A DNA stretch of 63,425 nucleotides, the filler included, from Blastocystis sp. subtype 4 (Eukaryota): the NCBI RefSeq assembly GCF_000743755.1. It is 32 parts of 32 records of this genome, joined end to end, with 100 filler letters (N's around TTAATTAATTAA, not from the genome) between each part and the next. Parts side by side here need not be neighbours in the genome. Positions count along the whole stretch, not along the records: positions 2,000 to 3,908 come from NW_014568803.1; 31 more parts are not named here. One strand, written 5' to 3'. This document shows, one piece after another, positions 1 through 63,425 of this stretch. How positions within the stretch are numbered: the first letter of the stretch is position 1; every line of letters starts with the position of its first letter. Under the pieces are notes generated by a model. The model saw only the letters and a program-made list of their open reading frames with translations, had not been told where the DNA came from and did no database searches. The translations under genes were made by a program, and so were the position numbers.

Positions 1-184
1 GTTTGATCAAATAAAAGTGCCTGTCACTATTCTGCAAGACCCTAAGATCGTCATCTTAGATCTCGACAAGCTATCTTCATTCTACTAAGGTCCTGACAAC
101 GCTTCAGCTTTACATCACCTACAACATTGTCAGTGGTGGTACCTTTCCAGTTATTCCATAGTTGCTTTTTTGTTTGTTTTTTAT

Positions 185-367
185 ATGGATTACTGGATAA
201 CCGACCTCATCATCGATATGAAGACGTACCGTTCGCAGGACCTAAGTCCTCTCGAGCAAGCTTACTCTATCTCTCACCCATCAATTTCGCATATAAGATA
301 TTGGCGCCTTATATCCCATGAGAAATCTCTGAATGAGAACTTGATCAAGCAAATTCAAATACGCTAA
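185..367 (+). CDS. Small intronless hypothetical protein (putative viral-element ORF)
   Basis: ATG-initiated 60-aa ORF in a contig of compact intronless ORFs; no family recognised. Confidence 0.35.
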   Translation: MDYWITDLIIDMKTYRSQDLSPLEQAYSISHPSISHIRYWRLISHEKSLNENLIKQIQIR

Positions 368-536
368 CTTCTATATAAACACCATCATAATTATCAAACT
401 TTTTCATTATGGGTTCATTACAATTTGTTTTTCTCAATTTGATCTTTGATCAAATGTTTGCTCTGCAAATCTCCATCTAAACCTGTTTATTTTACTAGAA
501 ACATGTTATGATCCTTTTGTTTTGTAAAAGTAAGGT

Positions 537-598
537 ATTTTTCCTCCATATAGTAAAGATGAATGCAATTTTTCCTCCATATAGTAAAGATGAATGCA
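537..598 (+). repeat. Exact 31-bp tandem duplication spanning an ORF start
   Basis: ATTTTTCCTCCATATAGTAAAGATGAATGCA occurs twice (537-567, 568-598). Confidence 0.9.
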
Positions 599-826
599 AT
601 TGGTGCAATCCCTATTGAGAATCGTTTCACATTGGAATCCGATATGGTCAATTACCTTAATCAGCATGATGGTTATTTCCGCGTGTATCGATATTTCACA
701 ACCAAAGTAAATGATGAAGCTATAACATTCCTCAAGAAAAGCAATTTGGTGACAGATATTGTCCATACAATCAGCCTACAACAAATGGATGGATATGTAA
801 AACACTATTTGATTGAGCGGTTGTAG
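590..826 (+). CDS. Small intronless hypothetical protein (putative viral-element ORF)
   Basis: ORF MNAIGAIPIENRF... preceded by TAGTAAAG-ATG, resembling other element start contexts. Confidence 0.4.
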   Translation: MNAIGAIPIENRFTLESDMVNYLNQHDGYFRVYRYFTTKVNDEAITFLKKSNLVTDIVHTISLQQMDGYVKHYLIERL

Positions 827-897
827 TTAATTCATCATCAAGCCATTTTATTGGTTCAGGTTATTTTCACTTTGACCATACAAAGTGAATATGCTGT

Positions 898-1898
898 TTA
901 ATCTACGATTAAACTGAATAATGCCTTGTTTAAACTTCCTGTACAACAAGATAACAAGGTACAAATCTTTTGAGTACTTTTGAGTACTATCCCAATATCC
1001 GATGAAAGGGTTATTGAGAAGGATACATATGCATTTGTGGGTTTGAAAATGGTATCAAATGTCAATCTAACTGCTTCATCTTGAAGTGTTTGTGTAACAG
1101 TGAATACATCAGTTCCTGACAGTGTTAATGTGTATTGAGCATTTTCAGTCACAGCAGTATCCTGTAGATAGCCATTCAGATGGAAAGTGAGTCTATAGGT
1201 CTTTCCAATGGTGACAGTAGGGATTTGAGTTGGATTGATACTAGTGAATACTCCATAATTATCACTTGTTATGTTGATTGGTTTGTGAATATGTTTGAAT
1301 CACTTTGCACTTGCATTTCTACACAGAATGCCTGTTTCGCAGCATCTTGATGTTCAGACCATGTGTATGTGCCATTATTGTTGTTAAGGAGATAGTTTCC
1401 ATTGGTTGGAGGAAGAATGATACTTCTTGCACTTCCTTGATTGTATGTAACGATTTGATTCTTGGATGAATCTAAGTTCCAACAATGACGCATGATATTA
1501 TTTGCATTCATTGATACCCAATTCCATCCTTGTGAATCTTTCTGTAAATACCAAGAACCAGTTCCTGGGAGTTTCATTGAAGAAACAGATGTTCCATTCC
1601 AAAGAGGAAACACTGGTTGATTTGTTGTACCGTCTATTGAGAATATATCAGTGAATATATTGTCAGAAGTTAGCTTTGTGAATGTGTTGTTAGTACTAAC
1701 ATTGAGAATATAGATGCCTTTTGTAGAAGGGAGATTGATAGGTGAGAAAGTGGTATCGGATGTGAAATAAGGAATGGTACCAGATGAAGTAACAGTAATG
1801 GGATTGCCTGTAGCTGTGCGAAAGAATGATGAATCGATATGATCAATTCCAGCAGCAGCTGCATCTGCTTGTACAAGGGAATATCCAGATCCATCATA
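898..1898 (-). pseudogene. Fibre/spike-like T/S/N/G-rich protein, 5'-truncated, one frameshift near 1290
   Basis: Open frame from contig edge (YDGSGYSLVQADAAAAG...VFPLWNGTSVSS...LPPTNGNYLLNNNNGTYTW) continues after a frameshift as KPINITSDNYGVF...TENAQYTLTLSG; no introns. Fibre-like call rests on composition only. Confidence 0.45.
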
Positions 1899-1899
1899 G

Positions 1900-1999
1900 N
1901 NNNNNNNNNNNNNNNNNNNNNNNNNNNNNNNNNNNNNNNNNNNTTAATTAATTAANNNNNNNNNNNNNNNNNNNNNNNNNNNNNNNNNNNNNNNNNNNN
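1900..1999. other. Artificial contig linker N44-TTAATTAATTAA-N44 (first of 31 in the window)
   Basis: The same 100-bp linker, with stops in all six frames, recurs every ~1.8-3.4 kb (3909, 5880, 7883 ... 61662). Confidence 0.98.
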
Positions 2000-2354
2000 A
2001 ATGAAGATTTGAAGAATGTAATCAACACTACTCGAGATGTTGCTAGTAATCTGAAGAATGAAGCGATTGATCAAGTGAATGGTAGAGGAAGTGTATTTAG
2101 AGGTGGATCTGTTGTTTCAAGTGTAGAATGTGGAGGCGGATTGCATGTAAGAAGAAGTAATATCGATGATGAGGTAGATGATTATGATATGATGAGTGTT
2201 GGTGTGAAAGTATATGATGATAGTGTTACAAATGATCCAGTAGAAGAAACAGAGAATAANATACAAATCATTGAATGGTGTAGGAGGATTTCGAACTCAA
2301 GCAGTTAGTTGTGGTAAGTTGCGTGCTGTTAGAACAAAGAGATTGGCATTGTAA
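2000..2354 (+). CDS. C-terminal part of an intronless protein with GRG/GGS/GGG motifs and a basic tail (possible capsid or core protein tail)
   Basis: ORF 2009-2308; an ambiguous base at 2260 may hide an indel giving ...YKSLNGVGGFRTQAVSCGKLRAVRTKRLAL*. Confidence 0.35.
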
Positions 2355-2384
2355 CATGATAATGTTTTGTTGTTGTTTGACTTT

Positions 2385-2537
2385 GTGTGTTCGTTTAGTG
2401 ATTTGAACATGCCAGGAGTTCGTATGAGTGATTTGCGTTCGGTTCAGTTTGATGTGCGTGATCGTCATGGTGAAGTAGTATCAATCGCTTCTGACATCTA
2501 CATCAACATCCGTTTGAGTGTGAACGGAAAGGTTTAA
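2385..2537 (+). pseudogene. C-terminal fragment of penton (minor capsid)-like protein
   Basis: Translates VCSFSDLNMPGVRMSDLRSVQFDVRDRHGEVVSIASDIYINIRLSVNGKV*; homologous copies near 47835, 58425 and 34240(-). Confidence 0.6.
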
Positions 2538-2569
2538 TTTAATCTCGATTAAATGGTTGTTAAGATGAT

Positions 2570-3270
2570 TATTCACTTTGGTTGATTCACTTTGTGAAAA
2601 TGCAAAATCTATGATTTTGGTGTAGTAGGGTGTAGTAGGTAGTGTAGTAGCTTACAAAGAAGTAGGCTACTACACTAAAAAGCCCATAAACTGGCTCATT
2701 TATGGGGATATTCTTTTTATTTATGAGGGTTTAACTGACTTATTTATGAAGGTGTAGTAGGTGTAGTAGGTGTAGTAGCCTGTTTTTCAATTCGCCAAAA
2801 CTTTTTGGAGGCTACTACACTACTACACTACTACATCCTCATAACAAGTCAGTAAAACCCTCATAACAAGTCAGTAAAACCCTCATAACAATAATCAAAT
2901 CCTCATAAATGAGCCATTTTATGAGGGATTAAGTGTAGTAGCCTACTTCTTTGTAAGACACTTCACTTTTCACAATAATCACAAAATCTCATTATTGATG
3001 ATAAAATAAAATCTTCTTGATAATAATCATGATTATGTTTATTCACTTTGATTGATTCACAAAATAGTGAATGAAAATCTATGATTTGGTGTAGTAGGGT
3101 GTAGTAGGTAGTGTAGTAGGTTACAAAGAAGTAGACTACTACACTTAAACCCTCATAAACTGGCTCATTTATGGGATATTCTTTTTATTTATAAGGGTTT
3201 AAGTGACTTATTTATGAGGGTGTAGTAGGTGTAGTAGCCTGTTTTTCAATTTTGCAAAGATTTTTGGTAG
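2570..3270. repeat. TGTAGTAG-rich direct/inverted repeat array (A - inverted A' - A)
   Basis: Perfect 26-bp inverted repeat 2651-2676 / 2932-2957; unit ~2570-2810 repeated directly at ~3040-3265; related copy at 48049-48232. Confidence 0.9.
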
Positions 3271-3680
3271 AATTAAGTAGTAGTGTTTTGACGCATGTTA
3301 CATATTTTTATTATCCAGACAAACCGTCGCAAACATGGGCCTCCAACCCTGGGTAGCTATACAGGGTTAACCCTACCAGACAAAATCGCCACGAAAATGC
3401 AGACAAAAAGGCCCATAAACAAGCTCGAAAAGGCAGACATTTTGATCATAATTTGGAAACATATCCAACCCATTTCAAGTCAAATCATGGGCAACAATCA
3501 AGCACAAAATAATTGACACACGTTAACAATGGCTTACAATGGTCAGCAACCCTACCAGCAATATGGGACAATAATTTTGCCGTTGATTTACCTTACATTA
3601 TTAACAATGGTCAACAATGGCTAACAGTGACAGACAAAGTGAAGAACATATATTTTGTTGTTAATTCTTTCTAGCAATAA

Positions 3681-3908
3681 ATGCATTATTCAATAATCAT
3701 TCAAGGTAAACCATCAAATGGATCATTCACATGGGATAATCCTTACCGTTTTAAAAATCCATACATTACTATGATGAAGGTACTATTAACGCCTACTTCT
3801 ACCGCACTATTTTCAAACATTGATCAAACCAATACTGTATCTAATGGTAAAGGAGAATCTGTAGTATTTGAGAAAGGATATTATACTCTAGCTGAGATAA
3901 TCGCTATC
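3681..3908 (+). CDS. N-terminal part of penton (minor capsid)-like protein, 3'-truncated
   Basis: SFTWDNPYRF..MKVLL..FSNIDQTNT...VVFEKGYYTLAEII matches the N-terminal pattern of Polinton/adintovirus pentons; TAAATG start context. Confidence 0.55.
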
Positions 3909-4008
3909 NNNNNNNNNNNNNNNNNNNNNNNNNNNNNNNNNNNNNNNNNNNNTTAATTAATTAANNNNNNNNNNNNNNNNNNNNNNNNNNNNNNNNNNNN
4001 NNNNNNNN

Positions 4009-5628
4009 AGTCTTACCACTTCCTACACGACCCACGACAGCCACTAAAGCTCCCTTGGGAATACGAACAGAGATATCCTTGAGACAATTTTCATTTTCAC
4101 CCCATGCGAAGTAACCATCCTGAATAACTACAGCATCCTTAGAAGCATCATAATCCTTGAGTTCCTTCTCCTCACCGTTGATTGTCTTGTATTTGAGTAC
4201 ACTTCCAGCAGGCACATCACGCTCAACCAATGTAGGATCCACATCTGGAAGGTCGAGGAAATCTGTGATACGCTTGATCGAGACACGGAACTGAACGAAC
4301 ACGAAAGCAACCATAGGCAACATCATGAATGGAACCTGAAGGATCTTGAAATAGGAGAACGAAGCATATGCAGTAGATGGATCCAGAGGTTTTCCGACTA
4401 CAGTAGGATAGAGAGCAAAGCAGACTAAGGGAACGATATTGGGAATCAATGTCAAAAGAGTATCAATACCCAGACTCATAAGCCAAGTCATCTTCTTGTG
4501 ATAATCCAGTTCAGTATGACGGATATCATAAACCTTTCCCTTGAACGGTTTTTCCCAACAATAATACTTAATAATACGAATACCTGTCAGAATCTCATTC
4601 GTCAGCTTCACACGAGCATCTGTAGCTTTCAAGATATTTGTTCGAATCTTCTGAGCAAAGCATACAGTGAAGAACTGAAGAAGGAGCATGAGAAGATAAA
4701 TACCCAATGCTACAAAGGTGAGTTCCTTCATAAGATTCCACACCATAATAACACAAATGATAAGCTAAAAATGAGTGCAACAACGAATCTCAACCATGAA
4801 AGGGATCATGACAAACATAGTCACCACTAACGTAAACATCAACAAGGAGTTAGTATCTGTCGACATCAGATTCACCAATTGACCTGTAGACGTAGTACCT
4901 TTGGCAGCTGAACTTAATCGCAAGGCCTTTCGATAGATAGCTTCTGAAGTCATGGCTTTCATGGTGACAGCCACTTTCACAATCATCATTTGGACAGCAG
5001 AATTCATAAGAGCAGTAATCATAGGAAGGACTAAAAGAACAACAGCATATATCCAGTAGCGTTCACTATCTATGAATAAGAAGTTCTAGTTCACATCAAC
5101 TGGCACGGTTATTATGAAGATCAGCAGTGAACAACTGTAGGACAATAGTCGGTGAGAAGGTTAGGAACATTGCTACAATATTTAGCACCATAGCCAAAGA
5201 CCAATAGCCAACACCAGTTGCACGAATAATCGCCATGACAAGCGAACGTTTCTTTTCAGGTTTATTCAATTCTTTATTCCATTCTCTCTCGAAACTGGCA
5301 TACATCATCGATGGTTTCATCGTTTTTGAGCTGACCCCCAAATCGTTAGCATTCAAAGGCCGTTTACCACCTGTGTGCAACAACTTGGATATGAAAGATA
5401 CCCTATTCATCAATCACATCCATCTTCACAACGTAATCCATGAGAAGAAATTGGAATGATCATAATAGCAATAGTCATTAGGAACTAAGCCAGCAGGTTG
5501 ATTGACTTCGGATGAAGGACTCGTTGTGGGCTGTGAACGAATGCCTGAATTAGATTCAGGTGGTACTCCCACTTGCGTCATTTCGATCTATTGTTAATAT
5601 TCTGGAGAAATAAAACATCTTTGGCCAT
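4009..5628 (-). CDS. ABCC/MRP-type ABC transporter, N-terminal half (spliced, 3'-truncated)
   Basis: TMD1 motifs (GQLVNLMSTD, EILTGIRIIKYYCWE), Walker A GRVGSGKT; ~30-nt GT-AG introns. Confidence 0.92.
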
Positions 5629-5980
5629 CTATGAAGTGTGCGGAAGAAAAAGAATGGGAATTGACTTCAATTCTATTAGAATTCTGTAGCTCGTTCTGTG
5701 GGATATCGTTGCTGAATCCCGTCACATGGTATAGAACACTATTCGAAATACTGAACAACTAAAAGATTAGTCTATATCTTATGTCACTTGTTTCTTAACA
5801 AAGACTCCATAAAACAACAATCCCATTACTAGTACACTTAATCTACTTCCTCCATTTCACCTTCTCCTTCCTCTTCCTTNNNNNNNNNNNNNNNNNNNNN
5901 NNNNNNNNNNNNNNNNNNNNNNNTTAATTAATTAANNNNNNNNNNNNNNNNNNNNNNNNNNNNNNNNNNNNNNNNNNNNT

Positions 5981-6800
5981 TCAAATTCAACATACAATTC
6001 TTATTATCATTCAATACACTCTCTTTCAAGTACTCTTTCCACTTCATTCTCCATTCTACTCCATTCATCTTCTTTGATGTTGATTCAACATTATCTACAC
6101 TCATATTCTTATTATCAATCATTCTTTCTATGATATTATGATTTATTGGCTTATTTCATTCCACTTATTCATACCGCGGGAATCATCTCTATTCTAACAT
6201 ATCATTCATAGTCATATCTTGCTTTCTCATCCTCTATATCATCAATTTGTTATTATTTCGTTAATTCTACTTAGTTTGTGTTTCTATTCATCATAGTTGC
6301 ATCACTACATGCAACTGTACTTGTGTGTTGATGGTTGAATATGGATTGTTGCACCATTCTTCATCATTTGTGTTATCATCACTTTGGTTGTGATAATGAT
6401 GATTATCATTCAAATCATCAAGAGGAATCGATCAACTGATGAAGTGAAGGAAACAATGATTCTCAACAAGACTACAACTGATACGAACAATCCACACTAT
6501 GTTATCTTTGTTTCATTCTCTAATCATTCTCTTTCATTCATATCTCACTATTCTACTATATTCTACTATCATCTCTTCATTCCTATTCAATATTACTGAA
6601 TACAATCACGGGAATATCATTCTCATCATCATTTCTTATTTCCATTCATATCTACACTCTCATATCATATCAATTCTATTCATATCTCACAATTCATCAA
6701 CATCACTTTCTCACTCAGTCCCAATCACATCAATTTGTTATCATTTCATTAATTCTCATCCGTTAATTTCTTCATCACTAATTGTTTCATATGATTGTTG
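5981..6800 (+). repeat. Dispersed non-coding repeat upstream of expanded-family genes
   Basis: Close reverse-complement matches at ~20700-20923 and ~62860-63425, direct match at ~37130-37560. Confidence 0.8.
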
Positions 6801-7882
6801 CTATTCTTCACATTCTGTTTCATTCTTCATTCTACTCTCATTTATAGTTATCCTTTCTTACTCTATTCAATGTTCATCTAACCAGGATTATGTTAAGATC
6901 ACTAAAACAACTACATATTATGCTTCTGAAGAGTCATTTGAGATTGTATCTGGTTCTTCTGTTCTTTTCACTTCTCCTCCATTCGATGATGATCAACAAT
7001 ATGTTTATGAAGTCTGTTTGACTGCTTCTTCTAATCATATCTTCAATCTCGTTATGAGGGATTCAAATGGTGATTATTGGTCTTCAGGTGCTTGGATTGA
7101 GATAGAAGGAATGAATGGAAACATTGTGTACAAGGAAATGATGACTGAAAGGAGTGTTCAAACAGAACAGTTCTCTCTGTATTCTCCTATCAACAAGAAT
7201 GATAGTTGGAAGTACACAAACAGTGTTTCAGACAGTTGGAAGGATGTGAGTTATTCAGATGTTGACTGGAGTGATGTTGTGACAGGAAGTACAACACAGT
7301 CAGTATCTGGAACTCAGTACTTCCGTAAAGTGTTCAATGGAGTTGAAGGGATGGCTGCTGTTGAAATCGAATTGAAGTATCAATATGGAATTGTTGCTTA
7401 TCTGAATGGAGTTGAAGTGTATCGAGATAACATGTCTGATGGACAACCATCAATTGATACTCTCGCTACTGGTAGTTACACTTCCTCTGATTATCATGGA
7501 CTCATTCGTTCTGCTTCTGAAGTGAGTGAATCGAATGTGTTATCTGTTGAAGTCCATTTCACAGATTCAAATCATGAAGAGATCATTCAATTCAATGGAT
7601 TCTTATCTCTATTGGCTGGAATGAGTTCAACCAACAATTGCTTCGTTTATCCTTATAATGTTACTGCCTCTTCTACTGACTTCGATGATCCTAGTTATGT
7701 TGTTGATTGGAGCTGTGATCTCTTTGCATCCTCCTGGAATCTACCGAGTTCGATGATGTTTGATTTTTCTGATTCTTCTATTCCACTCATCAATTCTTAT
7801 CGATTCTTACCAATTAGAGCTTCTGCAGCGCCTTCTTCATTCTCTATTGAAGGATCTGTATCAACTGATGACTCTTGGAACA
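6790..7882 (+). CDS. Ig-like/beta-sandwich surface protein family member, N-terminal part
   Basis: Signal-like hydrophobic segment, then family motifs WSSGAWI, YSPINKND, TQYFRK, GIVAYLNGVEVYRDNM shared with paralogs in the window. Confidence 0.75.
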
Positions 7883-7982
7883 NNNNNNNNNNNNNNNNNN
7901 NNNNNNNNNNNNNNNNNNNNNNNNNNTTAATTAATTAANNNNNNNNNNNNNNNNNNNNNNNNNNNNNNNNNNNNNNNNNNNN

Positions 7983-8893
7983 TGTCTTCTTGTACAACTG
8001 AATACGATTTGTAGAAGTAGGGAATGATCCTCTAGCAGCCTGAGACCAACCTGATGTATCATCACCAAACCAATTGGTAGGTACTTCACCCATCATATAA
8101 TACCATTGTTCTGAATGATTGATGACAGGACGACGAACATACACATTGTGAACATTATTCTGATAAGCATCATATCGTCCTTTCACAACCATCTCCTCTT
8201 CACCATCAGGTAATATATGATACAAATAGAAATAGGAGTTCTTCTCCCATGAGGTAGTCGTTGAATTGAACACAACATCAAATCGATCCACATCAATATC
8301 GATACAATGAATCCAATCCTTTCTCTCAGGATGTGTATGGTTAGCTGGAACTTCAAATATCACATTACCAGTGGCTGTATCATAAATACTGAAGAATTCT
8401 GACTCAGGACGCGATTGATAGGTTCGAACAATCTTATAATTCAAACATTCATCTCTTCTTGATTGCAAAGGATTCATATTGATAATCGAGGAAGAAAGTG
8501 AAAACTGTACAACTTGAACACTCTTCTCTGTCATTATGGTTTCTATCACAATGGCGCCAGTGATATCTCGAATCACAATCCAAGCACCATTACTCCAACC
8601 ATCATTTCCAGTATCCAGCATCTTGAGAGAATACAATGAAGAAACAGAGAAAGGTAAACAAACTTCCAATACCTGTTCTTGATTATCTTCAAACAATGGA
8701 GAAGAATACAACAACATATCTCCTCCAAAGATATGAAACGATTCTTCCTTCGCAAATAGAAGACTTCTTTTGGTAATACTCACATACACTTCATTAGGAA
8801 CACATTCAATACCATAAACAAGTCCAACTAACAATTAAGAGTCATCACTCAATACAACCCAGCAACAAAACAAGAACAATACGATCACACATA
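7983..8893 (-). CDS. Ig-like surface protein family member, partial
   Basis: EESF..., GWSNGAWI, KGRYDA...HSEQWYY motifs shared with 28178-28729. Confidence 0.7.
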
Positions 8894-9449
8894 GTAGAAC
8901 AAATTCCAACAATCACAATACAGAAGTACTATGTTCTGATGAAGTCTCCATTACTATATGATATAATTATCATAGCTAGTCAACTAACTACTGAACATGC
9001 ATGACTATACTTGTTCATTGCATTAAACACCTCATTACCATTTTCCGATCGAACATGGTTATTCTTAGTCTATAACAGATTTCATTTGATTTAATAACTT
9101 GGATTTCGTAGTCTCATAATTGAAATGAGATAAGCTTAGAAAAGAGAAGATGGATTAAGGCATCATGTGATGTAGTCCAATAGTGTTCTTAATCAAGTTG
9201 TAATAGTATCCCTGCAAATTTGCTATCATGAAATCATTAAAGCGAGAATTAAGAACACTTTAAGGAAAGGAGTTAGATTTCATGAGTTCTTCCCAGTATG
9301 AATACTTTTAGTCTTCCAAATGATCCTTTCTATGTGAATGCCAGATTAGTAATGAGAATCATGATGTCTTGAACAGTGGAATTGAACAATTCCCGTGGGA
9401 TTCATTCATCCTTTTACCATCTTCAAAGTGGCGGTAATGTTTGCTAACA

Positions 9450-9834
9450 TGAGTATGTTTTCCGATATCGTATGATTTCCTTTCTGTTGCTATATTTGAT
9501 ACTAATCCTTTCAAGTTTCTTTCTTTTGTTTGTTTGAGTGTAGTTGGTGACAGTACGTCTATTTCATGTGGATCGAAGACAAATGTGATGACAGTTGGAG
9601 TTTATAACAGTTTCTCTTGCAATTCTACCTGTTCCCGTTTTTCAGCTACTCCTGCTTTGCCTGCTGGTATTCTTTTTGCAAATGACACAATTTATGGAAC
9701 TCCTGTTGAGACCTCTTTGTTAATCACGTATACTTTTAGTTGTTCTAGAGATTATGGTACATTCTCTCTTGGAGGTGATAGTTGTGTTTTGTTCTCATTC
9801 GTAGTTCTTGGATATCCTACTGAGTTGAGTGCTG
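9450..9834 (+). CDS. Putative Ig (He_PIG-like) repeat protein, N-terminal fragment
   Basis: PALPAGI...IYGTP motif; short intron-like interruptions. Confidence 0.5.
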
Positions 9835-9934
9835 NNNNNNNNNNNNNNNNNNNNNNNNNNNNNNNNNNNNNNNNNNNNTTAATTAATTAANNNNNNNNNN
9901 NNNNNNNNNNNNNNNNNNNNNNNNNNNNNNNNNN

Positions 9935-10024
9935 CGTGAGGAGTATGCTGCCATGAGACAGAGTGGAAAGCTTGTTGCTGATGGTAACATCGCTAAGTAT
10001 GTTCCTGATCACGGAAAGCTTTGA
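9935..10024 (+). CDS. RPL10: 60S ribosomal protein L10 (uL16), C-terminal fragment
   Basis: REEYAAMRQSGKLVADGNIAKYVPDHGKL* resembles the RPL10 C-terminus; TGTTTGTT downstream. Confidence 0.7.
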   Translation, partial: REEYAAMRQSGKLVADGNIAKYVPDHGKL

Positions 10025-10114
10025 AACTATTGAGATTCTCAATAGTCATTCACAAAGGTGGAGTTGTTTGTTTGGAAACTCACATTCGATCTGCATTCTA
10101 CAAACAAACACTTA

Positions 10115-11531
10115 AATGCATAAGGGGAATGTATCTACGTTCAATATTGTACCTTGACAGAATCTGAGATACCATCATCTGTCGAATTTGACTACAACTT
10201 CCTCCAAAGCAATCACGATGAAACAACACTGAAGTCCCGAAAGAACCATCACAACTTTGTGGAATCCACGTCCGGTGCACCAAAATAGAGATAACAGATT
10301 GATCCTGACGATGATTCTTTCTTGAACTGCCATTAGGCGATATACATTTACGAGTATACGCACATTCCAAAAATGGAATAATAAGGGATTTGATTACTGT
10401 GGCATTCCTGTAATCAAACAACATATAACCTCCAGAACACATATCTTTTCCTCTGCGAATATGAGAAATAGAATAGTGACTCATCATATACTGAAAGGTT
10501 CTGGGATGGGTCCATTGTTGAACCGAACCACCACTACTTGGAGAATAGAATCCAAATTGTTTCGCACGATGAATATCCGACAGTATGCTTTCTGGAAGGA
10601 TACTACCTCCATCTGCCCAAATTGTTAGATGCCGACTCTCCTTAAGTACGTCCACAATACTGATAACCTTCCAAGAATAACCTCCACGAATAGATCTATT
10701 GGTAATATTCCACCAACTAGGGAAATGTTTGAAACAGAACTTGCGGTAATAGATTACTGCAGATGAATTCAGATATGTATGAATCCGATGAATTTGGTCC
10801 AATTCATCCCATAAAACATGTAAATGCGAAGCGGTAATTCCATAGTCAACCAACACAAATGATGTGAAACAATTCTGAATCACAATTGAATATAGAAGAT
10901 TTAGAGTTGTGTAAAAGTGGTTATCTGAACAACCTGTAACAATAATATAATCACAATCCTGAAAGGCAAGATTTGAAACATCTCCTAAATTAATAAATGC
11001 TGGAACAGATTGTATTTCAACACGTTCATAACGCAAGGACTTGTTGTTGTACAATTCAGAAAAGGGGACTGGATATTCGATTTCTGGATAATCATAAACT
11101 AGAAGTAAGAGTTGTGTCAATGATCATCACTATTTGTAGTGTTTAATCCAAATCTAGGAAGCCATTTGAAATTGTTATATGTATCATCCTCCTGGTACCC
11201 TCCACTGATTTGAGGACGATCTATATCAAATATAACACCCGAATCTACTTAGGTTTTTGGCTTTCGCAATAGCGGTAATACGATATATCGAGTTGTTTTC
11301 ACTAATTTTTATCGTCCTGTCCTTATAGTAACACAACGAACTAGCTGGAATATATACACGATATGTTGCACGATCATAAAGCACTGAATATTCCATTAAT
11401 AGTAAAAAGGGAGATACTGATATCACGTAGGATTGTGGAGGACAAACATACCGGGACACATAGAACAAGCCGACCAAAACATAAACGCCCACAAATACGC
11501 AAACACAAAGGTGATGCTTCATCTGCTGCAC
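10115..11531 (-). CDS. DUF1647-like (glycosyltransferase-like) type II membrane protein, spliced
   Basis: VTGCSDNHF, YSWK, WADGGS, HRQDQSVIS motifs; N-terminal TM segment; probable polyA-created stop at 10115. Confidence 0.7.
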
Positions 11532-11891
11532 ATCCCTGAATAGAAATAATCCGTCTAGAACTCAACGTACAAATCTGAGGATGAAACCCAATTGATGCAT
11601 TTGAATACTATATTGAATCGCGGGAATCAATGGTTTTTGCTACCCAAGAGAATCAGAATCATGGAGTGATGCGTAACTTCAGTGTTCATTATGGGTATCT
11701 TTCTGAAAGAGGAAATCGAGTTGTTCATTCAAACAATGGAATCTGTTGTACATTATCAGAGTATACCAAATAGTAGAAACTGTTTATGATANNNNNNNNN
11801 NNNNNNNNNNNNNNNNNNNNNNNNNNNNNNNNNNNTTAATTAATTAANNNNNNNNNNNNNNNNNNNNNNNNNNNNNNNNNNNNNNNNNNNN

Positions 11892-13021
11892 ACTTGGAGA
11901 GATCAACATCGATCATATCGGGGAAACTGTTTGAATCAAAGATGAGAGATTGGACATTGAGAGGAATTGAATCCCAATCTGAAGATGCTACATAACTATC
12001 TTGGTTGCCATATCTCAATCCAAAAGCATATCCAGCAATTCCTCCATAATTGGCTCCTGTTTCATCATTCTTCATTGGTAACTTCAATTCAAGGTGTTCA
12101 CAAGGAGTCACACCAATATCAACCATCCAATAACCATCCATCAAATCATCATCATATCCAGTAACAACTCCATAAACCGAAGGATAAGACGTCTGACCAA
12201 TGAATGGGAAGCTAGTTGTATTCATTGAATCAGTATAGCGAATTCTCATCAAATCCAGTCCCAATAGACTCAGTGTTGGAACTCCACTGTTTACCAGATT
12301 CATCAAACCTCCTCGATTTAGTCCTTCTGGTTTCTCGATCTCAAACACATACCTAAAAGCACTCACAGATGTGCACATCTCTTGTCCTAATCGAATCGCT
12401 TCCTGTTCACTCATCAGTCCAACAGTCGAGAGGAAACCTTGAAGGTCTGGCATTGATACTCCTTCACAAGTATCCTCTCTTTGATCGTCCTTGAAACATT
12501 CCAGAAGATACTCTAACGACAGTTTCTCTTCAATTCCTCTTTGATAGAGAGCAAACTCAGCTGCAGCTATGGTTGCTGTGGCCCAAGAGAGAGAACAACT
12601 ATGACTCTTAGAATAGTCTTGAAGCTTAGAATGATCCTCAGTACATAATTCACGAAAGTGAACCTGTTGGTAGTACTCATGTCTGTTGACTTCAATTGGA
12701 TCATCATAGGATCCAAGACCCGAATACTTGATCCTGAGGTCCATCATTTCTTTCAGATCAGAGTCTTGAAAGTCAGCCAGAATGTTGAGTTTCATAGGGA
12801 ATGAGAAGAATAGATTGCTCCTGTTCATTTCCTCGCATGCAGTCATCCAATTGTCGAAATGTGTCCTTAGTATCTCTCTAATCTTACTTCACGTATTCAT
12901 CATACTCATTTCCATACTTCATTGAGTAAGCATCAAGATACGTAGAGTACGTCTCAGCATTACAAATCAAAGGTGATGTATATGCTTTACTCAACAATAG
13001 AATCAAAAAGGGAATCAGCAT
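11892..13021 (-). CDS. Secreted papain-family (C1A)-like domain protein, probably inactive, followed by LRR-like region (3'-truncated)
   Basis: Signal peptide; SCSLSWA...LSLEYLLEC...CEG pattern of C1A proteases; VTGYDD...YW. Confidence 0.6.
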
Positions 13022-13845
13022 TCCGAAGAAAAGAAATAAACGGACATAAAAGGGGTGGTTCTGAATTCATTACGCTTTTTTCGGCAGTGGACTTGAAACC
13101 GTACTATTTGCGGTGATTCCTATTTTGTTGATTATCTCAACAAATTTGGAGTAAGATCGCTCATTCTCGGAATATTCTATGAATTATATGTAAATAAGTA
13201 CAATTGATATGCTTCTATTGAGTTTAGACTTCTAGACATAGATTGTTATAACTTCCAGATTCCCGCGGCTATGATAAGGTCATATTTCTTGATTGCAGAG
13301 TATTGCTGTATTGCTTTAAATCAAATAATGATTTGTATCATCGTCGTTTTGGTATGTGAGTATGCTACCATTCAGTATAGTCATTTTCATCAGTGAATTA
13401 AGAACTAGTGAAAGAAGATCCAAAGAGTGAATACTTAGTCAAAATGGAGATTACTAGATATGATAGAAAAGGGAAGTGATGTCAAGTTTGTTGGTATCAC
13501 AGTTTCTAGTCGTTTTCGGAGTTACAGAATAAAGACTATTGTTTCTACAATTATTCCTCCAACCCAATCTCCTGCTACACCATCTCCTCCAGTGAGTTAT
13601 GAATGTACACATCAGGGTTATTCTCTCTATCTGTCTCATTATTCATTCAAGTGTTCTTCTGATTGTGATCAATATATGGAGTAATGTTGATTGTATGATA
13701 ATCACAAAGAAATCATTATCCCTTCTACTACACTTCATGTATCACNNNNNNNNNNNNNNNNNNNNNNNNNNNNNNNNNNNNNNNNNNNNTTAATTAATTA
13801 ANNNNNNNNNNNNNNNNNNNNNNNNNNNNNNNNNNNNNNNNNNNN

Positions 13846-15697
13846 TAGAGGATTGTCTCCTGAAATGATTGGAGAGATTGAGAATGATTGTCCTTTGATG
13901 AGAGTGAATGAGAATTGAGAATAATGAAGATTGGATAGAGGAATCATGACTTGAATGGAGATTGTGAATTGAGTTGATCCGACTTGATTGAATGCTTGAA
14001 TGGTGATGTTTGTGAGAGGAATTGAAGATAGAGGCGTTCCAGATATGATTCCTGTTGATGAATCGAATGATAGACCAATAGGAAGAGATCCAGATATAAT
14101 GGAGAATGATAGATCATCTCCTTCACAATAGGGAGTTGTACTGAAATAGGTGTTGTTTTGAATGATGAAGATGGTTTGATTGTAGTTGAGAGATGAAGGA
14201 ATGAGTTGAATAGTGAATGAAAGAGAGAATCATTGAATGCTTTGATTGTGACTGATTGAGATGATACTGATTGAGAAGGAATTCCTGATATGATTCCTGT
14301 TGATGAATTGAGAGATAGACCAATAGGAAGAGATCCTGATATGATAGAGAATGAGAGTTGATCTCTAATGACAGTGGGTGTAATAGAGAATGGATCATTC
14401 TTTGATAGAGCAAATGAAGACTGAGGATAAGAGAATGAAGTGATAGGAATACACTTTCCTGTAGTCTGTTGCCATACTCCATCTTCGCTTCCCAAGATAC
14501 AAGCACGTCGAAGAGTACTTGTATAGTCTCCCAGACTTGAACACTCTATTACAGCCTCTTGACCAACTTCAATAGTAGGAAATCGTCCTTCTGCAATACA
14601 CCGTCCCTTTCGTACCTCAATTGATAACATGGCTTGTGTAGTTCCTGACTCATTCTCAGCAGAGATAGTGAAAAATGTCAGATCACAAGTAACAGTGGGA
14701 ATTCCTGAAATCTCTCCTGTCTGCGAATTAAGTGTCAATCCAGCTGGAAGAGTCACTCCAGTATCAATGTACCAACGATCAACTATATTTCTCACTGAAG
14801 GAACACCAGTGGTCACAGCTGTTCCCATCACAAATCGATTCTGGCTGGGATGGTCGGTAACTAGCATTCATTGGAGGCTTCTGTACACAGTGATCCATCT
14901 TGACTTCACCCAACACACCATTAGAACACTCACGATATGAATAACCTCTGTAACCCTCAGGACAAGAAGAAGGAGAGATTTGACCTTCACCCACTGAAGG
15001 ATAGTTGCCAATTCTAGGACATACAGATCCTGTTGGCTTACAATAGGCCATATGAACAGAACCCAAAGTGGTTGTAGTTGAACCAGTATCAGTAACCTCC
15101 CATCGATATCTACGGAATCCAGCCAGAGCCACAGGGAGGCTTTGTTCGAGAAGTCACAGTCTGACCTATAGCACTCAGAATTGTCACTGGTTCATTTGTA
15201 GTGTCATCAGGATTGTAGTTAGCAATGATATCAAAACCCCAAGAAGTGACTGTGGATCCTCCAACCATGTTGAATGAATTCCATTTGCTTCCTTCCAGAT
15301 TCTCAACAGTCCATTCAATATAGGTTCCAATCGTATTAGGAAGTAGACCAGTAGTGAAAGGATCAAGATCCATGATTCCAACAATAGTACCAGAACTGGG
15401 ATTTGTAGATTCCAGTGAAGAATAAGAATCAACAACAGTAGAACAGTCTTCAACTCCAAATACTCCAGTAGCATCAAACACAACAGGATCAGAAGAAGAA
15501 CCACTCAAACCACGATGAATCTCGAAACTGAATACATTACTGCCTTCCTGAATTCCAGCTGTTGCCAGAATCACATGGAACTTCGAGAATATAGTAGAAT
15601 CATGATCAGTGATTGATAGACTTGTTGAATCGAAATCATCTTCAAGATTGAATCGAGCAACCAGATTTCCATTCAGATAGGCAGCCACTCCTCCAGA
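13846..15697 (-). pseudogene. Ig-like/He_PIG repeat surface protein family member with frameshifts
   Basis: AAYLNGNLVARFNL, NLEGSKWNSF and LPAGLTLNSQTGEISGIP motifs split across three frames. Confidence 0.7.
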
Positions 15698-15797
15698 NNN
15701 NNNNNNNNNNNNNNNNNNNNNNNNNNNNNNNNNNNNNNNNNTTAATTAATTAANNNNNNNNNNNNNNNNNNNNNNNNNNNNNNNNNNNNNNNNNNNN

Positions 15798-16437
15798 ACA
15801 GATTCAGACTTCAACAGTAACGAGTCCAGTGACATTCCTTCAATCTGGAAGTAACACGATTGCTATTGCCATTGTTGCTATTGCTGACAGTTACACTACA
15901 TCCTATTTCGATACAATGGTTCGTTTGATGTCTTCAGAACAATCTGAATCTCATATCTGGGAATATACTGCTACAATGAGTGGGATAACAGGATCTGTGT
16001 CCAATCCTTTCGATATGTATCATGGAACTAACATCCACTATTCATTCTGTACTTCCAATTCTCTGACTTTGACTCTATCAAACAATCGTCGTGAATGGAT
16101 CAGTTCTGTTCAGATTCAGAACTATTACTCAACAACATACAGCAATAACAAGGCAACACAATTCAAATTGTATGGTCATAACTTGGGAACAGATGAATGG
16201 ACACTTCTGAAGGATGTATCAGGTTTGAAATATTCCACTCCTGGTCATAAGAATAAGATCTATATGGCAAATAACATTCCTTACAATCAATTCAAGTTTG
16301 AGAACTTTGGTACTGGTAATCCTTCTTCTTGTGATTGGTATGTTCAATCTCTGGATCTGTTTGCTGATAACACTTTGGTTGATATTCCTAACTTCACTTA
16401 TGATTCTTCAATCACTATTTTCAAGGATGTTGAATAA
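15798..16437 (+). CDS. Ig-like surface protein family internal fragment ending abruptly
   Basis: NNRREWISSV, YNQFKFENF; ORF stops at FKDVE* where a dispersed non-coding module begins. Confidence 0.65.
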
Positions 16438-16479
16438 GCGGAACACCATTATTATTGCATCCAATCAAAATGCATCAGT

Positions 16480-16760
16480 TATAACTGAATCAAATCGCGT
16501 TTTTATTGACATATAAGAATAAGCTATCTTCCGTGTTTCTATCCAGTTATATGAATAGCAAAATTAGCGCATATTTCTAGTCACACATTTTGCGGTTATT
16601 CGTCACTCCGTTTACTGTACCATCTTTAGTGTCAGAAAGTTTGTTTTACTTTGTTCACGCTTACTTAACCATTTTGCACTCCTTCTTTTGGTATCAGCTC
16701 AGGGAGGTGTGGCACCAAGCACTGTACCCTCCACAGAGCACGTAGCGCCTCAGATCTCGA
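16480..16760 (+). mobile_element. Conserved non-coding module (putative element end), copy 1
   Basis: Homologous to 48255-48540 and 58740-59035 (ATCTTCCGTGTTTCTATCCAGTT; TTGCGGTT(A/G)TTCGTCAC); GC-rich hairpin-like end. Confidence 0.6.
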
Positions 16761-17649
16761 TGAATTGTAATGAATTGTCGTAGAAACAGTCAATCATTTG
16801 TCTTTGAGATGTGGATCCAATAGAACAAGGAATGATAAGACGACTGCCAGAAATATGAACTAAATATTGATTCCAAATGGTTTGTTATATCACTGTTAAC
16901 AGATCTAGACATTGACTTATCTGAATTGTGTGTTTTCAACCAATCATCATTTCTGACCTTGGAAGTGAAATGCGGAATCTAGAATCGAAATTAGCATCAA
17001 TAACTCAACAGTTTGGTTGATATCATCATTGAGAACAACGATTCCATAGGTTCATTGGTTCATAATTATTATATTCATTTGATCACTAAACAGGTCTTTT
17101 CCGTCTATTGAGCAGCTTATGCACAATTTGATTGGTTTGAAACCAATTATCCAATAGGAAACGATAGATTATTGGTTGATAACCATACCTTCAGTTCTTC
17201 GAAGCTTCTATTCTTGTTTTGTGAGATGAATGAGAATTGAGTTGAATAAGAGAAAGGCATGTTCCGTATTTAGAAGGGAATATTGTTTATCCCATTCTGT
17301 TTATCTAAGAGTTGATGTGAATTGGTTGTTTGTTTGAATTCATAATCAGTCAAACCAAATTGATGTAAATGACACATTATTAAGGAAATTGGATGCAACA
17401 ACAATCTCTGATTCTAATTGAATAGTTCTAGTGATGAATATCACATGCATCAGAAACAGAGTTCATTATCAATAGAATCTAGTTATTTCTCAGGATATCT
17501 AATTCAGTGGATAATTCTGAATAGCTTGTTCTTTCGGTCTTTTACTATTCCTCTTTTGGAAATGTCAATTGCTGTTGCATAACAAGCAATCTATTTCGCT
17601 ATTTGCCTTTGATTCTATTAGAACTCTATTGGAGATGTAACTACCCTTA

Positions 17650-18972
17650 TAACATGTTGATCATCATTTTTCTATTTGATGAAAGTTTTGCTATTATTCT
17701 CACTTCTATGTATTGTCCTTATGTTCTTGTACTAATGTCTAGTGTCAATAAGTGTTGCTGTTAATTGCGCTAGTTCTGAAGTGAAGTTCACTAAGAAGAC
17801 CCTGACTCTGGCAAGTCAAGAGTCGTTCAAGATTCTTTCTGGCTCTCAAGTCCTCTACACATCTCCTTCTTTGACAAACAATCAGGAGCGAGTTCTTGAG
17901 GTTTGTCTTCAACAGACTACGAACAATCAATACACTCTTGGAATGTATGATACTGTCTCCTATTGGGCAAATGGTGCTTGGCTGATGATTGAAGGAATCA
18001 ATGGAAATCGTGTGTTCAAGGGAATGGTAACATCAAGTAAGACACAAAGTAAGACACAGCAGCAGCCTTTGTCTCTGTATTCTCCTATCAACAAGGATGA
18101 TACTTGGAAGTACACTGCTACTCCTTCAGGAAACTGGAAGGATGTGAGTTATTCGGATGCTGGTTGGCGGATGCTGGTTGGACTGATGTTACTCTTGAAA
18201 TCTCCCCAATTCAAGCTACAGGAACTCAGTACTTCCGTAAGTCGTTTGCTGGATTGAGTGGAATGGCTGCTATTGAATTCCAACTCAGGTATCGTTATTA
18301 TATCAATGGAAATGAAGTGTATCGTGATAACATGGCTGATGGAGAACCAACGAGTTCTACACTTGCTACTGGAAGTTACATGGTTTATGATTATCATGGA
18401 GTGATTCGTCCTTCCACTATTGCTGAGAGTTCTTCAAGTGTGTTGGCTGTTGAAGTCCATTTCCTATCAACTGACTATTCAGAACTCATTCAATTCAATG
18501 GATTCCTCGCTTTCTATGCTGGTATTAGTACATCTGGTATTAGTACATCAGATCTCTGTTTTGTTGTTCCAAATGATGTAACAGCAACTGGTACTAGTTT
18601 TACGACTCCTGCGAATGCTTTCTCCTGGACATATTCCTCTTCAGCCTATTTCACAAGTACCTACACTTCTGGAACTCTGACTGCTGAGTATCAGGGTGCT
18701 TCTCTTCCAATGGTGAATTCTGTTCGTATCTGGCCTTATACTAGTACTACTACTCATGTTGTTCATTTCCTGGTTGAAAGAGCTGCTTCTTCATCAGGCC
18801 CTTGGACTTCTATCTTGGAGACAGATGGAGGCACTTACACTTCAAGTCAATGGAAACAATGGAATTCTTTAGCACCTTCTCCTCGTTCTTCATTGTTCCG
18901 ATTGACTGCATACAAGAGAGGAACAGGATCAACTTATGTGAATGAACTTCAGTATCTTGTTTGTAATCGTGC
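17650..18972 (+). pseudogene. Ig-like surface protein family member, frameshifted by a short duplication
   Basis: Family motifs; GGATGCTGGTTGG duplicated at ~18155-18181 shifts the frame. Confidence 0.7.
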
Positions 18973-19072
18973 NNNNNNNNNNNNNNNNNNNNNNNNNNNN
19001 NNNNNNNNNNNNNNNNTTAATTAATTAANNNNNNNNNNNNNNNNNNNNNNNNNNNNNNNNNNNNNNNNNNNN

Positions 19073-20440
19073 AATGAAGAGTTGGATCCAGTGGAAGTGA
19101 GTTGCCAACGATAATGAGGAAAGCCAGCAAGAGCAAGAGGAATGAGAGTGGAAATGGATTGTGTTTGAGTGAGATTGAGAAGGAGAATGGGTTGGTCCTG
19201 GGGATTATTGAAGCCATGAATGGAGAAGCCCCAAGAAGAGGAATCAGATCTGAGAAGATGGAATGAGTTCCATTTGCTTCCTTCGAGATTGTCAACAGTC
19301 CAATCAATATGAGTTTGAGGAGTGTTTGGATACCAAGTCATGAAGAAGGGATCTGAGATGTGAGAAGGAGTGAGTTGAGGATTGGAAAGAGAGAGTGAAG
19401 AATAAGAATCAAGGAGAATGGAACAAGTATCAACTCCATATACTCCAGCAGCATCAAATACAACAGGTTGAGTATCAGGAGTATTGAAAGGACGATGAAT
19501 CTCAAATGCAATGAGATTGAGTCTTGAAGAGTGGATAGAATGATATGGAAGTGAGATGGAAGAGAAGCATCATGAATGAGAATGGACTCAGTTTCTTGAT
19601 CAAAGTACTGAGCGATATTGAATCGAGCAACTCGATGAGCATTGAAGTAGACAACGACTCCTCCAGTGTATTTGAGTTTGACATTGAGGACTTGATAGAG
19701 ATTGAGAGAAGGAATGGAGAAGGACTTGCGGATGAAAGTGGTGATGAATGAAGTGGGAGGAATAGCAGATGGTTGAAGTGAGTTCCATGAGGAGTCATCA
19801 AAGGAGAGTGAGTTCCAGTGATGAGGGCATCATTCTGAAGGACCTTCCATTGAGTGAGTTCCATTTGGAATGGAATGTTTGTAGAGAAGACATAAGTGAA
19901 TGAGTTATCAATGAATTGAATTCCCGTTCCTATCTCAATATCATTGATTGTGATAGAGAAGTCATAGAGTGTAGAAGAGTCATGATTGGATTTCATAGAG
20001 TTGTTGTAGAGGTGATTGAGTTGGAATGAATAGATGGTTTGATTGAGACAGAGATCAATGAAATGATATCCAGAGACAACAAGGAAGGGATCTGAAGATG
20101 CAATGAGAGTGGATTGTGGATTGAGATTGGAATAGATTCCATGATAGAGATTGATAGGATTGAGAATGAAATCGAAGAGTGATGAGACCTTGAACAAGAG
20201 TACAAGTTTGAACAGAGAGTGAGAAGGAGATGGTTGTGTTTCCTCCAGTGATTCTAGTTGCAGAGATGGAGAATTGAAGAGGAGTGGTGATATTGATGAA
20301 TGATCCAATGATCCAACCATCATTAGGATCGAAATGGAGAAGGAGTAATAGAGAAATGATAGTATCCAAGAGTGGGAGGAGAAGGATGATTGAGAATGGA
20401 AGTGGAATAGAGAGTGAGAGATTGAATGGTCCATGAACAA
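19073..20440 (-). pseudogene. Degenerate Ig-like surface protein family member
   Basis: NLEGSKWNSF, VARFN-like and FEIHR motifs in shifting frames. Confidence 0.55.
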
Positions 20441-21511
20441 TGAGGATCTATCATATCAGCTCACACAATGCATACTACCGAACATCTCTTCGATAAGAAA
20501 CATATTACTTGAATTGACTTATTATATGGATGCATACAATGGATTGTAATCAAAACAGTTATTACAGTAGTCATAATCCATCAATGAGTTAGAGAGGATG
20601 TGCGTTCAGTAGTATATAGTGTAAGCTAATGATTAAGGATTATTAATAATTGAGATAGAAGATAAGACTGTAGAAAAAATGATTTGAAAAAGTGATTTCC
20701 ATTACTATCTATTGAGTGAATATGGGAATGGATTGAGAAATGAGAATAGAGATGATTCCCGCGGTATGAATAAGTGAAATGAAATAAGCCAATAAGTCAT
20801 AATAACATAGAAAGAATGATTGAAAATAAGAATATGAGTGTAGATAATGTTGAATCAATATCAAAGAAGATGAATGGAGTAGAATGGAGAATGAAGTGGA
20901 AAGAGTACTTGAAAGAGAGTGTANNNNNNNNNNNNNNNNNNNNNNNNNNNNNNNNNNNNNNNNNNNNTTAATTAATTAANNNNNNNNNNNNNNNNNNNNN
21001 NNNNNNNNNNNNNNNNNNNNNNNTTCTAATAAACCAATATTCCATTTCATACTATCATTTCTTTCATCTTCAACACTTAGTATCATTCTTCTCTCATTCT
21101 ATTGTCAATAGAATCTCATCAACTATCTATTCATCTCTTTCAATCATTTCTGTTGATTCTATCTATTTCTGCTGTTACAATGAATCTGTGATAACTGATA
21201 GAATGATAACTGTCCATTTCATTGATACCAGATCAAAGAACTCTTATTCAACGATTCTCTCATCTTCTATTCAATTTGAGAATCATGAATAGAACAAACA
21301 AGAAGAGTCGAATCACAAATGAATCCTCCTCTCATTGAACTACAAATGCGAATAGGAAGAGGATTGATTAAAGGATTCTGTATCATATCAAAATGGATTG
21401 TTTCAGAATAGAGAATAAAGAATCATATTGCTTTCACTATCAATCCAAGAAAGAAACCTCATAATTGCTTTCATTCAAACAACAGTATTCAATATCACTA
21501 CTATTACTCAT

Positions 21512-22710
21512 TCAAAGACTAGATTCATTCAATCTCTTTTTGACACTTTCATTAATCCTATATTCATTCACTGCTTGTACTGATACTTTCCTCTTCCAGT
21601 GAACAAAGAACATATCAGTTGTGTAATTCACTTTAATCATTGATGCTCCAGTCACCATATGAACTTGAACAAATGGTACTCTTAGAGGATTCACAATCAT
21701 CTTTTGTCTCATTGTAGTGATGATTGGACCCACTTTATTACAAATGGATTCAATATCCAATGTATTATTGAAATCCCATTGTCTACAAGCAACAAATGCA
21801 CTATTCACTTGAAAAGAATCAGCATTTGGATATAATTGATCATATTGTTTAACTACATCGATTACTCTCATTTCTGGATTGATAGGCATAAAGAACTCAT
21901 CAACATCATTGAAGATCACAAACTTGGATACTCTTCTATATCGACGATTACATGATGATAATGCCACTTGTTGTTCAAGAAAAGATAAATGATGAATATA
22001 TGAGAACTCTAGAAGAGAAAGAACACCGATTTCAATGTATTCATGAAGTTGATCCTTCCAATAAGAATACAGATCATTGGCATAGATTATGTTCAATACC
22101 ATTAGCAAGATGATATTCCATCCATGATCGTACCAATGATAAAGGAACTGATGATATGGATGTACAATAGATAATACATTGGTTGTTCTGGTTTAGGAGC
22201 ATAGGGTGCAACAAAGACATACGAATCAGTCACATTTGGTATCTTGATGGAAAACTCAGAATCTCTTGAAGAACAGGATGAATTGAATACAAATGAGGAG
22301 AGAATGACATGTTTGTGATGATCTCGTCCAATTGAATTATCAACTGTTTCTCCATGGAAGCAGAGATTGGATTATTCAAGAACTGTTGTTTATCTGATGA
22401 TAAGTATCGAAGATTAAACACTGCATCCAGATGAAAATGATTATTCTCACAATAGGTGAAAGAATCCATCAGAATGGGTATTTGTCTTTCAGAGGCATTA
22501 GACACTTGATAATAATAAGTAGATGGTAATGATCTATCTGAATGCCATCAATAATCGAAGTGAGAAATGAATGGTATTAATGGAACTATCCACTCTATGT
22601 TGAATTCCTCTTAAGAGAATACCGAGAATATGAGAATAAGTAGTGAAGTAGGAATAATGAGAGAACAAGCAATAGCATTGAATGAGAATAAACACAGTGA
22701 CAATAGTTCA
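21512..22710 (-). CDS. GT92/DUF23-like glycosyltransferase, spliced
   Basis: QQVALSSC, VIFNDVDEFFMP, KMIVNP..VHM motifs; N-terminal TM segment. Confidence 0.65.
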
Positions 22711-22969
22711 TTTGGAAAGTATTCCTTTCTAATGAATATCACATATGTGATTATTCTATCTCATTGATCAAAGATGCCATTCAACTCAATCTCATCAATA
22801 CCACAAACATCACCATTCCTATTAACAATCCACATACTACAATCAATTTCAATAATCATATTCAACTCCNNNNNNNNNNNNNNNNNNNNNNNNNNNNNNN
22901 NNNNNNNNNNNNNTTAATTAATTAANNNNNNNNNNNNNNNNNNNNNNNNNNNNNNNNNNNNNNNNNNNN

Positions 22970-23557
22970 CCTCTCTCTGTAGGAGGTTATTCATGGAAGA
23001 TCATTACCATTTTCGATGTCATCACTGAATACAAAGGAGTAGTGTTATGGACAGATGCAGGAAGTATCCTTGGAAACATTGATAAGGATATTCAAAGTGC
23101 CAGAATGAATGGTTTCTATTCCAATTCTGCTGGACACAGTATCAGGAAATGGACTCATCCTGGTACATATCAGTATCTTGAGGAGATGAAGTGGATCACC
23201 GTTATGAATTCTACTAAAGACAAATGGTGTTGTAGTGGTGGATATCTGATTATTGACTACAGGAATAGAACAGTGATGGAGAATATCATATATCCAACAG
23301 TCAAGTGTTCTTTGACTAAGAAATGTATCACTCCTATTGGTAGTCATCGAAGGAATCACAGACAAGATCAATCAGTTATCTCCATTTTCGTTCAGTCCTT
23401 GGGCATTCATCAAGCATGTGATCCTCAGCATCGTTCATCAGTTAGTTTTCATCAAGATGCTGAGAAGCGTAACAATCGAATTGATACAGACAGACGATTC
23501 CTTCAGACATTGAAATCCAAATACAATATCACAATCAATGCTTTCGATTCTGTATAG
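22970..23557 (+). CDS. DUF1647-like protein, C-terminal part
   Basis: GGYSWK, WTDAGS, HRQDQSVIS; first 99 bp are the exact reverse complement of 61762-61860. Confidence 0.75.
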   Translation, partial: PLSVGGYSWKIITIFDVITEYKGVVLWTDAGSILGNIDKDIQSARMNGFYSNSAGHSIRKWTHPGTYQYLEEMKWITVMNSTKDKWCCSGGYLIIDYRNRTVMENIIYPTVKCSLTKKCITPIGSHRRNHRQDQSVISIFVQSLGIHQACDPQHRSSVSFHQDAEKRNNRIDTDRRFLQTLKSKYNITINAFDSV

Positions 23558-23631
23558 AGAATCATATGCTATTCTATAACTGATGTTCTTCTATTTGTTT
23601 TAATAATGAAACACATAATAACTGTAACAAC

Positions 23632-24788
23632 AATGAAAGCATATTATTTCTATGATGAGTTGTCAAGGAAGAGTATTGTTTGTATTCCTTATTGTCTATA
23701 TTGCTATCAAAAGGTATTATTATCTGTATTCTAATAGTGAAATCCAATCAATTCAATTAAGAAGGAGTAATGATAACATTCTTTTAGTGATGTCCATTAC
23801 TACACAAGAAGATGTAATCCATTATCAAAGTCTTAACAGTAGATTCCATCACCTAAACTGATTAATACAATGAATTCATTGTCCATCCTTCAAAGAGAAT
23901 ACTCATTCAAAGGAGTGATTATTGCTTCATCTCCGAATGTGACTGATTATGCACTAGCATTGAATCTCACAGTTATTAAAGAAGTGGAAAGCAATCCTTA
24001 TGGTCTTCCTTTTCTCAATTCCATTATCAATTCATCAAAATCACTGTTCAATGCTTCATTCTATGGATACATGAATAGTGATATCCTATTGAATCCATTG
24101 ATAATCAAAGAAATGACTCTTGTAAAAGAAGCGATTGATAATGGATTGCTTGTTCCACCAGTAACAATAGTGTTTGGATTGTGATTGTAGTTGATGATAG
24201 GATCGAGAGTTGGAAATATCAACATTCATGAAAACATGATTTCAAATCTTACAATAGAATCATACTTCAAAGCAGTATCTAATCTAAGTGAAGAAGTTAG
24301 AATGCGAAGTCCAACTGGTTGTGTACTGGTTCTTAATGTATCTCATTCTAGGATATCTTCATCTATACTCCCACATATCCTCTTCATTTGATAGCCAATG
24401 CTGTTGTTGGAAGAAGGTGGATTGATTACATTGCAACATCTCATCCACATTCACTTGGATTGACTTTAGTTGATATTTCAGAAGCAGGTGAGCTTGTAGG
24501 ATGGTAATAAGTGTAGCTATCCATTATCATCAGGGATTTGATAATTATCGACTTCATACTCGCAAGAAGGAAGAGAGAGATGTATTGTGGAATCGAAATA
24601 TTCGCAAAACTCAGTTGTATACACTTAGGGAAGCAGATTATCGTCTATGTCCCAATTTGACATTCATTATTCCTAACTACAAGAATAATGTGACCTGCAA
24701 TCGAATCTATGATGTTTATCATAAACAAATGGAAAGTACTAAAACTGATTACATGATCTTGTTGATTCGATCACACAGAACAGAATAG
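23632..24788 (+). CDS. Putative nucleotide-sugar transferase-like membrane protein, spliced
   Basis: NPYGLPFL...YGYMNSDILL motif shared with 44021-45110; short introns. Confidence 0.55.
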
Positions 24789-25113
24789 TCTATTCATCAC
24801 TTCATTCATCTCTTCACATACTGATTCCATCTCTCCAATAATACATGTTTGATGNNNNNNNNNNNNNNNNNNNNNNNNNNNNNNNNNNNNNNNNNNNNTT
24901 AATTAATTAANNNNNNNNNNNNNNNNNNNNNNNNNNNNNNNNNNNNNNNNNNNNCTATTACCAGCAAATGGCTTATTATCAGATGGCTTATCAGCAACAG
25001 ATGATGGCTCAACAGGGAAAGAAGTGAATATGATTGCTAGCATTCTGTTTGTTCATACCCCTGTTAAATCAAATTGATCCACATGAATCAACAAACATAG
25101 AACAAATGACACA

Positions 25114-26242
25114 CTATTCCCGCTTTTCCTCAACAGCTACTTCAGGTGTTACAGGAGCAACTTCCGCCACAGCAGGAGCTGGAGCAGCTTCAGGTTTTAT
25201 AGATTCCTCTTTCTCTTCCTTCTCAATCTTTTCTTCTTCCTTCTCTTCTTTCTTTTCCTGCTTCTTCTCTACCTTTTCTTTCTTTTCCTTTGGTTTTACA
25301 GCCTTCTCCTTCTTCTTTGGCTTCTCCTCCTCCGAACTTGATTCAGTCACACTCTCTGAACTATCTGACTCGTCATACTCTGAACTATCCGACTCGTCAC
25401 TCGACTCTGATTCCACTTTCTTTGCTTTCTTATTGTCCTTCTTCGACTTCTTTGACTTCTTCGACTTCTTCGATGTCGATGAAGAGAACGATGGAAGTGT
25501 AGTTAAAGCACTCACAAGAGCCTGATTGGACTCCTGGATTTGACGTGACTCTTCCTTAGCGCGACGATCACTCTGCTTCATTAACTCCTTTGATCTCTCC
25601 TTAATTTCACCCTTCTTGATCTTTGCCTCCAAATGTTCAATCAACTCCTCATTCACATTGTCAGTCTTGTCCTTTAACACATAACGATCCACATATTTCT
25701 GACCGAAACGGAAACCCAGCTGAGTTTTCACACGCTCAAATGCGGGCATGGAGAAGAACTTAGTAAAATAGAGAATTGAGGCTAGTTCAGACTCATATTC
25801 AGAAGGGACATCCTTGCTCTTTGCAATAACCTTTACATTCTTCTGCACATTCTTTACTAATGGGACGATAGCATCAAATGCCTTAGCCTGGTGCTCCAAT
25901 ACAAGGAGAGTAGTGGTACAGGTCTTAATCTTCTCCTTGTCACCTCCAAGACAAGCATGATAAGCCTGTTCTGCTGCATGATCTACCTTTTCCTTCAATC
26001 GCAGATACTCCTAAGTGTAATAAAACTACTACCAAAGAAATACGGTCACAAGATCATCCGTCAAAGCAGCCACCTGCGTTTTGAACTCACTTGCATTCCA
26101 GGACTTCACCGTAAGCTTCCAAAACGGGATCTTCTTGATGAGGTAGGACGGTTCGGGAACTATCTCTCAACTACTCTCGGTACACTTCACCTGCTGCCTT
26201 AAGAGCTTTCTCTGCTCGATCAACGTAAAGCTGGGCAAACAT
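25114..26242 (-). CDS. IST1-like (regulator of Vps4/ESCRT-III) protein with K/E/S-rich tail, spliced
   Basis: ELASILYF...QLGFRFGQKY...NVNEELIEHL resembles the IST1 domain; two ~30-nt introns. Confidence 0.6.
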
Positions 26243-26689
26243 AATGTGATTTTATGATAAAACACAAAGACACATGTATAGAAATAACAAACTATTTATC
26301 TATCAAGGAATAGAATCACTACAATGTGCCTATGTGATTGTGTTTTTCTCTGGTGATCGCGATTTCTATTCTCCTACTGAACCATTGAATTGTATAGGCT
26401 TTAGTACGGGTATCAATGCGATATTACCTCCTTCCATCCACTCTTATACCAATACGGTGTCTGGGCTCAACTGCTAGTGTTGGTTTTGCAAGGAGGGCTG
26501 CGTACTGTTCTATTACTGTAACGAATAAGTTAGTTTTGTTTTGATAGAATACGGCCATTTCTTATTCTATTGCCCAATAATCTCCATATTTCAGTGAAAG
26601 AATGGTGTATTATTGGGACATTGTCGATCAGAACTCTTTTCTCGATTTCCCCTTTTCCTCTAACTCACATAACTCTATTCTCTTTAGCT

Positions 26690-26795
26690 ATGCTTACTAG
26701 TACGTTACAATATTCCTTTAGATAATTGTTGTAGAGGCTGCTCGTGCTCTTAAGCCTACTTTCATTCGTTCCTTTGCTACCAGCCGCTGGGCTGC
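26690..26795 (+). CDS. 5' end of a gene with mitochondrion-type targeting peptide
   Basis: Spliced MLTKAARALKPTFIRSFATSRWA... Confidence 0.55.
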
Positions 26796-27429
26796 NNNNN
26801 NNNNNNNNNNNNNNNNNNNNNNNNNNNNNNNNNNNNNNNTTAATTAATTAANNNNNNNNNNNNNNNNNNNNNNNNNNNNNNNNNNNNNNNNNNNNATAAA
26901 GAATTGGTCTGTTTATGTGGATCTAAACATTGTAATGGAAGAATGAATTATCCTGTTTATTAGACAAATCACACATATTTCAGTTCTCTAAATTGCAGCA
27001 TTATCAAATGAGCTAAAGCCATCATATTCAAGTACGAGGCGTGTCATATCTTTCACCTTTTTTATTATGACAGTTGTAAATGATTACAGTGTATATAAAC
27101 ATCTTTATCAATATGGTAATGTAAATGGCATAGCTAACAAGTTGTGGGGCAAAACATTTGGGTGGAGGTAATGATAACACAGCTAGATTCAACACCTTTT
27201 TGCTGGTTTATACTAATTACATAGTCTTGCACATAATTCACAAAGATCCACGATACTATTCCTAATTCTTTTTTCTTACCAGATAGCTGTTCGAATTGTT
27301 GATTTGTTCAAGGTAATAGTATATCGTTGATACCGGTTTAACTTGGTTACACCGCCCATTCATGCATTTATACTTTCAATCTATGCAACTGATGAGTATA
27401 TCACAATCCATTAATGGATTTGTCAAATG

Positions 27430-28729
27430 AGGGTTTCATATTTTAATGGTGGTGAAGTGTATCGGAGACAACATGGTTGATGGAACACCAACAAGTAACA
27501 CTGCAGCTACAGGAATCGCTACAGTCTATGGCTATCATTGAGTGATTCGTTCTGCTAATGATGTTACCATATCGCATGTGTTGGGTGTTGAAGTCCATCC
27601 TGTGGATCTTGCAACTACTGTGTCCATCAGTTTTATGGATTTCCCATGTTCATGGCTGGTTTGAGTTCAACAAATGGATGCTTTATCGTTTCCAATGATA
27701 TGACTGTTTCAACAACGGGATTTCCAAGTCCGGATTACTCTCTATCGTTACAAGAAACACTTCAGTTTATCTCTTCTCCTCTTGCTAACTTTCGAGATTT
27801 CAGAATCTATTCTTTTTTCCATTTCTTTCCTTATGTAGCCTTATAAGTCCTACCTCAAGTACTAGTAGTTTTTCGGTTGAAGATGCGACGTCAACATCAT
27901 CTAGTTGGCAGACTGTTCTCTCAATTTCTGAACAAACTTATGAACCAAGTACATGGGCTCAATGGGATTTAGTGAGTGTACTTCCCAAGTATCCTTTAAT
28001 GCGATTCAATGGTCAATCATCGCAGTCTGAAAGTGTGTATGTTTATGAGCTCCAGTTTCTTGCTTGTAATTGTGCTCCTTCTACCAGTAAATCCTATCCT
28101 CAAACTCAGTATTCCTACTACAGTACTTATGAACAAGTGAGTATTACACCAATAGTGTTGGTTTCTATGGTTGTAGTATGCCTCCTGGCATTCTTTCAGG
28201 TGTGACAATGGATGCCAATACCTGTACCATTTCTGGAGTATCAACTGTTGCCTCTCTATCGACATCCTATCAGATTACATCAACAATGGGAACAGCTCCA
28301 CTTCCGACATCAAAGGGTATTACATTCACTGAGTGTTCTGGAACATTCTATAAGATTGTTCGAACTTACAAGACCAGTCCTCAGAATGAGTATTTCAGAA
28401 TTCGTGATACATCAAATGATAACATTGTGTATGAGATTCAATCAGGCCATTCTCATCCTACCAGTGAAGATTGGACTCATTATCTCTGTCTCAATGTTGA
28501 TCGATTTGATGTCACCTTTGATTCCACATCTACCTATTGGTCATCTGGTTCATATTATTACATGTATTCTATGTTGCCTGATGGTGAAGAAGAGATAGTT
28601 CTGAAAGGACGATATGATGCCAATCAAGATAATGTTCATAATGTGTATGTTCGTCGTCCTTCTATCAATCATTCAGAACAATGGTATTATAAGATGGGTG
28701 AAGTGCCTACCAATTGGTTTGGTGATGAT
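27430..28729 (+). pseudogene. Ig-like surface protein family pseudogene
   Basis: Family motifs (EVYR.NM, VEVH, VYELQFLACN, HSEQWYYK) broken by frameshifts and stops. Confidence 0.7.
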
Positions 28730-29269
28730 NNNNNNNNNNNNNNNNNNNNNNNNNNNNNNNNNNNNNNNNNNNNTTAATTAATTAANNNNNNNNNNNNNNN
28801 NNNNNNNNNNNNNNNNNNNNNNNNNNNNNTTGAGAGTGATACATGAAGTGTAGTAGAAGGGATAATGATTTCTATTGTGATTATCATACAATCAACATTA
28901 CTCCATATATTGATCACAATCAGAAGAAAGAATCTGAATAGTTTTAGAATGAGTCTATTGGGTTTGTATTGTATCAGATATCGTGATCTTCTGTGTTTGG
29001 TTCTAATTAGTGCGATATGAGGTATAACTCACGAAACAGCAAATACAATAAAGATCATTTACGAATTCTTCTCTTTGTCACTGCTTTATAGTTAGCTGAC
29101 CATGAAATGAATCGTTCAAGAGAATCAGCATCTCATTATCAGTCATATATTTATCATACTTATACACGTCAATTCACTCACATGAAGGAAAGATTTATTC
29201 ATATGTATTTGTGTTGATAATAGTAGTGGGATATCTTCATTATATCCCATCAGCAATCATTACCATAGA

Positions 29270-30662
29270 GTATCACATTGTCTACGGAGATGAAATTCTG
29301 ACCTTCTCCTTTAAGCAGCGATAGGGAAGGGAGATCTAATCAATCACTAGCATCATCATTCAAACTATTCATTGTTAATGTAATCGACATATTATCATTG
29401 TTAATACAAGCCAGGGCCTCGTATCCAAGTGTGATGGATTGAAGTCGAATCAGATCTCATTTGTAATTCATATCAAGTATGTTACTTTGGAATACGATTG
29501 TGGAACAGTCACGAAAAGCTTGATATCCCATTTCAAGAGAAGTGAGAGAATGAAGATCAGCAAGAGTGAGTGACAAACAGTGCATACAAACTCCTCCTTG
29601 AATCACAAGGGATTCAACAGAAGAGGAGATATGTTTCATAGCACTACTATTTGATATCCACTTCACTGATGGATGAAGAGATTTCCAGTGCCTGGAAGGA
29701 GATACCGAATGATTAAGAGTGATTTTGTATTCAAGAGCATCAGCATCTCAATAATTAGCAATCCATTAATCATACTGCAACTCTGTAATGTTTGTATTCC
29801 TCTAAATGGATTGTTGATCTGAATTCCTTCTTCAGTAAGTGATGGAATGTCTAATTCAAATACAATAATCAATTGTCACAGTCCAATATCACATTACCTA
29901 TATTCCAGAAATTACCATATCCCTGTAACAGAGAAAGAGAAGGAAGATCTGATTAATTACTCATATCATTATTATTATGCTTTTCATTATCAATGAATTC
30001 CACTCACTCGTCTTTTTTATACCTTGAATAGCAAATGGATCAAGAATAATGGATTCGAGTCGAGGCATATCTCATTTATCATTCATTCAATAATCCATAC
30101 TCTCAAATGTTATTGATTGACACTTATAGAATGTTTTTTTCTTCAACTGAATAGATATAAGAGATGGAAGATTCTTCAATTCAAGTCCTTGACACAACCT
30201 AAATGAATACTCATCGAATTGAACTTCTCTCAAACGATCACAATTCATTATCGAACATTTACTCACGTTGTTTGTATTGTGTACGGAATGAAAGCTGAAC
30301 ATTCTAAATACCACACTTTCCAATTCATTCAATCCATTAATAACAAATATAGTTGCTGTCTCAAAACAATGTGCTCCAATCTCAAGTCTTTTCAACGGTA
30401 CCAAGGGACAATTCAATACACAGGACGAAATCGCTGGATTGAGAAGCTTGTTTGCAATCAAAACGGAGTCAACAGATCCATATAAGCATAGATAGGAGTA
30501 GCATTCACATTGAACTGGTTTTTCAACAGTGATACCCTTATCATCTTTGAAGTATCCATCATGTTCAATCATTCCATTTCGATCATACAATAATCCATAT
30601 CCATTCTTCAATCCATCATAATAACAACCACAATACTTCTTCAAACCAATATCATTCCAATA
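29270..30662 (-). CDS. MORN-like plus LRR (BspA-like) repeat protein, spliced, partial
   Basis: KNGYGLLYDRNG, IGAHCF..INGLNELESV, LPSLISIQL repeats. Confidence 0.65.
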
Positions 30663-32200
30663 NNNNNNNNNNNNNNNNNNNNNNNNNNNNNNNNNNNNNN
30701 NNNNNNTTAATTAATTAANNNNNNNNNNNNNNNNNNNNNNNNNNNNNNNNNNNNNNNNNNNNCATGAACACAATCATAAGAAGAGTGAACTAGAAGATGG
30801 AATAGTCATTCTTTCTATTGTGGTACAGGATGATCTTAAGAATATGATTCATAGTAGTATTAGATTCTTCTCTGATGTAGGTCTGATCACTGAAGAAAGA
30901 GTATCAATCTGTGTCATCTCATGCTAATCTGTGTCATATTCGATTCAATCACAAATACACTTGGAAATCAGTTGTACTTCCTTGATCATCTTAACAAACT
31001 CACTTACAATAACTATTCAAACTGATCGAAGTGATCAAGATGTGGGATGAAGAAGAACAGGATGCTTGAACTATACTATATATTTTGACACTAATTGATC
31101 TGCTGCTAACAAGGTGTCTAACAATTGCGAGTAACATCAAGAATGGACTAGTATTGAAGTAGGGTGTTGAGGTACGTCACATATAGATTTCAAGGTCCAT
31201 AACTTGGTTCGAAAAAGCAGACAATCAGCCGAATGAAGAAGTGATAATGAAGATTCCTTTACCATTTCGAGCAGATTGCTGGGATAACAATAAACTGAAT
31301 GAATTGATTCTTCAATCTAATAAGATATACTATACAATAATCATTCAAATCACACCAATACTGTCTTCAATACCAAATGTGAATTAATCATGTTTGATAA
31401 AGGATACTATACCTACCTCACATCATTGTTATTCTCAATCAAATGCAATACATATCACTCTCAATACCAATTCTGACTCCAGTTANNNNNNNNNNTACAG
31501 CTTCTATGAATGCTCCATCTCCTATACGTATCCTTTGATTTGTCAATGGATTCAATACTCTCTTTCTTTCCTTCGATTCTTCTTCTTTACTCCATGAATC
31601 TATTTTGAGATCATATTTGTACTTTTTGAATTCAATCTATCGTGTTTCACTGACTTATACTTCATATCATGACTCTTGGGATTGAGATTTGATATGTAGA
31701 ATTCCTTATTCCTTTATTTATACAAAGTGAAATCACATCTTTAAATGAGTTCAAAACTGACATACATCAAACAGGAATATTCGTTCATCTTATCAATCAT
31801 TCCCATCTGTCTAACATTCAAACGTTCATACTTACCAAACTTGTATTGAATACACTTCCTGTTAAGATCAAATCTACTCTACCATCCTTCAGATCCATTA
31901 TCATTTAGATTAATAAGGGCTTGAAGAGAAGAATTCGAAATGGTATCTCCAGTCATATTAACTATCTTGAGAGTTTGAATAAAGATAATTGGGAGTATTC
32001 TTAGGAATCATCTCCATGGTTGGAGTTCTTGTAGAATGAATTGAACAATTCTTCTTTGAGATTACAGTGAATAAAAAGAATCGTTCGTATCATATAATTA
32101 AGGATTAGATTAATATATTCAATACTCTTCCAATTCATCGATACACTTTGATTGCATTTCTCAACAAACAGATTCTTAGATGAAGGATTGTGAAACATGT

Positions 32201-32614
32201 TCAAATCTTATGGTACTGTTTATTCTTGAGTGTTTTCAAGGATCCCTCGTGAGTTCTTATCTTAATTGAAACCATTCTAGCTATAACCAGAACTACAAAA
32301 CAGAATAGGATTACACCACCAATAATCATCAATACTATCGCCAAGATTGTGAATCTCTTCACAACAAGAGTCAAGGTTGTCTCTTCAGATCCCACTTCAT
32401 TCCATACTTGAATAGTGACATCAATAGGATCTCCTAAGGTACTTGGAATACCTGAAATCTCTCCTGTCATCTCATTCAGTTCTATACCATCTCGAACAAC
32501 ACTTGAAGTCATACAGAATCGAGGAGCATCTCCCTGAACACTGGGAATCACTGTAAACGACTTTCCTCGAACCAGTCTGTATGAAGACTTCGGATACTGG
32601 AACAGAGACAAAGG
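32201..32614 (-). CDS. C-terminus of Ig-like surface protein with single transmembrane helix
   Basis: GEISGIPS repeat, TM segment and basic tail. Confidence 0.7.
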   Translation of the reverse strand, partial: PLSLFQYPKSSYRLVRGKSFTVIPSVQGDAPRFCMTSSVVRDGIELNEMTGEISGIPSTLGDPIDVTIQVWNEVGSEETTLTLVVKRFTILAIVLMIIGGVILFCFVVLVIARMVSIKIRTHEGSLKTLKNKQYHKI

Positions 32615-32714
32615 NNNNNNNNNNNNNNNNNNNNNNNNNNNNNNNNNNNNNNNNNNNNTTAATTAATTAANNNNNNNNNNNNNNNNNNNNNNNNNNNNNN
32701 NNNNNNNNNNNNNN

Positions 32715-34201
32715 TGATATTGGAAAGTGATGATTGATGATTGGATTTGAATTAGATATTCCATCACTCACTTCAGAAGGAATGCAATTGAGAAATACTT
32801 ATTCTTTTGGTATGATGAAAAATGAAAACTCATTCAATGAAGTGAATGTTTTGAGCAGTTCAAGTATGATTGATTGATTGATAATGATTGAGATGCTGAT
32901 GCTCTTGAATACTACATCATTTTCAACAGTCACGTTACTCCTTCTGAACGCTCATTATCCTTACATCCACCAGCATTCTGGATATCAAGAATCGATCAAA
33001 TGAAGGAGATATCTACTTCTGTTGAATCCATTGTGATTCAAGGCGGAGTAGGAAAGGAAGAGAAGTCATTTTCTCTCTCAGATTTTCCTTCTCTCATCAT
33101 TCTTGAAATGGGATGTGGTGCATTTGAGAAGTGTCATTCAATAGTATTTGAGAGTATGAATGATAAAATGAATGACGAATGAGATCTGATTCAACTTCAA
33201 TCCATTACTTTAGGAGAAGTAGCTCTATATGGTGATTTAAATACACTTAAGTCGAATGTATTGATAATGAAGAGTATGAATGATAATGATATTGATTGAT
33301 CAGATCTTCCTTCTCTGACTCTTTTCAAAGGAAATGGTTACAGTTTCGTGAATATAAGGATATTGGAGAGTGATGATTGATGATTGTATCTGAATTAGAT
33401 ATTCCATCACTCACTGAAGATGGTATTAAGATGACTGATGATGCATTTAGTAAAGTGAAAGAATTGAATAGTTCGAGTATGATTGATTGACTGATAATGA
33501 TTGAGATGCTTATTCTCTTGAAGATTGTATCATTCTCAATAGTGGTGATATAACTCCTTCTGAACATCTATTGTCTCTTCATCCATCAGGATTCTGGATA
33601 TCAGACGTTAGTCAAATGGAACAGATTTCTAATTCTGTTGAATCGATTATGATACAAGAAGGAGTAGGAAAAGAAGAAGGGAGATTCATTCTCTCCAATC
33701 TCCCTTCTCTCATATCCATTCAATTATATCGTACTGCATTCGAGACGTGTGATTCAATAACATTTGAGAGTAAGAATGATTGAGTGAATGATGAATGAGA
33801 TCTGATTCGACTTCAATCCATCAAACTTGGATATGGAGCTCTTAAGGGTGGCTCTCACTTTGGTTTTGGTTTTGCTCTTGCTGACTCGAATGAATGATAA
33901 TGAAGAGTATGAGTGATAATGATGATTGATTGATCAGATCTTCCTTCTCTGACTCTATTCAAAGGAGATGGATTGCATTTCTGTTGTGTACGGAAAGTGA
34001 TATTGGAGAGTGATGATTGATGATTGTATCTGAAATAGACATTCCATCACTCACTGATGAAGGAATACAACTGAATAGTGCATTCAATGATGTGCAAGAG
34101 TTAAACAGTTCGAGTATGATTGATTGATTGATAATGATTGAGATGCTGATTCTCTTGATCAATTCATTCGACAGCATAGTTGGATAATGCAAAACAAGTA
34201 G
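32715..34201 (+). CDS. LRR (BspA-like) tandem-repeat gene, many short introns, possibly decayed
   Basis: Repeated ~570-bp unit (DIPSLT.., VESIVIQ.GVGKEE, DLPSL). Confidence 0.55.
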
Positions 34202-34239
34202 AAAAGGTAAAATGAATGCAAACATAGTAGAATCTGTTT

Positions 34240-34397
34240 GTTGAATATGTTAACTGGATGTGATGTAGATGCCAGAAATGATTGACACCATTTCATCATG
34301 ACGATCATTCACATCAACTGACCCAAACGCAAATCATTCATAGGAACTACTGAGATGTTCAAATGACTAAACAAAGCACACATTGTTCAATCTCATT
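34240..34397 (-). pseudogene. Decayed penton-like C-terminal fragment
   Basis: Reverse complement aligns to 2385-2520 and 58415-58550 (TTTAGTCATTTGAACAT, GATCGTCATG, CATCTACATCA). Confidence 0.6.
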
Positions 34398-34645
34398 CAT
34401 CTCAAGTCAATAATTATTTGATTCATTCAAAGTGTATTCTCCTGAGGAATACAATTCAAAAGCAGAGAAGATGAATGAACCAAAAGAAGCAGTTCTATTC
34501 ATAATCAAGAAGAATGCAAATGTTGGACACTTTGTTGGTGTGTTCNNNNNNNNNNNNNNNNNNNNNNNNNNNNNNNNNNNNNNNNNNNNTTAATTAATTA
34601 ANNNNNNNNNNNNNNNNNNNNNNNNNNNNNNNNNNNNNNNNNNNN

Positions 34646-34796
34646 CACAAACACGTAATGGAGGAGCATCTCTATTCAACTTACCATGTTCATACAATGC
34701 TTTGAATATCGATTCTTTGTTACGCAAAGGAAAGATCACAGATCTTCTATTCTTGTCTGAGAAATCGATTGGAGTTGCACTCAATTTGCTTTTCAT
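34646..34796 (-). CDS. Intronless hypothetical ORF start (putative element gene)
   Basis: MKSKLSATPIDF...; starts within the palindrome CATTTACTAAGTAAATG. Confidence 0.4.
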
Positions 34797-34807
34797 TTAC
34801 TAAGTAA

Positions 34808-35140
34808 ATGAACAAGTTGTTTGAGATACAAAACAAGTATGTGATGGATTGGCGAATTCCTGTCAATCTTCATATTATTGCCATAACAGTACTTACGAAA
34901 CGGATCAACAAATCGATTCNAATATGTTGTGATCAAGTTGAAAGATGTAAGGAACCAGCAAAGAAATCAGGATCATAAGCTATGTTCTCTTGTGTTGATT
35001 CTGGTATTCATCATCTACTCTCATTCACACAATGACTCTTTCAGAACGGTGTTTCATCCACATACTCGGTCACCATTAGGATGTAACTTATGAATGTGAA
35101 ATGGTGTCATTCTCAGGGAAACTTCGTGTTGCCAGGGTGT
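34808..35140 (+). pseudogene. Decayed small penton-like ORF
   Basis: MNKLFEIQNKYVMDWRIPVNLHIIAITV...I.ICCDQVE then frameshifts, ending ...EMVSFSGKLRV. Confidence 0.3.
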
Positions 35141-35345
35141 ATGGTTGATTTCATGAAGAAATCACCCTACTATTCTCCAACAGGAATAGTGGTTGGGTTC
35201 ATGAGCTGTCAAGCAATCACTCGAGACTTGGACACTCAGGAACTAGTCCAAGGCCTTATGGTATGGACGTTAATTGCCCTCTATGGCATCTATGTAGTGT
35301 TTATCAACAACCCTTGTTTTCATTACTAACAAACATTTCCATCAC

Positions 35346-37013
35346 TTCTTTCGTAGATAATAACTCCACTGTCGAATGAATCGATCAAGAGAATAAGAAT
35401 CTTAATCAACATTAATGCTTTAATCATACTTGAACTATCCAATTTGTTCACTCTATTGAATGCGAGTTTCAACTGTATTCCTTGTTCAGTGAGTGCTGGA
35501 ATGTCTAATTTCAAATCAATAGTATATCATCACTCTCCAAAATCACTTTGCCTATGTACTTGAAATTCCCATAACCTTTGAATAGAGATAGGGAAGGAAT
35601 ATCTGATTAATCAATAATCAGTTTCATTCATACTCTTCATTATCAATCTATTCGATTTGATAGTATGTTCATCACTTTCAAGAGCATCTTTTCCAAGAGT
35701 GATGGTTTGAAGTCGAGTCAGATCTCTTTATCATTCATTCAATCATTCATACTATTGAATACTATCCATTTACAATTACAGAATGCACAACGATCTAATT
35801 GAATGGATATGAGAGAAGGAAGATTCTTACATTCAAATGATTTATACCAATAGAATGAATCCTCTCCAAAATGGATTTCTCTTAACTGATCACAATTCAT
35901 TATCAAACATTTGCTTCCTATCCAATTCTTAAAGTCTAATGAAAAACTCATATATCCAATGGTCATACTCTTCAATTCATTCAATCCATCAATTACAAAC
36001 TGTTTCACTTCATCAAAACAATTATCTCCAATCTCCAATCTCTCAACTCCTTTCAAGCAGTCAGTATTAAATACACTCAAATTATATCCATAACCATTTC
36101 TAAACCTTTTCATGCTTCCCGCATACTTACCTTTCATCCATATTCCACTTCTCACTACTTCTCCATTCTCATTCAATTCTTCTCCAGCTCCATCTCTCAA
36201 TCCATTCTTCCATTCTCCAATATACACTGGATTCATTTCTTTGAATTCACTTCCATATCCATCTCTCTTTCCATTCTTCCATCCACCGTAGTACAAAACA
36301 TCCTCTCCATCAATTCCATACTCACTTCCTTCTCCTTCTCGAATGAATCCTTTCATCATATCTCCTTCAAGTCCTCCTTCATATACTCTCATTCCATTAT
36401 CATCATATTCTATCATCAAATCTCCTTTCCATTCTCTCAATACTCTCATCATTACTCCATTCTTGTATTCACATTCTCTAACCAANCTTCCTCCTTCATA
36501 CTCAAAACACTTACCATTCTTTCTCCATTCATTATCATATTCACTCACACTCAACAAATCTCTATTCTCATTTATCTCTGAATAGAATCCTTTCATTCCT
36601 TCTCGTTCCTTCAATTTCGAAACTCGCTTTCCATTTCGATACAATCCTCTCCATATCTCATTTCCATCATCATCATATTCTATCCACATTCCAACTTCCT
36701 TTCCTTTTGATACTCTTCCTTTCAATACTGTTCTACCATACTTATTCCTCTTTATCACTTCTCCTTCACATTCATCATTCACAAACATCATTATCATAAA
36801 CACTGTTCCATTCTCTCTCACAATCAATCCAATTCCTTCTTTCTTTCCTTCTTTCATTTCTACTCTCATTCTGTATCCATTATCATCTATCATTAATCTC
36901 ATTATTGCTTCTCCATTCAATTCATCACCATTCTTCATTTCAACACTCTCAATTTCATAATCACCAAGGAATTCAAGACATGAACTACAATTCCTAACAT
37001 TGATGTTGCTCAT
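35346..37013 (-). CDS. MORN-like plus LRR repeat protein, spliced
   Basis: YYGGWKNGKRDGYG, YIGEWKNGLRDG, IGDNCF..IDGLNELKS. Confidence 0.8.
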
Positions 37014-37439
37014 ATCAGTCTAAGAATCAATGTTGTTTACATATTAATGAAAGCATAGTCAATATCAATACTAATTCTGTCATCATTCATGCGACAATTC
37101 GGATCCCCAAATACGCCATTCCACATTAGCCCATTTCATTCATTTCAATCCACATTCACTTTCATTCATATCTCACTATTCTACTATATTCTACTATCAT
37201 CTCTTCATTCCTATTCAATATTACTGAATACAATCACGGGAATATCATTATCATCATTCATTACTCATATCATTCATTTCTTATTTCCATTTATATCTAC
37301 ACTCTCATATCATATCAATTCTATTCATATCTCACAATTCATGTCAATCACTTTCTCACTTATTTCCAATCACATCAATTTGTTATCATTTCATTAATTC
37401 TCATCCATTTATTTCTTCATCACTAATTCTTTCATATGA

Positions 37440-37941
37440 TTGTTGTTGATTGTAGTATCAATCATCTCATTCTATTCTTTACATTCTGTTTCATTCTTCA
37501 TTCTACTCTCATTTCTAGTTATCCTTTCTTACTCTATTCAATGTTCATCTAATCAAGATTATGTTAAGATCACTAAGAAAACTGGTAATTATCCTAGTCA
37601 AGAGTCATTTGAGATTGTATCTGGATCATCTACTCTATTCACTTCTCCTTCATGTGTTTATAGTAATCAACAATATGTGTATGAAGTCTGTTTGAATGCT
37701 TCTTCTAATCATATCTACACTCTTATCATGAAAGATTCAGCTAGTGGGGGATGGTGGTATGATGGATTTATCTCAATGAATGATATCAATGATAATACTA
37801 TCTTCAAGAACATCATGAGAGAGGGTGTTAGTGAAGAGAGTAATCAATTTGCTCTCTATTCTCCTATCAATAAGAATGATACTTGGAGATACAGTGATAG
37901 TTATCATTCTCTTTGGAATACCAATTCATTCAATGATAATC
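37440..37941 (+). CDS. Ig-like surface protein family, N-terminal fragment
   Basis: Close paralog of 6790-7250 (CSSNQDYVKITK, ESFEIVSGSS). Confidence 0.7.
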
Positions 37942-38041
37942 NNNNNNNNNNNNNNNNNNNNNNNNNNNNNNNNNNNNNNNNNNNNTTAATTAATTAANNN
38001 NNNNNNNNNNNNNNNNNNNNNNNNNNNNNNNNNNNNNNNNN

Positions 38042-39274
38042 ACAGTTCCTGCAGGAACTCAATTCACATTCATCAGACAAGAAGAAGAAGAATCAGGTGT
38101 TGAACCACATGTGTTTACCTTAACTCAAAGTTCTACGTGTACAAATGGTGGAGCTTCCTCTGGATTACTTAGTCAAATCAGAGGGTTGATTGGTAGTTAC
38201 TATAATAACATTGGTGGTGATTTTGCATTCACTTCATTTCTGATTTATGGTAAAGCTCATTGTTCATCTATTCGAGCTGGAGGATCTTATGGTGTTTTCA
38301 AGTTTGGAAGAGCAGGAGAAGGAAGTCCTGAATTGTTGGATTATGTAACACTACCAGAAACATTCCTTTCTTCAGAATGGTATGTATTCAACAAAGTGAA
38401 TCCCACATTCACACTTCCTAAAGGATACTATACTCAAGAAGAGGAATGTTCATATGTCAAATCAAGTGTTGAATCTTTGAATGTGTGGGGTACAGTGATT
38501 AATAAACCATGTTGGAGTACTGTATTAGAAAGAAGGATTCAAAGGAATACAGGTGCTACATGCTGTTCATTGACATCTCATAATCCATTGTGGTTAGTGT
38601 ATGAAGTTAACAATCAAATATTCAATACTGGATTATATACAAGTCTAAATCTTCATTTCATAGATCCAAATGAAGATATCAAGATGAATGTTAATCAACT
38701 TGAATACACAGGACCAGATGGGACATCTTGGATGGTTGGATTCACATCTCAACCTACTACACAAGAAGATTGTGTTGAACAGATGAATGCGATGTTTGCA
38801 AGCAAGGGATTAGCGATCTCATGGAAGAAACAAGAAACATGTTACTCAATTGTAGCTGATGAACCATTCAAACTTGGTGGATCATTCTTCTCAAATAGTC
38901 TATTGAAATCAATCAAACCAGGACATAACCAGACATCCCAAGTATGGACATGGAATTACTACAATGATGCTGTTTATGAGATTAGTGGATATGAAACCAT
39001 TATGTCAAAGAAGGTTATCAACATCACAAATAGTAAGGAAGTGGCAAAGGTGTATTGTGATCTTGTGAAGAGTTATCATAGTTGTGATTGTTTGTTGACA
39101 AATCTTCATATTGTGGATTTGAAGAAGAACTACAGTTCATCACTGGAGTTGATTCCTATCAAAACATCCTTCAGAACAATCTCTGTAAAGGTAAGAGATC
39201 TAGATGATAAGGATTATTCATTTGCAGGAACCATCTATTTGAACATGTTGATATCATCTCTTCAACAGGATTGA
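38042..39274 (+). CDS. Large intronless penton (minor capsid)-like protein with insertion domain, 5'-truncated
   Basis: FTLPKGYYT and C-terminal INIT..KVYCDLV..LLTNL..IPIK..RTISVKVRDLDDKDYSFAGTIYLNMLI, the pattern of Polinton/adintovirus pentons. Confidence 0.65.
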   Translation, partial: TVPAGTQFTFIRQEEEESGVEPHVFTLTQSSTCTNGGASSGLLSQIRGLIGSYYNNIGGDFAFTSFLIYGKAHCSSIRAGGSYGVFKFGRAGEGSPELLDYVTLPETFLSSEWYVFNKVNPTFTLPKGYYTQEEECSYVKSSVESLNVWGTVINKPCWSTVLERRIQRNTGATCCSLTSHNPLWLVYEVNNQIFNTGLYTSLNLHFIDPNEDIKMNVNQLEYTGPDGTSWMVGFTSQPTTQEDCVEQMNAMFASKGLAISWKKQETCYSIVADEPFKLGGSFFSNSLLKSIKPGHNQTSQVWTWNYYNDAVYEISGYETIMSKKVINITNSKEVAKVYCDLVKSYHSCDCLLTNLHIVDLKKNYSSSLELIPIKTSFRTISVKVRDLDDKDYSFAGTIYLNMLISSLQQD

Positions 39275-39370
39275 AGCTTTGCTAATTCATTTTACTACAA
39301 GAACATAATGTTCTTCTTTTCTACGTAGTAGAAATTAGCTTTGCTAATTCATTTTACTTGTAGTAAAATG
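39275..39370. promoter_or_regulatory. Intergenic direct and inverted repeats ending at an ATG
   Basis: 22-bp direct repeat 39275-39296/39337-39358; CATTTTACTACAA (39288-39300) is the reverse complement of TTGTAGTAAAATG (39358-39370). Confidence 0.6.
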
Positions 39371-39851
39371 CTATTCAGTACAAACAATGATAAAGCAATA
39401 TCAATCAATGATCCAGAAGCTGTGTATAAGAAGATTTCAGATCCAAGTTGGAAGGCACTATTCAACACAATTCAATCGAATGGTTGGCTGGGCAAACTGA
39501 TTTCTTCTATGATCATGCGATAGATAGTGATGTGATTGTAGCTGTTCAACAACCTGTTAACAATGCCAAAGTGGTTGGTATACTGGAAGGATATACAGCG
39601 ACAAATCACACATTTTCAGATAGAGACAATGATCTGAAAGATGATAATGGATTTGTGCATGAAAGTGAAGCATTAATCCAGTGTCTAACAGAGAACAATC
39701 TACTTGATCAACAACTCCAAGTGTTCCACAAAGTGAATAAGGATCATCCACATCGAATTGTATGGTCTAATGATCAGATAACTGAGAAGATATTCTATGC
39801 ATCTGATTATCACTTCAAGGAATGTTATTATGTCATTGTGAATGATACTCA
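39368..39851 (+). pseudogene. Intronless hypothetical element gene, one frameshift, 3'-truncated
   Basis: MLFSTNNDK... shifts near 39490 into TDFFYDHAIDSDVIV... Confidence 0.45.
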
Positions 39852-39951
39852 NNNNNNNNNNNNNNNNNNNNNNNNNNNNNNNNNNNNNNNNNNNNTTAAT
39901 TAATTAANNNNNNNNNNNNNNNNNNNNNNNNNNNNNNNNNNNNNNNNNNNN

Positions 39952-40206
39952 CAGATGGCTGAAAGAGTATTTGGAGTGACTGAAGGAACTGTTGAAGAGA
40001 AGGCTCGAACTTGCATTCAAATGATTGATGATTTCTATTCGAAGGATTTGAGTGTTCCTACTCATATTAGTGAATGTGATTGTAGTCAAGACAAGGCATG
40101 GATTGATGAAGTTCATGCTAAGTTCACTGCTGGCAGTGTTCGTCTTGGTGAGGATGGAGATATTGATGCTGATGTTGCTTGTGATATCATTCGTAATAGT
40201 TATTAG
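39952..40206 (+). CDS. Iron-containing alcohol/butanol dehydrogenase, C-terminal fragment
   Basis: AERVFGV..AR.CI..FY..L.VPT.ISE...LGEDGDIDAD resembles the YqhD/BDH C-terminus. Confidence 0.7.
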   Translation, partial: QMAERVFGVTEGTVEEKARTCIQMIDDFYSKDLSVPTHISECDCSQDKAWIDEVHAKFTAGSVRLGEDGDIDADVACDIIRNSY

Positions 40207-40301
40207 AAATTGAGGTTGAAATTGTTTGTTGATATAGCAGATGGAAGTTTTGATAGAACTGTTGATTACTCAAAGATGTGACAATAAACATAAACAAGAA
40301 A

Positions 40302-41366
40302 TTAACTCCTCTTACAAGGAAATCCATTTGTATCAACAGAGGAACAGTGAAAAAGCCTCTCTCCTTGATTCTCCAGCAAGTCAGCAAACTGAATCACACT
40401 TATAAACTCAGTAGGCAATCCCTCTTTCCCTACATATGCACCTAAAATGTTACCACAGACTGCTGCTACGGAGTCGCTGTCTCCACTGTGATTGACACAT
40501 GCACACAAGGCCTCTTTAACATTTGTTCTATAACGCAGACAGCAATACAATGCTATCGCTAGATTTTCATCCGCTCTCCAACCCAGTCCCAACTTCTTGA
40601 TATCCATATAAGGATCCTCTTGAGGAGTTTCGCTCAATTCTACTCCCCTTTTCAGAACAGTGTAGAGGGGCAGACCATCAGGTTGTGTAAGAAGATATTG
40701 AAAGCAATGATCGATTGCAGGTTTCATTTCCTCACCTTGTAATAATAGAGCGATAAGCATGCACATAACTCCAGCAGATAAATAGGCAGAACTATGACCA
40801 TGGGTTAATGCAGCACAATCTCGACCTAACAGAAAAGCAAGTTTGGGATTCTTATAGCAATAGATCCCTATCGGAGCTGATCGCATGATTGTACCACATC
40901 GTACTCCCTCCGGTGCGGGATGATTAACTGAATACATTTCACCACTTAACAGAGCAGCAAAGGTTGAACCACCACGACACATTCGTTTATCAATTCCATT
41001 ATATTCTAACAATTCATTCTTTTCCAATTCTTCTTTTAAATACATGTTTTCATACAAGGAAACGACATTCTCGTTCACTAAGGAGTTAATCCAACGCAAA
41101 TAAGATTTATGTACTTCTTGAACTGTTTCCAAATAGTTACATCCCTTTTCATATGCATGTAATAACCCCTGTGCAGTATAGATTGTCATCTGTGTATCGT
41201 CTGTGATTAACGAAATTCCATCTGTAGTTTCCATGTGATCAAGTCCCTTCTCACCATAGATTTTCACAATCGTTGAATACGACTTATGCTCCACAGGGTA
41301 ACCTAGAGCATCACCACAAGCTCCTCCAAGTAGCGATCCAATGATTCGTGACTGAACTGTGGGCAT
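40302..41366 (-). CDS. ADP-ribosylglycohydrolase family protein (intronless)
   Basis: GGACGDALGYPVE, TDDTQMT, MRSAP, THGH, VNHSGDSDS motifs. Confidence 0.93.
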   Translation of the reverse strand: MPTVQSRIIGSLLGGACGDALGYPVEHKSYSTIVKIYGEKGLDHMETTDGISLITDDTQMTIYTAQGLLHAYEKGCNYLETVQEVHKSYLRWINSLVNENVVSLYENMYLKEELEKNELLEYNGIDKRMCRGGSTFAALLSGEMYSVNHPAPEGVRCGTIMRSAPIGIYCYKNPKLAFLLGRDCAALTHGHSSAYLSAGVMCMLIALLLQGEEMKPAIDHCFQYLLTQPDGLPLYTVLKRGVELSETPQEDPYMDIKKLGLGWRADENLAIALYCCLRYRTNVKEALCACVNHSGDSDSVAAVCGNILGAYVGKEGLPTEFISVIQFADLLENQGERLFHCSSVDTNGFPCKRS

Positions 41367-41628
41367 TAAATGAAAGATTTAGAGAGTAAAACCAATTCCA
41401 ACAATAGCATCAATATGTGATTAAAATGTATTCTTTTCACTTTATGACTTCATAACCAGAGAAGAAATAGGCGAGAAGTATTGTGAGTAAATAGAACACT
41501 ACATCATGATAGTACACGAGATTAGCATTCTTAATCATCATTGAATTCTAGAAATCAATCAACTCATCCCCGTGGAACTAATGATACACCTTTGGAAGTC
41601 AAACAATTATTAGTATTCTATCACAATA

Positions 41629-41724
41629 ATGTCTATTCTTAATTTCAACTATCAGAATCCCACTCGTATCATCTTCGGTCAGGGACAAATTGCTGAAATA
41701 TCAAACTACATTCCCAAGGATAAA
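41629..41724 (+). CDS. Iron-containing alcohol/butanol dehydrogenase, N-terminal fragment
   Basis: MSILNFNYQNPTRIIFGQGQIAEISNYIPKDK. Confidence 0.8.
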
Positions 41725-42939
41725 NNNNNNNNNNNNNNNNNNNNNNNNNNNNNNNNNNNNNNNNNNNNTTAATTAATTAANNNNNNNNNNNNNNNNNNNN
41801 NNNNNNNNNNNNNNNNNNNNNNNNAAGTATGATGAGTTTGTTACAAACATGATTACTAAAAGAGATATCTATTGATTCACACAATAGTGAAATGATTATC
41901 ACAAGTATGTGAAGTGATATCGATCTTCACTACAACACTATTGATTGTCAAATCGATATCATCTGGAATGATATCAACTATATCATTCACTCAATCTGAT
42001 TCACCATCTGCTATCACAGTACTTATCACTTATTCACTTAATCGAATACAATTCTTCATCTTCATTCAAAGGCAAAATGCATCAATGAAGTCAGAACAGA
42101 GATGGCTGCTCTTACATTTCATTTCACTCATTCCTTGGATTTCTTCAATCTACTGCTGTTGATTCTAGATTATTGTATTTGTCTCTATCTTGTATTGAGT
42201 TCATGTATTCTCATCCCTCATGGATTGATCCAATCTGATCAAAGGAATGGTAATATGATGTTTCTGACACTTTGTCCATCCTCATCACCATTCCTAACTC
42301 CAATTCGGATGATATCTCCTTTTTGTTTGTTATCATATCAATAGAAGAATTGAACAATCTGAGGGAGGATCAATGAATGGAAGTTGTATGTGTTGAGATC
42401 ATTCTTTGAAGGGATTATCTCTACTCACATATACTATTCAATATCTTTACATACTATCATCTACTCTATGCATTTTGACATTGTTAGTGATTGTTTGTAA
42501 TCCTGTTATCATCATCATCTCATCTATATCCATCATTCCATTATCATTCCATCATTTTTGTACTTCATTCTATTATACAAATGTTGTTATGAGGTGGGAA
42601 ACAACAAATGATTCCATTTGTATTCTGAATATGATAGTCTCATCACCTCTTTAACTAATTACTTCCTACTACCACACCTTCTGTTATCATTCATCATAAT
42701 CTCTTCAGAAACAGTCATATTATCACTCAACTTGAGAATTCAAGATTCACAGATTATCCTTATTCATTATGTTGGTATCATACAATGAATCACATCATCA
42801 GTTGATTGTCTTATCTCAACTCTACACACAACAGAACAACACATTTAGTGGATAATCACTTACAGGTCTAGAAATCAATGATCTTTGTATTTCAACAAAC
42901 AAATGGACTAGACATAAGAACTTCGGCTTCGAATAAACG

Positions 42940-43593
42940 ATTCAAGAGCAACAGCATCTACATCTTATCTTCAAGTGTTAATCACACTCGTTGCATTCAA
43001 TTCATAAACACTAGCAAATTGATAATCACCACTGCTAGTGATAATACCTGAGGAAAGAATTGGAATATCTACTCTCAACTCAATTCATTACTCATACTCT
43101 CCAAAACAACAGATCCAATATACCTGAAACAATACGAAGGGATTCGCATTGACACAAGAAGACTCAGATCTAATCATCATTCTTGCTTCTATTCATCACT
43201 CTTCATTGTTAGAGTGTTTCGATAATTGAAAGGAGCTGTGCTATTCGATTTACGATCATCTCTCAAATCCCCTTGAAATGCTCCTTCAAACAGATACATG
43301 GATTGAAAACATGTCAGATCTGATTATTACTCCTTCATTCAATCATTACTCTCAAATCGAACTGAATGACAACCACCAAATGAATATCTTCCAATAGATA
43401 TGGATTCAAGTGAAGGTAAGTCTTTCAATCATTTGTCACACTCATTCTTACCAATCAAATCAACATCATAAGCATAATAGAAGTTATAAGATACATCAAC
43501 AGTTCCAATGGAGATGGTTCTGAGTTGAGGAAGATTGGATAGATCGAATACACAATAATCAGAGAATGAATATCGTCCAATAATCAATTCTCT
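42940..43593 (-). pseudogene. LRR (BspA-like) gene fragments
   Basis: DLPSLES.., VQFES and DL..LQS exon-intron units like other LRR genes in the window. Confidence 0.35.
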
Positions 43594-44020
43594 NNNNNNN
43601 NNNNNNNNNNNNNNNNNNNNNNNNNNNNNNNNNNNNNTTAATTAATTAANNNNNNNNNNNNNNNNNNNNNNNNNNNNNNNNNNNNNNNNNNNNGAACTGA
43701 TTCTTGGTTATGATAATCAGAAGAGAATGAATTGGAATTGATTACTGTTAAGAACCAATTGATGAACAGAAGAACAACAATCAATCTCATTCTCTCAAAC
43801 TATCATTTTGGTGTATTTCTTTTCTTTTCTATCGATTTCTTTCTGAATCATAATTTGTATTCTATTGTAATTATCCATTCTTAATAAGCAATGAATATGG
43901 TGTCGGTTAACTAGTAATAATCTGTATTCTCAACTCCATCTTGAATTACTAGTCAGAGAACAATTTGTCTACATGAACTGATTGTAGAAAACAAAGTACA
44001 ATAACATATAAGTGAACACT

Positions 44021-45110
44021 TCATTGACAAAACACCTCTTTTGTGTTCATTCTTCCTAGAATATCAGCAAGTGTATTGTTCACAATTATCCGATTATATA
44101 TCCAATCTCTTTCCACATACTTGTCCATACTCTTTTCAGCTGCATCTTCACCTAAATGATACGAATTGAATATTGTTCCATCAATGATTGACATATTATG
44201 AGTTCGAGTGTACAAAGGCTTTGTCAACTGTCCATCGTCCTATCACAACATCAGGAAAACTGTCAAAAGGATAAGAATGTGGAATAATGAATACATCCTA
44301 TGATCAATGAATCCTCACACACATACCACAGCTCTGATATGTCTCAACTTCACAATTTCATGGCTTCTAGCTAATTCATCATTGTCCATTCTTGTTGTAA
44401 CATTTCTAGCATCAATGATGTATTTAGTCTCATACACTCGACTACATAACAACCACTATNNNNNNNNNNNNNNNNNNNNNGATAATAGGCTTCTGCTGCT
44501 TGAAGAATCTTATTATGGACAAAGATATCAGCATTAATGTATGTGTAGAGTCTTGTATGAGATACTTTCATTGCATCGAGGAACAGATACTTCAAGAAGG
44601 GCAATCCATATTCATTGTGATGAATGATTCGTTCTTCAATGAATCCAAACTCCTTTGCAACTCTCATTGTGAATGTATCATTGGTGAAAACAACCACATT
44701 GATTCCATAGATTCTTCTGTACATAGCCAAGAGTGTGAGAATAGTGTATTCCTTACAAGTATTACCATGCAAACAGCACAATGAAAGACTCTTCACACTA
44801 ACAATGACAGTATTCGACAAAGAGTATTTGGGAGCTATGAATCAGACACCATTGTTACAATACACCTGTTAGAATGTGTGAGGTGGCATTAGCATTTCGT
44901 TCAGCACATACGAATTGCTCCTCATCAACAGGATATGTGTTTCTAATGATAATGATCCTTCAATAGTACAATAATGATACATTCACTGTCCGAGAAGAGA
45001 TAGAGATAATCTCTTGATCATTCAGATACAACAACAACTGCATTTGGTAAAGGACCAGAGATGATAATGCTAGTGATAGAAACCAAACCATTCTAGAGAG
45101 TTGCATATTC
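44021..45110 (-). CDS. Putative nucleotide-sugar transferase-like membrane protein, spliced
   Basis: NEYGLPFL...YTYINADIFV; paralog of 23632-24788. Confidence 0.55.
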
Positions 45111-45565
45111 ATTTCAGAAATAGTATCAGACATGTATTAATGATTGTTTGTTCATAATACTCCTCTTTGTGATTCAGTTGTTTCATATCTGATAAAGAGA
45201 TGGAACCAATCATTAGGAATAGATTCAAACAGAGTTATCAGATTACTCCAGCAGTTGCTCGATATTGCTGTAGAAGTGAATAAGAGTGTTTGAAATACCC
45301 AATCATTCACAAAGACATATCAAATGATGAAATGAAAGTGTTTTGGAGTTTTATCCTTCATTGAGAATGTTTGAGTGTCAATTATGATTTCATCGTGAAC
45401 AGATTGATTCTTTGTTTCAAACACTTCAAAACACAGTTCGATATCGTTTCAATGCTTCTTCCTTANNNNNNNNNNNNNNNNNNNNNNNNNNNNNNNNNNN
45501 NNNNNNNNNTTAATTAATTAANNNNNNNNNNNNNNNNNNNNNNNNNNNNNNNNNNNNNNNNNNNN

Positions 45566-45621
45566 AGCAACGCAAGGAGCGTATTGCTGCTAAGAAGGCT
45601 GCTATGGCTGAAGAGGAATAA
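45566..45621 (+). CDS. RPL5: 60S ribosomal protein L5 (uL18), C-terminal fragment
   Basis: QRKERIAAKKAAMAEEE*, followed by TGTTTGTT. Confidence 0.5.
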
Positions 45622-45822
45622 GGAAGTTGTGAAGATTGTGTTTGTTGGAAGGAATGCTGTTTTCCACAACCTGATTGTTAGGAACACTTGTTTGTAGATG
45701 TACGCACATTATGATGGATGTTACCTGTACTGAGTATCAATATCTAATTCATCCACATTCTTATTCCTTCATCGTTACTCTTGCGCCATTGCGACACCCC
45801 AATTTCGGCTCCCAATAATCCC

Positions 45823-47037
45823 ATGGACATACTCTTCAAAGAAACGATGATAGAGAGTGTGAAGAGATTCTTTGGATTAGTTAAAACCCCTACTCAACTA
45901 GTTGACAGAATGCACTTCGAGTTTCGAGTGATGGACGGAGAAGAAACTACAGAAAAGCCAAGGAAAGTAATCTTTCTTGATTCCTATTAGCAAACAGATT
46001 CTTCGACGATTCACACAAATGCGTGACTACTTAATCGGAGCAGTGAGTATGGAACTCATTTTCTAATGAATAGTATTCCAAGACGCCGAACATTGCTAAA
46101 TGCGAGGAGTTAGCAAATGCCACAATCGAAACTCATCTAACTCTTAAAGTTTTGCAACATTTCTCAAAACTCGATTTGGAAGTACAATTTTATTGGAAAT
46201 ATAATACTTAGGAACGTAAAATGTATGTAACAGTATTCAATATCCTCGTAACCAAAGATTATGTTCATTTCGCCACAGAGTACATGATGTCAGCAGAAGG
46301 AGCTCAAATTATTAAGCTTCTTTTAGATGGATATAGTGATAGTGCAATTGCCTTGAATTGCGGTATCATGTTGAGAGAATGTATCCAACAACGGTGTATT
46401 CACGAATATCTTCTCGATAACAGTGATCTAATTGAGCCTTTATTCACTGTCCATGCTTATTCACCAACCTTTGAGATTTCGAGTGATGCGTTTAGTACCA
46501 TTCAAGCCCTAATGCGTCGAAACAAGCAACTCGTAAGCAAGAAGATGAATGCTAATGGACCTCTATATAGTCGGGTGTTTGGTTGGTATGATAGCATGAT
46601 CAAAAGTGATGCATATGTAACCTGTCGAATGTCTCTCCAAGTAGGGTTATAAGAGTAGATGAACGTATAGCTGCTCAATGAATTTCTCCTTGACAAGGTA
46701 AATTTCGATATTATGATCGCCTATGTTGGAGATGTGAACCATCTAATTGGCATTATGAAAGTTTTACGCACTCCCCAAGCCACAATTCAATATGAAGCCT
46801 TCCATGTCTTCAAGGTGTTTGTAGCGAACCCTGATAAAACCGAAGATGTCACAGTGATTCTAAGGCAGAATTCTGAGAAGCTGATTGAGTATCTATCCCA
46901 TTTCCTTCCTGAACGAGGTAGGCTGTATTTGTTGGTTGTGATAAATAGATAACGAACAACAATTTGTAGAAGAAAAGAAGCTTCTGATCTCGATGTTGAA
47001 GAAACTGTCATCAACTCCACCGGCACCAGCAGAATAA
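45823..47037 (+). CDS. MO25/CAB39-like protein, complete, 5 short introns
   Basis: IALNCGIMLRECI, FEISSDAFST, IQYEAFHVFKVFVANPDK; introns 45967-45990, 46043-46073, 46182-46211, 46641-46670, 46918-46948. Confidence 0.93.
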
Positions 47038-47198
47038 AATTAGAACTTTTGTGTACTGTTTGTTTCAAGGAAAAGCAAGCAACTAATAATATAATTAATA
47101 CGTCCATTTATATGACATGGAAACAGAAATTAGGCCAATTATTACCAAAACTTGTGTGTGGAAAACCCTTGTGGTCAGAATTTGTTTGTTCTTTGAAG

Positions 47199-47297
47199 AT
47201 GCTGGTTGGAAATATTACAAATAGATCTCATTCGTAGGAACTCTACACATACGAAGGTAATAACCGTGCAATGATGGCTCTCATTGCTGCTCAGTAC
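47199..47297 (+). CDS. Elongation factor 1B-gamma (GST-like N-terminus), 5' fragment
   Basis: Spliced ML-ELYTYEGNNRAMMALIAAQY. Confidence 0.7.
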
Positions 47298-47649
47298 NNN
47301 NNNNNNNNNNNNNNNNNNNNNNNNNNNNNNNNNNNNNNNNNTTAATTAATTAANNNNNNNNNNNNNNNNNNNNNNNNNNNNNNNNNNNNNNNNNNNNCAT
47401 ATTCACTTCTATCATCAATACTCTTATCAATCTTCAATCAACTATCTTCATTCATTGAATAGAGAGATTCTCAAACACAACTCTATAACAATCAATTCAA
47501 TTGAGATAATCATCATGAAATCAATTTGATGAGGATCTGAATGAGAGAAAGAGTGATCAGTGAGATAGACTTGACTACTGAGAATCAACATTTCGAACTA
47601 TTCATCCTTATTGAATCCAACAACAAAATGATACTTGACTCATACAATA

Positions 47650-48012
47650 GGAGAAGTCTCATTTGTTCAAAACAAGATCATCAGTACTGGTGTGAAAGGA
47701 AAAGAATCAGTAGATGTATCAAATGGATTGAATTGTATTCGAATCTACAGTAATCTGGTAAAGCAAATGATATCATTTGAAACAAGTCCATTAGTAGATT
47801 GTATGATATATTCAACAATGGGATTGAACAATGTGTGTTCATTTAGTGATTTGAAGATGTGTGTAGTTCGTATGAGTGATTTGCATTGGTTTCAGTTTGA
47901 TGTGCATGATGGTGATGTTGAGTAGTATCAATCTCTTCAGACATCTACATCAACATCCTTCTAGTTGCATAGCAGCTGTGTAATCCCGATTAAACTAAAT
48001 GGGAAGGTTTAA
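47650..48012 (+). pseudogene. Penton-like C-terminal region, decayed
   Basis: VDVSNGLNCIRIYSNLVKQ...QFDVHD; homologous to 58194-58575. Confidence 0.6.
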
Positions 48013-48048
48013 TCAGTGATTCAAGTGTGTAAGATAGATAATCCACTT

Positions 48049-48232
48049 AGTGTAGTAGCTTACAAAGAAACAGGCTACTACACTAAAAGGCCATAAACTG
48101 GTTCATAAAGATTTGATTATGATTATAAGGGTTTACTGACTATATTATTTATGGAGTGGTAGCCTGTTTTTCATTCATTCAAAGTGTTTGTTGGAATTTC
48201 GGATAAGCTATTGTTTTGGAGGCTACTACACT
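48049..48232. repeat. TGTAGTAG palindromic repeat unit, second copy
   Basis: AGTGTAGTAGCTTACAAAGAA..GGCTACTACACT matches 2641-2676; unit bounded by AGTGTAGTAGC/GCTACTACACT. Confidence 0.85.
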
Positions 48233-48254
48233 GCAACAATCAACACAAGTCTAT

Positions 48255-48540
48255 ATTGTGGTCACATTACTGACACCAATCACGGTTTTGTCGATGCATT
48301 ACTAACAATCTATCTTCTTTGTTTTTATCCTATTATTATGTTGTGCAAATTAGGATATATTTTTATCACATAACTTGCGGTTGTTCGTCACCCCTTTAAC
48401 TGATCATCAATTAGTATCAGATTGTTGTTCACACTATTTGACCATGTACATAACTATTGATTCAATCATTTTGGTGTCAGTTTTTCAGGTCGAAGGTAAC
48501 CGAACTACAGAATCGGCTGTATTCGACCTGAAAAACACAT
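48255..48540 (+). mobile_element. Conserved non-coding module, copy 2, ending in a 15-bp-stem hairpin
   Basis: TTGCGGTTGTTCGTCACC core; inverted repeat GTTTTTCAGGTCGAA 48480-48494 / TTCGACCTGAAAAAC 48522-48536. Confidence 0.65.
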
Positions 48541-48629
48541 GGCTTCAGGCCTTTCATTCTCCATCTCTCCATTCTCAATACATCCTTTAACAATACGAAT
48601 TGGGATTAAGTACAGATAACAAACACTAT

Positions 48630-48980
48630 ATTCTGTAAACAAATGAGGATGACGAATTACAATCTTCTTCATATTCTCCTTTTGAGATTCAGAATACATT
48701 GTCATTGAATCATTCTTCACACCTGATTGTTTTGATGTGAATCTCTTGAAATGACCAACTCTCAAATCATCATAATGAAGGAAAAGGTGCTTCCCCCCAG
48801 AAAAGGTCCAATGAATAGTTACTATTCCATCAAATGATGAAAACACAACATTCTTCTTTCTATGGTCTCTGTCCACAAACACCTGGTAGGTGTATACATC
48901 GAATAGATCTCCTTTCACAAAGTGTTCTTCTCGATTCAAACAAGAATTGTTTCCATCTACCATAAACACATTCCACATCT
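48630..48980 (-). CDS. GT92-like protein, last exon (polyA-created stop predicted)
   Basis: KNVVFSS..TIH..LRVGHFK; paralog of 57739-58093. Confidence 0.5.
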
Positions 48981-49214
48981 ACATTGAAATCATAGTCATT
49001 TCATTACATGTGCATGATCATAACCAGAATTAATCAATGAAGATAGAATTGGTTTGAAATTGAAAGGACTTGATACACTATGAATGTATTCATCAACATC
49101 AACAAAGAATAGAGNNNNNNNNNNNNNNNNNNNNNNNNNNNNNNNNNNNNNNNNNNNNTTAATTAATTAANNNNNNNNNNNNNNNNNNNNNNNNNNNNNN
49201 NNNNNNNNNNNNNN

Positions 49215-49888
49215 TTCCATGATTCTCTTGCTGCTCAGATTGAGAGAAATCCATCTCCTATTGATATGTACTTCTATTCTGATTACAGGATTGTGAGATA
49301 TGTTGATGCTACTCTTGCTATTCCTCTCATTTCTCTTTCTGAATTCACTTATCCTTCTCGAATTGTGTTTGGAGATGGTTCTTTCAAAATGGAAGGATTG
49401 AATGATGTGATTCAGTGGATGATTGATAATCGTGATAAGGGATACTTCATGAATCTTGAATACTTGCAAGTGACTGGTCACAAAGCTGCTTCTTATGAGA
49501 CTTCAACAGTGTTGAGTCTATGATAGCTGTGATTGTTTCAAATCTTCATACAATGTGTACTGATAAGGAGAATTTCCCTAAATTGACTCAGATGAACTTC
49601 AACAGTAATACTTACAACGAGTTCAATGATGGATTCGATAGTGCTTTGAGAAGTGCTTGTAATCGATCTGAGACTGGAGTGAGTATTCGTGCTATGCAAG
49701 TATCAGTATCATATGATACAATGTGTTCAACTACGAATTCTGATAATCTGAGATGCTATGATATGAGTAATGATAAGGAAGTGAATCAGTGTTGTTTCAC
49801 TTGGAACTGGGAGATGGATGATAGATTGAACACTTATGGTGATGATCCTTATCCTAATGAGAATACTGAACCTTGTAATAATCAGTAA
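49215..49888 (+). CDS. Hypothetical LRR-like protein, C-terminal part (frameshifted)
   Basis: LREIHL, LEYLQV, FPKLTQMNF motifs. Confidence 0.4.
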
Positions 49889-50109
49889 CAGAGTGGAAAT
49901 AATCATATTTGAAATCATATTCATGCTGAAGCTATACAATGATTACACTGCTGAGTTTGCTGTAGTGAATAGAGTTTGAATGCTGATAACTGATGTTTAA
50001 CAAAGAGTGGTTAAAGATAATGACTGTGACTACGAATGTAACTCTCTAAACCAGCTGCATCTAATTGTTATTACTATCATTCATTCTCACTTGTTGCAAC
50101 AAGACTCCT

Positions 50110-50923
50110 TGTATAATAGAAGGGATTACCATTTAAGTGAATGTTGTTTGAATTCAATAGAGGCACATCTCTAATTCAATTCATGTCAATCAAATACTCT
50201 CCAATATCACATTATTCATGTTAAAGAAGTTGTTATAATTACCAGATAGATAAGATAATGAAGGCAAATCTTATAATCAATCCAATCAATCCACTACTCT
50301 TCATTATCAGACCATCATTAGTACCATATGATCCCTCTAGAGCATAATGACCCAATTCAATAGATTTGAGTTTAGGAAGATCTATCTCATCATCAATTCT
50401 ATATCCTCACTCTCAAATCGAATTGAAGAAGGATTCATTAATGACTGGTAACTAATACTCACACTCTCCAATTGATTCAATCCACTTATCTTAACTCGTT
50501 TCACATCCCAGAAACACCATCTTCCAACATCAAGAGTCTTAAGATTCTTGTATCGACTCAAATCAAATGATCTCACCCATGGCGAATTACGACAGCTACC
50601 ACCGTATATCCTGAGATTCTTCACTTTCCAACTCCACCATATTGGTATATGTTCCCATTCCCAACAATTGTGAATCACAACATCACTGTTGATAGCGATT
50701 CGAATACCCATATAAGTGTAACTCACTATCTTGTAGAATGGGACAATCCAAAACAACAATCCAAACCAGAATCGTTTGCATTTCGATTTTGAATTCCACC
50801 AATCATGAAATCGATCATCTAATTGACCTCTCATACTCCATCTACTTCCACATCTTCTCTTCTTTCCACTCTCGAAATCAATCACTACCTTTCCATCTTT
50901 CAAGTATCCATTCTTCCATTCTC
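50110..50923 (-). CDS. Membrane-anchored LRR protein, spliced, partial
   Basis: TM segment, FDLSRYKNLKTLDVG, ISGLNQLESV; paralog of 52820-53670. Confidence 0.65.
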
Positions 50924-51147
50924 NNNNNNNNNNNNNNNNNNNNNNNNNNNNNNNNNNNNNNNNNNNNTTAATTAATTAANNNNNNNNNNNNNNNNNNNNN
51001 NNNNNNNNNNNNNNNNNNNNNNNAGGCTACTAACAGATCAACAGAAGTACATAGAACATTTGCACAATCAGCAAGAGGAAAGTAATTCGTCATATGAAGT
51101 TGAGAATGAAACCTGCTTTCAACAAACAAATCTTTAAATCCTAATCC

Positions 51148-52389
51148 TTATGATACGCACTTTCTATGCACAATTTCAGCACCGGATTCATCATATTCAT
51201 CCTTCGTAATCCACATATCCTGGAAGGAGGAAAGCTGGGCAAGCATACCTCCTCCAATCCACACCATATACTTACGCTCAGGAGCAGCAATAATTCGCAC
51301 CTTGATACTTGAGGGCACCAAGGCAGTCAACTCCTTCTGCATACGTGCATCCATACCAGGGAAGAACGTAGTTCCTCCCGAAAGAACCACATTGTTATAA
51401 AGGTCACGACGAAGATCCACATCACACTTGGCAATAGTCTGATACACAGCATCATGAACACCATTACAGCTAAGCTCACGTCCAATTAAACTAGGATTGA
51501 AGAGTACCTCAGGAACACGGAATCGTTCACTGTTCACTTGGATCACATGGCCATCAGGCATCTCATAATCCTTCTCCAACTTACTGCTGCTCCGAGAATC
51601 CTTCAACTCCTTGTCGAAATCAAGAGCCACATAACAAAGTTTCTCCTTGATGTCACGAGCAATTTCCTTCTCAGAAGAAGAAGTCAGTGTCAGGCCACGC
51701 TCTGTTAACATTGTCTGCATGGTCTCCGTTAAATCACGACCAGCAAGATCCATACGCATGATGGAATGAGGCAGAGTGTATCCTTCGTAGATAGGAACAG
51801 TGTGCGATACACCATCACCCGAATCCATAACACAGCCAGTGGTTCGACCAGCAGCATAAAGGGCAAGGACAGCCTGAATCTGAATGTACATCGCAGGAAC
51901 ATTAAAAGTCTCGAACATAATCTGGGTCATACGCTCACGATTAGCCTTAGGATTTAAGGGTGCCTCTGTCAGGAGCACAGGATGCTCCTCAGGAGACACA
52001 CGGAGTTCGTTATAGAAAGTATGATGCCAAATCTTCTCCATATCATCCCAGTTGGTTACAATTCCGTGCTCAATAGGATACTTCAGAGACAAAATGCCTC
52101 TACGAGAGTTAATCTCGTCACCAACATAGTAATCCTTTGTATCTCCTGCCACATGAACTGTAGTTGACTTATGACGACCAATGATCGACTGGAAGACACA
52201 ACGAGGAGCATCATCTCCCGCAAAACCGGCCTTCACCATACCAGAACCGTTATCGATGACAAGAGCTAAGAGATGGTAAGAATCAGAATCTACAAACACA
52301 CCATTCCACACACTGTCTTCAACGTGTACACACCTTAATCACTTCTTCACTTTCACTTCTCCTTCACCATACTTACTTTGTCCAGACAT
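51148..52389 (-). CDS. Actin (divergent isoform)
   Basis: [45 protein letters not shown]; 5' exon MSGQ then GTAAGT intron. Confidence 0.95.
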
Positions 52390-52566
52390 TCTCTTAAGAA
52401 GAAACTATAATGGTAATAATGACAGACTTAACGGTTCATGAAACTCCCTATCTTCCATTTCTCATCACTAAATTATTTATCACCTCAATCCTTTTAGATG
52501 ATATAATAACCAATTAATGAGGCCCACATCTTCTATCAACAAACAGCTTTCAAAGAGTAGACTTCT

Positions 52567-52719
52567 TATGACCAGGCTTCAACAACATATCTTCCCTCAG
52601 TCTTGATGTCATTCAGCATATTTGTGGCTTCCTCCTCAGTCTTGTTGTATACTGTCATGAATGCCTTGCGAATGCTGGTTTCAATAGCAGTAGGAACGTT
52701 TCCAGCAGGTCCACAATAG
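52567..52719 (-). CDS. CPR-type diflavin reductase C-terminus (probably pyruvate:NADP+ oxidoreductase), copy 1
   Basis: YCGPAGNVPTAIE...GRYVVEAWS*. Confidence 0.7.
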
Positions 52720-52819
52720 NNNNNNNNNNNNNNNNNNNNNNNNNNNNNNNNNNNNNNNNNNNNTTAATTAATTAANNNNNNNNNNNNNNNNNNNNNNNNN
52801 NNNNNNNNNNNNNNNNNNN

Positions 52820-53670
52820 AGAATGGAAGAATGGATACTTGAAAGATGGAAAGGTAGTGATTGATTTCGAGAGTGGAAAGAAGAGAAGATGTGGAAGTAG
52901 ATGGAGTATGAGAGGTCGTGAGAATCGATTTCATAATTGGTGGAGTTCGAAATCGAAATGCAAACGATTCTGGTTTGGATTGTTGTTTTGGGTTGTGATG
53001 ATTCTCATTCTATCATTCCCATTCTACAAGATAGTGAGTTACACTTATATGAGTATTCGAATCGCTATCAACAGTGATGTGAGGATTCACAACTGTTGGG
53101 AATGGGAACATATGCCGATATGGTGGAGTTGGAAAGTGAAGAATCTCAGGATTAATGATTGTACTTGTTATTATACGCCTTGGGTGAGATCATTTGATTT
53201 GAGTCGATACAAGAATCTCAAGACTCTTGATGTTGGAGAATGGTGTTTTAGATATGTGAAACGAGTTAAGATAAGTGGATTGAATCAATTGGAGAGTGTG
53301 AGTATTAGTTACAGTTCATTAATGAATCCTTCTTCAATTCGATTTGAGAGTAAGGATAGAGAATTGATGACGAGATAGATCTTCCTAAACTCAAATCTAT
53401 TAAATTGGGTTATTATGCTCTATGTGGCTCATATGGTACTAATGATAATAGTCTGAGAATGAAGAGTAGTGGATTGATTGGATTGATAATCAGATTTGCC
53501 TTCATTATCTTATCTATATGGTAGTGACCATAATTTCTCTAACATGCATAATGTGATATTGGAGAGTATTTGAGTGAAATGAATTGAATTGGAGATGTAC
53601 CTCAGTTGAACTCAAACAACATTCATATGTACTATTATCCCTTCTATTATACCAGAAGTGTAGTAGCAAC
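52820..53670 (+). CDS. Membrane-anchored LRR protein, spliced, partial
   Basis: Near-identical paralog of 50110-50923. Confidence 0.65.
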
Positions 53671-54314
53671 AAGTGAGAATGAATGACTATGTATAACAAT
53701 CAGTTGCAGTTGGTTTAGAGAGTTACATTTGTAGGAGCAGTCGATATCTATAATTATTCTGAATCGTTCTTTGTTTTATCGAACTAATCAACAACGCAAC
53801 AGAATGAATAGAGGTCTGGCCCTTATGTTCGATTATGAGTCACTCCACATCTCCCTATCCTATCCAATATGATAGTCTCAGACCTCTCTATATACCACAA
53901 TCTACTCACTCTCCAATAGCACAGATAAGTGATATGGAATATTGAGTGACTACAATCATTCCATCACTCTTCATAGTAGAAGAAGAAAGAGTTGTAATCC
54001 TTTTGAAGGGAACATATAGTCTCACAATTCCAATACCCTCTCAAATTATACAATTCTAATGCTTGAGATATAAATCCCAAATAGGACAGAATTTGATTCC
54101 ATAAATAGCTATTCTTTCTGTCATCACGTTGGAATCTGAATTGTGAATCCTCTTTGTTCATTACGTGATTCTGATAGATGAGAAGAAATGCCGTGGATAG
54201 GTTTTGATCTCTATTGAGGAGAAAACAAATCAGAATCTCTTCTGAACTGGATCACTGAGTAGGATGTGAATGAATGAACTGATGAACAGAATATCTGAAC
54301 TGAAGGAATAGAGA

Positions 54315-54526
54315 ATGTTAAAGAGAGTGATTTGTAAACCTACAATTCATATGTTTAGTGTAAATGAATTGTAGAGAGGAATGATGAATAGCGTGCAATC
54401 AGTTGTGACTTGATGCCTGGAACAGTAGGACTTGGAGGTCGAATGTCTCAGAATCCGCTGAAAGTGACAATTTTCGGTGCTTCGACAGGTAGTCTGGGTC
54501 GCAGTGTTGTGTATGAGTTGGGTAGA
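54315..54526 (+). CDS. NDUFA9: Complex I 39-kDa subunit (NDUFA9-like), 5' fragment with targeting peptide
   Basis: Spliced MLKRVICKPTIHMFS-RAIS...GLGGRMS..VTIFGASTGSLGRSVVYELGR. Confidence 0.7.
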
Positions 54527-54626
54527 NNNNNNNNNNNNNNNNNNNNNNNNNNNNNNNNNNNNNNNNNNNNTTAATTAATTAANNNNNNNNNNNNNNNNNN
54601 NNNNNNNNNNNNNNNNNNNNNNNNNN

Positions 54627-55379
54627 TTCTTCCTCCTCTTCCTCCTCACCTTCTTCCTTCTGTGTCTTCTTAGAAGTCACTTCTTCTTCTTCATCACCTT
54701 CTTCCTTCTGTGTCTTCTTAGAAGTATCTTCCTCCTCTTCCTCCTCATCTTCTTCCTTCTGTGTCTTCTTAGAAGTCACTTCTTCTTCCTCTTCTTCTTC
54801 CTTTTGTGTCTTCTTAGGAGTATCTTCCTCCTCTTCCTCCTTCTGTGTCTTCTTAGGAGTATCTTCTTCTTCCTCCTCTTCCTCCTCACCTTCTTCTTTC
54901 TGTGTCTTCTTAGAAGTCACTTCTTCATGTACCCTCTTCCTTTTCTTAGGAATCTCTTTCTCATCCTCTTCTTCCCTCTTCACCTTCTTCACCTTCTTCA
55001 CCTTCTTCTTAGGAGTCTCTTCATCTTCTTCCTGTATCCTTGGAGTCTTCTTAAGAGATTTCTCCTCGTCCTTCTGTGCCTGTACCATCTTAGGAGTCTC
55101 TTCTTCTTCCTGCTGTATCTCCTTAGGAGATTCCTCTTCTTGATCCGTCACCTCTTCCAAAACAAGTTTCGAAACAGTATGATCCTCATCCTTAGCAGGC
55201 TGTGTCTTTTTCACTTTCCTTAGAGAGTAACCGGTAGAGAGTTTTGACGCTTTGGCAACTCCAACAGTATCTTCAGAAGACTGATCATCAACACTCATGG
55301 AATGACTCTTTCGCTTCTTCATACTTGCGAAAGGAACACTATCAACTACCGATTTCTTTTTAGACTTCCACTCAGACAT
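54627..55379 (-). CDS. K/E-rich low-complexity repeat protein (KKTQKEEE repeats), partial
   Basis: Long ORF with tandem (T)(S/P)KKTQKEE units. Confidence 0.6.
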
Positions 55380-56008
55380 AGTATCGACATTATCTACGCT
55401 TTACACAAACATCAACACCACTACTATCAGAAACATAAGCCACAGTATTCTTCGACTCTGACAAATAGGTTTGAACAGATTTTTTTGTCGATACAACAGA
55501 CTTCTTGTGAGAAGATAATCCCTTCTTTCCCCGCTTCACACTCAAACGTCTTTCTTCAATTTCTGAGCTATAGTCACTATTAAGATCACAATTTGACTTT
55601 ACTAAGAATAACAGTCCCACAAAACCCCTACACACAGATATGCTGTTAGAATTATCTCCATGCAGACTATGCACTTCGACATCTCTTTCTACTGTATCAT
55701 GACTCTTAGAAAGAGCGAAAAGGCAAAAAGCTATAACATCATCTATTCAACAATTTCGTGCTCATAATGGTTATATAAAGCACCAATCTTCTCATCTCAA
55801 AACTATGTACAGACTATTGAAACGAGCAATACACTGTATATAGGGATCTGTTTAGTGGTTCTTGATAATCAAAGGCTCCCATTCGGCAGTTATCGACACC
55901 TATACTTCATTCTTGCCAAGATGGTTAGAAACGATGAAATATTCATAATCTTTGTATATTTCATTCTATAGCATACGTTATATACTTTTATTATTAGACT
56001 AGTAACAG

Positions 56009-56082
56009 GCACGCATAGCCTAATTGGATAAGGCGCTTGCCTACGGAGCAAGAGATTGTGGGTTCAAGTCCCACTGTGTGCT
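56009..56082 (+). tRNA. tRNA-Arg (ACG)
   Basis: Acceptor stem GCACGCA/TGTGTGC, anticodon arm CTTGC-CTACGGA-GCAAG, T-loop GGTTCAAGTCC, oligo-T downstream. Confidence 0.95.
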
Positions 56083-56159
56083 TTTCTTTTCCTTTCATTA
56101 TCATACTGCTGACTAGGTTCCCAGTTATTCCAACAAACAGCTTTCAAAGAGTAGACTTC

Positions 56160-56313
56160 TTATGACCAGGCTTCAACAACATATCTTCCCTCAGTCTTGA
56201 TATCATTCAGCATGTTTGTGGCTTCCTCCTCAGTCTTGTTGTATACTGTCATGAATGCCTTGCGAATGCTGGTTTCAATAGCAGTAGGAACGTTTCCAGC
56301 AGGTCCACAATAG
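56160..56313 (-). CDS. CPR-type diflavin reductase C-terminus (probably PNO), copy 2
   Basis: Near-identical to 52567-52719. Confidence 0.7.
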
Positions 56314-56539
56314 NNNNNNNNNNNNNNNNNNNNNNNNNNNNNNNNNNNNNNNNNNNNTTAATTAATTAANNNNNNNNNNNNNNNNNNNNNNNNNNNNNNN
56401 NNNNNNNNNNNNNAGTTCTATTCATCAACGAATCTATCGAGTCACTCATTCTCCTGCTATTCATTTCAATCTCACAACAAGATCATGTAATCAGTTTTAG
56501 TTCTTTCCTTTTGTTTTTGAAATCTCTCATTATCATATT

Positions 56540-57630
56540 CATTTGATATGTTTCATTCATACATCATCTTCATTATTCACTTGATTTCATCTCTTCTTTT
56601 GTTTCATAGTCTCAAGTATTCATTCTCTATTCCTGTTCAGAGATAGTCTTCAATATGAAGAATCATTAATCTCAACTGATATTGGTTCAATCAGAAAACT
56701 CAATCAGAGTATTGTGTTGGGATTTGGATCAGGTCAAACAGCAAACAAGCTGTTTGGAGTTGTAAGTGCAATTGTAATGTCAATGATGTTGAACATTCCT
56801 ATTGCTTGTAAGCTAGTATCAACAAATGATCAATAGATGGACCTGATTATCGCTATGAGAGCTATCTTGATATTATTGATTGTAATGGAATAGTGAAACA
56901 ACATAGAAACTACACAGAGAACAGCATATTGTTGTCAATATCAAATGATTGTTTCTTTGAGAAGCATTCTGTAGTACAACAGATGATAAACCATGATTTG
57001 ATGTCTCTTCTTCCATCTGGTGATATTCCTGTCAGAACCAATTGTCCTTTCTTCAAGTGGTTAACATTGAATCCTCAGAATCGAAGAAGACTTGTTCAAT
57101 TGGGAATGTTGAATCACATGAATATGAGTGTTGATGAAATGCACCAACAGGTCATGTCAAGAATCCTTCAGAATCATATTCTCTTCAAACCAGTTGTTCA
57201 AGAGATAATCAGTGAGAATGAGAATACATTCAAGAGTTATTCCTTGTGTATACATATCCGAACTCAAGGTCCTAGCTTTCTTCGTTATGATGATCTACCA
57301 AATGTCATTCGATGTATTGATGATTATCATCTCAATACTTCCAATGTGTTTATATGTAGTGATAACTCTACAATCCAGTCAACTCTTGGGAATATGATTT
57401 CCAATACATCTAAGATATCTTATGAAAAGACAGATGGAAAGTGGAATTTCAACACTTTGAATAGAGATAGACAATCAGTATTGTTTGCAGAAATGAAACT
57501 CCTATCAATGTGTCAAACCTATTTAGGTACTTATCGTAGTACTTGGTCATATACGAATGCTCTCCTTAGTAATGGAAGGAGATTGTTTATTGGACACAAT
57601 GCTACTTGTTCCAATACTGTGTCATTTTGA
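56540..57630 (+). CDS. Fucosyltransferase-like protein (NodZ/GT23/O-FucT fold), spliced
   Basis: GQTANKL, LCIHIRT, VFICSDN, EMKLLSMC..GTYRSTWS motifs. Confidence 0.7.
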
Positions 57631-57738
57631 TTGGTTCTGGTGTTTGAAAGAATCATTGTTTGATTATTATCAAACAGATCCTTGATCAAAGAAGAAGAAT
57701 CTTTAGAATACAATAGTGAAATCAGGACAAGAAACAGA

Positions 57739-58093
57739 TTAGATCATAAACAAATGTGGATGATGAGATACAATCTTCTTCATATTCTCCTTTTGAGATT
57801 CAGAATACATTGTCATTGAATCATTCTTCACACCTGATTGTTTTGATGTGAATCTCTTGAAGTGACCAACTCTCAAATCCTCATAATGAATGAAAGTATC
57901 TCTTCCTCCACAACATGCATAATGAACAGTGATAATTCCATCAAATGATGAAAACACAACATTCTTCCTTCTTTGAGTTTTGTAGAGAAACACCTGGTAG
58001 TTGTATACATCGAATAGATCTCCTTTCACAAAGTGTTCTTCTCGATTCAAACAAGAATTGTTTCCATCTACCATAAATATGTTTGACATCTAC
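57739..58093 (-). CDS. GT92-like protein, last exon
   Basis: Paralog of 48630-48980 with a genomic TAA. Confidence 0.5.
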
Positions 58094-58193
58094 NNNNNNN
58101 NNNNNNNNNNNNNNNNNNNNNNNNNNNNNNNNNNNNNTTAATTAATTAANNNNNNNNNNNNNNNNNNNNNNNNNNNNNNNNNNNNNNNNNNNN

Positions 58194-58575
58194 ATCCTTC
58201 TGGTCCTGCTTATGATCTAGTATTTCAACAAGCACCTGATTTGCGTCGAATATTGGGATTTGATGAAATTCAGGCAAGTGGTGTTAAAGGAAAAGAACCA
58301 GTAGATGTATCAAATGGATTGAATTGTATTCGAATCTACAGTAATCTGATAAAGCAGATGATATCATTTGAAACAAGTCCATTAGTGGATTGTATGATTT
58401 ATTCAACAATGGGATTGAACAATATGTGTTCGTTTAGTCATTTGAACATGCCAGGAGTTTGTATGAGTGATTTGCGTTGGGTTCAGTTTGATGTGCATGA
58501 TCGTCATGGTGAAGTAGTATCAATCGCTCAGACATCTACATCAACATTCGGTTGAGTGTGAACGGAAAGGTTTAA
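58194..58575 (+). pseudogene. Penton-like C-terminal half, 1-bp frameshift near the end
   Basis: APDLRRILGF...PVDVSNGLNCIRIYSNLIK...QFDVHDRHGEVV. Confidence 0.65.
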
Positions 58576-58739
58576 GTTCTGTTTTACATAATCATGATTT
58601 TGTTAATGCACTTTTTATCTGTAAGTTGAGCAAGTGAATATGGTGAATTCACCAACGATTAATGGATTTCTCAAAGATCGACACCCAGACAATTCATCCT
58701 CCTTAACCTATTTGTTACCTCATAATATTCACCAATCGA

Positions 58740-59035
58740 ATTCGTGCTTACATTACTGATTCCATCCGCAGTTATAATGACACATTACTAATAACCATCT
58801 TCCGTGTTTCTATCCAGTTTTATAAACAACAAATTTGACTATATTTTTGGTCACACATTTGCGGTTGTTCGTCACCCTGTTAACTGTACTATCAATTAGG
58901 TCAGATGTTTGATTCTGCTTTGTTCACAGCCTTTGGACCATTTACATTACCATTTAGTTTCACCTTGTTGGCTTCAGCTCAAAGATGTGAAGTGCTTTGA
59001 GCCGCTGCCTCCGCAGAGCACACTGAGCTCAAGCC
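58740..59035 (+). mobile_element. Conserved non-coding module, copy 3
   Basis: Homologous to 16480-16760; hairpin GCTCAAAG..CTTTGAGC near 58977-59002. Confidence 0.6.
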
Positions 59036-59227
59036 TCTATTCATATCGTTAAGGATTCAAGAATAATCAACTCTCTTGTATCCTCTTTTTGTATCTTGTA
59101 CTCTCCCGCCAAATATGGTCCATAACCGTTACCACTGTAGAATATGATTTCAAACAGCAATTCTCCATTTTCGTCGTTATCTGGTTATTGTTTCCATTAC
59201 AGTCGAGTGATTCTTGTTGTTGTATAG

Positions 59228-59865
59228 ATGAGTGGATCAAACAGAACTCGTAATCTGTTTTTGGGTTTTATTACTGTCTTTTTGGATGATATGGGTTATT
59301 CCATTGTTGTTCCCATTCTTCCTTATTTTTCTGCATCACTAGGAGCTAGTTCTATGCAAGAGGGAGTGTTGTTTAGTGGGTATTGTTTTACCCAGATGAT
59401 TAGTATGTGTAAATCAGGCTGTTAGTATTAAGGTTATCTTATTATGGGAAGTGGAAGTGATCTGTATGGACGAAAACTCTTCTTCATTCTCTCTCTCATG
59501 GGTTCGTGCTTCGGTATGTGTTTTGTAAGTGAATAATGGTGTTAGGAGCTATCTTTCAGGGATTGTCAAAGAGTGTTTGGATGTTGATCTTTTGGCGTTG
59601 TTTAACTGGATTGTTTGCTGGTTCTCAGATTGTAACACAGGCGTATAAGCATATGTGACATATGAATGTGTAGTTTGATTGCTGATTGTACTTCTGTGGA
59701 GGATCGAAATAAGTTCCTTACGTATTTGGAAGCTGTAACTTCGGCTGCATTCATTATTGGTCCTGTGATTGGTGGTTTCTTGGGTTCAAAGAATTATTCA
59801 TTCCCTCTGTATTTCGCTGGAGGAGTTGCTGGTATTGCTTTGCTGTTCGCACTGTTTATGATGGA
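59228..59865 (+). CDS. MFS transporter, TetA/DHA1-like, spliced, 3'-truncated
   Basis: FLDDMGYSIVVPILP, GSGSDLYGRK, IADCT..DR, FIIGPVIGG. Confidence 0.88.
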
Positions 59866-59965
59866 NNNNNNNNNNNNNNNNNNNNNNNNNNNNNNNNNNN
59901 NNNNNNNNNTTAATTAATTAANNNNNNNNNNNNNNNNNNNNNNNNNNNNNNNNNNNNNNNNNNNN

Positions 59966-61661
59966 TCCAATATGAATTGAAATCAATTCATTCAGTCCAT
60001 TGACTATGAACTCAATTGGTGAACCAAAAGAGTCATCTCCAATAGTGACGGATTTGAGATGAGATAATGGAGACAGATTGAATGATAGAACAGTTGAATC
60101 CACTTGAGAATAATCCTCAAACGTCAGATCTTCAACTGATAATGGAATTGAACTGAGATCAATCACTTCACCTGTTGCTTTCACATAAACACTTCTGGAT
60201 GATATCAACTGAGCAAGACTAGATGCATCTACATCTGAATCAACAATACAATCATCAACTATTCACTTCAACAGTGTGAGTGTATTGGAAATGATAAGAA
60301 CCAGATACTTCAATATTGAGAGGTGATCGAACATCTATTGTTTGATAGTTTCAAATGTGATACTTTCTAACGTTACAAATCCCATATTCTCAAATATATC
60401 ACCACTCAATAGGCTTAGTGTCCTCAAAGATGGTAGATCTGATGATTAGAACTGTTAACATACATACTCCTCATGATAAGAGTATTCTTATAGTAATAGG
60501 GAATTACATCAGTCTTTGTAGAAGTCGAACCAACCAAGCACTGCTGTATATACAAAATTGTCAACTTAGGAAGATCTGATATGTTCAATTCCTATTATCA
60601 CATACTTTCAAATACTACATATTCTGGCCACCGGAAGGCATCATTTAATAGATGAATGCTCTCCAATGATGGCAAGTCTACAATCCATCTCTTCCATCAT
60701 TCATACCTCTGAATACTGCATTACGAGCATATCGAAAACAACCATTATAACTTATTCCAACAGATTTCAGTTGAGGCAATTGAGACAATTCAAATCCATT
60801 GTATCGACGAAATGAACGAGATCCAATACTCAAACTCTTCAATTGTGGACAATTCACAATCTTGAACTCACTGCCCTTCAGTAAAGAATCAGTACTACCA
60901 TCCCAAAAACAATCATAACCAATACTGACTGATTCAAGCCAATTGAGTCCCACTATCGAGAATATCTGAACATACTGGAAACAGAAATCACCAATCACAA
61001 CACTTCGAAGAAACTTGAATGAACTCAAATCAACCACATTAATGTTATTATCATGACATGAACTATAAGCTACAGTCAGTGCAGTTACATACAAAGGAAT
61101 ACTCAAATATGAATCCCAATTAGTCACTGTGTATCTAGTCATCAATCAACACTCAATTCCTCACGAATGACTCAATGAACTCAGACTATTCTCACCAATA
61201 ATCACTTCATTCAACAATTCATATTCAACACCTGTGATTGTCACAATNTCATTCAGAGAGTTCTTTCCAATCACTAATGACTTCAAATGAACAAATCGAC
61301 TCAGATCCAGAGAAGTGAAATTGACTTCATTACAACAATTGTCAGCAATTATCAACTTGCTTATTCCAACTGGAGCATTCAACACACTTGTCATGCTATT
61401 CGCTTCAAATGTCCAGTTAATCATAGTTGCTTCATTCATATCAACTTCATTCACTTCAACAAGACTGTTTTCACCCACTTCAATCAACTTCAATTCCCTA
61501 ACACCACATGTCAGTTAATCATAGTTGCTTCATTCATATCAACTTCATTCACTTCAACAAGGCTGTTTTCACCCACTTCAATCAACTTCAATTCACTAAC
61601 ACCACATGTTGTCACATTCTTCACATGATTCAGAGAGTTCTTTCCAATCACCAATGACTTC
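59966..61661 (-). pseudogene. LRR (BspA-like) repeat gene, internal fragment, disrupted
   Basis: LKSLVIGKNS, IGDFCF..IVGLNWLESV; 98-bp tandem duplication 61414-61609 introduces a stop. Confidence 0.6.
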
Positions 61662-61761
61662 NNNNNNNNNNNNNNNNNNNNNNNNNNNNNNNNNNNNNNN
61701 NNNNNTTAATTAATTAANNNNNNNNNNNNNNNNNNNNNNNNNNNNNNNNNNNNNNNNNNNN

Positions 61762-62540
61762 GATACTTCCTGCATCTGTCCATAACACTACTCCTTTGTA
61801 TTCAGTGATGACATCGAAAATGGTAATGATCTTCCATGAATAACCTCCTACAGAGAGAGGTTCAGTGATTCTACACCATTCTGGAAAATGATCAAAGTTG
61901 AATTTGCGATAATAGATGAGTGATTCACTTCCAATTTGTTTCCGAAGCAAGTGAATCTGAGTAATATTGGATAGTAGATACATCAATCCAGCTTCATAGA
62001 TTCCATAATCCACAATGACAAGAGGAGAATAAGGATTAGCTAACAATGTGGAATACAGTAGATTCACTAACGATAGAACATGATTCTGTGAAGCACCTGT
62101 CACAATTACATATTCATTATCAGGATGGAGAGATGGCTGAACAACTCCAAAGTTGACGAAAGAAGGAAATCCTTCTCTTGTCATATTGAAATCTACATAA
62201 CGATTCTCTTTCTTTCCAACAAGTTCATTGAATAGAATGGGATACTTGATATCATCATAATCATATTCTAGTGGTGATTATTCTTCATTGTCTCCACTAT
62301 TCACTGAAGTATTAACAAATAGAGATGATAAAGTAATATCTAGTTTCGTTTTCACTCCAACTCCTATCAACTGAATAGATGATGCTACTATTAAATGATA
62401 TGATGACTACTACATAATTGATATCTGGAGAGAAAGTAATTAAGATAGAGAATAAGAACTCTGATGAGATACAACATCATTTGATGATATTATTGAATCA
62501 CATAATGTTCAATGAGAATGGATTATTCTTCAAAATGGAT
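61762..62540 (-). CDS. DUF1647-like protein, N-terminal part
   Basis: VTGASQNH, YYRKFNF, GGYSWK; joins 22970-23557 through a 99-bp overlap. Confidence 0.7.
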
Positions 62541-62859
62541 AATGTTGTTGACGCCATAAGCCCTGCACTGGATAGGAGAGATAAACACTTCACAACTCCC
62601 TCACTATGATAGTAGTATTCATTCTTGATTCAATGATATCAGGATGATAAACATGACTAGATGATGACTAACAGAGTGATAGACATCATGTGTATGGTTG
62701 AGTGTATGAAGATGAAATGTGTGATTGTTGTTGAAGTGAGATTAGTTGATGAAGAGTATTATGAAGAGAGTGAAAGTGTTATTGTATGAATGTGATTGTT
62801 TGTTGAAAAAGAAGATGTTGTATTAGAGAATGGTAATGAAGTTGATAGTGTACAGTTGA

Positions 62860-63425
62860 ATGAATGAAAGAGAATGATTAGAGAATGAAACAAAGATAAC
62901 ATAGTGTGGATTGTTCGTATCAGTTGTAGTCTTGTTGGGAATCATTGTTTCTTCACATCATCAATTGATCATTTCCTCTTGATGATTTGAATGATAATCA
63001 TGATTATCACAACCACAGTGATGATAACACAAATGATGAAGAATTCTACAACAATCCATATTCAACTATCAACACACAATGCAGTGATACAACTATGATG
63101 AATAGAAACACAAACTAAGTAGAATTAACGAAATGATAACAAATTGATGATATAGAGGATGAAAAAGCAAGATATGACTATGAATGATGAGATATGAATA
63201 GAATTGATATGATATGAGAATAGAGATGATTCCCGCGGTAAGAATAAGGAGAATCAGGTTAATGAAAAAGTCATAATAACATAGAAAGAATGATTGATAA
63301 TAAGAATATGAGTGTAGATAATGTTAAATCAATATCAAAGAAGATGAATGGAGTAGAATGGAGAATGAAGTGGAAAGAGTACTTGAAAGAGAGTGTATTG
63401 AATAGTAATAAGAATTGTATGTTGA
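62860..63425 (-). repeat. Copy of the dispersed upstream repeat (cf. 5981-6560)
   Basis: Reverse complement aligns with 5985-6560. Confidence 0.8.

Follow-up and report, generated by a model that had tools for sequence, protein, structure and literature searches.

A dispersed unit of iterons and hairpins in a likely Polinton/MELD-virus-like provirus of Blastocystis

Introduction

Many DNA viruses of eukaryotes are held to descend from Polinton-like and MELD viruses, whose cis-acting DNA (origins, end-recognition sites, packaging signals and promoters) is almost unknown. Protein-primed origins and integrase sites work at the very ends of the DNA, as in adenovirus, phi29 and the retroviral integrases, and an integrase of the retroviral type normally works at the very tips. 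The hrs of baculoviruses are recombination hot spots that are bound by a viral protein and that serve as enhancers and origins. In phage P4 the octamers of ori and crr are bound by the alpha protein, and in SV40 the GAGGC pentamers are bound by large T.

For Blastocystis, a common gut protist of humans and animals, the part of Starrett et al. 2021 (PMC8502044) that deals with the 'Blastocystis MELD virus' reports an adintovirus-like PolB and integrase, and virion proteins that are unrecognisable by sequence. We found no description in the literature of repeats such as those reported here in Blastocystis elements or in polintons; section 3.4 of PMC8502044 is silent on them, and its figure 5 or the accompanying records may annotate them.

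Here we follow up a sequence-only reading of DNA from Blastocystis sp. subtype 4, in which a palindromic array of short repeats had been put forward as the possible origin, terminus or junction of an element. We find that the array is made of a discrete, easily recognised unit that is found both at the ends of a very abundant, probable provirus and at the borders between blocks inside it. The unit appears to be part of a repeat at the ends of the element, comparable to the terminal inverted repeats of Polintons/Mavericks, adintoviruses and MELD viruses; it differs from them in its start ~265 bp from the end, its composition of iterons and its additional copies between blocks of genes. The unit provides a defined piece of DNA on which binding and replication can be studied, as well as a marker with which to delimit proviruses in fragmented assemblies, and it explains the breakage of short-read assemblies at these proviruses.

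Materials and methods

The window is the whole stretch of DNA that was analysed, 63,425 bases in length. It is composed of 32 contigs of 1.66-3.3 kb each, roughly ordered by decreasing length and joined by linkers of the form N44-TTAATTAATTAA-N44; contigs that adjoin each other in the window do not do so in the genome. The GC content of the window is ~36% and its contigs carry eukaryotic genes, such as actin (E 2.5e-138). A host enzyme at 40302-41366 falls in the same 90%-identity cluster as a protein named for Blastocystis subtype 7, and the integrase, helicase and penton-like proteins of the element carry the name 'Blastocystis sp. BT1'.

Metagenome loci (designated by L and a number) were retrieved with a pattern for the small hairpin of the array, which yielded 16 loci on 15 contigs from human-gut assemblies. 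(An earlier, looser iteron pattern matched 83 unrelated stretches, mostly coding repeats, and loci L001-L080 were left out.) The canonical unit was defined by aligning 17 copies together with their flanks, which gave a length of ~235-260 bp and sharp borders. Read-level data were Logan contigs, which are short unitigs broken inside the repeat; gaps in them (for example 2832-3215, in RNA runs) carry no meaning. The Logan runs are labelled mouse, rat and seawater, with a top word share of 0.41, and were used only as evidence that a sequence exists in independent data.

Results and discussion

The array consists of copies of one unit

The whole array is confined to one 1909-bp contig, at 2000-3908 of the window, and consists of two and a half copies of a unit of ~250 bp, namely a unit, an inverted unit body and a second unit (Table 1). 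All the features that the sequence-only reading had described here are present. The 26-bp inverted repeat with arms at 2651-2676 and 2932-2957 is perfect, extends no further on either side and has its midpoint at 2804. The imperfect palindrome around it, put at ~310 bp in that reading, measures ~330 bp: arms at 2641-2795 and 2796-2967 match in 127 of 176 aligned columns, and a repeat search returned arms at 2641-2721 and 2887-2967 (81 nt, 81% complementary). Two small hairpins are indeed nested in it, and single-stranded DNA of 2615-2970 folds with -100.1 kcal/mol (z = -18), a value that none of 100 shuffles equalled. The iteron TGTAGTAG occurs 26 times on the two strands of the whole window, as against 1.23 expected (0/100 shuffles reached 26), and 17 of these copies fall within 2621-3237. 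Around a centre near 2795, plus-strand copies at 2753, 2762 and 2771 face minus-strand copies at 2812, 2820 and 2828, as had been claimed. There is also, as claimed, a direct copy downstream: 2565-2808 and 3035-3267 are 85.8% identical over 247 columns.

Table 1. Features of the array, its flanks and related sites, in positions of the window
Feature	Positions	Strand	Evidence or remarks
3' portion of the gene for a 428-aa element protein ('c13' family; unmatched in Pfam)	2000-2354	+	90.7% identity to L091 618-105
Relic: last 51 codons of the short (227-aa) penton-like gene	2384-2537	+	95.6% identity to L094 1124-699 (whole 227-aa ORF)
Left extension found in several copies of the unit; contains a small GATTCAC/GTGAA-type hairpin	2565-2619	+	17-copy alignment; direct repeats D9, D11
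Unit copy 1 (type A)	2620-2838	+	Direct TGTAGTAG at 2621, 2631, 2643; hairpin 1, 2641-2677; hairpin 2, 2683-2707
Unit copy 1, left stem, three iterons	2751-2781	+	
Unit copy 1, loop, ~30 nt below canonical	2782-2808	+	
Unit copy 1, right stem, three inverted iterons	2809-2838	+	
Unit body in inverted copy, giving rise to the long palindrome	2839-2967	-	Counterpart in L095 10237-10349
Spacer: two diverged left extensions head to head, no ORF	2968-3088	.	L095 alignment; ORF list
Unit copy 2 (type A)	3089-3300	+	Left-stem iterons two, not three; right arm degenerate from 3268
Conserved stretch upstream of the long penton-like gene	3278-3459	+	72% identity to L099 10468-10278, L095 5-160
5' end (76 codons) of the ~1000-aa penton-like gene, truncated where the contig stops	3681-3908	+	96% identical to P0003
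Terminal-segment relative (76% identity) behind a host-like gene, unit absent	16529-16766	+	
Decayed second copy on another contig: end of the short penton-like gene, one degenerate unit, diverged terminal segment	47832-48238	+	
Third copy of the end of the short penton-like gene, then non-unit sequence, then a terminal-segment relative (58800-59021)	58425-59021	+	

The canonical unit begins at its left end with three direct iterons, the third of which pairs with an inverted fourth as a 12-bp hairpin; a second small hairpin follows, then an AT-rich stretch, three direct iterons, a loop of ~50 nt and three or four inverted iterons. Each unit thus holds ~10 iterons, spaced at 8-12 bp, as direct and inverted copies on either side of an AT-rich loop; iteron-type origins likewise have an AT-rich region with short repeats next to it, spaced at about one helical turn. 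The loop of copy 1 differs from the canonical one by a deletion of ~30 nt between two TTTTGGA words. The inverted body, which shares its stem-loop with copy 1, contains a 22-bp tandem duplication (2837-2880) and an inverted hairpin 1 (2932-2967). A search of Rfam gave no match at the gathering score, returning microRNA-precursor models only (best 44.4 bits against a threshold of 110). Of note, the 'GCCCATAAAC..GCT' word of the unit has two further copies outside the units, at 3391-3426 upstream of the long penton-like gene (repeat family D4).

Genes flanking the array

The sequence-only reading had placed the array between a penton-like 3' end and a penton-like 5' end. Both sides are penton-like, but on the upstream side this applies to a 51-codon relic that stands behind the 3' end of another gene, the low-complexity c13 protein of 428 aa. 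A single N at 2260 stands for 9 bases in this gene, since 8 extra bases are present in all four DNA runs and in L091; with these restored, 2000-2354 is one frame with its stop at 2352-2354. We had considered 2000-2308 and 2355-2537 as two exons or as the product of a frameshift, and rejected this because the N hides 8 bases and the first gene stops at 2354. A 33-nt in-frame GT..AG stretch at 2098-2130 was likewise rejected as an intron signal and is an indel between copies: it is present in the window and in L087 and absent from L091 and from one RNA-labelled contig, and because L091 is a DNA contig, its absence from the latter is no intron signal.

The relic derives from a short paralogue, whose complete 227-aa ORF in L094 was matched by hhalign to the N-terminal domain of the long penton-like proteins (probability 90%, E 1.4e-6). 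Relatives of the ~1000-aa penton-like protein downstream form clusters with hundreds of members, on contigs of up to 26 kb, and the two metagenome sequences that match the conserved stretch upstream of its gene each adjoin the start of a penton-like gene.

The units belong to a multicopy element

We mapped 24 copies of the unit in 15 contigs; 8 of the copies are cut by a contig end, and every one of the 24 adjoins genes of the element or its terminal segment. The genes of this element point to its likely identity as a multicopy Polinton/MELD-virus-like provirus of Blastocystis. A retroviral-type (rve) integrase is encoded at L097 8622-9629 (PF00665, E 1e-9, score 39 bits, cut-off 32.6), and its sequence is recorded on 889 contigs, which argues that the element is highly multicopy. 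A KilA-N protein matches Pfam with E 1.7e-7, and a D5/P4-like primase-helicase of 1017 aa matches DUF5906 (E 1.3e-8) and phrog_1156 DNA primase (3e-12). A 651-aa protein is a predicted pPolB: 29 of its 30 neighbours in a language-model atlas lie in the DNA_pol_B_2 (PF03175) set (score 0.93, 188 shared features), and polymerase-like motifs are visible by eye, with no match in Pfam or PDB sequence searches. For the capsid, a low-confidence model of P0005, a relative of the ~1000-aa protein encoded downstream of the array (mean pLDDT 59.6), has the mavirus penton as its six best PDB matches (E 1.3e-6 to 1.6e-5) and, as its best BFVD match, a 'Putative penton capsid protein [MELD virus sp.]' at 47% identity. 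The model suggests that the element encodes a jelly-roll penton (minor capsid) protein of the kind expected in a Polinton/MELD provirus. The product of L097 12829-14031, considered as a candidate for the double jelly-roll major capsid protein, packaging ATPase or maturation protease, gave no Pfam match, and most ORFs of the element stay nameless in Pfam, PDB-sequence and PHROG searches, a dozen of those next to units being without any family. With the Blastocystis MELD virus, as the text of PMC8502044 presents it, the element has in common its host and its gene set, that is, a predicted pPolB, an rve integrase and penton-like virion proteins that sequence similarity does not reveal.

This distribution does not bear out two proposals of the sequence-only reading. 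The array is no single origin, as the unit forms a dispersed family with copies beside at least six different genes; nor is there a special tie to the penton-like genes, the association being with the whole element. Units stand behind the genes for the helicase, pPolB and short penton-like protein and behind c15 and c45, and in front of the integrase and helicase genes; between gene blocks they occur in both orientations. Their flanks fall into 7 left and 7 right classes, which appear in 13 different pairings among the 16 rows that have both flanks, and the switch from one flank to another always lies exactly at the unit border. Only three of these pairings (a+3, d+2 and e+3) are found in at least two independent assemblies.

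The unit lies next to a terminal segment

In four loci (L092, L094, L095 and L099) the right arm of the unit is directly followed by a segment of ~265 bp that is 97-100% identical among them; a partial segment is present in L096. Past one identical point (...GGCCTCAGGCCTC), the four loci continue into four unrelated sequences, and the iterons lie ~265 bp from this end of the element. A relative of the terminal segment at 16529-16766 of the window occurs without a unit, which indicates that segment and unit are separable. In L094 the terminal segment and the unit stand inverted on both sides of one 227-aa gene, the right end being cut by the end of the contig, and this locus looks like a small derivative element that retains only the ends. 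Among the metagenome contigs examined, no full-length element had both ends on one contig. The terminus reading of the array is upheld in so far as the unit appears to belong to the terminal inverted repeat region; the array itself is no unique terminus.

Two features of the terminal segment may be mentioned. A GC-rich hairpin stands at its end (L099 3937-4211 and relatives, including 16529-16766 and 58800-59021 in the window), which is unusual at 36% GC. The boundary also carries the tandem word GGCCTCA GGCCTC, which would suit the slide-back step of protein-primed replication.

A proposed reading of the unit as terminal-repeat part and recombination joint

Our best reading, to which we give a probability of about one half, is that the unit is the inner part of the terminal inverted repeat, likely a cluster of sites for a protein of the element, dispersed in the manner of an hr and acting as a recombination joint. 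The unit would form the inner half of a terminal inverted repeat of ~530 bp, and its ~10 iterons would be bound by a protein of the element, through which the ends would be marked for replication, integration or both, the candidate binders being the D5/P4-like primase-helicase, the KilA-N protein and the integrase. Dispersed copies would serve as substrates of homologous recombination, by which gene blocks could be inverted, deleted and swapped; because the copies are long, near-identical and present in both orientations, we propose that they are sites of recombination between copies. The palindrome in the window would then be two units joined tail to tail around a single stem-loop, with an 'empty' inverted pair behind it.

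Several observations bear on this reading. When the metagenome loci were compared, the units coincided with every rearrangement breakpoint seen. For example, L095 and L099 agree at 99.2% identity through 6.5 kb outside the element, the adjoining terminal segment and the unit, and diverge at the left border of the unit, where one continues into the 5' end of the helicase gene and the other into the 3' end of the pPolB gene. The helicase gene, which inverted units bracket, is moreover turned round in L084 relative to L086 and in L092 relative to L095. (Note that such alternative junctions rest on short-read metagenome assemblies, in which misjoins are possible at a repeat of 250-530 bp.) Contigs of 10-16 kb hold 2-4 copies, in both orientations and as imperfect palindromes. 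Baculovirus hrs are, like the units, imperfect palindromes scattered in both orientations and sites of recombination; unlike them, the units number only a few per element of ~15-20 kb and are unrelated in sequence and lineage; an hr-like function of the units is hypothetical. By such comparisons the behaviour of the unit appears closest to that of hrs and of the subterminal repeats of DNA transposons, and its location to that of a part of a Polinton/MELD-type terminal repeat.

The iterons themselves are well conserved. In an alignment of 19 copies of type A, no variation is seen at 66 of 70 iteron positions, as against 139 of 192 other positions (Fisher p = 7e-5, calculated over copies that are not independent of one another). 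In addition, there is a second type of unit, type B, in which all iterons, direct and inverted, read GGAGTAGG/CCTACTCC. Its parts follow one another as in type A, and much of its loop is retained. Type B units were found at L084 1-185, L094 1720-2035 and, in part, L091 1-100, and the copy in L094 has the long palindromic form. Such a concerted change of ~10 sites per unit is what would be expected of binding sites for one protein; uniform iterons within a unit could alternatively arise through intramolecular pairing of the arms or gene conversion, with no protein involved. The earlier reading of the 8-mers as iterons is supported by their spacing, conservation and concerted replacement; that they bind a protein is our interpretation of these sequence features. 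In run X18, one loose end suggests that the iteron may have a third version, TGTGGTAGG. Against our reading as a whole speak the position of the iterons ~265 bp from the end, given that protein-primed origins and integrase sites work at the tips, the terminal-segment relative that lacks a unit, and the presence of both unit types in single contigs.

The unit as a possible internal replication origin

All four complete helicase genes (L084, L086, L092 and L095) are bracketed by inverted units that lie 70-80 nt from the coding region. We therefore weighed the possibility that units are internal origins for the D5/P4-like primase-helicase, in which iterons would be initiator sites on either side of an AT-rich loop that melts and the gene with its inverted units would be an initiator-origin module. 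The primase matches of the helicase and the arrangement of the iterons speak for it, and it has counterparts in the ori/crr of phage P4 and site II of SV40, where short direct and inverted repeats likewise surround an AT-rich stretch by the gene for a primase-helicase of the D5/P4 family. Unlike those origins, units also lie behind the pPolB, penton-like, c15 and c45 genes and before the integrase gene. Moreover, iteron type is independent of the helicase: L084, L091 and L094 each contain both types, and one and the same helicase (98-99% identity) is preceded by type B in L084 but accompanied by type A in other loci, which argues that iteron type marks neither element lineage nor helicase specificity. 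The predicted protein-primed polymerase of the element would require no internal origin, and IMG/VR yields no relative of the helicase for comparison (nor one of the long penton-like protein, and the hairpin pattern is unmatched there). Initiator binding would be an analogy, and we consider this explanation unlikely.

The unit as a conceivable enzyme-driven joint between cassettes

The 3-kb helicase gene stands in opposite orientations relative to the neighbouring block in L084 and L086 and relative to the terminal segment in L092 and L095. (A helicase gene between inverted units resembles an invertible segment or symmetric cassette.) It is conceivable that the provirus is a set of gene cassettes parted by a common joint of iterons and hairpins, and that an enzyme of the element, either the rve integrase or the D5/P4-like helicase, inverts, drops and swaps the cassettes, with the dialects TGTAGTAG, GGAGTAGG and perhaps TGTGGTAGG setting which joints are partners. 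This would amount to site-directed shuffling in a virus of eukaryotes, with a logic comparable to that of integron attC sites or invertible segments. We hold this extension to be speculative and no more probable than internal origins; if it were true that an element enzyme acts on the joints, it would represent a new route by which small eukaryotic viruses exchange replication and capsid modules.

The unit as a possible transcription signal

In 5 of the 7 left-flank classes the 3' end of a gene enters the unit, with its stop codon 7-80 nt away. In one case a unit lies between two convergent genes, the start of the integrase gene is 39 nt behind a unit, and the fold of the canonical unit is strong (z = -8.5). 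Accordingly, the unit might be read as a palindromic, orientation-independent terminator or 3'-end-processing hairpin, on the model of the mimivirus hairpin rule, possibly with promoter or enhancer activity too, on that of baculovirus hrs. What makes us doubt this, slightly more than we doubt an internal origin, is that a unit beside the terminal segment and the 5' end of the helicase gene has no incoming gene (L095, L086), and that a hairpin has no need of the three direct iterons at the left end of the unit. The palindromes of the mimivirus hairpin rule are, furthermore, specific to each gene, unlike one repeated sequence. Pieces of the unit are contained in RNA-labelled libraries (X17 record 2 corresponds to 2427-2778 and X18 to 2604-2806); as carry-over of DNA is possible and the contigs have neither ends nor strand, these permit no inference on transcription.

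The unit as a possible MITE-like parasite

Inverted pairs of units enclose either a gene or almost nothing (2839-3300 in the window; L095 10237-10711). With a non-coding length of ~250 bp and inverted iterons at both ends, the unit could in principle be a short, MITE-like transposon whose terminal repeats are iterons and which has multiplied inside copies of the provirus, and the 'empty' pair at 2809-3300 would be one such parasite. The subterminal transposase-binding repeats of En/Spm, Ac, Mu and Tn7 also comprise several short motifs, oriented either way and no more than a few hundred bp from the ends, and their derivatives, like L094 and 2839-3300 here, are short forms that keep the ends and lose the cargo. 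Unlike in those systems, no target-site duplication was seen at the unit borders in 16 rows (a test that the recombined flanks weaken), and the enzyme would here be a retroviral-type integrase. None of the 24 copies lies in clear host DNA off the element. We find a MITE-like origin improbable.

Concatemer junction and assembly artefact as improbable alternatives

A head-to-head concatemer junction, as had been proposed, or a hairpin telomere of a replicating linear genome would account for a palindrome of ~330 bp whose central loop resembles a fold-back, and the long form recurs in L095 and in the type B unit of L094; it is very improbable because no terminal segment stands between the inverted units in the window or in L095, so that two element ends do not abut here, while the arms match at just 72% and the DNA runs on into different element genes on both sides.

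That the array is an assembly artefact, through repeat collapse or a chimera in a fragmented draft, is just as improbable. The contig is one of 1.9 kb in a short-read draft, 8 of the 24 unit copies end contigs, and no second contig with the exact short loop of copy 1 was found among the Logan contigs, which break inside the repeat. On the other side, the independently assembled L095 has the same direct-inverted-direct triple at 9965-10683 (85% identity over 736 columns, with the parts in the same order at 85-95%), and one contig of another run spans 2812-3103; together these argue that the arrangement is no artefact of this assembly. In L095 the triple sits behind a different gene, and its third unit starts an intact right arm before the contig ends.

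Sequences at contig ends and outside the element boundary

In L096, GC-rich genes of NagB/NagA-like, bacterial-looking type (165-1963) are joined to a truncated terminal segment and a unit, and L096 is probably a chimeric metagenome contig. The contig ends at L094 2370-2394 and L087 10-50 carry what we take to be sequencing-adapter sequence, in the latter case translated into the last residues of an ORF. Outside the boundary of the element, a 684-aa ORF with an Exo_endo_phos (AP-endonuclease-like) domain (L095 4245-6299, L099 4192-6246) reads towards the boundary and ends ~8-20 nt inside it; this may be a retroelement or a gene that adjoins the insertion site. In L092, an ORF with a hAT-family dimerisation domain (6465-7565) lies ~600 nt outside the element boundary.

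Follow-up and report, generated by a model that had tools for sequence, protein, structure and literature searches.

A palindrome that joins two divergent open reading frames (ORFs) lies 148 nt inside the contig 34646-37941, counted from the contig start, of the window, by which we mean the whole stretch of 63,425 nucleotides analysed here. As the earlier note had described, the palindrome includes the 17-bp sequence CATTTACTAAGTAAATG at 34794-34810, and the two ORFs face away from each other with their ATGs 11 bp apart, at 34796 (minus strand) and 34808 (plus strand), each directly preceded by AGTAA. The perfect inverted repeat was found to extend beyond the 17-mer to 21 bp (Table 1). When the 21-bp repeat was folded as DNA, its energy was −5.3 kcal/mol, and none of 200 shuffles folded equally well. 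In the window there were 15 distinct palindromes with 8-bp arms and a loop of ≤3. Markov simulations gave 7.3-7.8 (sd ~2.5), and 97.5-100% of them contained one or more palindromes with 8-bp arms and a loop of ≤1. The sequence TAAATG occurs 43 times in the window. The palindrome pattern is not remarkable by itself; two findings go beyond chance, namely that related loci keep the spacer and that AGTAA is over-represented where element genes start.

Table 1. Features of the palindrome locus and of the sites compared with it (window positions, unless a locus is named)
Feature	Position	Strand	Remark
21-bp perfect inverted repeat over both start codons	34792..34812	.	10-bp arms, one centre base (34802)
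AGTAA directly before ATG of protease gene	34797..34801	-	from sequence; enriched at element starts
AGTAA directly before ATG of 124-aa gene	34803..34807	+	from sequence; enriched at element starts
Putative clan-CE (adenain/Ulp1/S273R-like) cysteine protease gene, 5' 50 codons	34647..34796	-	open at contig end
Predicted 124-aa beta-sandwich gene, 5' 56 codons	34808..34978	+	stop (codon 57) at junction
Junction, element DNA / repeated host-type sequence	34976..34980	.	window element copy ends here
Second, separate protease-gene fragment, middle part to catalytic-His motif	34416..34545	+	end of preceding contig
Artificial linker	34546..34645	.	joins two contigs; non-biological
TAAATG start preceded by AATAA (not AGTAA), 76-codon ORF	3678..3908	+	open at contig end
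Second dyad, 9-bp arms, 3-nt loop	39350..39370	.	ends in ATG of 51-codon ORF
AGTAAAGATG twice in 31-nt tandem duplication	552..592	+	second copy opens 78-codon ORF
Inverted-repeat inserts	2620-2809, 3089-3275, 48047-48238; L006 8349-8575, 12597-12824; L003 3027-3343		

The window comprises 32 contigs of 1.7-3.3 kb each, joined by 31 artificial linkers, and contains 60,325 bases without the linkers. It consists of AT-rich eukaryotic DNA in which actin, MORN and LRR genes are present. The octamer TGTTTGTT was found in 25 copies in the 60,325 bases (one per 2.4 kb), a density close to the spacing reported for Blastocystis (one per 2.75-3.1 kb) and far from that of the other stramenopiles described in the same source (PMC5608401). 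Related DNA was found in human gut assemblies and in rodent gut runs. On these grounds the host is likely to be Blastocystis.

The minus-strand ORF shares 98% identity with the N-terminal part of a protein of 169 aa (P0016). Of 7 candidates, 4 proved to be relatives, belonging to clusters of up to 145 members, and a wider search gave 22 relatives. In the alignment of the protease family (21 sequences), the His, Asp, Gln and Cys motifs were conserved, and the family profile matched ASFV S273R with an E-value of 8.7e-6. The structural model (pLDDT 80.8) gave Ulp1, I7L, S273R and adenain as fold matches. Profile and model together identify the product of the minus-strand gene as a clan-CE protease, of the type that acts in virion maturation. 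The second protease-gene fragment (34416..34545) was 98.5% identical to L003 2336-2465. At the N-terminus of the protease (window 34740-34790 compared with L002-L014), two separate in-frame 30-nt indels were seen among the copies.

The plus-strand ORF was 96% identical to the first 56 aa of a 124-aa protein (P0003), for which a model with eight beta strands was obtained (pLDDT 71). The fold matches of this model were generic: the best had a Z score of 8.0 (rmsd 2.8, 99 aligned) and was a non-viral domain, and capsid chains reached 6.7. Its language-model (Atlas) neighbours were viral, and V18-19 was found on 19% of the members of one cluster. The 124-aa protein is predicted to be a single jelly-roll, minor-capsid-like protein. 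Between L003 and L008, the differences in the gene fell at codon positions 1, 2 and 3 in the numbers 5, 6 and 19, respectively, as expected for a real gene. No match of either focal protein to Pfam or PHROGs was detected. Judged from their homologs, both window ORFs are 5' pieces of real genes. A further truncation of the 124-aa gene, ~220 nt past its start, is shared by six loci (L009-L014), and the gene has therefore been broken at at least two independent sites. The possibility that the plus frame, read across three stops, is one decayed gene was rejected, because its homologs show an element part followed by an unrelated host repeat.

A metagenome scan gave 15 related loci, in which a dense cluster of intronless genes encodes an rve integrase, a KilA-N protein and a 400-aa major-capsid-like protein; the element is Polinton-like (MELD-type). 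The integrase gene is located at L006 8622-9626 and matches Pfam rve with an E-value of 1e-9 and a score of 39 bits, the cut-off being 32.6. The KilA-N protein is encoded at L003 5269-6222 and L006 10489-11484 (Pfam E 1.7e-7); an egovirus preprint, in the part available, describes KilA as apparently restricted to the polintons of Parabasalia. The 400-aa ORF scored 0.97 to viral clusters, some of which carry Capsid_N or Capsid_NCLDV on 11-17% of their members, and had no relevant match in Pfam. Neither pPolB nor a packaging ATPase was present among the 16 ORFs scanned, all loci being partial, and a Walker A motif was not found in the partial loci L002, L003 and L006. No locus contains both element termini, and the junctions seen are internal truncations. 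The junctions at L003 position 1105 were considered as an element end and rejected, since the ORF continues in other loci and the site is a truncation. Scans of viral contigs with the 124-aa gene, the capsid-like gene, the palindrome, the protease alignment, ORF 38042, the integrase and KilA-N gave no relative. Two bacterial matches from the genome-contig scan (L016 and L017) had no tblastn match to either gene and were taken as chance.

The window copy is a truncated element fragment. The blastn match of the window to L003 stops at 34982. The junction was crossed, with 0-1 differences, by contigs of X1, X2 and X6, which come from three studies; the truncation is therefore genuine rather than an error of assembly. 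In X1, X6 and X19 there are also contigs that run on as intact element past the junction position (runs X19 and X20 are possibly DNA). None of the raw reads of run X21 matched.

Enrichment of the motif was examined by comparing element starts with host starts. The host controls were taken from the window and the locus flanks only (66-70 kb), window contigs 1, 2000 and 38042 being excluded from the host set in all tests, and the first ATGs of ORFs, rather than annotated starts, served as host starts; many of these first ATGs are not true starts, because the genome is intron-rich. In the first set, drawn from three loci, AGTAA was located ≤6 nt before the ATG at 10 of the 15 element starts and at 1 of 52 host ORF starts, the latter lying in a bacterial-looking stretch of L015. 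Among all host ATGs the count was 16 of 3532, and among ATGs inside element genes it was 5 of 585. The strict set was restricted to one copy and to first-ATG ORFs, with the two focal genes removed, and omitted the L015 flank as well as two window contigs that contain parts of the element (47398 and 58194). In this set, 6 of 10 genes carried AGTAA within 6 nt, compared with 0 of 85 host ORFs (p 2.4e-7). The word was likewise present at 15 of 3326 host ATGs and, among bacterial ORFs, at 2 of 24. AGTAA was also the top 5-mer in an unbiased ranking of the strict set, and none of 5000 column shuffles reached 6. AGTAA-ATG sites showed no excess in host DNA (17 observed, 23.1 expected), and AGTAA was absent from three host starts read by eye (actin, ADP-ribosylglycohydrolase and Mo25-like). 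The 6-nt gap limit and the 6-bp stem threshold used below were chosen after the data had been seen, and the strict test tabulates gaps of 0-9; the word AGTAA itself was not fitted to the element genes, because it had been named before those genes were examined. The 313/440-aa gene was represented in the first, dyad and gene-class sets by its L006 start, where the motif is present, and in the strict set by its L003 first ATG, which has no AGTAA within 6 nt. The interpretation in the earlier note is supported in part: an excess of AGTAA is seen where element genes start but not where host ORFs do, and each ORF of the pair belongs to a conserved gene of the element, so that neither of the two outcomes named there as refuting it was observed.

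The enriched word is AGTAA(A), at a variable distance of 0-4 nt from the ATG; AGTAA was lacking at 5 of the 15 element starts. AGTAAA occurred at 9 of the 15, including those of the protease, jelly-roll, major-capsid-like and Gly-Gly-motif protein genes, and is lacking at the starts of the integrase gene, the KilA-N gene and four genes of unknown function. This split fits a late, or virion, gene class among the few genes with assigned roles. The sequence between −25 and −11 was 55% T in the 10 element starts and 34% T in the 85 host ORFs, a difference in composition only, and purines made up 74% of positions −10 to −1 at element starts compared with 47% in host ORFs. The likely actin start (window ~52390, minus strand) is preceded by TTCTTAAGAGA, which is T-rich and then purine-rich, without AGTAA; host starts may share the general composition of element starts. 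Two copies of AGTAAA(A)TG lie at L003 7296-7348, in the convergent spacer that follows the 3' end of the capsid-like gene and holds no called gene. In the accessible parts of the literature on Blastocystis Polintons, endogenous viruses and promoters, on Polinton promoter motifs and on bidirectional TAAATG, the motif is not described.

Perfect stems of at least 6 bp ending at the ATG were observed at 9 of the 15 element starts, as against 5 of the 52 host ORFs; without the focal pair, the count was 7 of 13, and in the strict set it was 4 of 10 compared with 7 of 85 host ORFs. A 6-bp stem was missing at 6 of the 15 element starts. The stems differ in sequence, and pairing is kept at several genes. 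With the upstream halves swapped between genes, stems were present at 15-25% instead of 54% (permutation p 0.0004-0.019). Composition nevertheless accounts for some of the hairpin signal, because swapped halves still pair at 15-25% compared with 2.7% for host ATGs. Folding energy separated element from host ORF starts weakly (p 0.058). In addition, the capsid-like 400-aa gene and its divergent neighbour have a common 12-bp palindrome, TTACTATAGTAA, in a 25-nt spacer. Since unidirectional genes carry similar hairpins, the dyad is more than two motifs placed back to back, and the hairpins at other element starts, together with this second divergent pair, indicate that the focal palindrome is the tightest case of a general layout.

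The exact palindrome spacer was kept in 13 of the 14 related loci that cover the start (L015 starts inside the gene and is not among the 14). In the resulting 14 copies, that is, the 13 loci and the window, only the centre base varies, being A in 11 and T in 3. These copies are 93-99.7% alike with common junctions and represent few independent events, and, given that 165 nt of coding DNA contain 6 polymorphic sites, the lack of variation in the arms does not reach significance. Conservation of the spacer is therefore weak evidence of selection, because the copies are closely related. In L008, the most divergent copy, both genes are kept and are separated by a 64-bp spacer with a signal and a hairpin of its own at each start; the jelly-roll gene there has AATAA instead of AGTAA. 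The back-to-back form is accordingly not required.

Three further contexts, at 39362-39370, 583-592 and 3678-3683, had been listed in the earlier note as related. Their coordinates are correct, and the site at 3678 belongs to the element family: its contig (2000-3908) was 96.5% identical to L014 over 547 nt. The contigs holding 39350..39370 and 552..592 had no blastn or tblastx match to the 17 loci, and the link of the 39362 and 583 sites to the element is for this reason unproven. Position 39362 is the 3' arm of the second dyad, whose opposite-strand ATG opens only M-N-stop. In the surrounding intergenic region (39270-39380), a 22-nt unit is duplicated and several hairpins lie side by side (z −4.5); the region follows an intronless 410-codon ORF without a family match; it may belong to a second element family. 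Window 1-1899 contains intronless ORFs that matched neither Pfam, PHROGs nor the loci, with the 31-nt tandem duplication lying over a start codon, and these ORFs may be viral.

We consider it likely that the motif is the element's own start signal, which is common here to two genes. The palindrome takes up the whole spacer of the divergent pair and would, on a modest balance of probability, be one shared copy of a start-proximal promoter or initiator of the element. The signal would be laid out as a T-rich arm, AGTAA(A), a gap of 0-4 nt and the ATG, and the motif of each strand would form the T-rich arm for the opposite strand, allowing one dyad to serve two genes. With 11 bp between the ATGs, transcripts would have to start inside the spacer or else overlap the partner gene, and the former is simpler. 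Transcription would begin in or beside the A-run, giving leaders of a few bases, and the signal would mark chiefly virion (late) genes. The reader would most likely be host RNA polymerase II acting on the integrated element, perhaps aided by an element-encoded DNA-binding protein, such as the KilA-N protein. Close variants of the Blastocystis poly(A) element, as given in PMC4159000, were found after 4 of 14 element stops (1.0 expected), and at two mismatches the count was 8 of 14 (5.3 expected; p 0.085, not significant). The integrase, the location in host DNA and the poly(A)-like elements after stops together make host polymerase II the likelier reader.

The motif could instead act in translation, as a start-codon context or a small RNA hairpin, with transcription starting elsewhere. 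Its distance of 0-4 nt from the ATG, the high purine content just upstream of element starts and the pairing kept at several genes in stems of varied sequence agree with such a role. Host ribosomes would read the motif, however, yet it shows no excess in host DNA, and leaders of the divergent pair long enough to form the hairpin would be antisense to the partner gene. We regard this role as fairly unlikely.

It is also unlikely, and a little more so, that the motif serves as a late initiator for the RNA polymerase of a large helper virus, either a relative of poxviruses or another. The earlier note had likened the site to the poxvirus late initiator TAAATG; the two focal starts do have the form TAAAT(G/A), but exact TAAATG was found at just 4 of the 15 element starts. 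TAAA is present at 9 of the 15, and in having a T-rich stretch and then TAAAN at the ATG the layout is similar to vaccinia late promoters as described in PMC5294985 and to the initiator, also TAAAN, of virus-like elements in yeast (PMC6211774). Promoters shared with a helper are documented, in the sources available in part, for virophages and for one Polinton-like virus, mavirus sharing the late motif of CroV. The available text of the egovirus preprint states that egoviruses, which are poxvirus relatives, co-occur with Blastocystis and proposes them as donors of KilA to parabasalid polintons, and the present element encodes KilA-N; the same text, on the other hand, reports no signal of gene flux between egoviruses and Blastocystis. 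No helper sequence was found in the DNA examined, and the weak poly(A) signals after element stops are of host type. The full proposal along these lines, a KilA-N Polinton-like virus with a poxvirus-style hairpin TAAA initiator, in which 11 bp drive two genes and are read by the polymerase of a poxvirus-related gut virus, is improbable.

Of about the same low probability is the view that AGTAA is functional and its symmetry a by-product, a 53-nt deletion having joined two motifs and template switching having perfected the repeat. The short spacer aligned to the L008 spacer with a 53-nt gap and small changes, the centre base is A or T, as inversion would give, and the mostly third-position differences between L008 and L003 in the 124-aa gene suggest that the long form is functional as well. 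Against this, dyads before unidirectional genes were commoner than in the swapped controls and L008 has one hairpin at each start, and a single outgroup does not give the direction of change. A very improbable alternative is that the hairpins direct 3'-end formation (polyadenylation) in the manner of the Mimivirus hairpin rule, or that the site is due to chance: the hairpin of tandem genes does also fall after the upstream stop, AGTAAA(A)TG does occur twice 3' of the capsid-like gene where no gene is called, and 8-bp-arm palindromes are common in the window, but no gene ends at the focal site or at the second divergent pair, the stems are 6-10 bp compared with the ≥13 bp quoted for mimivirus (PMC8557863), and the enrichment at starts has a p of ~1e-7.

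The start signal proposed here can be compared with those of known systems. A Blastocystis MELD virus has already been published (Starrett et al. 2021, PMC8502044); according to the available text, it resembles the present element in its inferred host, its integrase and virion genes that plain sequence search does not recognise, and differs in that PolB was not found in the partial loci here. The word 'promoter' is absent from the main text of that paper, and one of its supplementary files gave no match to 'Blastocystis' or to three peptides. Blastocystis genomes are listed among those screened in the supplement of PMC10120064. As in the Polintons/Mavericks described in PMC8097293, an rve integrase, a clan-CE protease and major-capsid-like and single jelly-roll proteins (predicted) are found together, the genes are intronless and many copies are degraded.

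Vaccinia late promoters (TAAAT(G/A)) and yeast-element initiators (TAAAN) share with the present starts a T-rich stretch followed by TAAA at or near the ATG (PMC5294985, PMC6211774); unlike these, the word here is AGTAA(A), with a gap of 0-4 nt and often a dyad. Vaccinia and the yeast elements are described as encoding their own cytoplasmic RNA polymerase, whereas none was seen in the present, partial element. The mavirus/EMALE motif TCTA and the PgVV motif AAAATTGA are, in the sections available, likewise short motifs, enriched ahead of most ORFs in integrated elements that resemble preplasmiviruses, and they differ between element types (PMC8547959, 10.1101/2022.07.28.501842). The present motif is distinguished from them by its sequence, its position abutting the ATG, its dyad form and its being common to divergent genes; in contrast to the virophage and PgVV systems, no matching giant virus is known for this element. 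The immediate-early motif of Medusavirus, which uses the host nucleus, is also palindromic and upstream, but is 24 bp long, lies 40-70 bp upstream and is early, compared with ~11 bp at the ATG of virion-type genes here (PMC8557863). The Mimivirus hairpin-rule terminator as given in the same source (a stem of ≥13 bp after the stop) does not correspond to a 10-bp stem between two start codons.

There are few systems in which it is established whether host polymerase or a helper virus switches on the virion genes of integrated Polinton-like elements. A transfection system exists for Blastocystis, with one working promoter as of 2019 according to the available part of PMC6395660, and an element-specific motif that abuts the ATG, with two genes served from 11 bp, would make the question of host or helper testable in this organism. 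The sequence comparisons support well a real, element-specific start motif, for which the mechanism is proposed; what is unusual here is the very compact two-way case, with 11 bp between start codons. The AGTAA motif could serve as a marker for true starts in divergent genomes and as a word to seek in large DNA viruses of the gut. If a helper did read it, a virophage-like partnership would exist in the human gut, and the motif would be a fingerprint for finding that helper.

A gene for a protein of ~430 aa with several Gly-Gly motifs is located downstream of the protease gene (L007 289-1575, minus strand; window 2000-2330). By the cleavage rule of such proteases, this may be a core protein that the protease cuts. 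At L015 800-1600, a ribulose-phosphate epimerase gene is joined to a truncated integrase; the stretch has a bacterial look, and the contig may be chimeric. Two families of non-coding inserts of 200-320 bp with inverted-repeat ends were found at several intergenic sites of the element in both orientations, and are possibly miniature mobile elements or fused termini.

Follow-up and report, generated by a model that had tools for sequence, protein, structure and literature searches.

The open reading frame (ORF) at 38042-39274 is most probably the 3' end of a gene for a vertex protein, and the virus concerned a Polinton-like one that is endogenous in Blastocystis and encodes a predicted double-jelly-roll (DJR) major capsid protein (MCP), an rve integrase, a likely packaging ATPase and a likely primase-helicase. 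This reading draws on gene content and linkage in metagenome contigs, a model of the capsid protein, host contigs of megabase scale and varied junctions between gene modules. No other single-celled eukaryote is as common in the human gut as Blastocystis. A Polinton-like virus of this genus is already known; new here are a chromosomal element of subtype 4 (ST4) that looks free of pPolB, a very large penton-like protein and repeat-bounded gene blocks. An earlier note on this DNA had proposed that an integrated DNA virus of Polinton-like type, with several penton paralogues, is present here, which is borne out by the DJR fold, the rve integrase, the linked ATPase and primase-helicase and the megabase contigs of strain BT1. 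The note knew of no description of such an element in Blastocystis; a Polinton-like ('MELD') virus is, however, in print (PMC8502044).

Fragments of the element in the window

The window, that is, the whole stretch of 63,425 nucleotides analysed, consists of 32 contigs of about 1.7-3.3 kb with N-linkers between them and is not one locus. Contig 19 (38042-39851) carries a 410-aa frame followed by ORF190. The frame (38042-39274, plus strand) is open from the contig edge, where its 5' end is cut, and is intronless as described in the earlier note, with LPKGYYT and the C-terminal KVYCDLV...LIPIK...ISVKVRD block in its translation. It represents the last 410 aa (aa 715-1124, 99.8% identity to P0346) of a large penton-like protein of 1,124 aa, which is found whole in human-gut metagenome contigs. 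The copy of ORF190 (39368-39851, plus strand; tblastn in two frames) is cut by the contig end and frameshifted by a 10-bp deletion near 39501 in comparison with L002, one of the metagenome contigs. Just 5' of its start codon lies TTAC-N(3-5)-GTAA (39354-39367, plus strand), a motif common to element genes and a likely promoter.

Contig 1 (1-1899) is a further piece of the element, with 94.8% nucleotide identity to L004 over 1,949 columns. It contains ORF108b, a small ORF with small deletions (508-823, plus strand; tblastn), and a variant copy of a fibre-like gene with a frame break (933-1898, minus strand; tblastn). The label 'fibre-like' is inferred from composition and position, the gene having no family match at cut-off in family profile searches. 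At 3681-3908 (plus strand) the start of a third penton-like paralogue reads as the earlier note gave it and extends for 76 aa to the contig end, which cuts it.

The second protein, reported there in four copies, does occur at four sites by tblastn (2385-2534, 34262-34396, 47671-47910 and 58196-58572), as broken C-terminal fragments of one 227-aa gene, none of them whole; ILGF is present in one of the four and IRIYSNL in two. Small-penton sequence includes a C-terminal fragment at 2385-2537 (plus strand; 96% to P0086 aa 178-227), decayed fragments at 34256-34397 (minus strand; 51% at the amino acid level) and 47671-48240 (plus strand; tblastn match at 47671-47910, then a decayed A-type repeat), a decayed N-terminal fragment at 41918-42059 (minus strand; 82.8% nucleotide identity to L002:663-807), and a C-terminal half at 58194-58690 (plus strand; 95.9% nucleotide identity to L002:122-506) with a frameshift near 58528, of which 58619-58690 matches the D-type repeat region of L004 (L004:6433-6508).

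A piece of the large penton-like gene (aa ~250-282; 22771-22869, plus strand), 99% identical to L002:3328-3426 and L007:8607-8705, is joined to host DNA. It is flanked by a non-viral host gene for a glycosyltransferase of family 92 (GT92; 21512-22700, minus strand): window positions 21391-22869 are 96.8% identical to L001:1538-3046, and L001:1659-2873 matches PF01697 (1.9e-17). This junction recurs in L001, L005 and run X7, where the penton piece beside the GT92 gene is a multi-copy fragment of ~420 bp (record 31). Because this fragment is repeated, it may be the assembly that led L001 and L005 from host sequence into the whole element. As the earlier note stated for pPolB, ATPase and integrase, tblastn with 17 element proteins found none of these in the window, nor an MCP or primase-helicase, and a Pfam scan of seven window ORFs gave no meaningful match. 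Separately, none of the metagenome loci has a match to a 157-aa ORF (48505-48978) or to the copy of this ORF (57739-58089).

Gene content of the element

Eight metagenome contigs of human-gut type, L001-L007 among them, encode the 38042-39274 ORF; they are eight of 62 pattern matches. Their DNA is intron-free, 90% coding and 35% GC. The 10.6-kb L007 links the MCP, a KilA-N gene, the integrase, the ATPase and the large penton-like gene, while L001 and L003 contribute a primase-helicase of 1,013 aa and L002 the small penton; other linked genes are ORF190, ORF138, ORF108 and the fibre-like gene (314 aa). Of the hallmark genes that the earlier note named as search targets, the metagenome contigs supply a predicted DJR MCP, an rve integrase, an A32-like ATPase and a primase-helicase, with no pPolB found. 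The element blocks recovered total about 18-19 kb; Polinton-like viruses have genomes of 14-40 kb with terminal inverted repeats and a target-site duplication.

In Pfam the integrase matches rve (PF00665, 1e-9, above cut-off) and the KilA-N protein its family (2e-8). The 1,013-aa protein matches DUF5906 above cut-off (1.3e-8) and a DNA primase of PHROG (1.3e-11) and has, by eye, AEP-like DxD and HxxH motifs; it is likely to be an AEP/SF3 primase-helicase. In the ATPase, Walker A (ASTASGKT), Walker B (FIFDD), GRH and FQ motifs were read by eye, and Pfam gives generic P-loop families below cut-off (DEAD, 2.9e-5). From these motifs, which mark the A32 family, it is likely to be an A32 packaging ATPase. 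No pPolB was present among ORFs of at least 90 aa in the eight loci, which are partial, or among 21 proteins scanned with Pfam. Nor did the element proteins scanned from these partial loci match an adenovirus-like cysteine protease, and the sequence recovered contains no complete element, clean end or target-site duplication.

The TTAC-N(3-5)-GTAA motif lies within 25 nt of the ATG in nine of 15 element genes, against a mean of 0.04 and a maximum of two in 5000 shuffles, and occurs twice in the whole window. Its presence in these nine genes argues that the blocks with small penton, integrase, capsid and ATPase belong to one element. The motif TGTTTGTT, the polyadenylation motif of Blastocystis, is absent within 70 nt past 11 viral stop codons.

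Element queries found no relative in IMG/VR and no match in GTDB contigs, and 50,697 phage records held no match for the MCP or the small penton. Searches of PDB by sequence returned nothing meaningful for the MCP profile, the penton profile, the ATPase or the primase-helicase. Two repeat-pattern matches in IMG/VR were discarded as simple repeats in unrelated contigs of 214-353 kb.

Major capsid protein

The candidate MCP (400 aa) has 25 relatives among 1.84 billion representatives, and its family has no match in Pfam, PHROG or PDB by sequence. An AF2 model made on a 20-sequence alignment (pLDDT 87.2, pTM 0.88) matches double-jelly-roll capsids along its whole length. Foldseek places PRD1 P3 (2.8e-13) and Sputnik (1.9e-11) among its matches. 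VIA-align pairs it with the capsids of PBCV-1 (Z 19.7, rmsd 4.1, 313 aligned), faustovirus (Z 18.6), mavirus (Z 18.1, rmsd 4.2, 336 aligned) and Sputnik (Z 17.6, rmsd 4.0, 342 aligned), the first non-capsid row having Z 7.5. Atlas language-model features bring the protein to 0.96-0.97 of clusters in which Capsid_N is found on 15-17% of members. It is predicted to be a double-jelly-roll major capsid protein.

Penton-like proteins

The small paralogue (227 aa) is frameshifted in L002 and whole in P0086 (408 members). Its Atlas language-model features lie at 0.97 to viral clusters of 236-336 aa, and the viral clusters near it include ones in which 14% of members carry DUF5901 or 26% carry V18-19, the minor capsid family of Sputnik. 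By pairwise comparison, it aligns weakly with aa 1-240 (domain 1) of the large protein (E 3.7e-5) and with the C-terminal 105 aa of the 38042-39274 ORF (24% identity, E 0.001); the third paralogue aligns with aa 5-88 of the large protein (26% over 84 columns, E 1e-4). The type of this third paralogue is represented in none of 76 database matches to penton proteins, most of which are fragments. AF2 on nine close sequences gave no usable fold for the 1,124-aa protein (pLDDT 31.7), and neither penton-like protein has a match in Pfam, PHROG, NCBIfam or PDB by sequence. Because its own fold model failed, the penton call for the 38042-39274 ORF is indirect and comes from the language-model features of the 227-aa paralogue together with weak pairwise similarity.

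The 1,124-aa protein is likely to be a very large capsid-corner (penton-like) protein. We read its sequence as one complete penton-like domain and, C-terminal to it, a second, the halves of which would enclose several GxY-helix modules. Scores above those of all 200 shuffles were reached by three of nine such modules; for the two within the 38042-39274 ORF, 13 and 25 of 200 shuffles did as well or better. The single-jelly-roll penton of the earlier note remains a candidate: the family looks penton-like from the Atlas features of the 227-aa protein and from weak similarity, but the ORF is the tail of a protein with two penton-like domains rather than an ordinary penton, and the model of this protein is poor. 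Purifying selection acts on the large penton-like gene, with a dN/dS of 0.17-0.28 between L002 and L006; the ATPase has 0.06 in the same comparison.

Copies in host chromosomes

BT1, a strain of ST4, has been assembled from long reads, and its genome paper nowhere treats viruses or integrases in the main text, the word 'integrase' occurring zero times (PMC10690189). Cluster members from BT1 comprise the MCP, integrase, ATPase, small penton, primase-helicase and five accessory proteins, all annotated as 'hypothetical protein'. They are carried by contigs of 466, 485, 571, 816, 924 and 1,185 kb, plus one of 8.8 kb. Since element proteins lie on six BT1 contigs of 466-1,185 kb, the virus is taken to be endogenous. 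These identities, with the shared host flank, also point to an ST4-like Blastocystis as the likely source of the window. The BT1 locus tags concerned are WA171_001059-001082, 002316-002343, 003720, about 003746-003749, 004739-004742 and 005162-005164. Cluster look-ups gave at least four MCP and at least six integrase accessions with identical or near-identical proteins, and three of the BT1 MCP copies are letter-identical. Locus-tag numbering implies a tandem array at tags 1059-1082, in which at least two capsid-integrase blocks would surround one ATPase-penton block. All the junctions with host DNA that were observed fall within a gene. The depth of element contigs is about 1-2 fold that of host-flank contigs in four runs, a ratio not taken here as copy number.

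Repeat arrays and rearrangement of gene blocks

Gene blocks are separated by arrays of ~250-350 bp, in which a short core recurs in inverted orientation to form iteron-like palindromes. Four cores were distinguished: A (GTGTAGTAG), B (GGAGTAG), C (CCCGTCAC) and D (ATCGACACCC). Full-length repeat units contain 6-12 cores, above all 500 shuffles, and truncated units are not above them. In the window, A-type repeats (core GTGTAGTAG/CTACTACAC) form one palindromic unit and a half unit at 2620-3290, with an inverted self match at 2641-2967 and a direct match of 2565-2808 to 3035-3267; the core is present in 11 copies in 431 bp, against a shuffle maximum of six. After core removal the scaffolds of A and B align (0 of 1000 shuffles as high) and that of C matches A on one strand (0 of 300 shuffles). 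The D and E scaffolds have no significant alignment with A or B, and D is core-enriched all the same. Region E (3290-3680) was dropped as an iteron array, as it shows no core enrichment and its core count is within that of shuffles.

The blocks stand in more than one order. The primase-helicase is inverted in L003 relative to L001; it lies between inverted A arrays in one contig of sample X1 and runs into a B repeat in one contig of X8, the two coming from unrelated studies. In X1 both the integrase and the small penton are found ahead of a B repeat, and an A array stands behind the capsid gene. Three of four runs show a joint that leads from B back to position 4300, and for some joints the short side is just 29-45 letters. 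It is likely that short repeated signals in the DNA are where the gene blocks reshuffle.

The primase-helicase, with an A array immediately 3' of its gene, is preserved whole in most members of its cluster and has coverage in four of four runs. This protein has two C-terminal variants with 98-100% identity up to aa ~900 and 54-70% after it (three of 14 other members), so that they differ only in the last ~90 aa. The primase-helicases of SaPI bind arrays just 3' of their gene via a C-terminal winged helix (PMC9371898). Because of this binding the arrays of the element are, by analogy, read as replication origins.

In the preferred reading, that of an endogenous Polinton-like virus, the rve integrase would insert viral DNA into host chromosomes, often in tandem. 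The primase-helicase, substituting for pPolB, would open the iteron-like palindromes as origins and copy the genome, which the ATPase would package into an icosahedral DJR capsid. The capsid vertices would carry the small and large penton-like proteins (two or three penton-like proteins in all), the large one as a tandem double penton, in which repeated insertion modules might form a spike. Tandem integration and recombination at shared repeat scaffolds would shuffle, invert and delete blocks, and the decayed fragments in the window might be leftovers of such recombination.

An unlikely alternative is a multipartite or cassette virus. The repeat-bounded blocks (capsid-integrase, ATPase-penton, small penton and primase-helicase) would then be independent units of replication and integration, each with an iteron origin, and the C-terminal domain of the primase-helicase would be exchangeable and would set the specificity of the origin, as in the Rep proteins of staphylococcal SaPI. 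The four different cores in inverted arrays fit this alternative, as do the two replicase variants and the A array right behind the primase-helicase, a layout like that of the SaPI origin (PMC9371898). On a 923-kb BT1 contig the MCP and integrase tags (4739-4742) lie ~420 tags from those of ATPase and ORF138 (5162-5164), and one primase-helicase is found on the 8.8-kb contig. On the other hand, tags 1059-1082 group the capsid-integrase blocks with ATPase-penton in a single tandem array, no repeat separates the small penton from the ATPase in L006, neither the D nor the E scaffold has a significant alignment with A or B, and tandem integration with deletion accounts for the same joints (10.64898/2026.10.13.758929). 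The fullest form of the cassette idea is rather improbable as well: a eukaryotic DJR virus, still active, of repeat-bounded cassettes that replicate, integrate and reassort separately from SaPI-like iteron origins, with a 1,124-aa double-penton spike and with origin specificity changed by the swap of the last ~90 residues of the replicase.

Relation to known viruses

A MELD virus with pPolB, an integrase and unrecognisable virion proteins was described from datasets of Blastocystis hominis (Starrett et al., 2021; PMC8502044) and is named 'Blastocystis MELD virus 3996' in another source (10.1101/2022.05.25.493380). The element shares with it the host genus, an integrase and virion proteins unlike known ones in sequence, but it has an AEP/SF3-type primase-helicase and no pPolB that could be found, and its copies are traced to megabase-scale chromosomal contigs of an ST4 strain.

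The element might instead be a Polinton-type virus like this published one, with pPolB in the unrecovered part and the primase-helicase as a separate mobile passenger, to which we likewise give little weight. The closest viral structure to the MCP is that of 'MELD virus sp.' A0A8S5L5M3 (TM 0.89, rmsd 2.7), an uncharacterised entry. Furthermore, the published virus carries both pPolB and integrase (PMC8502044), repeat-bracketed mobile replicases have been described (10.64898/2026.10.13.758929), and about nine BT1 genes (tags 1071-1079, from ATPase to integrase) and 3.9 kb of L007 lie outside the analysed sequence. Against it, neither the eight loci nor the 21 Pfam-scanned proteins gave a pPolB, the capsid identity to the MELD protein is just 21%, and the primase-helicase recurs intact and in all four runs, as noted above.

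AEP-SF3 replicases, tandem integration and repeat-bracketed replicases are common in Polisuviricotina (Barth, Ha and Aylward, 2026; 10.64898/2026.10.13.758929). With the AEP-SF3 Polinton-like viruses the element has in common a DJR MCP, a putative minor capsid protein, a likely packaging ATPase, the replicase and tandem integration, as well as replicase-bracketing repeats and domain swapping in the replicase. It differs from them in that its repeats bound several blocks and have different cores on a related scaffold, in that the swap hits the last ~90 aa of the replicase, and in an MCP family of 25 representatives without relatives in Pfam, PHROG, PDB by sequence or IMG/VR. An rve integrase, a likely packaging ATPase, a DJR MCP and a putative penton are shared with Maverick/Polintons and Tlr; Polintons have pPolB and a protease, neither of which was found in the part of the element recovered, whereas Tlr lacks both and, unlike the element, has a superfamily 1 helicase (PMC4028283). 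With SaPI Pri-Rep the element shares a primase-SF3 helicase followed by inverted short-repeat arrays around an AT-rich centre, but SaPI are bacterial satellites without their own capsid (PMC9371898), and repeat binding by the primase-helicase of the element is putative. With virophages (Maveriviricetes) the DJR MCP fold and a penton-like protein are common. In structural alignment the MCP is 8-9% identical to those of mavirus and Sputnik, and with its 400 aa it is shorter than the solved chains, which have about 500 aa. Mavirus encodes an integrase, as the element does, and we know of no helper giant virus for the element. A cysteine protease is required in virophages (PMC9952930) but was not found in the element.

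According to a 2026 review, the published Blastocystis virus genomes are of unclear source and viruses of Blastocystis are unconfirmed, old micrographs and one data-mining report being the sole evidence that it lists (PMC12835684). The accessible text of a 2026 PLV framework has MELDs spread across PLV groups and does not mention Blastocystis, that of a preprint on egoviruses reports no gene flux between these and Blastocystis, and Bellas et al. (2023) list ten Blastocystis assemblies among those screened (Table S1). In the literature searched, which excludes most subscription journals, only the Starrett paper reports such a Blastocystis virus, and the primase-helicase element and its chromosomal copies are undescribed.

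Activity and distribution

It is also improbable that the virus is extinct and survives as decaying fossils, with the varied junctions as assembly artefacts at repeats. Decay is evident in the window, where ORF190 and every small-penton copy are broken, and in the mostly fragmentary state of the 76 penton matches, and short-read contigs do break at repeats. However, intact versions of 1,124, 1,013, 434, 400, 335 and 227 aa recur on many contigs, three BT1 MCP copies are letter-identical, purifying selection is seen between L002 and L006, and different junctions occur inside single contigs from unrelated studies. It is hardly credible that the ORFs belong to the ordinary gene set of the host or come from a contaminating bacteriophage: PRD1 P3 occupies the top Foldseek rows of the MCP, but a DJR capsid and an rve integrase lie on megabase contigs of Blastocystis, and the 50,697 phage records and the GTDB contigs gave no match.

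Because the element lies in chromosomes of a publicly deposited ST4 strain, it is directly testable for excision, expression and particles. The repeat-bounded blocks offer a concrete case for exchange of replication and capsid modules in these viruses. If it is true that such Polinton-like viruses defend their hosts from giant viruses, the element points to a large Blastocystis virus yet to be described. In the sole RNA run (X17), 16 of 30 bins are covered by short contigs, non-coding-like junctions included, and this signal may be DNA. Element proteins are found without a label on hundreds of gut-metagenome contigs, where they form part of the unlabelled dark matter of gut metagenomes.

Junctions and lineages of the element

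In the large penton-like gene, which encodes a protein of 1,124 aa, three distinct left-hand junctions meet at one single base (L007:8607 and L001:2948 on the metagenome contigs, 22771 in the window), and this base is a breakpoint hot spot. The common junction base lies at the boundary between the two putative domains of the protein, and one of the three junctions leads from the interior of the small penton gene into the large penton-like gene via a 6-base word that is common to both. In the linker of the primase-helicase gene, a 40-bp stretch (L001:11859-11899) is flanked on both sides by long loose ends in the sequencing runs X1, X8 and X15, and some members of the primase-helicase cluster are broken at this same position into pieces of 334 and 683 aa. 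The loose ends may represent an insertion allele or domain-swapped replicases. An abrupt end of the element is found in L008, where it passes at 2626-3380 into bacteria-like sequence of higher GC content; this contig is probably chimeric.

The contig L006 represents a second lineage of the element (about 80% identical), in which the large penton is 1,024 aa long with one module missing, and the B repeat, an iteron-like array, is missing between the small penton gene and the ATPase gene. The protein representatives P0061-P0075 constitute a broader family of the capsid protein of about 400 aa, with 17-45% identity, on contigs of up to 29 kb.

Other sequences in the window

Two copies of an ORF that lacks introns and reaches 157 aa in length are present (48505-48978 and 57739-58089), one of which adjoins decayed pieces of the element. 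The ORF has no match in Pfam or PHROG and is absent from all the metagenome loci L001-L008. A non-coding repeat of about 200 bp, with copies 71-78% identical, occurs at 16481-16658, 48258-48458 and 58744-58954, two copies adjoining element fragments.

Numerous pieces of one large host protein family lie at 5980-9834, 13846-20923, 26896-28729 and 37440-37941; we take this family to be secreted-looking and beta-rich, with Ig-like and discoidin-like repeats. Another intron-free ORF, an open frame on the minus strand (40302-41378), presumably resembles ADP-ribosylglycohydrolase, judging from its motifs.

Follow-up and report, generated by a model that had tools for sequence, protein, structure and literature searches.

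A junction between a decayed endogenous Polinton-like virus and a host gene in Blastocystis subtype 4

On a 1,717-bp contig of Blastocystis sp. subtype 4 (positions 47,398 to 49,114), the 3' end of a penton-like gene, a palindromic repeat unit, a non-coding module and a perfect hairpin stand in series, tail to tail with a host gene. The initial annotation took this order to be conserved and argued from it that the series defines one end of a chromosomally integrated element. We analysed the contig within its window, a stretch of 63,425 nucleotides consisting of 32 short contigs joined by spacers, together with 32 metagenome loci encoding the penton (ORFs were listed for 10 of them) and with sequencing runs that contain the stretch, among them mouse and rat gut samples. 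The locus is a real junction of a decayed endogenous Polinton-like virus. Its copy, truncated on the 5' side and frameshifted, is the relic of a Polinton-like (MELD) virus, and such viruses have been described from Blastocystis before. "One end" and "integrated" hold, while the argument from a conserved order does not, the repeat units being swappable and the hairpin locus-specific.

A penton fragment next to a GT92-family gene

The viral part of the contig opens with the 3' half of a penton (minor capsid) gene on the plus strand (47688..47958), which begins at residue ~124, covers residues ~124-220 of 227 and has its frame broken near 47920, and this copy is no longer able to make penton. Its DNA is 92% identical to the intact gene of locus L001, and it is a mosaic, at 96-98% to relatives up to ~47837-47850 and 84% or less to the right. 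Neither penton fragment of the window has a match in Pfam. The fold of the intact 227-aa relative, predicted from 22 diverse rows, has a pLDDT of 90.5. The best PDB match of this model is the mavirus penton (E 4e-8), followed by adenovirus and Sputnik entries, and its best viral match is a MELD virus protein (E 3e-17). By its predicted structure the relative is a penton, a single jelly roll minor capsid protein, and the penton-like C-terminus of the initial annotation is confirmed on both counts, the fragment being present and its intact relative folding as penton. The protein cluster has 408 members, with 58 related representatives at identities down to 23%, and in the annotation of Blastocystis sp. 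BT1, which is described as subtype 4 (PMC10690189), the penton and neighbouring proteins lie on contigs of 485-593 kb. The penton copy in contig 58194-59865 is also broken, near its end. In one protein of the collection (P0009) a bacterial adenylate kinase is fused to a penton tail, probably an assembly chimera.

Virus-derived pieces total ~7.5 kb in this 60-kb sample of small contigs and occur on 11 of the 32. Contigs of the same virus's genes lie at 1-1899 and 38042-39851, with fibre-like genes and the last 410 aa of a 1,139-aa penton-like protein (99.8% to L006), and scraps of viral genes (100-340 bp) lie among host genes at 21024-22869, 30763-32614, 32715-34545, 34646-37941 and 41825-43593. 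The window has short introns and genes with Ig-repeat and MORN domains, which together with the TGTTTGTT motif and the BT1 protein matches indicate Blastocystis. It also carries an actin-family gene (PF00022; 51151-52338, minus strand) and an intronless ADP-ribosylglycohydrolase ORF (PF03747; 40305-41378, minus strand) that is possibly bacterial in origin.

Beyond the element lies a multi-copy host gene of the GT92 family on the minus strand (48630..49114), represented by its last exon, a 29-nt intron and a portion of the exon before it, and 88-91% identical to paralogues in contig 56414-58093, L025 and L026. The gene is convergent (tail to tail) with the element, as first noted, and its GT92-like character is borne out by an upstream exon of the L026 paralogue, which matches PF01697 (GT92) at E 2e-8. 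A 157-aa frame at 48508-48978 that runs into the hairpin has no Pfam match and was set aside as read-through of a stop-less gene. The polyadenylation motif TGTTTGTT of the host gene (48618..48625, minus strand) lies four nt after T48630, a spacing at which poly(A) addition is described as creating the stop codon in Blastocystis (PMC4159000), and poly(A) at T48630 would create an in-frame stop here. The position of the motif thus suggests that the gene has kept its 3' end intact, the insertion probably lying 78 bp beyond that predicted end.

Unitigs of 757-760 bp from two studies (47928-48687 in X1, 47931-48687 in X2) run from the penton into the host exon with 0 differences, a unitig from a third study (X6, 48464-48614) bridges 48552, also with 0 differences, and locus L015 spans 47618-48746 at 100% over 1,129 bp; one of X1, X2 and L015 may be the window's own source. 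The claim of chromosomal integration is upheld by this junction, spanned without difference in three studies, and by its neighbour, an intron-bearing host gene with a polyadenylation motif. The penton region is multi-copy and fragmented in all four runs examined, none of which has a contig covering all 1,717 bp. Contig depths in X1, which are not copy numbers, agree with a small number of core copies and an abundance of penton scraps: 15 at the junction, 7.6 on the L001 host flank, 40 for the ATPase-like gene and 43-88 or higher for penton pieces. The L001 host flank has no cover in X2, which is no proof of an empty site.

Defining the breakpoints, as had been proposed, sets the right end at 48552. 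On the left, a repeated host-like flank (47398..47687; 93-95% to L010, L011 and L018) is joined to the middle of the penton gene. These three loci show the identical junction of repeat and penton at 47688, and the left border is no element terminus. In L029 and L031 the same flank is joined to penton residue ~20.

Interchangeable units, local hairpins and a shared terminus

Downstream of the penton fragment lie a locus-specific spacer (47959..48047), matched among the 32 loci only by L015, the same locus, and a degenerate half of a palindromic TGTAGTAG repeat unit (48048..48233), 69-79% identical to units in contig 2000-3908, L003 and L023. The unit reported at 48049-48232 is genuine: its inverted arms occupy 48049-48073 and 48208-48232, a perfect 13-bp hairpin lies at 48047-48086 (z -4.8), and TGTAGTAG has 26 matches in the window against 1.2 expected (17 in contig 2000-3908 and 3 in contig 47398-49114). 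Units of the TGTAGTAG and GGAGTAG types have their linkers and layout in common (triple repeats, a small hairpin and a long imperfect palindrome of ~350 bp) and differ in the motif, and GTGTCGAT units are built differently. Further units, inverted, precede the penton and the integrase. The units are most likely binding-site arrays for a protein encoded by the element, and would have spread between intergenic slots. A divergent virus lineage (83-91%; L009 5133-5284) has no repeat unit between the ATPase-like gene and the penton.

The subterminal non-coding module (48258..48479), the inner part of the terminal repeat, shares 60-69% identity with six other copies, between which identity is 70-95%, and is the most divergent of the set; in L003 the module stands inverted on both sides of a lone penton. 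It is followed by the perfect hairpin (48480..48536; 15-bp stems at 48480-48494 and 48522-48536, 27-nt loop), present as described, the window's only perfect 15-bp stem with a loop of up to 40 nt and stronger than shuffles (z -5.9, 0/200). This hairpin is confined to its locus (matched in 1 of 32 loci, the same locus), and the module is not "hairpin-ended", as its shared end lies 16 nt further on, at 48552. Four different hairpins occupy the subterminal slot, those of this locus, of L003 and the right end of L007, of the left end of L007, and of L005; a hairpin there beats shuffles at 5 of 12 ends and is missing or weak at 7. Module copies are alike up to GGCCTCAGGCCT and diverge afterwards.

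What recurs is the terminus itself (type A; GGCTTCAGGCCT-3' at 48541..48552, plus strand), which reads 5'-AG from outside. Its 12 nt recur at 12 junctions (3 in the window and 9 in the loci, repeats of one locus counted once) that have TCA-R-R-x-CT in common, with the final eight positions nearly fixed and the flanks unrelated, and it is this recurrence that establishes one end of the element. The flanks are biased: position +1 is a pyrimidine in 12/12 (nine C, three T), and +8 is T in 11 (p 1.7e-4 before correction for 20 positions). The loci were picked by penton similarity, which biases the link between ends and penton; in the window itself, two of the three type A ends follow a penton, the third belonging to a module between host genes without penton (16480..16757, plus strand).

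Of 24 sequences with a penton 3' end (20 loci and 4 window contigs, some of the same locus and six cut by contig ends), 11 have no unit after the penton, while 6 continue with a GGAGTAG unit, 5 with a TGTAGTAG unit and 2 with a GTGTCGAT unit. The order penton, TGTAGTAG unit, module and end, claimed as conserved, occurs in 3 of the 24, representing two loci (twice this locus, once L003), and among the six sequences with both penton 3' end and module the slot holds a TGTAGTAG unit in three (2 loci), a GGAGTAG unit in one, a GTGTCGAT unit in one and no unit in one. The TGTAGTAG unit is optional and interchangeable between copies, and both the unit and the hairpin vary independently, which the initial annotation had named as grounds for giving up its reading. 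Its argument from order also fails in that the three contigs it drew on are different structures. Contig 58194-59865 does lead from penton (58196-58575) to module (58744-58960) and on to a type A terminus (59025..59036, plus strand), with neither TGTAGTAG unit nor 15-bp hairpin.

In contig 2000-3908 the penton-to-array link stands in so far as the last ~150 bp of the penton precede TGTAGTAG units (one nearly full palindromic unit and a further half unit, 2616..3275), with a different spacer and no module. The penton piece (2384..2537, plus strand) is an internal duplicate of the last ~50 codons behind another viral gene, of 428-439 aa (2000-2351), as in L021-L024, and the contig therefore does not show the penton-side end. 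Set into its TGTAGTAG unit is a second kind of end (type B, 5'-AGTAGTAG; 3276..3908, plus strand), leading to the start of a second penton-like gene at 3681 (hhalign 91% to the penton family). The type B start lies behind four different flanks (window 3276, L002, L007 and L016), leading to penton genes in L016 and at window 3276, and 5'-AGTAGTAG (AGTAGT) is given as the canonical Maverick end motif (PMC8097293).

Type A ends also occur as inverted pairs. Mini-elements of ~2 kb (L003 1-2007 and L007 97-2491) carry a penton, whole or internally deleted, between inverted ends, those of L007 being 27 bp long at 97 and 2491; a 155-aa ORF in the latter is HNH-like by eye and has no Pfam match. A hAT transposase fragment (PF05699; L007 3080-3955) lies between a type A and a type B end. 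In L018 (3471-3511; also in L029 and L031) a 41-bp unit consists of two inverted type A ends and adjoins the same host-like repeat that flanks the window copy. The target-site duplications that had been proposed as a check did not appear: none of 3-10 bp was found in either of the two two-ended units (L007 and L018), whose flanks look rearranged, L007 having only a 2-bp flank match if one more base is counted in; the window locus has one end only.

Other identities were set aside. Helitrons have a 3' hairpin followed by CTRR and insert between A and T; the type A ends have CT followed by a pyrimidine in 12/12 and occur as inverted pairs. Elements of the hAT superfamily leave an 8-bp duplication; none was seen by inspection around 48048-48233, nor in L007 or L018, and a non-autonomous hAT element was rejected for both unit and module. 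L028, once counted as a module carrier, was dropped as a chance match with 3 mismatches. The repeat-unit pattern had 0 matches in viral contigs, and the 5 matches of the terminus pattern in viral contigs and 120 of the module pattern in genome contigs are at chance, the longest alignment to the element among these 125 loci being 39 nt. Rfam gave 0 matches in 7 loci, and a promoter and terminator scan, whose models are bacterial and inapplicable to this host, was at chance level.

Linked viral genes and the origin of the locus

In other copies this penton is linked to ATPase-like, protease-like and integrase genes. It stands behind a 434-aa P-loop gene and a gene of 1,024-1,139 aa in L001, L006 and L009, and in L001 these core genes are followed by penton, unit and module, then by the same type A terminus and host genes. 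The 434-aa protein, a packaging ATPase candidate, matches only DEAD/ResIII in Pfam, below cut-off. L023 carries KilA-N, an rve integrase, a protease-like gene and the 428-aa gene, behind which stand just the last ~50 codons of the penton; its integrase (2311-3315; PF00665, E 1.3e-9, 38.7 bits against a cut-off of 32.6) is absent from the window and tied to the penton via shared flanking genes. The protease-like gene has no Pfam match, and its Atlas features are at 0.94-0.96 to clusters in which 13% and 62% of the members carry Peptidase_C5. Terminal inverted repeats were observed in short derivatives only (L003 modules, L007 ends). The ORFs listed for 10 of the 32 partial loci, the longest locus being 9.6 kb, contain no protein-primed family B polymerase and no double jelly-roll major capsid protein that could be recognised. 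Searches of viral contigs gave no relative for the penton, the ATPase-like protein, the integrase or the 428-aa gene, the last entered as a 20-protein alignment. The 428-aa gene has relatives at ~45% identity (proteins P0142, P0150, P0153, P0162, P0165 and P0166) on contigs 28.2-29.0 kb long; these are possibly complete free genomes of a wider virus family, and 28-29 kb would be a plausible genome size for the virus.

From the identity of the penton, the terminus shared at 48552, a junction present in three studies and the broken frame, we read 47688-48552, with a probability of roughly 0.78, as the truncated, frameshifted end of a Polinton-like (MELD) virus 78 bp past the predicted 3' end of the host GT92-family gene, likely inserted by the element's rve integrase and later, likely through recombination with a host repeat, cut short. 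The integrase would have acted on the 5'-AG end with a weak target preference, and everything left of penton residue ~124 would have been lost afterwards, the cut-back likely occurring by recombination with the host repeat. Palindromic units and the subterminal hairpin may have been exchanged between copies by recombination, and both exchange and deletion may have been helped by the internal duplicate of the penton 3' end and by the units.

Against this reading, the ORFs listed for 10 of the 32 loci include neither a polymerase nor a major capsid gene, and no 3-10 bp duplication was found in either two-ended unit. Against it also stands the type A end itself, which has only 5'-AG in common with the (AGT)2, (AG)3 or (AC)3A end motif, whereas type B at 3276 in the same genome carries it, so that type A could belong to another mobile element. 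The main rival, distinctly unlikely in our estimate, builds on this last point: type A end and module would form a separate cut-and-paste transposon (non-autonomous, Pack-type), inserted into viral DNA or having captured it, and the virus's own ends would be AGTAGT. A canonical AGTAGTAG end that leads to penton genes (L016, window 3276), the solo module at 16480-16757, the 41-bp double type A unit in L018, L029 and L031, the hAT fragment (PF05699) near one copy in L007, and the +1/+8 flank bias, set against EMALE virophages described as without sequence preference (PMC8547959), all suit such a transposon. However, no type A-bounded unit seen contains a transposase, the hAT piece lying outside L007 97-2491, and L001 joins viral core genes straight to a type A end, which moreover begins 5'-AG. 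Nor was there a duplication of 3, 8 or 9 bp, the sizes that belong to Harbinger, hAT and Mutator.

Two further readings are far less credible still. If penton, TGTAGTAG unit and hairpin module formed a fixed, conserved element end, the identical order in L003 and the identity of this locus across studies would be expected; the contents of the slot nevertheless vary among the six sequences with penton and module, units also lie upstream of the penton and of the integrase, with L009 having none upstream, and the 15-bp hairpin belongs to 1 of 32 loci, the same locus. That the series is an assembly chimera of collapsed repeats is just as improbable, even though the contig is short, the multi-copy penton region fragments in all four runs, the copy is mosaic (96-98% left of ~47850 against 84% or less to the right) and no contig spans 1,717 bp. 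The unitigs of two studies pass from penton into host exon over 757-760 bp with 0 differences, the third study bridges 48552, L015 spans 47618-48746 and the left junction recurs in L010, L011 and L018; a chimera across 47928-48687 is unlikely. Returning to the Polinton-like virus, we tentatively suggest, with doubt prevailing, a new kind of end in the Blastocystis family: a fixed 12-nt tip (5'-AGGCCTGAGGCC) with target preference, a slot with at least four unrelated hairpins, palindromic arrays whose TGTAGTAG/GGAGTAG motif swap on an unchanged scaffold would make them specificity cassettes for replication or packaging, and 2-kb penton-only mini-elements (L003, L007) that might be satellites moved by the full virus.

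Relation to known integrated viruses

Integrated Polinton-like viruses are common in protists and one has already been reported from Blastocystis, so that a decayed end is unsurprising; noteworthy are the non-canonical end, the swappable hairpins and repeat units, the flank bias and the penton-only mini-elements. Exact, testable borders are now given for a virus family in the commonest gut protist, and the virus pieces explain assembly breaks at these sites. How Polinton ends are recognised is little studied, and the motif swap on a common scaffold, together with the flank bias, gives a way into this question. Internal repeats, tandem insertions and mosaic copies are known in this virus group (10.64898/2026.10.13.758929), and the egovirus preprint, as far as its available text goes, deals with other viruses. 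A literature search whose coverage excluded most subscription journals found no description of these ends or units.

As described for Mavericks/Polintons (PMC8097293, PMC6431247), the elements here combine rve integrase and penton genes with protease-like and ATPase-like candidates, begin with 5'-AG, carry inverted terminal repeats a few hundred bp in length and survive mostly as decayed copies. They differ from those descriptions in the type A tip AGGCCTGAGGCC, which is not (AGT)2, (AG)3 or (AC)3A, in the absence of a 6-bp duplication in L007 and L018, and in that neither PolB nor a major capsid protein was seen in the 10 of 32 loci. With EMALEs (PMC8547959) they share integration into protists, truncated copies that keep their flanking terminal repeats, penton genes in fragments and insertion near host repeats, and the mavirus penton, the best solved-structure match of the penton here, is a likeness to mavirus-like EMALEs. 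No virophage major capsid protein was seen here, however, and type A ends have a target preference, whereas EMALEs are described as having none (PMC8547959). Rumen virophages share the gut habitat and have linear genomes with terminal repeats (PMC4409740); a rumen virophage was rejected as the identity of this element, since those in the consulted part of that report have neither penton nor integrase, both of which are present here.

The closest system is the MELD viruses, reported from Blastocystis with PolB and integrase (PMC8502044; also 10.1101/2022.05.25.493380). In the accessible part of the Blastocystis MELD account (PMC8502044), compared here by description and not by sequence, no chromosomal junctions, ends, repeat units or mini-elements are described. 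The virus of that account (Starrett et al., PMC8502044) shares with the one described here the host genus and an integrase accompanied by divergent virion genes. MELD virus proteins are the best structural matches of the penton, one of 236 aa (28% identity, E 3e-17) and a 996-aa "putative penton" (E 7e-15), and this pair echoes the 227-aa and 1,139-aa genes found here.
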